Source: Candidatus Methylomirabilales bacterium (GTDB lineage: Bacteria; Methylomirabilota; Methylomirabilia; Methylomirabilales; CSP1-5). Taken from it: 45,975 nt of DNA. Both the position numbers and the translations under genes were made by a program. Below are positions 1 through 45,975 of the stretch, piece by piece; positions within the stretch are counted from its first letter, which is position 1; each line of letters starts with the position of its first letter. The notes under the pieces were generated by a model. It was not told the origin of the DNA. It worked only from the letters and a program-made list of their open reading frames with translations, and searched no databases. The stretch covers positions 1-45,975 of the forward strand of contig JBHIAH010000014.1 of assembly GCA_046758505.1 (NCBI GenBank), given 5' to 3'.

Positions 1-265
1 GCGCGAGGATCTCGGAGAGCGTCCGAAGAAGGGCCTGGGCATCTTCACATAGACCGTGAACACAAAGAAGGTGGATCGCCCGGAAGGTTTTTACCGCTTT
101 CGCGTAGAGACCTAAAACGACTGCGACGAATCCTATTTCCTTTTCCTTCAGTCGAACTTCGCTCTTGCCAGCCATCGCCAGTGCAAAGGCGAGAAGGTGG
201 TTACCGATTACCAGTCTTACCTCATACTCTGTTCCGGACAAGGCAGATTCCTCTCCCGGAAGCAT
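1..265 (-). CDS. Partial CDS running off the window start; DUF5677-like helical protein
   Basis: Not in the ORF track. Manual translation from ATG 265 (AAGGAG RBS upstream) gives MLPGEESALSG...LYAKAVKTFRAIHLLCVHGLCEDAQALLRTLSE, resembling the DUF5677 N-terminal pattern. Confidence 0.5.
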   Translation of the reverse strand, partial: MLPGEESALSGTEYEVRLVIGNHLLAFALAMAGKSEVRLKEKEIGFVAVVLGLYAKAVKTFRAIHLLCVHGLCEDAQALLRTLSEILA

Positions 266-389
266 GACAGCTCCTTTCACGGCAGAGTCAAGCAGAAACC
301 AGTATCATGGCCCCCGAATGGTCTCCAAGATTTTTCGGTAACGGAGTTCTTTGCCCCTGACAACCGGGGGCCTCATGGGAGTTAGATGT

Positions 390-1553
390 TTAATCGTCGG
401 CTGCCTCAAGCCGCTGAATAACCTCCACGATGAGCGTATCGGCCTCATTTGCTAGGCTCGCCCCCGCGGCAATCTCCCTGCTCAGTGTCGACAGAACTTC
501 AGTTACTCTTCGTCTTGCGCGATTAAATGGCGCCGTAAGCCGCGGCAGGCCTCCGACATTATCCCGCATGCCCTGAATGGACTGACCAGACTCCACCATT
601 ACCCGCCGCAGCTCCCGTACCTGGGCTAGATTGGAGTGCATTGGTTCGAGTATGCTCACGCCAAAGTCCGAAGCGATTCGGGAAATCATTTGTATTGCCC
701 AAAACCCCCGTGTGCTGGCCTCCTGGTAACCTTGAAGCTGACCTTCAAGGCGGGATGCGAATGCATTCATGCTTTCGGCAAGCGAGTTGACTATGCGTCT
801 GGCCCCACGGGTTTCTTCTGGATTGCGCTGGATATCCAGAGCCTGGATTTCGCTGGTTGCGGATTCGACCCTCTCGCCCAAATCGGTGATGTCGGTTGCA
901 AAACCAGTTGCGAGTTCCGAAAGAGTGGAGAATGCCTCATTGGCTTGATCAACAAGGTCAAAAAGGCCTAGCTCGTCATCATCCGCACCTGTGCGTTGTG
1001 GGGCCCGGTCCCGCGACTCACGAACGGGGGCCGGATGGACGCGGAGCGCTAGTCTCGTAAGGGCCATTCGAATGTTTTGTTCGAACGCTTCCGTCGTACG
1101 GAACTCGCGAACCAAGTCTTGCTGACGCAGAGATTCGCGGAAGCGGCGAACATGAAGAAGTTGCTGGGGGTCCACATCATACGGAAGGTCCGCCGTCTTA
1201 AAGTAGAAGAGGATATGCACGCTCTGATCGCGCGATTGTCGGTCTCTAGCCCGCTCGAATTCTTCTGCGGTTCCTGAGGCAGCGCGGGGAGTCGGGGTCC
1301 CGAACCGACCCCAAAGGATTCCAACGAAAATATCGTAGTCATCACCAATCTGACGATTCACGGCGTCCTGGGTGTCCGTGCCAGTCTCTGGGATGGTGTG
1401 AGTCTCCCACCGGAGCAACTCCAGATGTGCGGCGTTTGCTGGAGCGAGAGTTGCGTTCAGCTCTTGTACGACCTGATGAACACAGTCTCGCTCGGCACCG
1501 ACATCTGAAGGTGAGCCCACAAAAACTCTGAGGAGTCTACGTCCGTTCATCAT
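390..1553 (-). CDS. DUF4062 (NDT/TIR-like fold) domain protein with long helical C-terminus
   Basis: RVFVGSPSDV..ER, DIFVGILWGRFGTPT..SGTAEEF motifs; C-terminal ~190 aa helical/coiled-coil-like. Confidence 0.75.
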   Translation of the reverse strand: MMNGRRLLRVFVGSPSDVGAERDCVHQVVQELNATLAPANAAHLELLRWETHTIPETGTDTQDAVNRQIGDDYDIFVGILWGRFGTPTPRAASGTAEEFERARDRQSRDQSVHILFYFKTADLPYDVDPQQLLHVRRFRESLRQQDLVREFRTTEAFEQNIRMALTRLALRVHPAPVRESRDRAPQRTGADDDELGLFDLVDQANEAFSTLSELATGFATDITDLGERVESATSEIQALDIQRNPEETRGARRIVNSLAESMNAFASRLEGQLQGYQEASTRGFWAIQMISRIASDFGVSILEPMHSNLAQVRELRRVMVESGQSIQGMRDNVGGLPRLTAPFNRARRRVTEVLSTLSREIAAGASLANEADTLIVEVIQRLEAADD

Positions 1554-1559
1554 CCCATT

Positions 1560-1645
1560 GGAGGGAAATTGGGTCGGAGTCGAATTTCATTACTGCCCTT
1601 GTTCGACACCCGGACCGCCTCCAGCTTGAACTTCCGGGTGGAACC
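1560..1645 (-). repeat. ~90-bp element (IS3 orfA-like stub plus CGACTCCGACCCA); second copy at 41322-41410 (+)
   Basis: CACCCGGAAGTTCAAGCTGGAGGCGGTCCGG...CGACTCCGACCCA vs CACCCGCGAGTTCAAGCTTGAGGCGGTCCGG...CGACTCCGACCCA. Confidence 0.7.
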
Positions 1646-1716
1646 ACTCTATACTAAGGATTTATTTCGCATCGAGGTTGCGGCTTGTCCGCACCAGCTA
1701 CGTGTTAGGCGCGTAA

Positions 1717-2066
1717 TCACGGCTTGCCCTTACTTTGGCGCGCCTTTCTTAGCTCATCAGTCTTCGCCGGAGCGACATAAATCGAATACAGAAACTGCCA
1801 CGTGACCTCGCGTGCGTCACGAGCTTCTTGACGCGTGACTTTGTCGAGACCGTCATCCTGTACATGTGCGCCGTAGTTTCCGAACTGTCGGATCTCGTGC
1901 GCGCTGTTCTTAAGATCCTTGGTGATGAAGCCCTCCGCATGAAGGACGTCAATCAACGTATGAAGTGTGAGCGTACTGCCCTTAGCGTCTTTTGCCTTAG
2001 GTCCAAGCTTGTCGCAAGCAACCGCCTCAAGAACACGCCGACACATCACAACTACTGCCTTGATGA
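1717..2066 (-). pseudogene. 5'-truncated DUF4145 (HEPN-like) gene
   Basis: KAVVVMCRRVLE...LIDVL...EIRQFGNYGAH is typical of DUF4145. The recognisable region starts at the left TIR of the Y1 element; the upstream frame is TIR/antisense sequence. Confidence 0.7.
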
Positions 2067-2876
2067 AAAATGGGGACAGATTTATTTTCTTGACTGCCTC
2101 TGGTTGCCAGGATAGCGTTTTCTTGGAGATCATGTCATCGGTTTGCCGCCGTCGGGAGTCTCGCGATGCCGAGGGGTCCCCGCCCAGTTGTTCCAAGCAT
2201 CCCCCATCACGTGATCCATCGGGGTAATAACCGGCAGACCATCTTCTTCCAGGGGAAAGACTACGAGCGGTTCCTAATGATCCTCACGAAGGCGAAGCAC
2301 CTGCATCCGTGTCGGCTGTACGCCTACGTGTTGATGCCGAACCACGTTCATCTCCTCCTCGAACCGGTCACCCGAGATGGGCTAGGGAAATTCATGAAGG
2401 TGCTTGCCGGGCGATATACTCGGTACATTAACAGGGAATATCGGCGGACTGGAACCCTCTGGGAAGGCCGCTTTAAGAGCAGCCCGATACAGGCGGACGC
2501 ATATCTGCTCGCATGTTGCCGCTACATCGAACTGAACCCTGTCCGTCCCAGCTTAGTCGAGGCGCCGGAGGATTATCCGTGGAGCAGTTACCGGGTACGA
2601 GCCTTTGGAGACGAATCGCGTCTCGTAGACCTCGATCCATTGTACGAGGGGCTCGGGAGTACGGCTCTGCGCCGCCAACAACGTTATAGGGAGTGGATGA
2701 TGCGCACCGGCTTGGAGACCGAGCAGCAGACGTTCCGCCAAGGGGTGCAGAGGGGGACCGTGGTCGGCTCAGACACTTTCGGGGCGAAAGTTGCTGGGAT
2801 CATTGGCCAGCCGGTGACCCGCCGCAACCGAGGCCGCCCGCGCAAGGACGCTAGAAAATAAATCTGTCCCCATTTT
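2067..2876 (+). mobile_element. Y1 HUH (RAYT-like) transposase element with perfect 24-bp terminal inverted repeats (TIRtron-like)
   Basis: AAAATGGGGACAGATTTATTTTCT at 2067-2090 and its exact reverse complement at 2853-2876 flank the transposase. Confidence 0.85.
2166..2861 (+). CDS. REP-associated tyrosine transposase-like protein (Y1_Tnp)
   Basis: HHVIHRGNNRQTIF, YVLMPNHVHLL (HUH), LWEGRF, YIELNPV (catalytic Tyr), RGRPRK C-terminus; stop codon lies inside the right TIR. Confidence 0.92.
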   Translation: MPRGPRPVVPSIPHHVIHRGNNRQTIFFQGKDYERFLMILTKAKHLHPCRLYAYVLMPNHVHLLLEPVTRDGLGKFMKVLAGRYTRYINREYRRTGTLWEGRFKSSPIQADAYLLACCRYIELNPVRPSLVEAPEDYPWSSYRVRAFGDESRLVDLDPLYEGLGSTALRRQQRYREWMMRTGLETEQQTFRQGVQRGTVVGSDTFGAKVAGIIGQPVTRRNRGRPRKDARK

Positions 2877-2910
2877 CAGTCGTCAATAATTGAACTTATC
2901 CCCTTTTCCT

Positions 2911-3042
2911 CTCTAACGACCTGCCAATCAGCGGCTCGCCTGCGCGACGTGATGGTCGGCCGGAGACGACACGGTGACCCGAAAAGCCACGGGACCGTTG
3001 ATGAGGCTCGCGCAGGCGGGCCGCTGCATCGGCGGGTTAGGC
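2911..3042 (-). other. Integron attC recombination site downstream of the MOSC gene
   Basis: Minus strand GCCTAAC-ccgccgaTGCAGCGGcccgcctgcgcga...tcgcgcaggcgaGCCGCTGAttggcaggtc-GTTAGAG: RYYYAAC/GTTRRR cores enclosing a long imperfect palindrome. Confidence 0.8.
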
Positions 3043-3084
3043 CGCGCCATCGTCGAAGAGGACGTCCTCTACGACCGCTTGGGC

Positions 3085-3978
3085 TCAGGTGAGCGCCACG
3101 CGGTCACCTGTTCGCATCGTTCCCGGCGCTTCGACCACGGCGTACACGCCCGCGCAGGGGAACTGACCGGCATCGCCGACTTGAACCCTGTTGTGCCGAG
3201 TGAGCGTTCGGAGGACGTCGGTGTCCTTGGGTAGCTCGTCTTGAGCGAGCGTCGTCATCACGCATCGCGGATCGGGCAGGGCCACGTTGAGTCGTACCGC
3301 GTCACCGATCGCGAGCTCGTGGCCGATCCAGTCGTTCTCGACGAATCCAGCTTCTTTGGTGCCGACGATCACGTTCATCCGGAACCGGCGCTGGTCAAAG
3401 CGGCTCTGGGGTTGAAGCTCGCTCAGCTGCTCGAGGGTGGACGTGGTCAGGACGGACACCGGGAACAGATCGAAGAACGAACCGACGGGCACCGGGGAAG
3501 CAAGACCGGCTTCGGCGAAGAAGGCCGAGCCAAGCTTCTGTTCGACGACCGTGTCTCGGTGGCCTGCTGGGTCTAGATCCTCAACGTCGGGGTGGTACAT
3601 GTCGATGGTGAAGTCATCCGGCGCGGCCCGCCCCAGCGTGACGTCTCGTCGGAAGCACGTTGACAGCACGCGGTCGACCGTACTGGAGTCGCTCGTCACC
3701 GACGTGCCGTCCGGCAACGAAATCCGCACTGGTGGCACCTCGCGGCCTAGTCGTGGCGGCTCGACGAAAGCTGCCTGACAGCCGAACAGGTCAGGAAAAA
3801 GCCTCACGCTCTTCGCGCTCACCACCTTGCCTGTCTCCGCATCGATGAGCGCATAGGCACGGTCACCCACGAGACCTCGCGCAGTAAACTCCGCCTGCTC
3901 GAGCCGCTCGCCCCTCATGGACTTGACCGGGAACCTCCACAGCCCGGCCACAGAGCCGACTACTCCGCTCGTCGCCAT
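3085..3978 (-). CDS. MOSC domain-containing protein (YcbX-like)
   Basis: LWRFPVKSMRGE, GLVGDRAYAL, RRFRMNVIV, PRCVMT; AAGGAGG RBS. Confidence 0.9.
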   Translation of the reverse strand: MATSGVVGSVAGLWRFPVKSMRGERLEQAEFTARGLVGDRAYALIDAETGKVVSAKSVRLFPDLFGCQAAFVEPPRLGREVPPVRISLPDGTSVTSDSSTVDRVLSTCFRRDVTLGRAAPDDFTIDMYHPDVEDLDPAGHRDTVVEQKLGSAFFAEAGLASPVPVGSFFDLFPVSVLTTSTLEQLSELQPQSRFDQRRFRMNVIVGTKEAGFVENDWIGHELAIGDAVRLNVALPDPRCVMTTLAQDELPKDTDVLRTLTRHNRVQVGDAGQFPCAGVYAVVEAPGTMRTGDRVALT

Positions 3979-4049
3979 TTGTTCCTCCTTAGCAGCTCAT
4001 TTGGTATTCGTTCTTCGTCACGGCGCGCTGGGACCAAAAATGGGGACAG

Positions 4050-4378
4050 GAGGCTGTCCGATAAAAAGGTTTAGAACGGCTGTTGGCACTCATTCATGGA
4101 CGTAAAGGGTCCGAGTTGTACCTTGGTTCTCCACATCGATTCCGTCGGAGCTTTCACAAAAGAGGAAAGGGGGCTCTTCGCTACTCTTTTAGACCGGGGC
4201 GAAACGTTTCTCTTGAAGATGAGACGGCCTTGTGAGATAGGAAGCCAACTTTCTCAGATTGTGGCCAATGCACAGGAGCAGAAATTCCCCAAGAGCCCCT
4301 GCCTGACCCCGGCAGTGGAACTGGCGAAACCCCAAGTTGGATCTAAAGTGCCCAAAGACCGGTTCCACCAAGGCACAT
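4050..4378 (-). mobile_element. IS1182-family transposase C-terminal remnant with probable element end
   Basis: VEPVFGHFRSNLGFRQFHCRG...EFLLLCIGHNLRKL (4189-4371); candidate end sequence GGCTGTCCG at ~4052. Confidence 0.75.
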
Positions 4379-4486
4379 GAAAATGGGGGTCAGAGTCCAT
4401 TTTCTGTGCAGTAGCACGTTCCACACCCCCCGTACCCCCTGCACCTTCTGTACTTCCTGTACCCTGCCGCACGCTCTGCAGCGGAC

Positions 4487-5569
4487 CTAGGACCAGATCC
4501 CAGGGATTTTCGTGTGGCAGGCCGGGCAGGTCCCGTCCCGGGTCACGCGGTTTTCGGCCACGTGAAAGCCGAAGCGGGCGATAAGGGGATCCTTGCAGGT
4601 CGGGCAGTAGGTGTTTTCGTACTTCCACACCCGACCGGGGAGGTTGCCGGCGTAGACGTAGCGGAGCCCGGCCGCCTCGCCGATCCGAGCGGCCTTGAGC
4701 AGCGTCAGAGGAGGAGTATTGTCCGGGTCGGTCATCTTGTAGTCCTTGTGAAACGCCGTCACGTGCCACGGGATGTCAGGAGAAATTGAGACCAAAAACT
4801 CGGCAGCCCTCTGCATTTCGTCTTCCGAATCGTTCCACCCGGGAACGATCAGGGTCACGACCTCCATCCAGAACCCCATCGCATGGACCATCCGGATGGT
4901 GTCGAGAACGTGGTCTAGGACCCCCCCCAGATACCGATAGTTTTTCTGCGACATCGACTTGAGATCGATTTTGTACCCGTCGCACCACGGCCGGAGATAC
5001 GTGAGCACCTGCTCGGTGGCATTCCCGTTACTGATAAAGCAGGTCTTGAGCCCCGCCGCCCTGGCCTCCTGAAAGATCGCCACCGCCCACTCGGCGGTGA
5101 TCAGCGGCTCATTGTACGAGCTGCCCACAACCTGTGCCCCGGAGCGGAGGGCAAGGCCGACGAGCGCCTTCGGGGTGATCGGGTCGGGCCGTGCCCCCGC
5201 CGCCGGGTCCCGGAGGGCTTGCGAGGTGAGCCAGTTTTGGCAATACGGGCAGTGATAGTCACAACCGAGCATCCCGAAGGTCAGCGTATTCGATCCAGGC
5301 AAGAAGTGATAGAAGGGCTTCTTCTCGGTCGGATCGCACTGCAGGGCTGCAACGTAGCCCCACGGCACGGAAAGTGTTCCTTCCCTGTTGAACCGGACCT
5401 TGCAAATGCCTCGACGGCCCTCCCGGATAAGGCACCGGTGGCCGCAGGCGTAACAGCGGAGCGCATCATCCGGCAGCCGGTCGTAAAGCTCCGACGCCCC
5501 CTCCCGTGTCTGCCGGTCCAGCACGTCGGCCAAAGGGAGCACCTTGAGACCGTCGGATTTCAGAACCAT
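4487..5569 (-). CDS. amrS: AmmeMemoRadiSam system radical SAM enzyme
   Basis: CYACGHRC..GICKVR, DPTEKKPFYHF, GCDYHCPYCQNW (CxxxCxxC), YVYAGN, TYCPTC. Confidence 0.9.
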   Translation of the reverse strand: MVLKSDGLKVLPLADVLDRQTREGASELYDRLPDDALRCYACGHRCLIREGRRGICKVRFNREGTLSVPWGYVAALQCDPTEKKPFYHFLPGSNTLTFGMLGCDYHCPYCQNWLTSQALRDPAAGARPDPITPKALVGLALRSGAQVVGSSYNEPLITAEWAVAIFQEARAAGLKTCFISNGNATEQVLTYLRPWCDGYKIDLKSMSQKNYRYLGGVLDHVLDTIRMVHAMGFWMEVVTLIVPGWNDSEDEMQRAAEFLVSISPDIPWHVTAFHKDYKMTDPDNTPPLTLLKAARIGEAAGLRYVYAGNLPGRVWKYENTYCPTCKDPLIARFGFHVAENRVTRDGTCPACHTKIPGIWS

Positions 5570-5623
5570 ACCGCCACCCCAAGCATCTTCCCAAGATGAG
5601 TGTACCCGGGGGCCGGCGAGACT

Positions 5624-6589
5624 TCAAGCCCTCCCGCCAGCCGGATGACCCCCGGGCTCCTGAGCGAGCTGGAAGCCCACCTGCGCCAAGATCTCTTGAA
5701 AGTCGCCGGGGAGCGGCGCGGTGTTCTCGACCCGCGCCCCGGTCCGGGGATGGGCGAACGCGAGCCTCCAGGCGTGCAGAAGTTGGTGCGTCACCTTCCA
5801 GCGCGATTTGCGTTCTCGACGCCCCCCGTACAGCTTATCCCCGATCACCGGATGGCCTATCGCCGCCAGGTGGACCCGGATCTGGTGCGTGCGGCCAGTG
5901 GTCGGCCTCACCTCCACCAGACTGCACGCCGGAATCGACCGGAGCACGCGAAAGGTCGTCTCCGTCTCTCGTCCCTTTCGGGTCCGCACCCCCATCCGCT
6001 TCCGCTCGCGCTCCTGCCGCCCGATCGGCAGGGTGATCCTCCCCCGGGCCGCCGTGACCGCCCCATGGACCAGGGCCAGGTACGTCTTCTCCACCCGTCG
6101 GGCCTGAAACTGCCGACAGAGGGCGTGGTAGGCCATCTCCGTCTTGGCGACGACCAGGCATCCCGAAGTGTCTTTGTCGAGCCGGTGCACGATGCCGGGT
6201 CGCTCCCCCCCTCCGACCGCCGCCAACGCGGGGTAGCGGGAGAGGAGGGCATTGACGAGCGTTCCCCCGCGACGCCCCGCGCCGGGATGGACCACCAGGC
6301 CAGGAGGTTTATTCACCACCAGGAGGTCTTGGTCTTCATGCAAGAGATCAAGCGGGATGGACTCGGGCTCGATCCGGCGGGACTCCGGCGGGGGCACGTG
6401 CACAATGACCCGGTCCCGCGCCCGGACCCGATAGCTGGCCTTCCGGGCGTGGTCGCCGATCCGAACCCGTGCCTCACGAATCAGGCGTTGGACCACCGCC
6501 CGGGAGAGGCGGCTCGATTGAACCAAAAACCGGTCCAGACGCCACCCCGCCTCCCCGGGGGGGACCTCATACGTCCGGATCTCCACCAC
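5624..6589 (-). CDS. rluD: RluA-family 23S rRNA pseudouridine synthase
   Basis: S4-like RLDRFL, NKPPGLVVHP, VHRLDKDTSG, TGRTHQIRVH; follows lspA. Confidence 0.9.
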   Translation of the reverse strand: MVEIRTYEVPPGEAGWRLDRFLVQSSRLSRAVVQRLIREARVRIGDHARKASYRVRARDRVIVHVPPPESRRIEPESIPLDLLHEDQDLLVVNKPPGLVVHPGAGRRGGTLVNALLSRYPALAAVGGGERPGIVHRLDKDTSGCLVVAKTEMAYHALCRQFQARRVEKTYLALVHGAVTAARGRITLPIGRQERERKRMGVRTRKGRETETTFRVLRSIPACSLVEVRPTTGRTHQIRVHLAAIGHPVIGDKLYGGRRERKSRWKVTHQLLHAWRLAFAHPRTGARVENTAPLPGDFQEILAQVGFQLAQEPGGHPAGGRA

Positions 6590-6592
6590 AGC

Positions 6593-7069
6593 TCACCCGC
6601 GCCCCCGGTCCGTCAGAATCTCCACAAACATCAGGGCGACCCCCACCGTGATGGCGGAGTCTGCGAGATTGAAGGCGGGCCAGTGATACGTCCCATAGTA
6701 GAAGTCCAAAAAATCCACCACCATACCGAGACGGAGACGATCGATCAGGTTGCCGACGGCCCCGCCGAGGATGCAGGCGAGGGCCAGAGAGGGGAGGAGC
6801 CGCATGTGTCGGTGCTGCGACCGGTAATAGAGAATGAAGAGAACCGCCAGGACGGAAATTGCGGTAAAAAAGGGATTCCGAACCGCGGCGGGAGCACCCG
6901 CGAGGAAGCCAAAGGCGGCCCCGGGATTCAACACATACGTAAGATTGAAAAACGACGGGATAACGGGGATGATTTGCCCCAGGAGCAGCATCCCCTGCAC
7001 GAAAAACTTCGAGAGCTGATCCAGAACGACAATGGTGAGGGCAATCGAATAGAAAGACGTCGTTTTCAT
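6593..7069 (-). CDS. lspA: Lipoprotein signal peptidase II
   Basis: LDQLSK, NPGAAFG, GAVGNLIDRL, VVDF, WPAFNLADSAI. Confidence 0.96.
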   Translation of the reverse strand: MKTTSFYSIALTIVVLDQLSKFFVQGMLLLGQIIPVIPSFFNLTYVLNPGAAFGFLAGAPAAVRNPFFTAISVLAVLFILYYRSQHRHMRLLPSLALACILGGAVGNLIDRLRLGMVVDFLDFYYGTYHWPAFNLADSAITVGVALMFVEILTDRGRG

Positions 7070-7182
7070 AGTTTAGAGTTGAGAGTTGAGGGTTGAGGGT
7101 GCAGAGCAGGTCCCTGAGAACCGATTATCGATTGCCGCGAGAATCCGGACTTCGACCGTCACCATGAACGCTGAACCATACA

Positions 7183-10050
7183 CTATGAACCCGCTTCAAG
7201 GACGGCGACACAACGGTCACAGAGCGTGGGATGTTCCGGGGAGTGGCCCACACTTTCCCGGTATACCCAGCACCGTTCACACTTCTGCCCCGGTGCCCGG
7301 TGAACCACGACAGAAAGGTCGGGGCCCTCCTCGCGCGCCGGTGTGAGCTCGACCCCGGATACGATGCAAATCGTCGACAGATCCTGCGCGGTGCTTTGGA
7401 GGAAAGGCATCAGCGCCGAACCGGCCAGCACCTGCACCGTGGCTTCCAAGGAATTCCCGATCACTTTGCTCTTTCTCGCTTCCTCCAGGACGCGGAGTAC
7501 CTCGTCCCGCACCCGCAGCAGCCGCTCCCACCGCTCGGCCAGCGCCTCGTCCAGGTAGCCCTCGTCCACCCGGGGAAACTCGGCGAGATGCACACTCTCC
7601 TCCTCATCCCCGCGCCGCGGGATGTAGCCCCAGATCTCCTCAGCGGTGAAGGAGAGGACAGGGGCCATAAGCCGGGTAAGCGTTTGCAGGATGAGAAACA
7701 TGGCGGTTTGGGCTGCCCTTCGCTCGGGGGATGCGGCCCCCGCGGTGTAGACCCGGTCCTTCAGGACGTCGAGGTAAAAGGCCGAGAGATCCACGGTACA
7801 GAAGTTGTGCAGCGCGTGAAACAGGACGTGAAATTCGTACCGCTCGTACGCCCGAAGCAACCGCTCCGTCAGCTTTTGGAGCCGGTGCAGAATAAATCGA
7901 TCGATCTCCAGGAGCGCCTCCCGCGGGACGAGATGTTTCCGCGGATCAAAGTCGTAGAGGTTACCGAGGAGATACCGGCACGTGTTCCGGATCCGGCGAT
8001 AGCCCTCGACGAGCCGGGTCAGAATCTCGGGGGAGAGGCGGACATCATCCCGGTAATCTTCCGCCGCCACCCACAAGCGCAGGATCTCGGCCCCGTAGGT
8101 GGACATGACCTCCTGTGGGGCAATGACGTTCCCCAACGACTTGGACATCTTGCGGCCTTCCCCATCCACGACGAAGCCGTGGGTCAGGACTTCCTTGTAC
8201 GGAGCCCGCCCCTTTGTCCCGACCGCGGTCAGGAGGGAGCTGTGGAACCACCCCCGATGCTGATCGCTTCCCTCGAGGTACATCTCCGCCGGCCAGTGCT
8301 GGTCCGGTCGCGTTTCGAGCACGGCCGCCTGACTCGCTCCCGAGTCGAACCAGACATCAAGGATGTCGTCCTCCTTGGTAAATTGCGTCCCCCCGCAGTG
8401 GGGGCACCGGGTGCCGGCGGGGAGGAGGTCTTCGGCGCTCTTCAGGAACCAGACGTCGGCCCCCTCGCGTTCCATGTAATCCGCCATCCGTTCCATGAGG
8501 CTTTGCTCGGCGAGGAGGCCGTGACACGCCCGGCAGTAAAAGGCGGCAATGGGCACCCCCCAGGCGCGCTGCCGCGAAATACACCAATCGGGCCGGGTCA
8601 GGATCATGTTCGAGATCCGCTCTTCTCCCCACGGGGGAATCCACTTCACCTTCCGGATCTCCTCCAACCCTCGCTGGCGCAGATTGTTCCGCTCCATGGA
8701 GATAAACCACTGCTCGGTGGCGCGAAAGATGGTCGGATTCTTACACCGCCAACAGTGGGGGTAGGAGTGATCGACGACGCCTTCCACCAAGAGATTTCCG
8801 CGGCGGCGGAGCTCTTCAACAATTCGGGCGTTGGCCTCCCAGACATTCATCCCGGCGAAGATCGGGACGTCCGGCAGGAACCGCCCTTCGTCGTCGACCG
8901 GGTTGTAGACCGGGAGACCATACTTGACCCCGGTATCGTAGTCTTCCGCCCCGTGCCCCGGCGCGGTATGCACCACGCCCGTGCCCTGATTGATCGTGAC
9001 GTACTCGCCGAGCACGGCCATCGAGTCCTTTTCCAGGAAGGGGTGGTGAAAAAAGATGTCACCCCGCGGACCTGGACCAGGTGGTTGTGCCAGTCGCCCT
9101 CCGGGAAACCGGGCAAGAACTGTGAATTGCTTCATCCCAATCGCCTCGGCAAAGTTGTTCAAGAGCGCATCCGCCACGATATAAACCTGCAGTCGCTTCC
9201 CATGCTGAAATACGGCGGCAGCATACTGCTCATGCGGATGGAAGCACAACGCAAGATTGGCGGGGAGGGTCCATGGAGTGGTTGTCCAGATCACGGCGGA
9301 AACGTCGCTGCCGGTGAGATGTTGAAACGGGGCCGCCGACGGGGGAAAGTCCTCGCCGAAAAGATTGAGGATGAGCTGCGGAAGGGAAAGGCTTTCGCCG
9401 GTCTTCAGCGGAAACTTGACGTAAATCGAGGGGGAGCGGTGATCGTCGTACTCCACCTCTGCCTCGGCCAGGGCGGTCTGGCAGGTGGTGCACCAGTTGA
9501 CCGGCTTCAGTCCCCGGTACACACTGCCGGCCCCCACGAATTTGGCCAGTTGCCGCAGGATCACCGCCTCGTACCGATAGTCCATGGTCGTGTAGGGGTG
9601 CTCCCAATCCCCCAAGACCCCGAGCCGCCTGAACTCTTCCCGCTGCACGTCAATGAAGCGGGCCGCATACTGCCGACAGAGTCGCCGCTTTTCCACGACT
9701 CCGACCGTCTTTTTCCCGTCCCCGAGCTCCTTGTCTACCTGGTGCTCGATCGGGAGTCCATGACAGTCCCAGCCGGGGACAAAGACGGCGTTATAGCCCA
9801 TCATCGACCGGGACTTGACGACAACGTCTTTCAAAACCTTGTTCAAGGCGTGACCCATGTGGATGTGGCCGTTGGCGTACGGAGGGCCATCGTGAAGAAT
9901 CCACTTCTCCCGATTGTCCCGAAGCGCCCGGAGCTTTTGATACACTGCGCGCTCGTCCCACGCGCGTAGCATCTCCGGCTCCCGCTCGGTCAGACTCGCC
10001 TTCATCGGAAAGGTCGTTTTGGGAAGGTTGAGCGTCGCCTTGTAGTCCAC
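7183..10050 (-). CDS. ileS: Isoleucine--tRNA ligase (type 1)
   Basis: DYKATLNLPKT, HDGPPYANG.IHMGH, PGWDCHGLP, KMSKS, C-terminal CERCW..CDRC zinc finger; GTG start. Confidence 0.98.
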   Translation of the reverse strand: MDYKATLNLPKTTFPMKASLTEREPEMLRAWDERAVYQKLRALRDNREKWILHDGPPYANGHIHMGHALNKVLKDVVVKSRSMMGYNAVFVPGWDCHGLPIEHQVDKELGDGKKTVGVVEKRRLCRQYAARFIDVQREEFRRLGVLGDWEHPYTTMDYRYEAVILRQLAKFVGAGSVYRGLKPVNWCTTCQTALAEAEVEYDDHRSPSIYVKFPLKTGESLSLPQLILNLFGEDFPPSAAPFQHLTGSDVSAVIWTTTPWTLPANLALCFHPHEQYAAAVFQHGKRLQVYIVADALLNNFAEAIGMKQFTVLARFPGGRLAQPPGPGPRGDIFFHHPFLEKDSMAVLGEYVTINQGTGVVHTAPGHGAEDYDTGVKYGLPVYNPVDDEGRFLPDVPIFAGMNVWEANARIVEELRRRGNLLVEGVVDHSYPHCWRCKNPTIFRATEQWFISMERNNLRQRGLEEIRKVKWIPPWGEERISNMILTRPDWCISRQRAWGVPIAAFYCRACHGLLAEQSLMERMADYMEREGADVWFLKSAEDLLPAGTRCPHCGGTQFTKEDDILDVWFDSGASQAAVLETRPDQHWPAEMYLEGSDQHRGWFHSSLLTAVGTKGRAPYKEVLTHGFVVDGEGRKMSKSLGNVIAPQEVMSTYGAEILRLWVAAEDYRDDVRLSPEILTRLVEGYRRIRNTCRYLLGNLYDFDPRKHLVPREALLEIDRFILHRLQKLTERLLRAYERYEFHVLFHALHNFCTVDLSAFYLDVLKDRVYTAGAASPERRAAQTAMFLILQTLTRLMAPVLSFTAEEIWGYIPRRGDEEESVHLAEFPRVDEGYLDEALAERWERLLRVRDEVLRVLEEARKSKVIGNSLEATVQVLAGSALMPFLQSTAQDLSTICIVSGVELTPAREEGPDLSVVVHRAPGQKCERCWVYRESVGHSPEHPTLCDRCVAVLEAGS

Positions 10051-10063
10051 ACCGCCTCCGAGA

Positions 10064-10150
10064 CAAAAGCCCCCATCGAATCTGATGAGGGCTTTGTGAC
10101 GACAGTCACAAAGAGAGTGTATTACAACAAGCTCGAACGGAATTTGTCAA
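10064..10150 (-). promoter_or_regulatory. Putative ileS promoter and leader with two overlapping hairpins
   Basis: TTGACA-N18-TGTAAT, then CTTTGTGAC/GTCACAAAG and AAAGCCCTCATC/GATGGGGGCTTT stems before the GGAGG RBS. Confidence 0.5.
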
Positions 10151-10163
10151 GTCCAAGGGCCAA

Positions 10164-10490
10164 TCACTGCTGGGTGCCGTGCTTCCAGCGGTAGATGCGC
10201 CAGTAGATCGTCTCCACCTCCGTCGGGGTCAGGCCATACTCCGTCCCGACGTTCTGCATCACCTCCGCCTGGGCAGCCTGCAGGGCCCGCGGCTCGTCGA
10301 TACGGGGAAGTTGCGAGAGGCCGAGGGTCACCCGGTCAAAGATCAGCAGCTCTTCGTCGAGGGGCGCAGCCCCTGCCGCCTCGTCCGGGGGGACCCGACG
10401 GAGATCCTGGTATCCTATCCAGAGGCCATAGATGAGGCAGGCGACGGACAAGGAAAAGAGGAGGAGGAGCAGGAGATTCATCGTGTCCAC
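10164..10490 (-). CDS. Hypothetical protein with N-terminal TM helix
   Basis: Hydrophobic N-terminus; co-oriented with neighbours. Confidence 0.6.
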   Translation of the reverse strand: MDTMNLLLLLLFSLSVACLIYGLWIGYQDLRRVPPDEAAGAAPLDEELLIFDRVTLGLSQLPRIDEPRALQAAQAEVMQNVGTEYGLTPTEVETIYWRIYRWKHGTQQ

Positions 10491-10569
10491 GCGTCATCTC
10501 CTCTTCTGCCCCCCGGCACTGGAGACGACTGGCCTGTCGACCGTGGCATCGCGCCTTTCCGCCCCCGGC

Positions 10570-10902
10570 TCATCGGCGCGAGACGTTCGGTGGCCCCGAT
10601 ACCGACTGGTCCCACCACCACTGGAACGTGAGTCCTTGGATGAGCGAGAGCACCAGCAGCGTCTCATCGGACGCGAGGTAGAGTGACACAAAGCCCCGTG
10701 TGAGGACGCGTGCGGTCAGGATCACGAACACGCCGGCAGCGAGGTTGACCCCGAAGAAGGCAAGCGCCATCCCGAGACCCTCGAGGACCTTCCCAACTGC
10801 CCTGCGGATCTCCCCCCCAGACAGCCTGAGACCCCGCACACCAATCACGTAGGCGCCGACCGACGTGACACCGACCAGGACCAGCACAAAAACTCCTTCC
10901 AT
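10570..10902 (-). CDS. Hypothetical membrane protein (about 3 TM)
   Basis: GGAGG RBS; hydrophobic segments. Confidence 0.65.
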   Translation of the reverse strand: MEGVFVLVLVGVTSVGAYVIGVRGLRLSGGEIRRAVGKVLEGLGMALAFFGVNLAAGVFVILTARVLTRGFVSLYLASDETLLVLSLIQGLTFQWWWDQSVSGPPNVSRR

Positions 10903-10914
10903 GCCTCCCCCCTC

Positions 10915-11535
10915 TCACAGGTACCCGGCGATCCGGTAATAGAGCCACGCCAAGCACTCCTCGAGCACCCCACGCATCAGACGGAACCGCCCCTCGGGGG
11001 TGGAGGCGCGACTCGAGAGCTCATCGGTCGGTGCGGCGCGGACCTCAAAACCGGCGCGCTCGAACACGCTTCGGGCCCGCGCCATGTGATGCGCGTCCGC
11101 CACCAGGAGAATTGTCCGCACGCCCCTCCCCTGGAGGAGCGCGCGTGTACGCGCGGCCTCCTCCCGCGTGGTCCGTACGCTGGACTCCGTGAGGATCACC
11201 CCCGGCGCGATCCCCAGCTTCCGGGCGAGTTCCGCACGGATCTCCGCCTCCGCCTGGCCTTCATCACGGGCCGGACCGAGAAAGACCAGGAGCGGGGCGA
11301 GCCCCGCGCGGTGAAGGACGATCCCATGGAGGGTCCGCCGCAGGGAGCTATTGCTCAGCGTCCCATCGCGCCGGACCCCTCCTCCGAGCACCACAATCGC
11401 CTCGGCGGGCCCCAGGTCTGACGGCGCACGAAACCAGCGGGACAGGAGATTCGGCACCGGGGTGAAAGCGGAGATAAAAAAGAAGGCGACGCCCACGAAA
11501 CCGAGCAAGCGACAAACGCGCGCCCACCCCATCAT
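10915..11535 (-). CDS. YdcF/ElyC (DUF218) family protein
   Basis: AIVVLGGG, ESSVRTTREEA, LLVADAHHMARA, EECLAWLYY; start reassigned to ATG 11535 (GGAGG RBS). Confidence 0.85.
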   Translation of the reverse strand: MMGWARVCRLLGFVGVAFFFISAFTPVPNLLSRWFRAPSDLGPAEAIVVLGGGVRRDGTLSNSSLRRTLHGIVLHRAGLAPLLVFLGPARDEGQAEAEIRAELARKLGIAPGVILTESSVRTTREEAARTRALLQGRGVRTILLVADAHHMARARSVFERAGFEVRAAPTDELSSRASTPEGRFRLMRGVLEECLAWLYYRIAGYL

Positions 11536-11856
11536 TCCCTCCATTTCCCTCTGCCCGACGATCCCGGAAGGGCGAGGGAGCTGGGCCTGGACCCGGCGGA
11601 ACCCTGGTTTGCGTCCGGCCAGGGGGCACCTCCCACCGGAACGCAGTGCAGGTGGGGGATGGCCGTCCTGATGCACGAGCGAACTGTTCGGCGCGGAAGT
11701 ACCATGGTTCGCCAGACCGACCCGTGGAATTGTTCCGCCGGGGAAGACCCGATCCCCGAGCCCTTCCGGGCTTCCAAAGAGAGGCCCGGAGCAAGGGACC
11801 TGCACGTGCTGCCTGCTACCCCCGAGTCTTTCCGGACTTCCCCCCGCAATAGCAGA

Positions 11857-12525
11857 TTACTGCGTCAGCCAGTCGGCCAGTTCCGTCAGCGTCCGGAACT
11901 CGCGGTCGGCACGACCGCTATCCGGCGTCACGCTCCCCTTGCGGTTGATCCAGGCAACAGCGACGCCAAGCGTCCGTGCCGGCACCACATCGTGGAAATA
12001 GCTCTGAGCGGCATGCATCCAGCGACGCCCACCAATGCGGTCCCGTGCGATGTGAAAGTGGCCGGGAGCCGGCTTGTACGAGCCGACCTGTTGCGCGGTC
12101 ACCAACGGATCGAACGAAACGCTGAAGTGACAGCACGTGCAGGCAAGCAGGTCATCATCGACGTTCGACAGGATGCCGAGCCGGTAGCCGGCAGCGGTCA
12201 ACCGCTCCAGCGCCGGGTTCGTGTCGGCAAAGGGTTGCCAGTGTGGCAGGCTGTCTGCGAGAAAGTGCGCCCGTTCCCTGGCCAACGGCCAGCCCAACCG
12301 GACCGCCACGCGGCGCGCCGTCTCGGTGAGGACCGCACGGTAGCTGCGGTAGGTTTCAGCCTCGACGACCGGCTCGACCTCGGCGTAGGTACCGAGCACA
12401 GCGGTGCGATCCAGCGCCACCCCATCCCGGGCGGCCGCCGCGGCGAAGGCCGCCCCAATGCCGTCCCCCCAGTCGATCAGGGTCCCGTAACAGTCGAAAG
12501 TGATGATGTCATAGGGTCGGTCCAT
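11857..12525 (-). CDS. HAD-superfamily hydrolase (haloacid dehalogenase type II-like)
   Basis: TFDCYGTLIDW, LSNVD, SYKP, HAAQSYFHDV. Confidence 0.9.
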   Translation of the reverse strand: MDRPYDIITFDCYGTLIDWGDGIGAAFAAAAARDGVALDRTAVLGTYAEVEPVVEAETYRSYRAVLTETARRVAVRLGWPLARERAHFLADSLPHWQPFADTNPALERLTAAGYRLGILSNVDDDLLACTCCHFSVSFDPLVTAQQVGSYKPAPGHFHIARDRIGGRRWMHAAQSYFHDVVPARTLGVAVAWINRKGSVTPDSGRADREFRTLTELADWLTQ

Positions 12526-12564
12526 CGCCCCTCCGTCACAGGGTCCCCGGGGCCGGGGGATGCT

Positions 12565-12879
12565 TCACGACCCGCGTCCTCCATTGCCCGCGCCTCGCTC
12601 CCTCTCGACCTTCATCAGTGTCATGGTGGCACTCTTGATCCCCTCGTAGAACCGCCCCATCATCGCGTCGACCTCCTCGGGGGAAGGCTTCCGACTGGGC
12701 TCTTGACTCTTGAAGGTCGTGTTCGTCGCGACGATGGCCAGACAGTTCGTCAAGCCGTCAAGCAGCCCCTCGGCGAATACCTGGGGGTTCGTTCCCGCAC
12801 GTTGGGCATCGGTATCAAGACGGCCCATGGCATCGCCAACCCCTTTGATCACGGCCTCGACGATTTGCACCTTATTCAT
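12565..12879 (-). CDS. Hypothetical protein (104 aa)
   Basis: MNKVQIVEAVIKG... preceded by a GGAGG/GGGGG RBS-like stretch. Confidence 0.65.
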   Translation of the reverse strand: MNKVQIVEAVIKGVGDAMGRLDTDAQRAGTNPQVFAEGLLDGLTNCLAIVATNTTFKSQEPSRKPSPEEVDAMMGRFYEGIKSATMTLMKVERERGAGNGGRGS

Positions 12880-13019
12880 GATCACCCCCTCCACCCCCGG
12901 TCCACTCGAACCCGTCATGTCCGCCCCACACACGCCTCGCGGTTGCACGGACCGTTTCCAGCCGGACCCCGACCCACGTCACCTGCTCTCGCCTCTTGCC
13001 CATCTCGGTTTCAGGTAAT

Positions 13020-13210
13020 CTGGCATCACGCCGCCATCCTTCTGGGGTCCGTCTCACCAGGACCGGGTGGTGTCGACTGACCGCACGGGCCACTCCTCGT
13101 TCCGAGGGAGCGGCGGCTTCGCGGGGGACTCTCAATGGAATGATGCCGGACGCGGCGTTGGACCCCGATCTCCAGCAGCCCGTGCCGGATCCATAGGCGG
13201 GGAATTGATC
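13020..13210 (-). ncRNA. Candidate structured non-coding RNA or 5' leader
   Basis: Lies downstream of TTGACA-N17-TAGGGT (13245-13217); contains four long-range complementary segment pairs plus local hairpins. No known family recognised. Confidence 0.45.
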
Positions 13211-13333
13211 ACCGATACCCTAATCGCGCCTGGGCCCCTTGTCAATCTGTGTTTGAGGGCGGGTGCCTGGGCTGTGGCCTCCCGGCGTGACCGAGACCGA
13301 CAGTCCGGGCCGGAAAACCCGGCGCGCGTCCAC

Positions 13334-14278
13334 TCAACCGTCTTCGCGAATCTGCAACCGCAGGAGGTCGGGGCGGGAATAATGCCCCACGGTGTCGAGA
13401 TAGGCCTTGGCCAGGGCCCGGTCCTCGAGATCAATCTCGGTCCAGACGATCGTCTCCTTTCCGAAGACCGGCTCTCGGAGAAAGAGACCGGAGGGATTGA
13501 CGATACAACTGCCACCCACCGCCAAGTTGTACTGCATCTCCTCTCGCAGGTCGTCGGGAACCTCCTCGGGCGGTAAGTACCAACTGCTGCTCACCACCCA
13601 GACCCCATTCTCGACCGCATACTGGCGGACTGCCGGTTCGATGTCGCACTCCCGAGAGCCCGGAGCCGCCACCTTCCCGCCCAGATGTTTCTCCACCCGC
13701 CACCAGCCGGGCCAGACGGCACAGTGGATCTCTTCGCCACGGTGGGCCATGGCGGCCCGGAGCAGGGTCATGTGATGTTCATAGCAGATGAGGCCCCCGA
13801 CCTTGCCGATGTCCATGTCGAAGGCCCGGATATCCCCGGCATCCCCCATCCCCCAGTAGACCCGTTCGGAGTGGGTCGGCATCAGCTTGCGATGTCGGCC
13901 CAGAACCGTCCCCTGCCGGCCGAGAAAGAGAAGAGTATTGTACATGGTCAGACTGCCGGGCCGGTCATCCTGTTCATTACAACCAATGACGCAATTGACC
14001 TGTGCCTGCTTCGCAGCCCGGGCCAGCGCGGTGGTCTCTTCGCCGGGAATTCTGATGGCGGACTGCTGCATGCGCGCGCAAAGCTCGGTGGAGCGCCGAA
14101 CCGAAACCGCCCCCCTCCAATAGGGGTACGCCGCGATGAAGACCTCGGGAAAGACCACGAGGTCCAAGCCGAGGCGTCCCGCCTCCTCAATCCACCGAAT
14201 CGTCTTCTCGACCGTGCGCCGCTTATCCAGAAAGCTCGGCGCAACCTGCGCCGCCCCGATTCGGATTCTTCCCGCCAT
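13334..14278 (-). CDS. Nitrilase / carbon-nitrogen hydrolase
   Basis: FPE, RHRKLMPT, GGLICYEH catalytic triad; DTVGHYSRPD; start reassigned to ATG 14278. Confidence 0.92.
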   Translation of the reverse strand: MAGRIRIGAAQVAPSFLDKRRTVEKTIRWIEEAGRLGLDLVVFPEVFIAAYPYWRGAVSVRRSTELCARMQQSAIRIPGEETTALARAAKQAQVNCVIGCNEQDDRPGSLTMYNTLLFLGRQGTVLGRHRKLMPTHSERVYWGMGDAGDIRAFDMDIGKVGGLICYEHHMTLLRAAMAHRGEEIHCAVWPGWWRVEKHLGGKVAAPGSRECDIEPAVRQYAVENGVWVVSSSWYLPPEEVPDDLREEMQYNLAVGGSCIVNPSGLFLREPVFGKETIVWTEIDLEDRALAKAYLDTVGHYSRPDLLRLQIREDG

Positions 14279-14410
14279 CCCGCAATCTCCGCCGTGGCGC
14301 CGGCGCCCTAGTGCCGTTCCAACCTTTCTCACCCAATACGAGGTGTCCAATGCCAAGTCCGGGCCTGCTCGCTTCCTTGCCCGTGTTGGCGGCAATAAGT
14401 TGGAACGGCA

Positions 14411-15511
14411 CTAGTAGAGAAACCGGCGCATATGGACGTTAATGACCAGCCCAATGCCGAGGCATGTGACCAACAGGGACGAGCCCCCATAGCTCAGGAG
14501 GGGCAGGGGAACCCCCACCACCGGCATCACGCCGAGCACCATCCCCACATTGACGACGAGCTGAAGGGTGATCATGGCCATGATCCCGAAGGCCATCAGG
14601 GCACCAAAGAGATCCTTGGCCTCGCTGGCGATCTCGAGCCCGCGCGTGATGAGGAAGTAGTACAGGAGCAGAACGATGAGACACCCGATGAATCCCCACT
14701 GCTCCGCCAACACCGCGAAGATAAAGTCGGTGTGGCTGGCCGGGAGAAAATTGAGCTGGCTCTGGCTCGCCGCCATCAGCCCCTTGCCCCACAGCTCTCC
14801 CGACCCCACCGCGATTTTGGACTGCGTGATGTGATATCCCGCCCCCAAAGGATCCAGTTGTGGGTACAGAAAGACGAGGAGCCGCTGCCGCTGATACACC
14901 TTGAGGAAGGACCAGAGGACGGGGGCCAGGGCTGCGCCGGTGAGCGTGAGGAAGAGGAGGTGCTTGAACCGCAGCCCCACCAAGAGGAACACCGAGAGGG
15001 TCAACAGTCCCAGGAGTGTGGCCGTGCCCAGATCCGGCTGTCCCAGGATGAGGAGGATAGGGATCAAGGCACCCACTGCAGGGATGACGAAGAGGCGCAG
15101 TTCACCCAGGCGATCCTTGTGATCCTCGAAGTACCGCGCCAGGACGACGATGAAGGCGAGCTTCATGAACTCGGAGGGCTGGAGCGTCCACACCCCAACC
15201 TGGATCCAGCGCTGGGCCCCGGAGCCCACCTGGCCCCCGACCTCGACCACGAGCAGGAGGATGAGCAAGACCCCGAAGATCGGATAGGCAAAGCGGGCCA
15301 GCGTCCGATAGTTCACAAAGACAGCCGCCAGAAGCCCCACGAGCCCCAGGATGAACCAGACGGCCTGACGGAGATACAGGCTCTGCCCTCCGGGCGAGGG
15401 GGAGCCCAGCGCGCTGCTCCAGATGGTCAGAATGCCCACGGCGACGAGCGTCAGCGTGATGCCCGCCATTCGCCAGTCAAAGGTCGTGAACATCCGTCGA
15501 TCGAGATACAT
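14411..15511 (-). CDS. rodA: Rod shape-determining protein RodA
   Basis: GAQRWI, QPSEFMK, QPDLGT, HTDFIF, LLSYGGSS; follows mrdA. Confidence 0.96.
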   Translation of the reverse strand: MYLDRRMFTTFDWRMAGITLTLVAVGILTIWSSALGSPSPGGQSLYLRQAVWFILGLVGLLAAVFVNYRTLARFAYPIFGVLLILLLVVEVGGQVGSGAQRWIQVGVWTLQPSEFMKLAFIVVLARYFEDHKDRLGELRLFVIPAVGALIPILLILGQPDLGTATLLGLLTLSVFLLVGLRFKHLLFLTLTGAALAPVLWSFLKVYQRQRLLVFLYPQLDPLGAGYHITQSKIAVGSGELWGKGLMAASQSQLNFLPASHTDFIFAVLAEQWGFIGCLIVLLLYYFLITRGLEIASEAKDLFGALMAFGIMAMITLQLVVNVGMVLGVMPVVGVPLPLLSYGGSSLLVTCLGIGLVINVHMRRFLY

Positions 15512-15526
15512 CGGCCTGCTCCAGGA

Positions 15527-17362
15527 CTACTCCTGCACCCGGGGTCCCGGCCCTCGGGCGACCGTCGTCGCCTCCCTCAAGGGCGACAGGGCCGCCTCCA
15601 GGACCGCCCGCGCCACCGGTGCGGCCGCCTTGCTGCCAAAGCCCGCATTCTCGGCAATCACCACCACCGCAATTTCCGGATCCGCATAGGGGGCAAACGC
15701 CACGAACCAGGCATGGTCTTTGGTCTCCTCCGAGGTCCCGGCCTTTTTCTTGACCACCTGTGCCGTTCCGGTCTTCCCCGCCACCCGGATCCCGGGAATG
15801 CGAGCCGATCTGCCGGTCCCCTCCTCCACGACGCGGAGCATCCCCTGGCGGAGCAGCTCAAGAACCCGAGGACTCAGATTCACCCTTCGGACCACCTCCG
15901 GCCCGTACGATGCCACCACTTCCCCCCCCCACGACTCCACCCGCTTTACCATCCACGGTCGGTAGAGAGTGCCCCCGTTGGCAATGGCCGCCACCATGTT
16001 CAGCACCTGGAGCGGCGTGACCAGGATCATCCCCTGGCCGATGCCGGTGATGACGGTGTCCCCCGGATACCACGGATCCCCCAAGGCGCTGCGTTTCCAG
16101 GCCGGCGTGGGAACCAGTCCCGTCGCCTCATCTCCCACGTCGATTCCCGTCTTCCGGCCGAGTCCGAACTCTCGGGCGACCCTGGCGATCGTGGTGATCC
16201 CCTCCTTCAGCGCAGCCTGATAAAAATAGACGTTACACGAGTTCGCAATCGCCTCCATCAGGTTTTGTTGGCCGTGCCCCCCCTCCTTCCAGTCGTCGTA
16301 GGTAAACCGGCCCAACTTGAAATACCCGGGACAATAGAAGGTTGTTTCGGGCGTAATCACCCCCGCATCCAGTCCCGCCGCCATCACCACCAGCTTAAAA
16401 ATCGACCCGGGGGCGTACTGCGCCTGCAGCGGGCGATTCTGGAAGGGGTGTGTCGGACTGCTGGCCAGCGCCTCCCACGACTCGCGGCTCAGCCGCCGGG
16501 CGAAGCGGTTCGGATTGTAGGACGGCCGACTGACCCACACCAGGATCTCGCCGGTCTGAGGATTCATGGCCACCACGGCTCCCCGGCGACCAGCAAAGGC
16601 CTTCTCCGCGACCATCTGCAGCTTCTTGTCGAGGGTGAGAACGAGATTGAACCCGGATTGGGGGTCGAGGCGGTCGAGGAGGCGAATCAACCGGCCCTGG
16701 GCGTCCACCTCGATCTCTTCCCGACCATCGATCCCCCGGACAAAGGCATCGAAGAGTCGCTCCACCCCGGCCTGCCCGACGGTCTCGCCGGGATGAAAGT
16801 CCCGATACTTCTCCTGCAGGAGTTGCTTCTGGCTCACCTCGCTCACATATCCGAGGAGGTGCGCAGCCATCTCATTGTCGAGGTAGGACCGGATCGGGTG
16901 GACGCTGAGGCTCACCCCCGGCAGGTCCATCTTCCGCTCCTCGATGGCCACCATGGTCCGCTCATCCACCTCCTGGGCTAACAGAACGGGTTGGTAGGGA
17001 CGGACCTCGCCCCCGCGAATCTTCGCCGCGACCTCCCCCGGACCGAGCTTCAGGACGGCCCCAATGGCCCGGGCGGCCTCATCAAGATCGGGGACATCCG
17101 CGGGGGTCACATACACATTAAACGAAGAGCGATTCTCCACCATGACCGCCCCGGACCGATCTAGGATGAACCCCCTGGGGGCCTCCACCGAGCGCAGGCG
17201 GAGGCGGTTGTTGGCGGAGAGGGTGGCGTAGTACCGACCTTCCAACACCTGGAGGGACCAGAATCTCAGCAGAAGCAGGAAAAAGGCCGCGGTGACCACG
17301 AGGACGCTCCGACGAATCTTTCGCTGAATCACCGGGGTGGGGGAGCGCCAGAGCTGACTCAC
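15527..17362 (-). CDS. mrdA: Penicillin-binding protein 2
   Basis: APRGFILDR, PGSIFK (SxxK), SCN, GKTGTAQ. Confidence 0.96.
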   Translation of the reverse strand: MSQLWRSPTPVIQRKIRRSVLVVTAAFFLLLLRFWSLQVLEGRYYATLSANNRLRLRSVEAPRGFILDRSGAVMVENRSSFNVYVTPADVPDLDEAARAIGAVLKLGPGEVAAKIRGGEVRPYQPVLLAQEVDERTMVAIEERKMDLPGVSLSVHPIRSYLDNEMAAHLLGYVSEVSQKQLLQEKYRDFHPGETVGQAGVERLFDAFVRGIDGREEIEVDAQGRLIRLLDRLDPQSGFNLVLTLDKKLQMVAEKAFAGRRGAVVAMNPQTGEILVWVSRPSYNPNRFARRLSRESWEALASSPTHPFQNRPLQAQYAPGSIFKLVVMAAGLDAGVITPETTFYCPGYFKLGRFTYDDWKEGGHGQQNLMEAIANSCNVYFYQAALKEGITTIARVAREFGLGRKTGIDVGDEATGLVPTPAWKRSALGDPWYPGDTVITGIGQGMILVTPLQVLNMVAAIANGGTLYRPWMVKRVESWGGEVVASYGPEVVRRVNLSPRVLELLRQGMLRVVEEGTGRSARIPGIRVAGKTGTAQVVKKKAGTSEETKDHAWFVAFAPYADPEIAVVVIAENAGFGSKAAAPVARAVLEAALSPLREATTVARGPGPRVQE

Positions 17363-17841
17363 AGCTTGACCTCCACGAGCCGGCCCAGCCGGGTGCCAAA
17401 GAGGAGGAGCCCGCCGACCACCGTGGTGTACACGGCCCCGGGGAGGACAATCCAGACCAGGGACTCTCCGACACCCCGCCCCATCCCGAAGATGGCCAGG
17501 ACGGCCAATGTCATCAGGCCTGAACCGATGCCGGTGAGAAAGAGGAGGGCGACGTGGGGGATCAGACGGGTCTCCTCCACCTCTTCCCGCACGCGCACCA
17601 GCACGTACCCCAGGAGGCTCAACGTAAAGGCGTTCAGTCCGAGGGGGGCGCCGGAGAGGGCGTCCTCATAGAGGCCCAGAACGGCACCCCCCAGGCAGGC
17701 CTGCACGGGACTCATCCTCAAGCTACCCACATAGAGGAGGAGGAGAAAAAGATCTGGCCGAACCCGCCCGAGTTCCACCAGCGGCGCGATGGTCGTCTGG
17801 AGAATCACAACTGCAACAAGGCCGCCGACAAACCGGATCAC
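17359..17841 (-). CDS. mreD: Rod shape-determining protein MreD
   Basis: RPDL, GLYEDALSG.PLG; operon position. Confidence 0.9.
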   Translation of the reverse strand: MIRFVGGLVAVVILQTTIAPLVELGRVRPDLFLLLLYVGSLRMSPVQACLGGAVLGLYEDALSGAPLGLNAFTLSLLGYVLVRVREEVEETRLIPHVALLFLTGIGSGLMTLAVLAIFGMGRGVGESLVWIVLPGAVYTTVVGGLLLFGTRLGRLVEVKL

Positions 17842-18695
17842 TTGTCCCTCCGCTGAGACCGGCCGGGACGGGAACCCGCTCCGGCAACCACCAGGACCTC
17901 CTCCAACCGGGAAAAATCGACGCTGGGATCGACGGTGGTCTCCTGGAAGAGGGCTCCACTCCGCCGATCAGCGGCCGTCACCTTCCCGACGAGGATCCCC
18001 TTCGGGTACACGCCCCCCAGGCCCGAGGTGATCACCACCTCTCCGACTCGAATCTCGGCCCGGACAGGGAGGTATCTGATCCGGAGCCCGCCCGATCGGG
18101 CCCCCATCAAGAGCCCCGTCACGCGCGAGCTCTGCAGCAGCACGCCCACCGAACTCACGGGATCGGTGATGAGCTGGATCCGTGCGCTCGAGAGACTGAC
18201 GTCTACGACCTGGCCGACCAGCCCCCCCGGACCGATCACCGCCATGTGCCGCTCGATCCCGTGCCGGGATCCCTGGTCGATCAGCAGGCTGTGAAACCAG
18301 TTGGTGGCATCCTTCCCCACCACCACGGCCGGAACCACCTGAAAGGGCGTTCGTTCCCGAAGGCCGAGGAGGCCCTTGAGGCGCTGATTTTCCCGACCTG
18401 ATTCCTCCAGCACCCTCAGGCGTCCCTGGAGCGCCTGGATCTCTTCGTGGAGGCGCAGGTTTTCCTGCCGAACGTCGCGCAGGTCGACATAGTTATCCCA
18501 GATCTCTTGCGTGGTCCGTTTGACGTACGTGGTGGCCTTCAGGAAGGGGGTGACGGACTCCAGGAGGAGCCGCGTGAGAAAAGGGGTGAGATTCTCTTCC
18601 CGGCGCACCTCCATGGTCATGAGGAGGAAGGAGACAAGCACGGCACTCGCGAGGACAACGGTCCGTCGATATTTCGCGAGCAGGCGAAGGATCAT
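17838..18695 (-). CDS. mreC: Rod shape-determining protein MreC
   Basis: ENQRLKGLL, IDQGS..G, GLVGQV, TSGLGGVYPKG. Confidence 0.95.
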   Translation of the reverse strand: MILRLLAKYRRTVVLASAVLVSFLLMTMEVRREENLTPFLTRLLLESVTPFLKATTYVKRTTQEIWDNYVDLRDVRQENLRLHEEIQALQGRLRVLEESGRENQRLKGLLGLRERTPFQVVPAVVVGKDATNWFHSLLIDQGSRHGIERHMAVIGPGGLVGQVVDVSLSSARIQLITDPVSSVGVLLQSSRVTGLLMGARSGGLRIRYLPVRAEIRVGEVVITSGLGGVYPKGILVGKVTAADRRSGALFQETTVDPSVDFSRLEEVLVVAGAGSRPGRSQRRDK

Positions 18696-18791
18696 CGCAT
18701 CCTGCGAACCTCCCGTCGATCGTGCAATTGCCCTGACAGCCGATGACAGAAAACCGATGACCGAGAAAACCAGTCGTCGGTCATCGGTCGT

Positions 18792-19820
18792 TTAGTTGTC
18801 GAGACAGACCGTTTTCAAGAGGTCCAGCTCGTCCAAGACCTTGCCAGCCCCCAGCACCACACAGGAGAGCGGGTCCTCCGCAATGGTCATCCTGAGGTGC
18901 GTCTCCAGGCCGATGAGAGTATCCAGGCCGTGGAGGAGTGATCCCCCACCGGTCATGACGATCCCCTTCTCGGCGATATCCGCCGCCAACTCCGGAGGGG
19001 TCCGCTCCAGGGCGGTCTTCACCGCATCCACGATGGCGTAAATAGGATCGTGCAGGGCCTCCCGGATATCGCTATCGGTGACGGTAATGGTCTTGGGAAT
19101 CCCGTCCATCAGGTCTCGCCCTTTGATCTCCATCTTCCGCGGCTCATTGAAGGGATAGGCCGAGCCGGACTGGATCTTGATGCGCTCGGAACTCCGCTCC
19201 CCCACCAGCAGGTTGTACTTCCGCTTCAGGTACTGGATGATCGCTTCGTCCATCTCGTCTCCGGCGATGCGGATGGACTGGCTGTAGACGATCCCGGAGA
19301 GAGAGATCACGGCCACCTCCGTGGTCCCGCCACCGATGTCCACGATCATATTCCCCGAAGGCTCCTGGACGGGGAGTGCCGCCCCGATGGCCGCTGCCAT
19401 CGGCTCTTCAATGAGATAGACCTCTCGGGCCCCCGCCTGCTCTGCCGAGTCGCGGATCGCGCGTTTCTCTACCTGGGTAATCCCGGAGGGGACACCGATC
19501 ACGATCCGGGGCCGGACGAGCGCCTTTCGGTTGTGAATCCTGATGATGAACTGCCGGATCATCCGCTCGGTGATATCAAAGTCGGCGATAACCCCGTCTT
19601 GAAGGGGACGGACCGCAACGATGGAGGCCGGCGTCCGGCCCACCATCTCTTTGGCCTCCCTCCCCACCTTCAGGACCTGACTCGTCCCCTTCTTTACCGC
19701 CACCACCGAAGGCTCGGAGAGGACGATGCCCTTTCCACGCACGTAGATCAGCGTGTTGGCGGTCCCGAGGTCAATGGCGAGGTCGTTGGAAAACATCCCA
19801 TAGATCAAATCAAAGAGCAT
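18792..19820 (-). CDS. mreB: Rod shape-determining protein MreB
   Basis: [37 protein letters not shown]. Confidence 0.98.
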
Positions 19821-20011
19821 CGGCTTTGCTCCTTTCCCCTACCGCCCAATGATCCCTGTCCGCACCGAACGTACGTCGATGATTAACATAGCCACCCTGC
19901 AAAGACAAGAGGTTTTCCCCTGTGCCGCGGGAACGGGAAAAAACTGTTGCGGACACACGGGGCCATTGGGTATCCTTTTCATCAGTCGAGTGTGTCTTAG
20001 AGGGAGCAGGT

Positions 20012-21016
20012 ATGCTTCGGAGCATGCGCAATAACCTCAAGTCCCTCAGCATCACCCTCTGGCTGGTGATCGCCTCGTTCATTGCCACCATCTTCCTGGT
20101 TTGGGGAATGCAATCCGCCGGTCCCGGGAGCAGCCGCAGTCCGGCGGTAGCCGCCACGGTCAACGGCGACCACATCCCCTGGCTCGAGTTTCAACGGGCC
20201 TACCAGCAGCAGCGGGAGGCCCTCCGCCGCGCCTACGGCGACCAGTGGAAGGAGGATCTGGTCCGAGAGCTGGACCTTCGCCACCGGGTCCTGGATGGTC
20301 TCATTACCGACATGCTCCTCGTCCAAGAGGCCGAGCGGGTCGGGCTCACCGTCTCCCGTGAGGAGTTGGCCGCCGCCGTCATGGACAACCCCTTGTTCGC
20401 CCAAGAGGGGACATTCAGCCCACAGCGCTATCGCCGCCTCCTGGAGGCAAATCGTCTGACTCCGGAGCAATACGAAGCGGCGATCCGCGAGGGGCTGCTC
20501 CGTCAGAAGTTGGCCACCCTGATTCAAACGTCCGCCAAGATCTCGGAGGTCGAGGCGTGGGAGACCTTTCGGGCAGCCAAAGAGAAGGTCCGCGTCGCCT
20601 ACGTCAGTCTCCCGCGGTCAGCAGAAAACACGGCCCGCCTCAAAGACCTCCAGGCACGGGCCAGCCAGAAGGGAACCCCCTGGGAAAAGGTCTTGCAAAA
20701 TTCGGGCCTGAAGCTCAATCGGCCCAAACCCTTCACGGCCGGCGCGGACGTGGTCGACCCCCGGGACAGCCGGGCGTTTCACCTGGCCATTCTCCGCCTG
20801 AGGAAGGGAGAGTGGAGTCCCGTGATCGAAGGAGGGAAGTCGTATTTCCTGATCCACCTCCTCGATCGCGTGACCCCGACCCGAGAAGCCTTCGAAAAGG
20901 AAAAGACCACCTGGATGCAAGAGCGCCTCGCGGAGAAGCGGCTACGGATGTGGGCGATGTGGGTCCAGGATCTCAAGCGGCGGGCCGAGATCGAGATCGC
21001 GCAGGAGCTCGCCTAG
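20012..21016 (+). CDS. SurA N-terminal domain / PpiD-like periplasmic chaperone
   Basis: MLRSMR..TM helix..VAATVNGDHI; degenerate parvulin-like C-terminus (GEWSPVIE). Confidence 0.8.
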   Translation: MLRSMRNNLKSLSITLWLVIASFIATIFLVWGMQSAGPGSSRSPAVAATVNGDHIPWLEFQRAYQQQREALRRAYGDQWKEDLVRELDLRHRVLDGLITDMLLVQEAERVGLTVSREELAAAVMDNPLFAQEGTFSPQRYRRLLEANRLTPEQYEAAIREGLLRQKLATLIQTSAKISEVEAWETFRAAKEKVRVAYVSLPRSAENTARLKDLQARASQKGTPWEKVLQNSGLKLNRPKPFTAGADVVDPRDSRAFHLAILRLRKGEWSPVIEGGKSYFLIHLLDRVTPTREAFEKEKTTWMQERLAEKRLRMWAMWVQDLKRRAEIEIAQELA

Positions 21017-21035
21017 TTTTTCCGCTGGAGTCTGT

Positions 21036-21374
21036 ATGGCGTTCGTGTATTACGGGGACGACGGTTCGATCCAGGGCTTTTCCAGGGAGCGCTCGGATGT
21101 CTCTCTGGGGACACATTGTGTCCCCATCTCCCAGGAGGCTTTCGAGATGCTTTCGGCGATCCCCACAGGTTTCAAGATGGACCTGGCGAGCGGCATGTTG
21201 AAGGCGCACACGGTCTCCGACCGGGAAGACTGGATCCGGTGGATCCCGGTGGTCCTCAACCACCGGTACGTGGATGGGGAGTTCGTCCCGCTGGTGAAAG
21301 AGTCCACCCCATTCGAGGAGTGGGTCCGGGGGAGGGCGAAGAAAAGTCACAAGCGCACCGGGGGCGCAGATTGA
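21036..21374 (+). CDS. Hypothetical protein
   Basis: GGAG RBS; follows the SurA-like gene. Confidence 0.6.
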   Translation: MAFVYYGDDGSIQGFSRERSDVSLGTHCVPISQEAFEMLSAIPTGFKMDLASGMLKAHTVSDREDWIRWIPVVLNHRYVDGEFVPLVKESTPFEEWVRGRAKKSHKRTGGAD

Positions 21375-21425
21375 GACTGTCCCCCCCCCGCCACACGAGA
21401 CCGGAACGGCCACGGACGCGCGACG

Positions 21426-21617
21426 TCATTCCTTTTTCGAGACGAGGTGGATGATCACCCCCTCATTTGCCGGGATAGAGAGAATCGCTCCAAGCATGGC
21501 CAAGGCGATGTGCATGTGGAGCGGGAGTTTGCCATAGAGGGCTAAAAACCCTACCACACCGGCCGTCATCAAGACCCCAATCCCAAGGGCGGCCAGCACG
21601 ATCAAGGCCTTCGTCAT
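21426..21617 (-). CDS. Small 2-TM hypothetical protein
   Basis: MTKALIVLAALGIG...; G-rich RBS. Confidence 0.55.
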   Translation of the reverse strand: MTKALIVLAALGIGVLMTAGVVGFLALYGKLPLHMHIALAMLGAILSIPANEGVIIHLVSKKE

Positions 21618-21780
21618 CTCACCCCCCCCTTTTTCTGCAGATCGAGAGACCCGTGAGGCTGCCCAGCAGCCCCCCAACCGCAATCAACAGGAACGGGGAT
21701 GCGTCCGGCCGCGCCCGGAAACGGGTGGACGCCCTGCTCGGTGAAGAGGTGCCACGTGCGCGCTCGGAGGTGGGCCTTGC

Positions 21781-22953
21781 TCACAGGGACTCCGGGAAGG
21801 CACACAGTTCGAGTTCCGCGCGCTCGACACTCAGTTTCACCAGACGGTCGATGTCGAGGGTAAGCTCCGCCCTCCCGATCTCTTCCACCGTCGCCCGGGT
21901 GGCCGGATACGGGGGGACAAAGAGGGTACAACAGTCCTGGTCCGGCTGGATAGAGATCTCGTAGGTGCCGATCCCCCTCGCCTGTCCCGAGATCTCCTCC
22001 TTATCCATTCCGATCAGGGGGCGGAGGACGGGAAGCTTCACCGCGTCTTCGATCACGGTGAGATTCTCCAAGGTCTGGGAGGCTACCTGGCCGAGACTCT
22101 CGCCCGTGACCAGGGCCCGCGCCCCCTCGAGGCCAGCCAACTGCTCCGCGATCCGGGCCATGAGACGCCGATAGAGGAGAACCCGGTACGGCGCCGGCGT
22201 GTTCAGCACCACCTCTTGCTGGACCTCGCCGAAAGGGACCATGAAGAGTCGCGAGGCGTACTGAAAGCGGGTGAGGAGCTTGACGATCTCTCTGGTTTTC
22301 TCCTGGGTCCGCCGGTCCAAGAAGGGGGCCCCATGGAAGTGCACGAAGCTGACGAGGCACCCCCGGCGCATCATCCGATAGGCGGCCACCGGAGAGTCGA
22401 TGCCGCCGGAGACCAGCGCGATCACCCTCCCGGCGACCCCCACGGGAAGTCCCCCCGGTCCCCGAATCTTTTCCAGATAGAGGAAGGCCTCAGTTGGGAG
22501 GATTTCGAGAAAGAGGGTGAGCTCGGGGTTCTTCAGGTCGACCCGGGCCGGAAACCGCTCCAGGACGAATTTTCCCAGGGCCTCGTTCAGCTGCTGGGAA
22601 GTCAGGGGAAAGGCCTTGTACGCCCGGCGGGCGGTCACCCGAAAGGTCTGGAAGGACCCTCCCGCCAGGGCCCGTTCGGCCGCCTCCTGTAAGGCATCAA
22701 GGGTCAGGGCCGCGCGGACGGCCGGAGAGCAGTTGGCCACCCCAAAGACCTGCCGTACCCGGGCCGCAACCGCCCCGGCCGAGCGCTCCTCGGCCAGCTC
22801 GATCAGCAGGCGGCCCGTGAGCTTCCGGATCCGACGGACCGGGAGATCGGTCGTGGCCCTTCGCAGGTTGTGGACCAGCTGATTCACAAAGCGGGGACGA
22901 TTCCGCGCCTTGAGCGCAATCTCGTGATAATGGACCAGTAGGATTGTCATCAC
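21781..22953 (-). CDS. thiI: tRNA 4-thiouridine synthase ThiI (no C-terminal rhodanese domain)
   Basis: YHEIALK..NR, THUMP region, GGLPVG, SGGIDSPVA, TGESLGQVASQT, DCC. Confidence 0.95.
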   Translation of the reverse strand: MMTILLVHYHEIALKARNRPRFVNQLVHNLRRATTDLPVRRIRKLTGRLLIELAEERSAGAVAARVRQVFGVANCSPAVRAALTLDALQEAAERALAGGSFQTFRVTARRAYKAFPLTSQQLNEALGKFVLERFPARVDLKNPELTLFLEILPTEAFLYLEKIRGPGGLPVGVAGRVIALVSGGIDSPVAAYRMMRRGCLVSFVHFHGAPFLDRRTQEKTREIVKLLTRFQYASRLFMVPFGEVQQEVVLNTPAPYRVLLYRRLMARIAEQLAGLEGARALVTGESLGQVASQTLENLTVIEDAVKLPVLRPLIGMDKEEISGQARGIGTYEISIQPDQDCCTLFVPPYPATRATVEEIGRAELTLDIDRLVKLSVERAELELCAFPESL

Positions 22954-22980
22954 CCATCTCAGCGTCCAGGCCCCACGGAC

Positions 22981-23484
22981 CTACGACCCCCCTTCCCGCA
23001 TCTGCTCAAGCAGCCCAAGCACCTCATAAAAATCTGGAAGCTCTTTGGCTCCATAGACCCGGGCAAACCGGACAATCCCTTGTCGGTCGATGAGGAAGAC
23101 CGCGCGCTCCGCAATGTTCCGGTCCTCGATGAGGATCCCATAGGCCTGGCAGACACGGCGGTGGATGTCGCTGAGGAGGGGAAAGGCTACGCCCCCCAAG
23201 GATTTCGCCCAGGCCTCGTGGCAGGGAACGCTGTCCACACTCACACCCAGGACCTGGGTGTCCAGCCGCTCCAGGTCCGCTATGCGCTCCTGGAGGGCGG
23301 GCACCTCCCGAGTTCAGGTCGGCGTCCAGTCGAGGCGGTAAAACGCCAGCAGGACATTCCGGCTGCCGCGAAAGTTGCTGAGACGAACCGCCTGCTCGCC
23401 GGTCGCGTCCAGCACGAAATCGGGCGCCGGATCTCCGACGCTCACAACTTTTTGTGCAGGGCGCACACCTCCGGTCCCGTGCAT
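22981..23484 (-). CDS. AhpC/TSA-family peroxiredoxin with in-frame UGA (selenocysteine) at the peroxidatic position
   Basis: MHGTGG...VGDPAPDFVL...LLAFYRLDWTPT-UGA(23316-23314)-TREVPALQE...GVSVDS...LLSD...ERAVFLID; GGAGG RBS before ATG 23484. Confidence 0.85.
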
Positions 23485-23670
23485 GGTACCTCCGACACAA
23501 GCGATCAGCGGTCCGCAGTCCGCTATCAGCGGCCGGAACGCTAGTAGGCAAAAACGCTGGGATGCGGGGATGCTCGAAAGCCGAAACGGGGAAGCTTATA
23601 ACCTTCACGGCCTCCTGGCTTCCTCGCCTTCTCGCCTTCTAGCTGCCTACTGCTGATAGCTGACCGCTCG

Positions 23671-24291
23671 CTAGTAGAAGCGGCTCATCGTGGGGGCAAT
23701 CGCCATCCTGGCGCGGATAGCCTCGACGATGCGCCTCGGTTCTCGGGTACCGGTGATGACGGATCCGGCGATCAGGGCGATGGGCCGGTACAGCAGGAGC
23801 CACGGGACCTGGGCCACGCTCCAGTCACCACTGAAGGCTAGGGGGATCTCCTGCGCACGCAGCCCGGACACCACCTCCCGGAAGTTGACCTCCACTGGGA
23901 CCTTCAGGAGATCCGGCTGGAGCCTCCTGAACCGTGCCTCGTGCGCTGCCGGATCGGAAACGCTTTCGAGATCCAGCAGGACCCGCCGCCCGGTCTCTCG
24001 ACCCCGAGCGATGATCGCAGAGAGCCGCTCGTCCGTGAGAGAGGCTGGGACCGTCAAGGCCTCTACCCCAACCTCCAGCAGCGCCTCCGTCTCCGCCTCG
24101 GTCTCGGCCCAGCACGCCACGGGCCGATCCGGCACCGCATCTCGTACCATCCCCACAACGGTCGGGCCCGCGGCGCGGAGCAGCCGCGGACCGAGCTCGA
24201 CGGCGTCGATAAGGCCAGCCAGCTCGCAGGCGATCTCCAGGGCACCTCCCCGCTCTGGTCCGTCCAGGACGACCTGGAGGAGCGTCGCCAT
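23671..24291 (-). CDS. Degenerate OMP-decarboxylase/HUMPS (hexulose-6-phosphate synthase)-like TIM barrel
   Basis: LQVVLD, AVELGPRL, IAGSVIT resemble HxlA/UlaD, but the DxK motif is absent. Confidence 0.6.
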   Translation of the reverse strand: MATLLQVVLDGPERGGALEIACELAGLIDAVELGPRLLRAAGPTVVGMVRDAVPDRPVACWAETEAETEALLEVGVEALTVPASLTDERLSAIIARGRETGRRVLLDLESVSDPAAHEARFRRLQPDLLKVPVEVNFREVVSGLRAQEIPLAFSGDWSVAQVPWLLLYRPIALIAGSVITGTREPRRIVEAIRARMAIAPTMSRFY

Positions 24292-24516
24292 CGTTCCTCC
24301 TCCGAACCTACTGCCGCTCCAACTCACTGCCCCTCAGATTCACATGATAGAGCCAGGGGCACTGAGGGGGGGATGGGAGTTTTCGCCCCCGAGGCTCCCC
24401 CACGCCGGGGGGGTGCTCAGCGAGACCACAGCCGAGCGCCGAAGGGGGACCTGCCCCCCTCGCGGACGTGCCCCACCAGAGTGGAATGGTAGCGAGAAAT
24501 AACAGTTGGTGCGGCA

Positions 24517-24951
24517 CTAGGAGGACAGGGAACGGAGGAGAGTGTCGATCCCCGCCTGGGCCACCTCGCGGTCCTGATCTGCGGTCCCCGAGCTCACGCC
24601 GATCCCCCCAACGACCTGCCCCTCGATCAGGATGGGGAGACCGCCCCCCACGATCATGAATCGCCCCTGATTGCTGACAAAGATGCCGAAGGCTGGCCCC
24701 CCCGGCTGGGCGATTTCTCCGTACTTGTGGGTCGGCGTCCGGGCCGCGGCGGCAGTATAGGCCTTGCTGATCGCAACGTCGATACTGGTGATCTTGGCCC
24801 CCTCCATCCGGTGAAAGGCGAGGAGATTCCCCCCATCATCCACAACGGCGATGTCCATGGGGACGCCCGTCTCCGCCGCCTTCTTCTCGACCCCCTCCAG
24901 CATGATCTTGGCATCCATGAGCGTCAGCCTGATATTGTTCCGTGTCGGCAT
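24517..24951 (-). CDS. GlcG/HbpS heme-binding protein
   Basis: IAVVDDGGNL, RMEGA, AISKAYTA, GGGLPI, GGIGVSSG..QD. Confidence 0.92.
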   Translation of the reverse strand: MPTRNNIRLTLMDAKIMLEGVEKKAAETGVPMDIAVVDDGGNLLAFHRMEGAKITSIDVAISKAYTAAAARTPTHKYGEIAQPGGPAFGIFVSNQGRFMIVGGGLPILIEGQVVGGIGVSSGTADQDREVAQAGIDTLLRSLSS

Positions 24952-25085
24952 CGCGCCCCTCCTGCAGTCAGCTATCAGCGGTCAGCTGTCAGCTCTGTGC
25001 TGATAGCGGAGTGCTTACGAGCTCAGAGCCAAGACTCGCTCATGGGAGCGCGGACGGCTGACTGCTGGCGGCTGACCGCTCTATT

Positions 25086-26018
25086 TTATGCAGCCCCTTC
25101 GGCTTCCAGAAATCGCTCGGCGTCGATCGCCGCCATACAGCCACTCCCCGCGGCAGTCACCGCCTGGCGGTATACATGATCCTGGACGTCCCCGCAGGCG
25201 AAGACCCCCGGGACGCTGGTCCTGGTGCCGTGCTCCGTGATGATGTAGCCCCGCTCATCCACCCGAACCTGCCCCGCGACGAGGGCCGTGTTCGGGCGAT
25301 GCCCGATGGCGATGAAGACCCCGTCGCATGCGAGATCGGTCCGTTGCCCGGATTTCACATGTGCGAGACGGACCCCCTTCACCCCCTCTGCCTCACCCTC
25401 GAGAATCTCCTCGACCGTGCTCTCCCACTGAAAGGCGATTCGGGGATTGGTGAAGGCTCGCTCCTGCATGATCTTGGAGGCCCGAAGCTTCTCCCGCCGG
25501 TGGATCACCGTCACCTTGCTGCAGAGCTTGGAGAGATACAGGGCCTCTTCCATGGCCGAATCCCCACCCCCCACGACCGCCACCTCCTGATCCTTGAAGA
25601 AGAAGCCGTCACAGGTGGCGCAGGTCGAGATCCCCCGCCCCATCAACCGCTGCTCCGACTCGAGGCCCAGGAGGTTGGGAGAGGCCCCGGTGGCGATGAT
25701 GAGGGCACGGCAGTAAAGGAGGGCACCCTCCGCCTCGACCGTAAAGGGCCGCGTGCCGAGATCCACCTTGGTGGCCTCCCCGTGAAGGATCCGCGTCCCG
25801 AACCGCTCCGCCTGCTTCCGCATCAGTTCCATGAGCTCCGGCCCCATGATCCCATCCGGGAAGGCGGGATAGTTCTCGACCATGGTCGTTGTGGTGAGCT
25901 GCCCGCCGGGCTGGGCCCCGGAGATGAGGAGAGGCTTGAGATTGGCCCGTGCAGCATACAGGGCCGCGGTGTAGCCCGCCGGGCCGGAGCCGACGATCAC
26001 GATGGTGTGAAGCTCCAT
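25086..26018 (-). CDS. trxB: Thioredoxin-disulfide reductase
   Basis: [41 protein letters not shown]. Confidence 0.97.
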
Positions 26019-26163
26019 GTCGATCTCCTCTCGTGGAACCTCTTTCAAGGGACATGGGACCCCGCCGGGCGGCCCGGCGAGCGCCGACTCTCGATGGACT
26101 CCATCCGCGTGGTCCTGTCAACGAGAGATGGACGAGGAGGGGGGAAGACGTAATGCCGCAGGT

Positions 26164-26496
26164 CTATCGCTCCAAGGGATTGTCCGCCCTGGCCCAGGCG
26201 ATCGTCCCACCTTCCAGGTTGTACAGATTGGTGTACCCGACCGCAGCGGCGACCTCGCAGGCCACCGCGCTCCGCATCCCTTCGGCGCAGACAAAGATCA
26301 AATTGTCCTCGGTGATGAGCTCCTGGGCCTTTGCCAGGAGGGTGTTGAGGGGAATGTGCGTCGCGTTGGGAATACGGCCCTGTTCCCATTCAGCGGGTTC
26401 CCGGACATCAATAATCTTGTAGCCCTGTTCGATCAGCTCCTTGGCCTCTTCGATGCCGATGCGTTGGAACGGCTCCTTCTCCTCGAACTCCGCCAT
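26164..26496 (-). CDS. Single-domain rhodanese sulfurtransferase
   Basis: IDVREPAEW..GRIPNA, CAEGMRS loop, LEGGTIAW. Confidence 0.92.
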   Translation of the reverse strand: MAEFEEKEPFQRIGIEEAKELIEQGYKIIDVREPAEWEQGRIPNATHIPLNTLLAKAQELITEDNLIFVCAEGMRSAVACEVAAAVGYTNLYNLEGGTIAWARADNPLER

Positions 26497-26550
26497 GGTC
26501 TCACCTCGCTTCCAAATCCTGTCTCTTCCCCTTCCGGGGAAAGGGTCACT

Positions 26551-26823
26551 CTACGCGTTCTTCCGCTGCGCAACCGGGGCATCAGGATATCGATCAAAGT
26601 ACTCGTAGTTTTTCGCGATATACGATTTCCACTGCTCCGGGACCGCGCTCTCCTCAAAAATGGCGGTGACCGGACATTCGGGGTCGCAGGCACCGCAATC
26701 GATGCACTCGTCGGGCTTGATATAGAGTTGATCTTCCCCTTCGTAGATACACTCCACCGGACAGACATCCACACAGGCCCGATCCTTCACACCGACGCAG
26801 GGCTCCGCGATGATATAGGTCAT
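26551..26823 (-). CDS. 7Fe-type (FdxA-like) ferredoxin
   Basis: [39 protein letters not shown]. Confidence 0.92.
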
Positions 26824-26994
26824 TTCTCTTCCTCCTCGACTCGGATAATACGCTGATGTGTGAATCCTTCCGATGCAGCCGATCTTGCTTCCCCCGCCCT
26901 TGGTGTATACCATGGGTCCCACGACCGAGTCAAGGGACCCGTTTCCCGGCTGCTCCCCTTCTGCCATGCTCGGTCGTCTCATGGAGGAGGTCCG

Positions 26995-27711
26995 GTGAGG
27001 CACCATTGGCACCACATGATCTCCATTCGCGACTACCACCCGGATCGCGACCGCACCGACCCCCATGAAGGCCTGAGTCCTATCCTCCTCACGCTAATCC
27101 ACGAGGAGGCCTCCCCCCACGGGCGGCTGATCGAGATCGGCTGCGGGGCAGGCCGACTCACCCGTGCCGTTGCCCCACGTTTCCACGAGGTGATCGCCCT
27201 CGATTGGTCCGAGGCCGCACTCGCAAAGGCCCGGGTCGCCGTCGCCCAAGACGGAGTGGCCAACGTTCACTTCCACCTCGCCGATGCCGAGCAGATAGAT
27301 TACCAAGCGCTGGCGGAGGGACCGGTCCCCCTCGTGGTGGCCCACCTGTGCATGTCCAATGCCATTATCGCCCAAGCGGCCCGCCTCGGCCCCGGAACTC
27401 TCCTCGCCTTTGCCGCCTTTCACACCGACCAGTGGCATGAAACGGGGGTCATTTCGCGCTTCGCGTATAGCGAAGCGGCCGTGGAGGAGGCCCTCGCCAA
27501 GAGCGGCTTTCACCCCCGCTACCTCGGACTGGAGAAAGACGTTCTCCGGTTTCCCTCCCCCGAGGTCGCCATTGCCTATCTGAAACAGACCGGGCTCGAG
27601 GCCAGGTGGCGGTCCTCCGATCGCTGGGGAGGTTTCCTGCGATTTCTCGAGAACGGGGGGAACTCCCTGACCGTCCGCGCACGCGTAGTGGTCAAAGCCC
27701 GCCTCGACTAG
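26995..27711 (+). CDS. Class I SAM-dependent methyltransferase
   Basis: [23 protein letters not shown] 26995 after GGAGG (alternative ATG 27016). Confidence 0.85.
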
Positions 27712-28048
27712 TTCATAGTTCAGGGTTCACAGTTCAGGGATGAGAGCAGAGCAATTTAGGGTTGAGGATTCAGAGTCCGTAGACGGTTCAGGGTTCAGGG
27801 TTCGAGCGGTTCAGGGATCAAGGTTTGGGGTTCAGAGTTTAAAATCCATGAACCATGAACGACTCGACTGAGCTCGTCGAAGTCCATCCACCATGAACCG
27901 TTGGTCATGAACCATGGACCCTGAACCATGAACGATTAAGCGGTCGTCGGACTTCGGCGAGGAGTTCGGCTGAGGCTCACTCGAAGCCCTCAGTCGAGCC
28001 GTCACCGGACATCGGTCGTCGAGTTCTGGCGGTCATCGGTCTGCAGCC
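27710..28048. repeat. Degenerate heptamer tandem arrays in inverted arrangement with embedded palindromic units
   Basis: (GTTCAGG/GTTCATA)n at ~27710-27840 opposed by (CCATGAA/CCTGAAC)n at ~27845-27935. Similar arrays at ~7070-7105, 18735-18790, 23500-23670, 24965-25082 and 28510-28670. Confidence 0.75.
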
Positions 28049-28050
28049 CG

Positions 28051-28386
28051 TTAGCCGCCGTAGACCTTGGCGATGAAGACCGCCAGGGTCAGCCGATCCT
28101 GGAGCTCGAGCCGGACGAACTTGAACCCATGCACGTATGACGTACCGGCGTTCCCAGGACGATCCTGCGACCAGACGACTTCAGCCTCGGCGTGGATGGC
28201 GCGGTCGCCCAGCGAGACCATGAGGTCGAGCGGCGTCCCCGGCGGGAGGAGCTCCGGCAGCTCCACCATCAGGCCCCCTTCGCTCAGATTGCGAATCCGA
28301 CCCGGCGCTTCCGGCCCCAGGCGCCGGTAGGTCACGGACCCGTCATAGGAGTAACGGCGATGCCGCCTGCGCTCATCCTTCTCCAT
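28051..28386 (-). CDS. PilZ domain protein
   Basis: ERRRHRR (RxxxR) and RNLSEGG (N/DxSxxG) motifs. Confidence 0.88.
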   Translation of the reverse strand: MEKDERRRHRRYSYDGSVTYRRLGPEAPGRIRNLSEGGLMVELPELLPPGTPLDLMVSLGDRAIHAEAEVVWSQDRPGNAGTSYVHGFKFVRLELQDRLTLAVFIAKVYGG

Positions 28387-28670
28387 TGCCTCTGCCTCCC
28401 CAAGGGACCTCCCCGCGACGCCATTCGGGACCCACCTGGTCCCTAAACTGCTCCTCCTCTCGCGAGGTCGGACCGGAGCAAGACCCATGCCATCACCAAG
28501 ACAATCTGGCTCATAGTTAATGGTTCATGGTTCATGGCTCGATGACCGACCGCACGAAAGTGACTGGTCGCCGGTCGTTTTCATCAATCACCATTCACCA
28601 ACTGTGAACCATGAACCAGCTTTACGGTCGTCGGTCACCGGTCGTCTGTTGTCGGTCGTCGGTCGTCGGT

Positions 28671-29513
28671 TCATTCCTGCTGCGCCCGGCGCCAGAGGGC
28701 CTGGAATAGGTCGGGTGGCACGCTGACCATGGCAGTCACCGCCTTGATCCCGCCCACGACCATGCGGCCCCGCAGGGTCTCGTAGATGAAACCGTAGGGT
28801 CCTCCATCGTACAGACGATCCTGGTGAGAGCAGAGGGCAGTCACAGGAAAATCCCGGTCCGCCAGCTTTCGATGGGTCATGGTTTCAACGATCAGCCCTT
28901 CTGAGGTGCCATCATAAAGCTGTCCCCCATGCGAACACAACGTGAGGACCGACCCCCCCCGTGCTGCGACCCGGAGTCCGGTCAGGGTTTCGTAGATCCG
29001 ACCGTCTCCGCCACCATCAAAGAGGCCATCCCGGTGCGTGGCCAAGGTCAGCACCTCATCTTCACGCCTCCCCACCTCCCGCCCCGCCAGGGTCTCGTAG
29101 ACGGCCGGGTAATCGCCCGCATCGTAGAGCGATTCCCGGAAGGGACACAGCGCGTGAATCGTCCCCGGGCGCGCTGCGACCTCCCGCCCCGTCAGGGTCT
29201 CGTAGATCCGGTGAGAGCCGCCGGCATCATAGAGGACACCTCGGTGTGAGCAGAGGCTCAGGACCCAGTCGCCCCGGTCAGCGACCTGCTCGTCCGCGAG
29301 CGTATCATAGACGCGGGCATACCGGCCCCCATCGTACAGCCGCCCCTCATGAACGCAAAGCGTGAGCACCAGGCTCCCCCGGCGGCAGACCTCGCGAAGC
29401 TCCCCGCCGTGAACGCAGCAGATCTTATCCACGACCCCCACCACCAATCCCGCCTCGGTCCACCCGGAAGTCTCGGGATCAACGATATCGCCACCTGCCC
29501 CCTTCACCCGCAT
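28671..29513 (-). CDS. 35-aa-repeat protein, probable beta-propeller
   Basis: Six tandem V.xLCxHxGxLYDGG...IYETLxGxxVAxR repeats. Confidence 0.75.
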   Translation of the reverse strand: MRVKGAGGDIVDPETSGWTEAGLVVGVVDKICCVHGGELREVCRRGSLVLTLCVHEGRLYDGGRYARVYDTLADEQVADRGDWVLSLCSHRGVLYDAGGSHRIYETLTGREVAARPGTIHALCPFRESLYDAGDYPAVYETLAGREVGRREDEVLTLATHRDGLFDGGGDGRIYETLTGLRVAARGGSVLTLCSHGGQLYDGTSEGLIVETMTHRKLADRDFPVTALCSHQDRLYDGGPYGFIYETLRGRMVVGGIKAVTAMVSVPPDLFQALWRRAQQE

Positions 29514-29514
29514 C

Positions 29515-31056
29515 TCATCGTCCTTGCGAAACCGCCGGTCCCTCCGAAAAGGTATGGTCCCGGGCAAGCCCCTCCGGGAGGAGGAAGGCGGAGACCAGCG
29601 CCACGAGGGCAATGAACAATCCCACCACAAAGGCGGCATGGAGACCCTGGGCCAAGGCCGCCTTAATGCCATCCAGCAGGGGTGGAGGCAGTCCGACACG
29701 CGCCGCCGGTTGCAGAAGGATCTCCGGATTCTGCACGAAGGCCCGGAGGTTCACCTCGGCTGTCCGGGTGCTGAGGCCCAACAACTCGCCGCGCAGAATA
29801 CGCGTCATCACCCCCCCCAAGAGGCCTACCCCGAGGGCGCCTCCAATGGTCCGCGAAAACATCGTCACCGATGTGGCAACTCCCATTTGGTTCCTGGGGA
29901 CCGTGTTCTGGACGGCAATCAGAAGGGGGGCCATGATCAATCCCATCCCTCCGCCCCCCACCGTCATGGCCACCATCACCTCGGGGCGACTGCTCGCCAC
30001 CCCCAGGCGCGTGAAGAGAAGAAACCCCACGCTCAGGGCCACCCCCCCGGTGAGAACGATGGCGCGGACCTTGTGATGGAGAAGAAGGCGGGCCCCCAGG
30101 ATCGAGCACAAGACCCAGGCGAGCATAAAGGGGGTCAAGACACTTCCGGCCCCCGTTGCATCGGTTCCGAGGATGCCCTGGACAAAGAGAGGAATAAACG
30201 AGATGGCGCCAAACATGGCCATCCCGGCGAACAGTCCGGTCACAAAGGAGGCGAGGAAGATCCGGTTCCCGAACAAGGCCAGGGGGATCATGGGGTCCGC
30301 CGCACGGCGCTGGATCTGGGCAAACACGATCAAACCGACAGCCGCCCCCACCACCAGACCGAGGCGCCCCAGATCTTTCCAGCCGCTTCCCATCACGCCC
30401 AGGAGCAAGAGCACCAAGGCCACAATCAGGACCGCTCCCCCGAGAAAATCCACCCTACCCGAATGGGACCGTTCCATCCGCGGTTCCCGAAGATAGCGAC
30501 CGATCATCCAGCAGGCGAGGAGCCCCACCGGGACGTTCACAAAAAAAACCCAGCGCCACGAGACGTGGTCGGTGAGAAAGCCGCCGAGGAAGGGCCCCAC
30601 GATGCTGGCCACCCCCCACACGCCGCTGAACAGGCCCTGCATGCGGGCCCGCGCCTCCAAGGGGTAAATGTCGCCGATGATGGTGAGGCCCAAGGGGAGC
30701 ACGGCACCGGCCCCGAGCCCCTGCAGGCCCCGAAAGAGAATGAGCTGGGTCATGCTCTGGGAAAAACCGCACGCCACAGAGCCGAGCAGGAAGAGGCCGA
30801 TCCCGACCAGATAAAAGGGGCGGCGACCGTACAGATCGGAAAGCTTCCCCCACAGGGGGACGGTCACGGTGGAGGTGAGCAGGTAGCTCGAAAAGACCCA
30901 GCTATACACCTCGAGGCCGCCCAGGGTGGCCACGACCGTGGGCATCGCCGTGGCCACCACCGTAGACTCCATCGCCCCGAGGAAGATCCCGACCATCACC
31001 CCGGTGGTCACCACCCGTCGCTCTCGTCTGGTGAGGTCGAGAAATCTCGCCCCCAA
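29515..31056 (-). CDS. MFS drug:H+ antiporter (DHA2, EmrB/QacA-like)
   Basis: GKLSDLYGRR, RGLQGLGAG, GPFLGG, WRWVFFVNVP. Confidence 0.93.
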   Translation of the reverse strand: MGARFLDLTRRERRVVTTGVMVGIFLGAMESTVVATAMPTVVATLGGLEVYSWVFSSYLLTSTVTVPLWGKLSDLYGRRPFYLVGIGLFLLGSVACGFSQSMTQLILFRGLQGLGAGAVLPLGLTIIGDIYPLEARARMQGLFSGVWGVASIVGPFLGGFLTDHVSWRWVFFVNVPVGLLACWMIGRYLREPRMERSHSGRVDFLGGAVLIVALVLLLLGVMGSGWKDLGRLGLVVGAAVGLIVFAQIQRRAADPMIPLALFGNRIFLASFVTGLFAGMAMFGAISFIPLFVQGILGTDATGAGSVLTPFMLAWVLCSILGARLLLHHKVRAIVLTGGVALSVGFLLFTRLGVASSRPEVMVAMTVGGGGMGLIMAPLLIAVQNTVPRNQMGVATSVTMFSRTIGGALGVGLLGGVMTRILRGELLGLSTRTAEVNLRAFVQNPEILLQPAARVGLPPPLLDGIKAALAQGLHAAFVVGLFIALVALVSAFLLPEGLARDHTFSEGPAVSQGR

Positions 31057-31454
31057 AATACCTCCGAGCCAGAAACGGGTTATCGAACGATGCGAGGGGG
31101 GTTCACCCGCTCAACCGATGCGGATCTCACTGTATCACAGGGAGGGGGACTCGCCCAAGATAGCAGGGGGAGGCTGTCGAAACCCGACAGGAAGCGGAGG
31201 GCTCCACGAAAGCACCCCGAGCAGGGAGGGAAGGTGCTCCCCCTTCCGCGGGGAGCGCTGGCTCAAGCACCAGACCGGTAGAGGATCATCCAGATTCGGC
31301 CGAACGCAGAGCCAATCCCAAGAAGCGCTCGCGCAGGAAACCCGCGAGGAGCGATCGCCCATGAATCGCGAATGCTCCAATCAAGAGCACCAGAGGGGGA
31401 GAAGCGCAGATCCGTGATGAACACCCCGGCGACGCTCACCACGGAGCGTCGCAC

Positions 31455-31811
31455 CTACTGGGATGGAGAACTCAGCTCTTCCAGGATTTTCTTCAACTCC
31501 ATGATTTCTTGCATCTGCATCCCGATGGTGCTGTCCTTGGCCTTGATCTGTTCCTGGAGCTGACTGTGAAGCTGCTGCCACCGCCTCAGTTCCTCTGTGA
31601 GTTTCCCCGTCCCGGGCGCCGCGACTTGTTTCGGCCGCTTTGTAGCACCTGCGACCTTCCGCTTGACCTTCGCCGCCCGCTTCGGTTTCGCGGCGACCTT
31701 CTTGCGTTTTGCCGCGGGCTTCCGTTTCGGCTTCGCGGCACGCGCTGCTTTGCCCTTCTTCTTCGCCTTGGGGGCGACTTTCCTTTTCGCCCTTTTCTTT
31801 GCCTTGGCCAT
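31455..31811 (-). CDS. Lys/Ala-rich histone H1-like protein with C-terminal coiled coil
   Basis: AKAKKRAKRK..AAKPKR repeats; GAGGAGG RBS; heptad-like C-terminus. Confidence 0.75.
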   Translation of the reverse strand: MAKAKKRAKRKVAPKAKKKGKAARAAKPKRKPAAKRKKVAAKPKRAAKVKRKVAGATKRPKQVAAPGTGKLTEELRRWQQLHSQLQEQIKAKDSTIGMQMQEIMELKKILEELSSPSQ

Positions 31812-32187
31812 TGCTCCTCCTCCTCAAAAGAGACCCACCGGACCGCCGTGCGATCAGGACATGCTCCCCACGGGTCCGGCCCCGAATGTCTCGCCCCTCC
31901 CGTCGGTCCCACCCGTCCCAGGAGCACCGCTCGAGCATTCCCCGGGGGACGTCCCAAACGTTTCCCCGCAGGACCATGCGGGTGTCCTACCCGCTTCTGT
32001 AACCGTAAGGGCCTGATTGTGCTGGTTTGAACCTGTTGCTCAGGCCCACGAAACCCCATACGATCGGTCGCTACATACTACACTGGCTTTCTGCTGTCAA
32101 TAGATTTGCTTTCTTGCCAGCGCGCCGATAGGATACCCGCAGCGTCACCGCCGAAGCGCCTGAAACCCCACGGGAGTGTCCACCGCC

Positions 32188-33390
32188 ATGCGGGTCATTC
32201 TTTACACCGGGAAAGGAGGGGTCGGGAAGACAACCGTCTCGGCTGCCACAGGGCTCAGGGCCGCCAGCCTGGGCCACAAGACGCTCGTCCTGAGTACCGA
32301 CCCCGCCCACAGCCTGGCGGATGCCTTTGACACCCCCCTGGGCCCGGAACCCGTCCAGGTGGCGGAGAACCTCTGGGGGCAAGAAGTAAACGTCCTCGAG
32401 GATCTCAACCGCTACTGGAGGGAAGTGCAAGAGTATCTCACTGCCCTCTTCGCCAGCCGCGGCCTCGACGACGTGGTGGCGGAAGAAATGGCGGTTCTGC
32501 CGGGGATGGAGGAAATCTGCAGCCTCCTCCACATCCGGCAGCACTTCCAGGAGGGCAAATTCGACTGCCTCATCGTCGACTGCGCTCCAACGGGCGAGAC
32601 GATGCGGCTCCTCTCGTTCCCGGATGTGGCCCGATGGTACATGGAAAAGCTGTTCCCGTGGGAACGGCGGATCGTCACGTCTCTGGGCCCGGTTGTCCAA
32701 CCTCTCGTCCCGCTCCCCCTCCCCAAAGATGACGTCTATGCCGCCTTGGAACGTCTCTTTTACCGCATTGACGGCATCAAAGAGATCCTGGCGAATCCCG
32801 AACAGTCGACCATCCGGTTGGTACTCAATCCGGAGAAGATGGTGATCAGGGAGGCCCAGCGCTCGCTGACCTATTTGAATCTGTATGGGTACGTGACCGA
32901 CGCGGTCGTCAGCAACCGGGTGATTCCGCAGGAGGCCGCGTCCGGTTACTTTGCCGCGTGGCACGAGGTCCAACGGCGACACCGGCGCACCATCGAGGAA
33001 GCCTTTGCCCCTCTCCCCATCTGGGACGTTCCCCTCTTCGATGCCGAGGTGGTGGGGCTCACGATGCTTCAGCGGATGGCCGAGGCCCTGTTTCGGGAGA
33101 GAGACCCCACCCGGGTCCACTTCCAGGGCTATGTCCAGACAGTGCGGAAGACCGGCAAGGGGTTTACCTTGAAGCTGAAACTGCCCTTCGCGGAGAAGGG
33201 GGATCTTTCCCTGCTCAAGCGTGGCGACGAGCTGGTCGTGTCCATCGGCAATTTCCGTCGGGACCTGGTCCTGCCCCGGGCCGTAACCCACCTGCCGGTC
33301 GCCAGGGCCCGGCTCGAAGAGGGAGTCCTCACCGTGCGGTTCGCCGCAGGCGAAGGAGGTGATACGGATGGGAAAGGAGAAGGCTCCTGA
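32188..33390 (+). CDS. ArsA/Get3-family ATPase with C-terminal HSP20-like domain
   Basis: GKGGVGKT, STDPAHSL, DCAPTG, NPEKMV; C-terminal GDELVVSIGNFRR..LP. Confidence 0.9.
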   Translation: MRVILYTGKGGVGKTTVSAATGLRAASLGHKTLVLSTDPAHSLADAFDTPLGPEPVQVAENLWGQEVNVLEDLNRYWREVQEYLTALFASRGLDDVVAEEMAVLPGMEEICSLLHIRQHFQEGKFDCLIVDCAPTGETMRLLSFPDVARWYMEKLFPWERRIVTSLGPVVQPLVPLPLPKDDVYAALERLFYRIDGIKEILANPEQSTIRLVLNPEKMVIREAQRSLTYLNLYGYVTDAVVSNRVIPQEAASGYFAAWHEVQRRHRRTIEEAFAPLPIWDVPLFDAEVVGLTMLQRMAEALFRERDPTRVHFQGYVQTVRKTGKGFTLKLKLPFAEKGDLSLLKRGDELVVSIGNFRRDLVLPRAVTHLPVARARLEEGVLTVRFAAGEGGDTDGKGEGS

Positions 33391-33613
33391 GCGGTGCCCC
33401 CATCGCTGGTGCCTCTTCTGCGCGTGCTACGAGATGGGGCTCACCGTCAGTGATGGGCTCCAGGGACTCGTCCCCGAAGAGTCCCGGCACCATCTGAGCA
33501 CTGCCCAGCGCGAGACGTTGCTTGCCCTGCGCAGCATCGTGGATTGCTGCATCAAGGGTGTCGAGGCGAAGCCCGGCACACGGCGGCGGCCCCAGAAGGT
33601 CAAGGTCGAGTAA
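33368..33613 (+). CDS. Small Cys-rich hypothetical protein overlapping the ATPase gene end
   Basis: MGKEKAPERCPHRWCLFCAC...HL..AQRETLLALRSIVD; AGGAGG RBS. Confidence 0.7.
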   Translation: MGKEKAPERCPHRWCLFCACYEMGLTVSDGLQGLVPEESRHHLSTAQRETLLALRSIVDCCIKGVEAKPGTRRRPQKVKVE

Positions 33614-33684
33614 GAGCCCATGAATCGAGCGACCCGGGGCCCGCCAACGGCCGAGGACGCGCGCGCCATGGAAGGGGGGAGAGC

Positions 33685-34404
33685 ATGGACGGGAACGTGA
33701 GGCGGTGGCGAGATATCCTCCGCGTCCTCGGGTTGGTCGGCTTGGTCCTGGTCGTCGCGCTGCCACCGGCTTCCCCGCACGCCTCTCCGCAAGCAGACGG
33801 GCAGCGGGAGAGGCTCTTACGGATGTTCCAGGAGCAGCGGGCTCGCCGACGGCACGCGCTCGTGAAATTCCTGGCCAAGCATCCTCGAGATCCGAACGCG
33901 CACTTCGAGCTGGGCCAGCTCTATGCGCTGGATGGCCACATCGCAGAGGCGATTCGGGAGTATCGGACAGTCATCGAGATCGTCCCCGACCACGAGACGG
34001 CGGTCTTCAATCTGGGCCTCCTCTATCACCGGTCCGGGCAACTAGAGGAGGCGATTCACACCTTCCGGGAGGTTCTCCGCCTCAACCCCACCGATCTGCC
34101 CACCCACATCAACCTGGGGGTGGCGTACCGCGATAGACGGCGGGAGCTGCTGCGAAAAGAGGTCGAGATCCTGGAGGCCGCGGTGAAACTTCGCCCCGAG
34201 TACCCCGAAGCCCACTACCATCTCGGGGTCGCCTATCGCGCCATGGGAGACATGGACCCCCAGTGTCGTCCCTGGTACGAGAAGGGGCGCACGGAGTTCC
34301 GTGCGTATCTGACCGCGAAACCGTCAGGCAAACGTCGGCACGCGGTCTCACGCTGGGTCACGCTTCTGGGGAGACGGCTCGAGGACTGCGAACAGGGGCC
34401 CTAG
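33685..34404 (+). CDS. Exported TPR-repeat protein
   Basis: Signal-like segment; AHFELG, AVFNLG, THINLG, AHYHLG repeats. Confidence 0.88.
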   Translation: MDGNVRRWRDILRVLGLVGLVLVVALPPASPHASPQADGQRERLLRMFQEQRARRRHALVKFLAKHPRDPNAHFELGQLYALDGHIAEAIREYRTVIEIVPDHETAVFNLGLLYHRSGQLEEAIHTFREVLRLNPTDLPTHINLGVAYRDRRRELLRKEVEILEAAVKLRPEYPEAHYHLGVAYRAMGDMDPQCRPWYEKGRTEFRAYLTAKPSGKRRHAVSRWVTLLGRRLEDCEQGP

Positions 34405-34544
34405 GCAAGACTAGCGCTCAGCAGCGGGTGTCACCTGTTCCGGGAGAGGGGCGAGATAGCAAGAACGCTCGAATACTTGTACGCTCGGATATTCGTAAGC
34501 CCCGGCGCCTGCCAGCCTACTAGGCTTTCAGCTTTCCAGCAGCT

Positions 34545-34916
34545 CTACTTGCGGCCAAACGCCTCTTGGGCCTCTTGTTCGAGCTCGCGAATCTGCTGTT
34601 CGTACGCCCGTTCCTCGCCCAGCATCCGCTTCTCACGAATCCGGTGGAGGTTGGCGAGGCGCCGGTCCGCTTCCGCCAGAGACATTCCCCCATTTGGTGG
34701 GTACTGCTCCAAGATGCTGTGGCGGGCGTGAAACGCTGCCTTCTCCCTCGCGCGCTTTGCGCGGACGGCCTCGAGCTCATGCGCGAGGCGCTGAATCTCA
34801 CGCCGGTACTCCTCTGAGGAACGCAGGGCTCGCGCCTCCCACCGGCGCGGCACCCATCGGTCCCGCACACGCGATACAAACCTCGCCAGCGCGTCGAACC
34901 AGTGACTCACGGCCAT
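34545..34916 (-). CDS. Hypothetical coiled-coil protein
   Basis: GGAGG RBS; charged helical sequence. Confidence 0.6.
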   Translation of the reverse strand: MAVSHWFDALARFVSRVRDRWVPRRWEARALRSSEEYRREIQRLAHELEAVRAKRAREKAAFHARHSILEQYPPNGGMSLAEADRRLANLHRIREKRMLGEERAYEQQIRELEQEAQEAFGRK

Positions 34917-34981
34917 TCCCCTCCCGAAATCAGCCCGCTTTCGGCGACCGTTTCCTCTGGAAGATGCTGTCGAAACGCCCC

Positions 34982-35254
34982 TTACGCGACCAGCTTGAGC
35001 AGCCTGCTGGTCTCATTTTCCCACGAACCGCTTGGGCGATCGGGCGGGGGGCTTGACAGGAAGTGACGGACGGTGTACCCGCACACGCGACACCGATGGT
35101 AAAAATAGGACCGCTCCCCCTCACGCTCGATCCCACCGATCTGCTCCGCATGCCGGGCACAACAGGATTTGCCTCTGGTGGGAGAGACGATTCGCTTTGG
35201 ATAATCGTTGATGGGACGCTTTTCGTCGGTGTATTCCACGATCGTTGCGTTCAT
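34982..35254 (-). CDS. Hypothetical protein with CC...CxxC (possible Zn binding)
   Basis: MNATIVEYTDEKRP...SCC...HRCRVCGY; directly downstream of the TetR gene. Confidence 0.7.
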   Translation of the reverse strand: MNATIVEYTDEKRPINDYPKRIVSPTRGKSCCARHAEQIGGIEREGERSYFYHRCRVCGYTVRHFLSSPPPDRPSGSWENETSRLLKLVA

Positions 35255-35288
35255 ATCATACCCCTCTCGTACCGAGTTGGGATAAGGT

Positions 35289-35897
35289 TTATTCGACACA
35301 GTACATGCGCACGTGTTTCTTGAGCTCGTCCAAGCACTCTTCCAGCACGGTCACGTCCTTCCGCACTTTGGCGACCAGGACCGCGCCTTCCATTCCGGCA
35401 AAGATGAACCGTGCGAGGCCCTCCAACTGCACGTTTCGGGCCAAGCGTCCCTTCGCCTGGGCCTTGGCAAGGGCCTCGACAATGTACCCCCGATAACTAT
35501 CCAGGATTTCCCCGATCCGCTGACGGAAACCCTCGTGAATATCGCTCATTTCGAGGGCAAGGTTCCCGAGGGGGCATCCCCCCACGCAGCCCGTCTCCCG
35601 CTGCATCGCAACGAGAAGGTCAAAAAGATCAAAGAGTTCCTCCAGGGGGTCCGCATCCCTCCCGAAGACTTCTCGGCCTATCTGTTGCGTAGTCCATAAG
35701 GCCAGGCGATCCAGGATCGCATAGCCGAGCTCGTCCTTGCTCTTGAAGTAGTAATAAAAATTCCCTTTCCCAACACCACTTTCCCGCAGGATCTGATCTA
35801 CGCTGGTGTGGTTAAACCCCTGCCGGTGTACCAATCGACAGGCCGCCTGCAGAATCTGCTCTTTGGTATTTGCCTCTTTAGCCGCCTGTGCCTCCAT
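35289..35897 (-). CDS. TetR/AcrR-family regulator (NemR/LmrA-like)
   Basis: ILQAA..QGF..TSVDQIL..SGVGKGNFYYYFKSKDEL; GCPLGNLALE. Confidence 0.93.
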   Translation of the reverse strand: MEAQAAKEANTKEQILQAACRLVHRQGFNHTSVDQILRESGVGKGNFYYYFKSKDELGYAILDRLALWTTQQIGREVFGRDADPLEELFDLFDLLVAMQRETGCVGGCPLGNLALEMSDIHEGFRQRIGEILDSYRGYIVEALAKAQAKGRLARNVQLEGLARFIFAGMEGAVLVAKVRKDVTVLEECLDELKKHVRMYCVE

Positions 35898-35917
35898 ATC
35901 CCCCCCTGATTACATTC

Positions 35918-35970
35918 TGTACCGACCGGTCAGTACAACTAAATTTAAGCCACGTATATCAGCCTGTCAA
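35918..35970 (-). promoter_or_regulatory. TetR gene promoter and palindromic operator
   Basis: TTGACA(35970-35965)-N17-TAAATT(35947-35942); near-perfect palindrome TGTACCGACCGGTCAGTACA at 35918-35937. Confidence 0.75.
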
Positions 35971-36226
35971 GGAGAAATTCGAGCCATGTATCCTTCTCGC
36001 CACAGAATACAACTGCTACCCCCAGGTAGACAGCCGGCCCCCTCGCATCTCACCACCGTCCAGGTCCAGGACACCCCCCAGGAGGAAGCTCCTGGACTCC
36101 GGACCTGTCTCTGGTTACGATGTGCGTGGGGAGCTGGTCCAGAAACTGCACAACTTGACCAAGCGCACGACTCATCCCCGGTAGCAATGGCTAGGCAATT
36201 TTGAACGGCATCGAAAGGAGCAGTTT

Positions 36227-36646
36227 ATGAATTGGCACGAGCGACTTCGATTGACGCTGAAACGGTCGCCGATCCTGTGGGCGGTCCCCCTCGGCATTGT
36301 CGTGGTCATCGCCCTGATCATCGCGATCAACCGGGGCCCCACCGACATGAAGACCGCATTGGAGAAATTGGAGAAAAAGGAAGAGCGGGTCAAGGCGCAG
36401 ATCGTCGACAGCTGCAAGCAGATTCGCCTCGGCATGCCGAAAGCAGAGCTGCTTACGATGATGCCGAAGCCGGTCGGCACCATCTCGTACAGGCGACAGC
36501 GCCAGGTGAAAGAAAAGCTCCTCTTCCCGTCCCGAGCCGGCGCCTCGACGCCTCCCACGGTCGTGGTCGACCAGCGGACCGGGCACGTCGAAGAAGTCGT
36601 CTGCGACGCGAACTATCGCCTCCCCCCCAAACCCCCCAAACCCTAA
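36227..36646 (+). CDS. Hypothetical membrane-anchored protein
   Basis: AAGGAG RBS, single TM helix, QIRLGM motif. Confidence 0.7.
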   Translation: MNWHERLRLTLKRSPILWAVPLGIVVVIALIIAINRGPTDMKTALEKLEKKEERVKAQIVDSCKQIRLGMPKAELLTMMPKPVGTISYRRQRQVKEKLLFPSRAGASTPPTVVVDQRTGHVEEVVCDANYRLPPKPPKP

Positions 36647-36701
36647 CCCCTCCCCCACTCTTCTTTTCCGAAGGGCCCCCTTCGGCGCCACGCACCGAAC
36701 A

Positions 36702-36726
36702 TGAGTCAAGAAGAGACCCGACCCCT
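36702..36726 (-). repeat. 25-bp inverted repeat, left boundary of the right island
   Basis: Reverse complement AGGGGTCGGGTCTCTTCTTGACTCA; partner at 45735-45759 differs by 1 base. Confidence 0.85.
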
Positions 36727-36791
36727 CAACCTTCCTCAACTCTCCTCCTCTCCACCTGACCCCCGCCAGATTCCTTCTGAACCTAAACTCC

Positions 36792-36820
36792 TTGACATAC
36801 GCGCGCGAACCCTGTAACTT
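36792..36820 (+). promoter_or_regulatory. Putative sigma70 promoter reading into the island
   Basis: TTGACA-N17-TAACTT. Confidence 0.55.
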
Positions 36821-37052
36821 GCCTTAAATATTGCGCCATCGCTTTGCAGGCATAGAAGCTTAAATTAAGCACCGTAATCCCCGGATTTCCCGAAGCACCG
36901 GGCGGGTCGTGCTCCCCCTCCGGTGCTTTGTGTTTTGAAGGCAGATGTTAAACGGTGGTGCGTGGCGAGAATCGGTTAGCAAGAGAGTTAACCCATCGCC
37001 CCGGCCAACACACTAAGCGGGTTGCCACTAAGCAGTCCAACGGATCTGATGC

Positions 37053-37245
37053 AATGCCAGAAGAAGCGAAACCGCAGGACAACATTGACCGCATTCTCAA
37101 ACACCTGAAGAACGGTTCCCCCGCGGCACGGCTCGTCAACGCCCACCGTACGGCGGATGCCGGCAATCCTACGGAAGCCATGAAGGCCGTCCTCAAAGAA
37201 CGGCTTGCACAAGTGAGAGCCGAAATTGACAAGCCCGAGGCTTAG
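37053..37245 (+). CDS. Small helical hypothetical protein overlapping the ATPase start
   Basis: MPEEAKPQDNIDRILKHLK...; 20-bp overlap with the next gene. Confidence 0.6.
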
Positions 37246-39748
37246 GTCGCTTTCAGTTAAGGGCTTCCGCGCCTTTGGCGGCGTCGAACAAAGCCTCAAC
37301 TTGCCGTCGGACATCGCCGTTGTCTGGGGACCTAACAGCAAGGGAAAAACCAGTTTGGCCGAGGCTTTCGAGTTTCTGGCCACCGGCCGCATCACCAGGC
37401 GCGAGCTGATGGCGAGCAGCCAGGACGAATTCGCCGACGCGCTCCGCAACGCTCATCTTACTGACAGTGAGGAAGTCTATGTTGCCGCCCGCATCATAGC
37501 CGCTGACGGTACGCCGCACGAGATCAAGCGAGTTCTCACTGGTGACTTCGGTAAGAAACACGATTGTACCTCCCGCCTGGAAATCGACGGCGCAACCGCC
37601 ACAGAAGCTGGCCTGGCCAAGTTCGGTATCTCGCTCTCCCAACCGCCTCTCCGGGCGCCGGTCCTCGCGCAGCACACTCTTGCCTATATCTTCTCCGTCC
37701 GCCCGCAGGACCGTGCGACCTATTTCAAGACCCTGCTCGAAGTCACCGACCTAGACAAACTCCGCAGTGACATTGCGGCGCTGGCGGATGATCTCAAACC
37801 GCCCAATGATCCATTGTTCACGAAGTTCACCACCTGCGCGGTCGTCACGGTCATGAAACCCGTCCTTGCCAGTCTCCTGGTCACTATCCCCGATCCCCTA
37901 ACGCTCGCATCCAGGCTGGAAGACGCGGCAAGCGCGCTCATCGAAGGCGCCGGGGAAAAGGTTCCTGACACGCCGGGCGAACGGCTTGCGGCCATCGGGA
38001 AGATTCTGGCTGACCGCCGAACCAAGACCTTCCCGGTCAGAGCTTTCGAACGCAAGGAACTCGCCGGATGGAACCCGCCAACTTCTGATATCTGGACCCG
38101 TCTTGATACCTATCTTGGCGAACGCAAAAAAGTCGATGAAGAGACGCGCCAGCTCACGGCGCTATTTGACGAGGCCTTGAAGCTCCCCGCCATTTCCGCT
38201 ATGACAGAGGCTGTGGACTGTCCTCTGTGCGCGACAGAATCAGCTCTGACCCCGGCGCGCGTGCAGATCATCCGTCGACACGTCGAGGACATAAGGGACT
38301 TCAAAACCGCCGAAACAGCCGCAAAATCAGCTCTGGCACAGCTTTCCGCCTCGGCTGATGCTTTGACCAACGCTGCCGAAGCCGCCCTGCCCAAATACCT
38401 CAAGACTACAGCCGCCGAGCGCCGCCAGATAGGCTTCACGCTCGCCCGCATTCGCGAACTCCTCGGCGACGGCGCTGGGGAGCTTCTCGATTCCTGGCTC
38501 GCCCGGATCAGGCCCCTTGCTCGCGCCGGGGCCGCGCTGCGCCGAGGCGCCATGCAAGCCTACGTACTTGTTGAGAAACAGGCAGCAGACCACGCAGCCG
38601 CCCTTGATCCCGAAAAGCTGCGCCCCGTCTTTGCCGCCCTCTCCATGCTTCGCACCAGCTTCGCCTCCGCGATTGACGCATACAAAGTGCCGGAATCGTC
38701 CCTCCGCACGGCTCTCAACGAAGTCCTAGATGCCCAGTCGGACACCGCTGGGTGGCAGGATTTTCTCGATGTTGCAGGGCAGCCGGACAAACTTCGCAAC
38801 GCTTTGATCGACCGCAAGGCCCATACTACCGTGGAGGACGAACTCGCGGCTGCGCTCAAGCAGATTGACCGCGCCAAGGAACAGGTTCTTGACGACAAGT
38901 TTTCCGATTACAGTGGTCTGATACAGAAATGGTGGGAGCGATTGCGGCCTGACGAGCCGACGTTCTTTTCCGCTGTGTAGCCCCGTAGGGGGGCGAAACG
39001 CACGATTGACTTCAAGGCAGGACTTTCGGCCAGCCCCGACCGGTCCGCTCCAAAGGTGCGCGACGTGATCGCCGTCTTCAGCCACTCCCAGCTTCAGTGT
39101 TTGGGGCTCGCCATGTTTCTCGCCCGCGCTGAGCATGAGGGCTGCAGCTTTATCGTCCTTGATGACCCGGTGCTTTCCAGCGACGAGGACTACCGGGTGC
39201 ACTTCAATGCGACCGTACTCACAGAACTCCTTAGGCTGCCGATACAGGTCGTCGTCCTTACCCAGGACCACGCCACATGGGAGGAGCTTGAAACCCGTTA
39301 CCGACATCTCGGAATTTCCAACGCCCAGCTTTACATCGAAACTCCCGCTGAAGGGACCATCATCGAAAACACAAGCGATGCGCTTCTCGCCAAGATTAAC
39401 CGCGCCAAGTCCCTTGTGCGGGGCGGTCATCCTGACTCGCGGAAGGAGTGTGGTATCCAGTTACGCGACGCCGGAGAACGCTTCTGCAAGGAAATGCTGG
39501 TCAACGACCGCCGCGACAAAGGAGATAGCGCCGCCTCCCTCAGCGACTATGACGGAAAAACCCTCGAATGGCTATGCCCGCATGTCGATCCCCTCCTGGA
39601 ACACGACCCGTCTCATTCCGGCAAGCTCGAAGTATTCAAGAACACTGTCAATGGTGCGTGTCACGACAACACTCCGCCGGGCACTGGGGAGATGATACAT
39701 GCCTGCGGCGAAATCCGTCATTTTGTGAAAGACTATCTCGGGCGTTAG
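37226..39748 (+). pseudogene. Rad50/SMC-like ABC ATPase with zinc hook and C-terminal HEPN-like domain (RloC-like), split by in-frame TAG at 38978-38980
   Basis: Walker A GPNSKGKT and CPLC hook; after the TAG the same frame continues with FSHSQ, IVLDDPV (Walker B), LTQD, RDAGE...NGACHD. Confidence 0.75.
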
Positions 39749-39869
39749 CGCACTGATAGCGGCATGCAACACCCAGAAAACCCGGGATGGTGCGCATGGC
39801 TTGGGGGCGCCCATGAGGAGGATCGTTCGGTGCCAGAAATAAGACTTCCATTGCCGCGCAAATTGCCCA

Positions 39870-40361
39870 ATGGTTGTATTTATTAGCTCAACCTATCGAG
39901 ATTTGGCTGAGTATCGAGAGGTTATCCGACTGGCACTGGAGACCAGTGGATATACATATCGGGGAATGGAGCACTTTCCGCCGCAAGACGAGCCACCACT
40001 GGATGTTTGCCTGCGGGCATTAGAGGAGTGTGACGTTTATGTAGGAATTGTAGGAGGGCTATATGGTTCCTCTCCACCAGGAAGAGTATTGTCCTACACG
40101 GAGCTTGAATACAGACATGCCACGAGTCTTGGCATCTATAGAATCATGATACTATTGGATGACAATGCAAGGGTCAGGGCGGGATACGTGGAACAAGATC
40201 CAGAACGTATTGAAAGACTTAATCGATTCCGCGCGCGCATTGTGAATAATCACACGGCACAAACATTTCGGGATGGTCATGAAGCAGCATGGAAAATCCT
40301 AGCAGCGCTCCGGATCCACGAAGTTCGACTCCGCGAGCAGGAAGGAAACAATCAGACATGA
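39870..40361 (+). CDS. DUF4062 domain protein
   Basis: VFISSTYRDL..YR, MEHF, CDVYVGIVG..YGS, SYTELEY..A. Confidence 0.88.
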   Translation: MVVFISSTYRDLAEYREVIRLALETSGYTYRGMEHFPPQDEPPLDVCLRALEECDVYVGIVGGLYGSSPPGRVLSYTELEYRHATSLGIYRIMILLDDNARVRAGYVEQDPERIERLNRFRARIVNNHTAQTFRDGHEAAWKILAALRIHEVRLREQEGNNQT

Positions 40362-41206
40362 GGGCCTCGACTAAAGTTTTTGAACTTATTCCATCCGTTC
40401 AAACGCGGATCGAAAAGCCTGCCCCCATGGCCCTCCTGCCGGCACTGCCTGTGCGTCTTAAGGGCAATGAGGGCCCAACCCAATACGCAGTAATTGATAC
40501 TGGGGCCCAAATATCGTTCCTTTCCTCTATTGTAGCGCAGAATCTAGCAATATCGAGAGAGACTATCGGGACTAAGATCGTCACCATGACCTCGGGTGAA
40601 TCCATACGCTGTGAAATTGTTAAAGCAGTACTGATACTTTGCGATGAAAGATTCTCCCCTTGGCTACGTTTCGAGGGTGTGCCGATGGCCCTTGTGCCAG
40701 GCAGTCAGGCACCTACCGGGGAAGGTCATCTCGTTCTGGGCTATGACTCCTGCTTGTCGAATCTCAAGCTGACTATTGATTATCCACGAAAAAAACTCAG
40801 GGTTTCTGCCCCAAGCAAGTTTCTGATTTCGGCGATTTCAAAGAAACACGAGTACGTCCCAAGCAGGATCAAGGAAGGCGACAAACTCATAAAGCTCGGT
40901 AGCTATAATGCAGCATTGGCGGTAATCGCAGCAGGCATTGAGGAAGCGGTTCTGTCAAACTTAGGGACGCGCCCAGAATCGGCAACGCTAGGTCAACTTC
41001 GCAGCCAACTTGCCGAAGAGGATCTTCCTGAAAGATTCAGAATCTATCTTGATAGTATTGCCCGTCTTCGAAACAGAGCAGTACATGGTGAGAAAGGGGA
41101 ATCCATAACGATGAGGGAGGCGAAAGATGCCCTTCGGGATGCAAAGGCGTTCGTTACTTACCTCAGAGAATTGGGGGATAAAGGTGAACCTGGTGGACAC
41201 GGATGA
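40358..41206 (+). CDS. Retropepsin-like aspartic protease fused to HEPN/DUF4145-like domain
   Basis: AVIDTGAQIS and LVLGYD protease motifs; C-terminal AGIEE...RLRNRAVHG (RxxxxH); ATGA overlap with the DUF4062 gene. Confidence 0.75.
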   Translation: MRASTKVFELIPSVQTRIEKPAPMALLPALPVRLKGNEGPTQYAVIDTGAQISFLSSIVAQNLAISRETIGTKIVTMTSGESIRCEIVKAVLILCDERFSPWLRFEGVPMALVPGSQAPTGEGHLVLGYDSCLSNLKLTIDYPRKKLRVSAPSKFLISAISKKHEYVPSRIKEGDKLIKLGSYNAALAVIAAGIEEAVLSNLGTRPESATLGQLRSQLAEEDLPERFRIYLDSIARLRNRAVHGEKGESITMREAKDALRDAKAFVTYLRELGDKGEPGGHG

Positions 41207-41215
41207 CGCTCAGGC

Positions 41216-41295
41216 TGAGCTACCCCCGATTTGACGGACACCTCAGAAGAGAGGGTGAGGGTTGAGAGTCGAGGGTTGAGGGCCTTGGGCCAAAG
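41216..41295 (+). repeat. 80-bp element beginning with an IS3 IR-like sequence; second copy at 45505-45584
   Basis: Ungapped alignment 67/80 identical by hand count; start resembles the IS3 end TGCTACCCCCGGTTTGACGGACACCTC. Confidence 0.8.
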
Positions 41296-41416
41296 CTCTC
41301 CGGATGACACACACCGAAGGCACTTCACCCGCGAGTTCAAGCTTGAGGCGGTCCGGCTTCTTCGTGCCAGGTCAGCGGAGAAACCGACTCCGACCCAGAT
41401 TTCCCCAATGTAAAAC

Positions 41417-41983
41417 ATGGATTGGCTCACTTTCGTCGCTCAAATCGTCAACACCCTAGTGTGGCCTGCCACGATTACCATTGCCGTCCTGCTGCTGCGG
41501 AAGCCAATTGGGCAACTGATCCAAACCCTGCGGTTTCTTCGTTATAGGGATCTGAGTCTGGAGTTCGGGAAGAAATTAGAGCAACTAGAAGCCACCGCCG
41601 ACCAGGCACAGCTTCCGGCCGCAGAGACTGCACCGGAGAGGGCCCCCCGTCTGCATGAAGAGAGCCTTAGTGAGTATATAGAGCGACTTGCCTCCATTTC
41701 CCCTAGGGCAGCAATAGCTGAGGCGTGGCGACATCTCGAACTTGCTTTGCGAGAAGTTGTCACACGTGCGGGTCAACGCGAACCCCGCTCGCTACGAGGC
41801 CTTTGGCGCTTTTTTGAGACGGAGCAGACTCTTCCGGCAGAGGCAGTTTCGATGTTGCAGGATCTCTCCGCCCTGCGAAATCAAGCAGTGCACGCGAGTG
41901 ACTTCGATCTGGCGCCCGAACAAGCTGCTGAATTTGGTCGCATAGCGGAAAGGATTATCGCGGTTCTGCGGCCCGAGGACTAG
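41417..41983 (+). CDS. N-terminal TM protein with C-terminal HEPN-like domain
   Basis: MDWLTFVAQIVNTLVWP..LLRKPI; SPRAAIAEAW..LE; ALRNQAVH. Confidence 0.75.
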   Translation: MDWLTFVAQIVNTLVWPATITIAVLLLRKPIGQLIQTLRFLRYRDLSLEFGKKLEQLEATADQAQLPAAETAPERAPRLHEESLSEYIERLASISPRAAIAEAWRHLELALREVVTRAGQREPRSLRGLWRFFETEQTLPAEAVSMLQDLSALRNQAVHASDFDLAPEQAAEFGRIAERIIAVLRPED

Positions 41984-42062
41984 CCAGGACTTGGCGTGAA
42001 AATTGAGTCCGTGAAGGGAAAAGGTGTCAGGAGGTGCTAGCCCCGATTTCGTGGACACGTAG

Positions 42063-42923
42063 TTAGGGGCAGGGGGTTGCTTCAAACGTCACGGGACTGC
42101 GATAGCCCAGGGACTGGTGCAGCCGCTGGCGATTGTAGAAGATTTCGATGAACTCGAACACCTCTGCCTGGGCCTCCTCCCGCGTGCGATAGTCACGATC
42201 ATGGACCAGTTCGTTCTTCAGCGTACTGAAGAAGCTCTCCACCCGCGCATTATCGGCGCACCGACCCTTGCGGCTCATGCTGGCTGTGAGCCCCCGCTGC
42301 TCGAGCAGCTGGCGGTAGGCCTGGCTCGCATACTGCGGCCCCTGGTCCGTGTGATGAATCAGTCCCGGCAACGGCCGGCGCCGGGCCACGGCCATGGTGA
42401 GCGCGTGGACCGCGAGGTGCCGATCCGGCTTGGCACCCATGGCCCAGCCGACGATCCGCCGCGAATACTGGTCCAGGACCACCGCCAGGTAGAGCCAGCC
42501 CGCGCGGGTGGCAATGGTTGTCAGGTCCCCGGCCCAGACCTGATCCCGGGCCGCGACCGGGCCGACGGCCGGCAGGCGGTTGGGCGCCGGGGGCGGGAGC
42601 TGATGGTGCTCGACCAGGGTGCGGAAGCGCCGCACGCGCCGGGCGGTGATCCCGTGGAGCCGGCGCAGCCGCGCCACGCGGTGCCGGCCGCACCGGATCC
42701 CCGCGGCGTGCAGGGCATGCCACAGCTTCACGGCGCCGTACCGCTCCTTGGTCTGGGCGTGCAGCTCCCGGATCGCGCCCAGCAGCTGGGCATTGGCCGC
42801 ACTCCGGGCGCTCGCGGGCCGCGTCCGCCAGGCGTAGTAGCCGCTCCGACTCACCCCGAGGACCCGACAGAGCCGACCCACGGGGTGGCCCGCCGGCGCC
42901 GTGCGGATGAAGGCGTATCTCAT
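42063..42923 (-). CDS. IS3 transposase OrfB (rve, DDE)
   Basis: W.GDLT, YLAVVLD.YSR, HTDQG.QY, DNA.VESFF.TLK.E, FYNRQR.H. Confidence 0.95.
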   Translation of the reverse strand: MRYAFIRTAPAGHPVGRLCRVLGVSRSGYYAWRTRPASARSAANAQLLGAIRELHAQTKERYGAVKLWHALHAAGIRCGRHRVARLRRLHGITARRVRRFRTLVEHHQLPPPAPNRLPAVGPVAARDQVWAGDLTTIATRAGWLYLAVVLDQYSRRIVGWAMGAKPDRHLAVHALTMAVARRRPLPGLIHHTDQGPQYASQAYRQLLEQRGLTASMSRKGRCADNARVESFFSTLKNELVHDRDYRTREEAQAEVFEFIEIFYNRQRLHQSLGYRSPVTFEATPCP

Positions 42924-43213
42924 CCGGACTCCCTGGCAAAGAACCTGGCGGCTTTTTTTAAAATGTCCCGCTCCTCCCGCAGCCGCGCCACCTCGCGGCG
43001 CAGGCGGGCGATCTCATCCTCCGGCGTGGGCCGCTTCCCGGAGCCGGGGAACGCCGCCTCGCCGTGGGCTTCCACCTGGGTTGCCCACTTGTACAGATGG
43101 TTGCGGCGGAGGCCCAGTTCCCGAGCGACGGCGGCCGCCGGGCGCCCTGAGCTCTTCCAGAGCCGTAGGGCTTCGCGCTTGAACTCCTGCGTAAAGCGTT
43201 GCCGTTTGCCCAT
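42920..43213 (-). CDS. IS3 transposase OrfA (HTH)
   Basis: RFTQEFKREA, VARELG, LREERDILKKA. Confidence 0.93.
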   Translation of the reverse strand: MGKRQRFTQEFKREALRLWKSSGRPAAAVARELGLRRNHLYKWATQVEAHGEAAFPGSGKRPTPEDEIARLRREVARLREERDILKKAARFFARESG

Positions 43214-43391
43214 GCGACACCTCCAGGTCTATTGTCCCCATTTTGAGGTGTCCGTCAAACCGGGGGTAGCACCGGACCCTTTTTAGTTGCTTGTTCAGGT
43301 TCGGGGTCAGGTAACATGAAAAACGGGGGCAACCTCCAGTAGAATGGTGGGGCGCAACGATCCCACCTCTTCTCGAAAGGAGGCAACCCCC

Positions 43392-43817
43392 ATGCTGTAC
43401 GTAGGCATAGATTACCACAAGCGGTACGCCCAGGTGAATGCCCTTGACGAGCAGGGCCAGCAACGGGCCGCCGCCCGGCTCCCCAACGACTCGCGCGCGC
43501 TCGAGGCCTTCTTCCGCGCCCTCGGCGAACCCTGCCAGGCCGTCTTGGAAGCGGGGTGGAACTGGGGCCTGATGTACGACTGGCTGGAGCAGATTGCCAC
43601 AGTCACCGCGGTCCAGCTCGCGCATCCCTATCGCACCCGAGCCATCGCCGCGGCCCAGGTGAAGACCGATGCCATCGACGCCCGAACGCTCGCCCAGCTC
43701 TTGCGTGCGGGCCTCATCCGCCGGGCACACATCCCGAGTGCGGACACCCGCCGGCTGCGCGAGCTCGTGCGGCAGCGGCTGGTGAAAGGTACCGGACACC
43801 TTTTGAGATGTAACTGA
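43392..43817 (+). pseudogene. IS110-family transposase, 3'-truncated
   Basis: MLYVGIDYHK, VLEAG, KTDAIDARTLA, LRELVRQR; recognisable sequence ends at the palindrome starting 43785. Confidence 0.88.
43785..43803. repeat. 19-bp hairpin direct repeat AAAGGTACCGGACACCTTT; second copy at 44716-44734
   Basis: Exact direct repeat; AAAGGT/ACCTTT stem. Confidence 0.85.
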
Positions 43818-43967
43818 CTGATTTTCTTGGATCTGATTTTCAATTCCTGGGGAGCGCGGGCGAGAGATGAAGAAACCGTATCCATTTGTCGACGATCTCC
43901 CTTCCGCCGCACAGCAGCGTAAAGGCACAGGACACCATCAGAATCGTTAGACCTCGGGTGTAGTTTA

Positions 43968-44699
43968 ATGCGAATTCCCCTGACCTGCATGCAATGCTTT
44001 CAAGAACTGGGACAGCCATCCCGTGAGGTCTACCAGGCAGAGCTGCAGGATAACGGTCTTTACACGATGGAATGCTCACGCGGCCACCAAGGCGTCACAT
44101 GCTTGCAGGAGCAAAAATTCGAGGTCCTATTTGACATCGGGGCCAACGCCATAGTCGATGGCTATTATCGAGAAGCGGTTTCCTCTTTTTCCGCGTGCTT
44201 GGAGCGGTTTTACGAGTTCTATATTTCGGTGATAGCCATCAAGAATGGCGTCGATGAAGGGCAGTTTCTTGAGTGTTGGAGAGGAGTTGAAAATCAGTCC
44301 GAGAGGCAGCTGGGTGCCTTTGTATTTGTTTACTTGCTTGAGGAGAAATGTTTGCCAGCCCTTCTGAGCACGAAACGCGTTGCTTTTAGGAACAACGTAA
44401 TCCACAAAGCTAAGATCCCAACCAAGAACGAAGCAATCGCCTACGGAAGCGAAGTTCTTAATCTGGTAGCTCCAGTACTTCGAGATTTAAAGGATCGACA
44501 TTCCGAACACGTCCAAAAGGCTGTCACGCGGCATGTGCGTAGGACCAGACAGGCAATCGAAGGCACACCCCACATTTCTTTTATGAGCATACCTACTACA
44601 ATGAGCATTTCTCGGGCGAATAGTGAGCCTCAGCCGAGCCTGGATGACACCCTTGTTCGTCTACAACAACAAAGGGGCAGGGGCCGTTTCTTTCCTTGA
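43968..44699 (+). CDS. Zn-ribbon plus HEPN-like hypothetical protein
   Basis: CMQC...CSRGH N-terminus; YYREAVSSF..CLE and FRNNVIH (RxxxxH). Confidence 0.7.
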   Translation: MRIPLTCMQCFQELGQPSREVYQAELQDNGLYTMECSRGHQGVTCLQEQKFEVLFDIGANAIVDGYYREAVSSFSACLERFYEFYISVIAIKNGVDEGQFLECWRGVENQSERQLGAFVFVYLLEEKCLPALLSTKRVAFRNNVIHKAKIPTKNEAIAYGSEVLNLVAPVLRDLKDRHSEHVQKAVTRHVRRTRQAIEGTPHISFMSIPTTMSISRANSEPQPSLDDTLVRLQQQRGRGRFFP

Positions 44700-44948
44700 A
44701 GAGGACGTGGAGGGAAAAGGTACCGGACACCTTTAGAAGGATGAGGGGTCAAGGAGCATGAAGGATCAGGTCTGCTCTTGATTCATGCTTCGCCTTGCTA
44801 CTCTTGCTATGACTCGGCTCTGCCGCCACATTCTCCCATCCCTACTACCACTACCTTCCGATCAGTCCCCCGACGGTTGAAGAGATGGGAATGCGCCATC
44901 AGAGATGAGCCAAGCGGAGACTTGACCCCATCGGACGTGGATTAGGTT

Positions 44949-45488
44949 ATGGACGTCCAGGCTTTGTTGGAATTTCTTATTAGAGAGGGTTCGGCCTGGG
45001 TTCAGGCGCAGAGAGATCTTTACCGTCCAGACGGCAGACCCCTGACGACGCAAGAGAAGCAGAATTTTGGCAGCTTTTTTGAGATCGAAGCGCTGGATTC
45101 CGCGCGTGTGAGGAAGGTCCCGGTAATTCACAACCCAGACTTCTATGGTCAGTTAGCCCAGCTTGGCGTGCACATCCCGTTGGATTTTAGCGAGATGGCT
45201 GGGATCACATTTGCAGACACCATTCTGATTTCTGTGGGGCGAACTCCACCGGGTGCGCCGCTTGACTCGCTGCTCTTTCATGAGCTAGTTCATGTCGTGC
45301 AATATGAGACGCTGGGGGTGCCACAGTTTGTACACCGATACGTTCATGGGTGGGCCCAAAATGGATTCCGCTACGATAGGATACCCCTGGAACGTGACGC
45401 GTACGAACTCCAGGGCAGTTACGAGTCGCAACCACAACGAGCCTTCTCTGTCATGGCAGAGGTTCGTCGCCGCCTCGGGGTCTTATGA
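44949..45488 (+). CDS. HExxH metallopeptidase-like (DUF4157-like) protein
   Basis: GITFADTI, LLFHELVHVVQY, PLERDAY. Confidence 0.75.
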   Translation: MDVQALLEFLIREGSAWVQAQRDLYRPDGRPLTTQEKQNFGSFFEIEALDSARVRKVPVIHNPDFYGQLAQLGVHIPLDFSEMAGITFADTILISVGRTPPGAPLDSLLFHELVHVVQYETLGVPQFVHRYVHGWAQNGFRYDRIPLERDAYELQGSYESQPQRAFSVMAEVRRRLGVL

Positions 45489-45734
45489 GAAACGAGGATG
45501 GTCCTGAGTTACTCCTGATTTGACGAACCCCTCAAGACAGAGGATGAGGGTTGAGAGTCGAGGATTGAGGGCCTTAGGTCAACGCATCACGTTTGTGGGC
45601 GGCCCGGCACAGGTCGACTGCAGACGCTAGGCCTATAATTTCGGAACATGGCGATGAGAAGACGCACCCTAGCAATATTGTTTCCGTTATTCGTGACGAC
45701 ACTTCAGCCTGCTTGGGGTGAAATTCAAGGCCAA

Positions 45735-45759
45735 AGGGGTCAGGTCTCTTCTTGACTCA
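45735..45759 (+). repeat. 25-bp inverted repeat, right boundary of the right island
   Basis: AGGGGTCAGGTCTCTTCTTGACTCA; degenerate third copy at 44761-44785. Confidence 0.85.
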
Positions 45760-45975
45760 GGTCGGGCGAGGGGATCGAGTCTTTTGTTGTGTGTTCCTCA
45801 CCGTCCTCGCGAGGCGATCGTCCTGAAATCGAGGATACTCTCCCCGGAAATCCGAGAAACAGATTTGGGGGGAGAACATTTGTGCTTGACAAGCCCCGGG
45901 GCGCGGTGGCAAGCTCCCGTCCGTAGGTGCATGGGAGCCCTACCCAGCTCCCACAAAGAGAGGGGCGAGAACTCA

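Follow-up and report, generated by a model that had tools for sequence, protein, structure and literature searches.

Solo TIRtron ends at the borders of a replacement hotspot in Candidatus Methylomirabilales, and their plausible role as anchors for DNA exchange

The island and its cargo

The window, meaning the whole stretch of DNA analysed, is a complete contig of 45,975 nucleotides, with a 55-nt overlap between its end and contig C47. Towards that end lies a 9-kb stretch flanked by two 25-mers (36702-36726, minus strand; 45735-45759, plus strand) that match with a single mismatch and both read outward, as a sequence-only reading had reported; in 30 triplet-shuffled windows the longest comparable inverted repeat was 17-23 nt. 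The left copy lies 55 bp past the last conserved gene, in agreement with its earlier placement just after the last core-like gene, and core homology resumes at C47:176-208, ~340-370 bp beyond the right copy. The following features were annotated in this region:

36227-36646, plus: last conserved gene, 139 aa, no Pfam match, the left anchor of the hotspot
36702-36726, minus: left solo TIRtron end, inner side toward the core gene, outer tip toward the island
36727-36764, minus: outer-flank stutter, consisting of short microduplications and a 10-nt partial tip copy
37054-37245, plus: 63-aa open reading frame overlapping the ATPase start, no family match
37226-39748, plus: SMC-like ABC ATPase gene of an 840-aa family, in-frame stop at 38978-38980
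39870-40361, plus: DUF4062 protein (Pfam E = 2e-26)
40358-41206, plus: fusion of an aspartyl-protease-like and a HEPN domain, from a small family with 5 other proteins
41219-41358: IS3 end remnant including a piece of orfA
41385-41406, minus: TIR-like motif of a further type, also present at 1565-1590
41417-41983, plus: membrane-anchored HEPN-like protein (Pfam HEPN E = 0.004, below cut-off; RNQAVH motif)
42019-43284: complete IS3 (42033-43273) in a palindrome identical to the C6 TIRtron end, 3-bp duplication
43344-43784, plus: IS110 transposase gene, 5' part only, truncated at the first base of the following palindrome
43785-43878, plus: TIR-like palindrome and ~70 bp, a repeat unit
43968-44699, plus: 243-aa protein, HEPN-like RNNVIH motif, no family match
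44716-44752, plus: second palindrome and partial tip
44761-44930: inward pair of the 25-mer family (44761, plus; 44917-44930, minus), ~170 bp apart
44949-45488, plus: 179-aa HExxH protein, weak eCIS_core match
45504-45585, plus: repeat of the IS3-end region 41215-41296, 84% identical
45735-45759, plus: right solo TIRtron end, inner side toward the core block on C47
45770-45790, plus: worn C25-element-type end nested just inside the right copy

All 7 non-transposase open reading frames from 37054 to 45488 lie on the plus strand, and the 9-kb stretch likely holds defence genes. The ATPase carries a CPLC motif and a C-terminal N-x3-H motif, which we take to suggest a predicted RloC-like anticodon nuclease; it was not found in 250 genomes of the phylum. 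PADLOC gave partial matches only, to ATPase domains (LmuB, PbeC, PDC-S06), and none for the other cargo; the ATPase gene is broken. The cargo had been described as mostly HEPN/DUF4062 genes; identified here were one DUF4062 protein, two Pfam HEPN-type matches and further HEPN-like motifs seen by eye. No tyrosine integrase was detected among the 47 open reading frames scanned, consistent with the claim that the window lacks an integrase, but a complete IS3 and the cut IS110 gene are present.

Eleven further variants of the motif had been listed, and a motif was indeed found at every position, but they fall into at least four kinds and not into one family. The 25-mer family is represented at 44761 (plus) and 44917-44930 (minus), and 36755, 43303 and 44745 carry short tips of it. 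Position 45768 holds a C25-type end, and palindromes resembling the C6 element end occur at 42019/43272 (one palindrome split by IS3), 43785 and 44716. The remaining type is common to 41385 and 1565; in both places a gene starts just outside the motif, and the analysis showed no enzyme matching it. The inward pair at 44761-44930 is likely an internally deleted mini-TIRtron whose interior has no clear match to full elements. In 10 other genomes the 43785-43878 unit has its left edge at the same position to within 6 bases, and a G014 match to the island IS3 spans exactly 42033-43273.

The repeat family and its complete element

The 25-mer represents one end of a TIRtron, a type of single-strand-DNA transposon that is known but has been little studied. 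TIRtrons and their TIRYT enzymes were named in 2013 by Di Nocera, De Gregorio and Rocco (PMC3733652) and, according to the section concerned in Quentin et al. 2018 (PMC6006769), form TnpA-Y1 subclass 2.1. At its outer end the right copy fits GGGGWSAS exactly and the left copy with one mismatch (matrix scores of 38.9 and 24.2 bits, respectively), the last position being A in most family members. The genome holds 12 strict copies of the 25-mer, compared to 0 in the reversed control, and 16 sites with up to 6 mismatches are spread over 9 contigs, so that the pair is not unique to the island. At 10 loci elsewhere the exact motif reads inward, into a Y1 gene of ~1 kb, which upholds the proposed link of the motif to a Y1 (HUH) element flanked by TIRs. 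The island pair encloses no Y1 gene, and the two 25-mers are solo TIRtron ends facing outward at the island edges.

The full element is ~1,036 bp long and encodes a 320-aa TIRYT, with the 25-mer ends reading into the gene. An inward repeat pair was detected automatically at 47 of 75 protein-found loci (element length 1,031-1,093 bp), many of the misses stemming from the search window used. The enzymes (320-322 aa) contain HYH and YxHxNP motifs, match the DnaA C-terminal domain (E = 1e-14 to 1e-15) and match NF047646 under its cut-off. The element thereby shows the outer GGGGWSAS, the inward pair around a Y1 gene and the HUH/Tyr and DnaA_C/HTH parts of a TIRtron and its TIRYT. This ~1,036-bp TIRtron is mobile as one sharply delimited unit: in 4 pairs, copies with 97-99.8% identity are embedded in unrelated flanks, and identity stops within 15 nt of GGGG. 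Among 90 sites, inner flanks were shared by 36 pairs and outer flanks by 1 pair, the latter being the same record twice. A sharp outer break would be given by any transposon end.

We found no exact-match enzyme for the 25-mer in its own assembly (best, 44%); the nearest relative there of the long-form (320-aa, DnaA_C-type) clade is on contig C9 (C9:5937-6890). Across the genus, 4 genomes without a long-form enzyme match had no pattern match either, and all 8 with an enzyme match had pattern matches; G003 has 3 pattern matches and no long-form enzyme match. No function, activity or assay of a TIRYT was found in the literature searched. A second TIRtron lies near the start of the window:

2067-2876, plus: complete short-form TIRtron, perfect 24-bp inverted repeat (2067-2090/2853-2876) around a 231-aa Y1 protein (2166-2861)

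This element belongs to a different family from the island ends. The likeness that had been noted between its TIR and the island motif holds at family level, but amounts to only 17 identities in 27 columns with a gap. Its protein, which had been put forward as the driver, was rejected as the matching enzyme: it shows 41% identity over 144 aa only, has no HTH match and its own repeat, and sits on a separate long branch of a quick tree, where long-branch placement is unsure. The motif goes instead with the 320-aa DnaA_C-type clade. An attC-like site is located next to the 2166 element.

The hotspot in relatives and the distribution of solo ends

The last conserved gene was present with upstream synteny in 6 of 13 same-genus genomes, and in these six relatives the content that follows this left core gene is unrelated. 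Both flanks are on one contig in G006 (~1.1 kb between them) and in G007 (~6.3 kb). The island is a replacement hotspot, a true variable locus with borders at the motifs, as had been supposed; boundaries lying elsewhere in relatives would have counted against this, and the same left border was found. An empty allele joining 36726 to 45735, also looked for, was not seen among the joints listed.

Five of the six relatives carry a worn copy of the 25-mer end at the left border, where it overlaps or adjoins the stop codon of the 139-aa core gene. When the matrix was derived solely from elements found through their proteins, the left border was the third-best site in the 2.63 Mb of G005 (same orientation, 15.7 bits), and chance estimates for the left-border sites were 9e-5 in G011, 5e-4 in G006, 9e-4 in G004 and 0.017 in G003. 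The matrix scan found no worn end at the left border of G007; that genome has a near-exact end of another TIRtron family ~60 bp inside the right border, with its inner side to the core. The border end persists across species at ~77% nucleotide identity and probably reflects one inherited event, and homology would end at the stop codon anyway. G004 departs from G005 inside the tip. A TIR-like palindrome abuts an attI-like piece in G007 and lies 385 bp from one in G005, and the variable genes of G006, G011 and G004 are accompanied by no further TIR-like motif in the stretches compared.

Solo ends were found in 1 of 617 conserved gaps compared to 19 of 287 interior variable gaps, with control heptamer repeats in 61 and 27, respectively (Fisher p = 9e-8 versus solo ends). 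None of the 29 matrix matches of at least 14 bits fell in a conserved gap or a core gene; conserved intergenic DNA is nearly free of the motifs, and an equal frequency there would have spoken against the earlier proposal. Conserved or <1.2-kb interior gaps contained 12 of 22 copies of a 457-bp control repeat versus 6 of 69 solo ends. The remaining 268 variable gaps had no solo end. Ends lay near a core edge in 11 of 19 gaps (6.7 expected, a small excess), and at core borders the inner side faced the core 11 times and the cargo 10 times, showing no orientation bias. Per gap, the geometry was outward in 6, direct in 5 and inward in 2, and nearby solo pairs in relatives were mostly direct. Between G005 and G000, site reuse was 3 of 8 placed sites versus 44 of 390 gaps (2 of 7 without the island locus, one site having been picked by eye).

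Tandem duplications at the outer end occurred at 48 of 263 sites, compared to 11 and 5 at control offsets, and 38 of 51 partial tip copies stop at +6 to +8. This clustering at the GGGGTCA tip predicts a nick site, which on a 24-nt substrate would fall between tip positions +6 and +8 or 4-11 nt beyond the tip. L050 and L094, two 97.6% identical loci carrying ~280-bp direct mini-elements, have different genes between a pair of direct ends; two of the breakpoints lie 6 and 7 nt beyond the tips, and a third is not at an end. One breakpoint between L046 and L096 is also not at an end, and stutter is the sole difference between L271 and L272.

Interpretation and relation to known systems

We propose that solo ends of the ~1,036-bp TIRtron, served by a TIRYT acting in trans, form an anchored site of nicking, rejoining and swapping, a role that is plausible but unproven and to which we give nearly an even chance. 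The enzyme would nick at the GGGGTCA tip of a solo end; rejoining to its own slightly extended flank would give stutter, and rejoining to other DNA would replace what lies outside. By analogy with TnpA-REP chemistry, the 5'-phosphotyrosine would stay on the inner side and a free 3'-OH would attack. The acting enzyme would be a long-form TIRYT (~320 aa, DnaA_C-type) such as C9:5937-6890, or a copy that was lost or failed to assemble. The cargo has several origins, among them IS pieces, integron-type cassettes and defence-type genes, which points to swapping at an anchored site and not to an ordered array of cassettes. As first suggested, serial capture by an HUH enzyme could produce the joints seen, for which IS3, IS110 and integron-type pieces are alternative sources.

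It is possible, if on balance unlikely, that the locus is an ordinary hotspot turned over by homologous recombination in its flanks and by unrelated mobile elements, the ends being debris that arrived with foreign DNA or was tolerated and has no joining role. The absence of orientation bias at core borders and the many variable gaps without ends agree with this, as do the IS3, IS110 and attC/attI-like pieces filling the same locus and the short alleles of G006, G011 and G004, which vary without internal ends; such hotspots are well described in the parts of the literature drawn on here (PMC5635113, PMC4033161, PMC10250203). Debris is harder to reconcile with an end kept at the same border across species at that divergence, with G004 and G005 parting inside the tip and L050 and L094 breaking at two tips, with the contrast to the 457-bp repeat, or with stutter, which represents repeated local events at tips.

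A bolder extension of the swap-site proposal, which we regard as doubtful, is that TIRYTs run integrase-free gene acquisition. Here a chromosomal solo end would hold the enzyme as 5'-phosphotyrosine at the GGGGTCA tip, nickable solo ends would ligate incoming foreign ssDNA to their outer side, and an end fixed adjacent to a core gene would create a long-lived programmed hotspot sampling defence and toxin-antitoxin genes across many phyla.

We consider it unlikely that the TIR palindromes act as landing pads for IS3 and IS110 and the ends and mini-elements as short homologies, with those transposases and host recombination, not an HUH enzyme, swapping the cargo. The border copies are non-palindromic with no IS beside them, stutter arises without any IS, and recombination between direct copies deletes or amplifies, leaving unexplained new sequence that starts exactly at the tip. 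The IS3 inserted mid-palindrome with its 3-bp duplication nevertheless suits this account; moreover, 3 of 4 genomic ends of the island IS3 type abut TIR-like half-palindromes, L050 and L094 carry direct mini-elements, and REPs are known targets of IS3- and IS110-family elements (PMC1525189, in the part concerned). As brackets of a transposon the 25-mers were ruled out, both facing away from the island, and a single 9-kb element moved as a block is highly improbable: the near-identical inverted pair near both borders and an island depth of ~70-95% of adjacent core depth (four runs, one study; this, like one contig break at 36726, may reflect turnover among strains of one species or have other causes) would suit it, but the motif reads inward in complete elements, the family has its 12 genomic copies, relatives hold other content behind the same border, and neither cargo DNA nor the same block was found in a sample of 250 phylum genomes and of plasmids.

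If solo ends do fix hotspot and swap sites, one class of integrase-free hotspots would be explained, and the ends would serve as a sequence tag in searches for defence and toxin-antitoxin cargo and would point to a new site-specific single-strand ligase; TIRYTs are widespread. On the passive reading, it would be just a further ordinary hotspot with a decayed TIRtron cluster in it. The locus makes the question testable, with enzyme clade, 24-nt substrate and predicted nick zone named.

The element itself is known, and what is proposed is the plausible role of its solo ends as swap anchors. The element agrees with the TIRtron/TIRYT descriptions in the relevant parts of PMC3733652 and PMC6006769 in its Y1 HUH gene flanked by GGGGWSAS-type terminal inverted repeats, the C-terminal DnaA_C-type helix-turn-helix of its enzyme and its dispersed single, dimeric and clustered repeat copies; those parts give no role for solo ends. 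The present case differs in that solo ends are associated with variable DNA, with local duplications and with the conserved border of a hotspot, near-identical elements lie at unrelated sites, and the island pair encloses no TIRYT gene. The REPtron/TnpA-REP (RAYT) enzymes with their REPs and BIMEs belong to the same superfamily as TIRYT and, as the sections concerned describe, cleave ssDNA in vitro with a 5'-phosphotyrosine and transfer it to an attacking 3'-OH, at C|T and C|A (PMC8266576, PMC5581495). By inspection, the 25-mer has neither a GTAG tag nor a self-palindrome, and its complete element, unlike a REPtron, moves as a unit. REPs fill ordinary intergenic space, whereas the TIRtron ends here avoid conserved gaps.

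Integrons and integrase-less attC clusters are a further system for comparison, resembling the locus in their co-oriented small genes and in attC- and attI-like pieces seen by eye in relatives' alleles. In contrast, the blocks here contain more than one gene or are truncated and are joined in several different ways, and the integron-like array of uniform cassettes first envisaged was not borne out. None of 5 genomes exceeded the cut-off of NF011946/PRK15417, which we take to be the integron integrase model; a 115-aa open frame in G000 (C23:32125) matches its C-terminal part. An attC scan gave 6 matches genome-wide versus 8 in the control, none convincing in the island, and missed the by-eye sites in relatives. 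IS91/ISCR elements likewise use an HUH enzyme to move adjacent DNA. ISCR has unlike ori and ter ends, one-ended capture and a different class of transposase, whereas the ends here are symmetrical and the variable DNA at the island locus lies outside them. With its 3-bp duplication, the IS3-family element inside a palindrome recalls the REP-targeting IS1397, ISKpn1 and IS621, as partly covered in PMC1525189. Finally, the locus shares with replacement flexible islands and core defence hotspots, as far as described in the parts used of PMC4033161, PMC5635113 and PMC10250203, fixed core flanks, unrelated content in each relative and defence-type cargo; what sets it apart is the transposon end that marks its border and is either fused to the stop codon of a core gene or next to it.

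The 25-bp repeats and the element that carries them

The window is the entire contig C14 (45,975 bp), part of a 2.99-Mb genome bin (G000). The features discussed here are:

2166..2861, gene for a 231-aa Y1 protein
36227..36646 (+), last conserved gene before the island (anchor gene)
36702..36726 (-), left 25-mer
37226..39748, SMC-like ATPase gene with an in-frame stop
40358..41206, protease-HEPN fusion gene
42033..43273, complete IS3 element
45735..45759 (+), right 25-mer

The inverted repeat is real, as the two 25-mers agree at all but one base and the pair exceeds the longest inverted repeats of 30 shuffled windows (17-23 nt). It is not private to the island: 16 sites on 9 contigs of the genome have ≤6 mismatches to it, and the strict pattern has 12 genome copies against 0 in the reversed control. 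The eleven further motif positions of that reading are present, but belong to at least four kinds rather than a single family. A match at 37973, inside the ATPase gene, is probably due to chance. Since each copy points away from the island, the latter lies outside both ends; on this orientation a single bracketed composite element was rejected. The left copy carries a stutter (short tandem duplications at the outer flank) on its island side.

The motif belongs to the TIRtrons (TIR-flanked Y1 transposons, with the enzyme TIRYT), a class named in 2013 by Di Nocera et al. (PMC3733652) and equated with TnpA-Y1 subclass 2.1 by Quentin et al. 2018 (PMC6006769). A one-genome-per-species scan returned 87 stretches with the pattern, a large share of them from deltaproteobacterial-type genomes. 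At 10 loci the pattern lies on either side of a Y1 gene and reads GGGG-first into the gene. The encoded protein has 320-322 aa and a DnaA-like C-terminal domain; the repeat pair was recovered automatically in 47 of 75 protein-found loci, giving elements of 1,031-1,093 bp. Four pairs of elements, 97-99.8% identical, lie in unrelated flanks, and the TIRtron is therefore mobile as a unit. Their identity stops ≤15 nt from the GGGG, with A-rich bases outside the ends and no obvious target duplication. Complete elements bearing this end occur in the same-genus genomes G006 (long-form TIRYT at C64:11720-12676), G011 (on C158) and G012 (on C79).

All 12 Y1 transposase genes of G000 lie between inverted repeats of their own, making twelve different complete TIRtrons (L001-L012) in one 3-Mb genome, in which TTGAC is frequent at the end of the left repeat, positioned like the -35 box of the transposase gene. 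In a quick tree (the careful search was unfinished), the 320-aa clade joins the G000 proteins at C9:5937-6890 (44%) and on C25 (39%). The 231-aa protein had been proposed as the driver of the island; its distant short-form branch in this tree and its own perfect 24-bp repeat led to its rejection. Separately, on an Aminicenantes contig (L053) the end, together with about 35-40 nt, occurs three times in direct orientation at intervals of 2.3-3.0 kb; every copy precedes another gene, and all in the same direction.

Island layout, cargo and integron-type pieces

The anchor gene and its upstream synteny are retained in 6 of 13 same-genus genomes; a metagenome scan gave no match to the gene. The contig end overlaps contig C47 by 55 nt, and the core resumes there about 340-370 bp beyond the right copy with a HIT-like gene and a clpB-like block (named by inspection). 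Between the same flanks lie about 1.1 kb in G006, about 6.3 kb in G007 and >4.6 kb in G005, and the window cargo is unmatched in these three alleles. By eye, small genes follow one another in those of G005 and G007, along with pieces resembling attC and attI.

The island encodes the ATPase, a DUF4062 protein, the protease-HEPN fusion, two more HEPN-like proteins and an HExxH protein, together with an IS3 remnant, the complete IS3 and a cut IS110 gene. Because PADLOC gave partial matches only, the cargo is likely, rather than shown, to consist of defence genes. No match to the cargo came from 250 phylum genomes, and neither these nor plasmids yielded cargo homologues with usable DNA flanks. One study supplied four read runs, any of which may be the source. 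Their depth was 19.1, 26.5, 28.2 and 17.6 for the island contig and 26.2, 36.4, 36.5 and 18.8 for the adjacent core contig; in three of the runs the island value lay inside, or close to, the range that other core contigs span. Run X3 breaks exactly at 36726, where a second 30-mer copy elsewhere would break it likewise; X1 reads break at 36670, with no break there in X2 and X4. Depths and breaks were not counted as evidence.

The ATPase belongs to a widespread family of 838-840 aa (394 matches among scored candidates, best 85%). Its members share a CPLC motif, an N-x3-H motif near the C terminus and a short ORF upstream; the window gene is broken by one stop. This family is possibly an unnamed RloC-like defence protein. 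The protease-HEPN fusion, a rare aspartyl-protease type with 5 homologues at 43-49%, overlaps the DUF4062 gene, and the two form a candidate two-gene defence module. The contig break (45888-45975 and C47:1-140) shows promoter-like sequence and, after it, a segment rich in hairpins and T, possibly a small RNA.

An integron-like array had also been suggested. No integron integrase scored above the cut-off in 5 genomes, and an attC scan gave no matches in its first version and did no better than its control in its second. Relatives' alleles contain repeated attI-like and promoter-like pieces (L021:11070-11110 and 12960; L023:3430-3390 and 1000-950), and no full integron integrase was found in their genomes. 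A unit of about 75-120 bp, a TIR-like palindrome plus tail, occurs at 43785-43878, elsewhere in G000 (C18:37719, C19:34676) and at L219:16080-17180. Its left edge is sharp in another 10 genomes at the Methylomirabilota level. In G005 two direct copies, 1 kb apart, surround a small gene and an attC-like site; in G007 two copies are separated by 3.9 kb.

A second variable region, window 1-4100, continues into contig C19 (55-nt overlap). It holds the short-form TIRtron of the 231-aa protein, a C31-type end, a DUF4062 protein with an N-terminal PADLOC PDC-S60 match (E 1.5e-51), a DUF4145 protein and, behind a MOSC gene, a 132-bp attC-like site (2911-3042); its C19 part has an IS3 end and a 43785-type palindrome.

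Ends in relation to breakpoints and variable DNA

At the island locus the ends are in part breakpoints. In G005 the third-best matrix site overlaps the anchor-gene stop codon, oriented as the window left copy, and worn sites lie at the same border in G011, G006, G004 and G003 (chance estimates 9e-5 to 0.017); none is present in G007. These are probably one inherited site. G004 and G005 match up to the tip (the GGGGTCA outer end) and diverge beyond. Away from this locus, L050 and L094, 97.6% identical over 3 kb, carry a different gene between two direct ends; two breaks lie 6 and 7 nt outside the tips, and a third is not at an end. About 60 bp within the right border of the island locus, G007 carries an almost exact end from another family, here too with its inner side facing the core; G006 has no clear end there. 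The distance from a palindromic TIR-like motif to an attI-like piece is 385 bp in G005, and in G007 the two adjoin. An apparent one-sided replacement between L271 and L272 was a difference in stutter length. Among 90 sites, inner flanks were common to 36 pairs and outer flanks to 0 from different records, as expected of any transposon end.

Genome-wide, 99 rows of end-like sites less 2 mis-picked left 97; 28 rows, the own ends of the 12 complete elements plus a few neighbours, were set aside, leaving 69 solo ends. Gene calls were home-made, with foreign genes under-called. The comparator G005 covered 2.63 of about 2.8 Mb at a median identity of 77%, so that a small number of the gaps scored as "variable" may reflect missing data. 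Of the solo ends, 67 were at contig ends or in variable gaps; the other two lay in a short conserved gap and in a core gene. Solo ends are rare in conserved intergenic DNA, where equal frequency, with no enrichment at breakpoints, would have contradicted the sequence-only reading: they occupy 1/617 conserved versus 19/287 interior variable gaps, while control heptamer repeats occupy 61 and 27 (p = 9e-8). These low-complexity heptamers (148 genome-wide pattern matches) lie in conserved intergenic DNA of the window at 7075-7106, 18735-18797, 23639-23668, 24970-25006 and 27722-28672. A further control was a repeat that has no relation to the ends and reaches about 457 bp (11596-11673 and 21 other G000 places, e.g. 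C29:4963-5419; also in G006): 12/22 copies were in conserved or small interior gaps, versus 6/69 solo ends. A matrix drawn solely from protein-found elements gave 29 sites ≥14 bits, 0 in core or conserved gaps and 0 in the reversed control.

Solo ends are absent from 268 of the 287 variable gaps. They are mildly near core edges (11/19 gaps versus 6.7 expected), and reuse of sites between G005 and G000 is weak (3/8 sites versus 44/390 gaps). A bias of the inner side toward core DNA was rejected (11:10 at core borders), as were outward pairs as a rule: an outward:inward ratio of 33:7 from non-independent pairs shrank to 6:2 per gap (with 5 direct), and pairs in relatives were mostly direct. Counted loosely, motifs number about 1.1-1.4 per kb in the alleles of G000, G005 and G007 versus 0.1-0.2 in core, but this census is circular and carries little weight, since its patterns were partly chosen after seeing those sequences. 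Other TIR-rich gaps of G000 (C9:21300-27700, C6:17000-26700, C1:1-2950, C131) contain, by eye, toxin-antitoxin-like pairs (nucleotidyltransferase-HEPN, HicB-, BrnT- and RelE-like).

Possible mechanisms and comparison with known systems

Tandem duplications adjoin the outer end at 48/263 sites, versus 11 and 5 at control offsets. Partial tip copies stop at +6 to +8 in 38/51, and the duplicated piece usually begins 4-11 nt outside. According to PMC8266576, TnpA-REP nicks single strands at C|T or C|A, keeps a 5'-phosphotyrosine and joins it to an attacking 3'-OH. If this chemistry carries over, TIRYT would nick at the tip and then reseal the nicked end to its own extended flank or, alternatively, join it to other DNA, replacing what lies outside. 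We favour this reading tentatively, rating it at a little under an even chance. A passive pile-up of ends in a recombination-driven hotspot, which would explain the absent orientation bias and the mixed debris, seems rather unlikely. Targeting of the ends by other elements is less probable again, and it happened at least once: the complete IS3 split a palindrome identical to the end of the C6 element, with a 3-bp duplication, and IS3-family elements insert likewise in REPs (PMC1525189). The three readings can overlap. For the IS3 type of this element and of that at 41219 (also G000 C19:34878 and C20:26), 3/4 ends adjoin TIR-like half-palindromes, and this type possibly targets TIRtron palindromes as IS1397 targets REPs.

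In the literature covered, with most subscription journals outside it, only PMC3733652 and PMC6006769 were found on TIRYTs or TIRtrons, and RAYT/HUH papers on cassettes, islands, breakpoints and gene capture described no such role. As a whole the island is not a TIRtron, nor a composite transposon, nor, given the integrase result in the 5 genomes, an integron; it fits the definition of a replacement hotspot. The locus contributes a border that is conserved between species, a genome-wide contrast with controls and a prediction of the nick zone.
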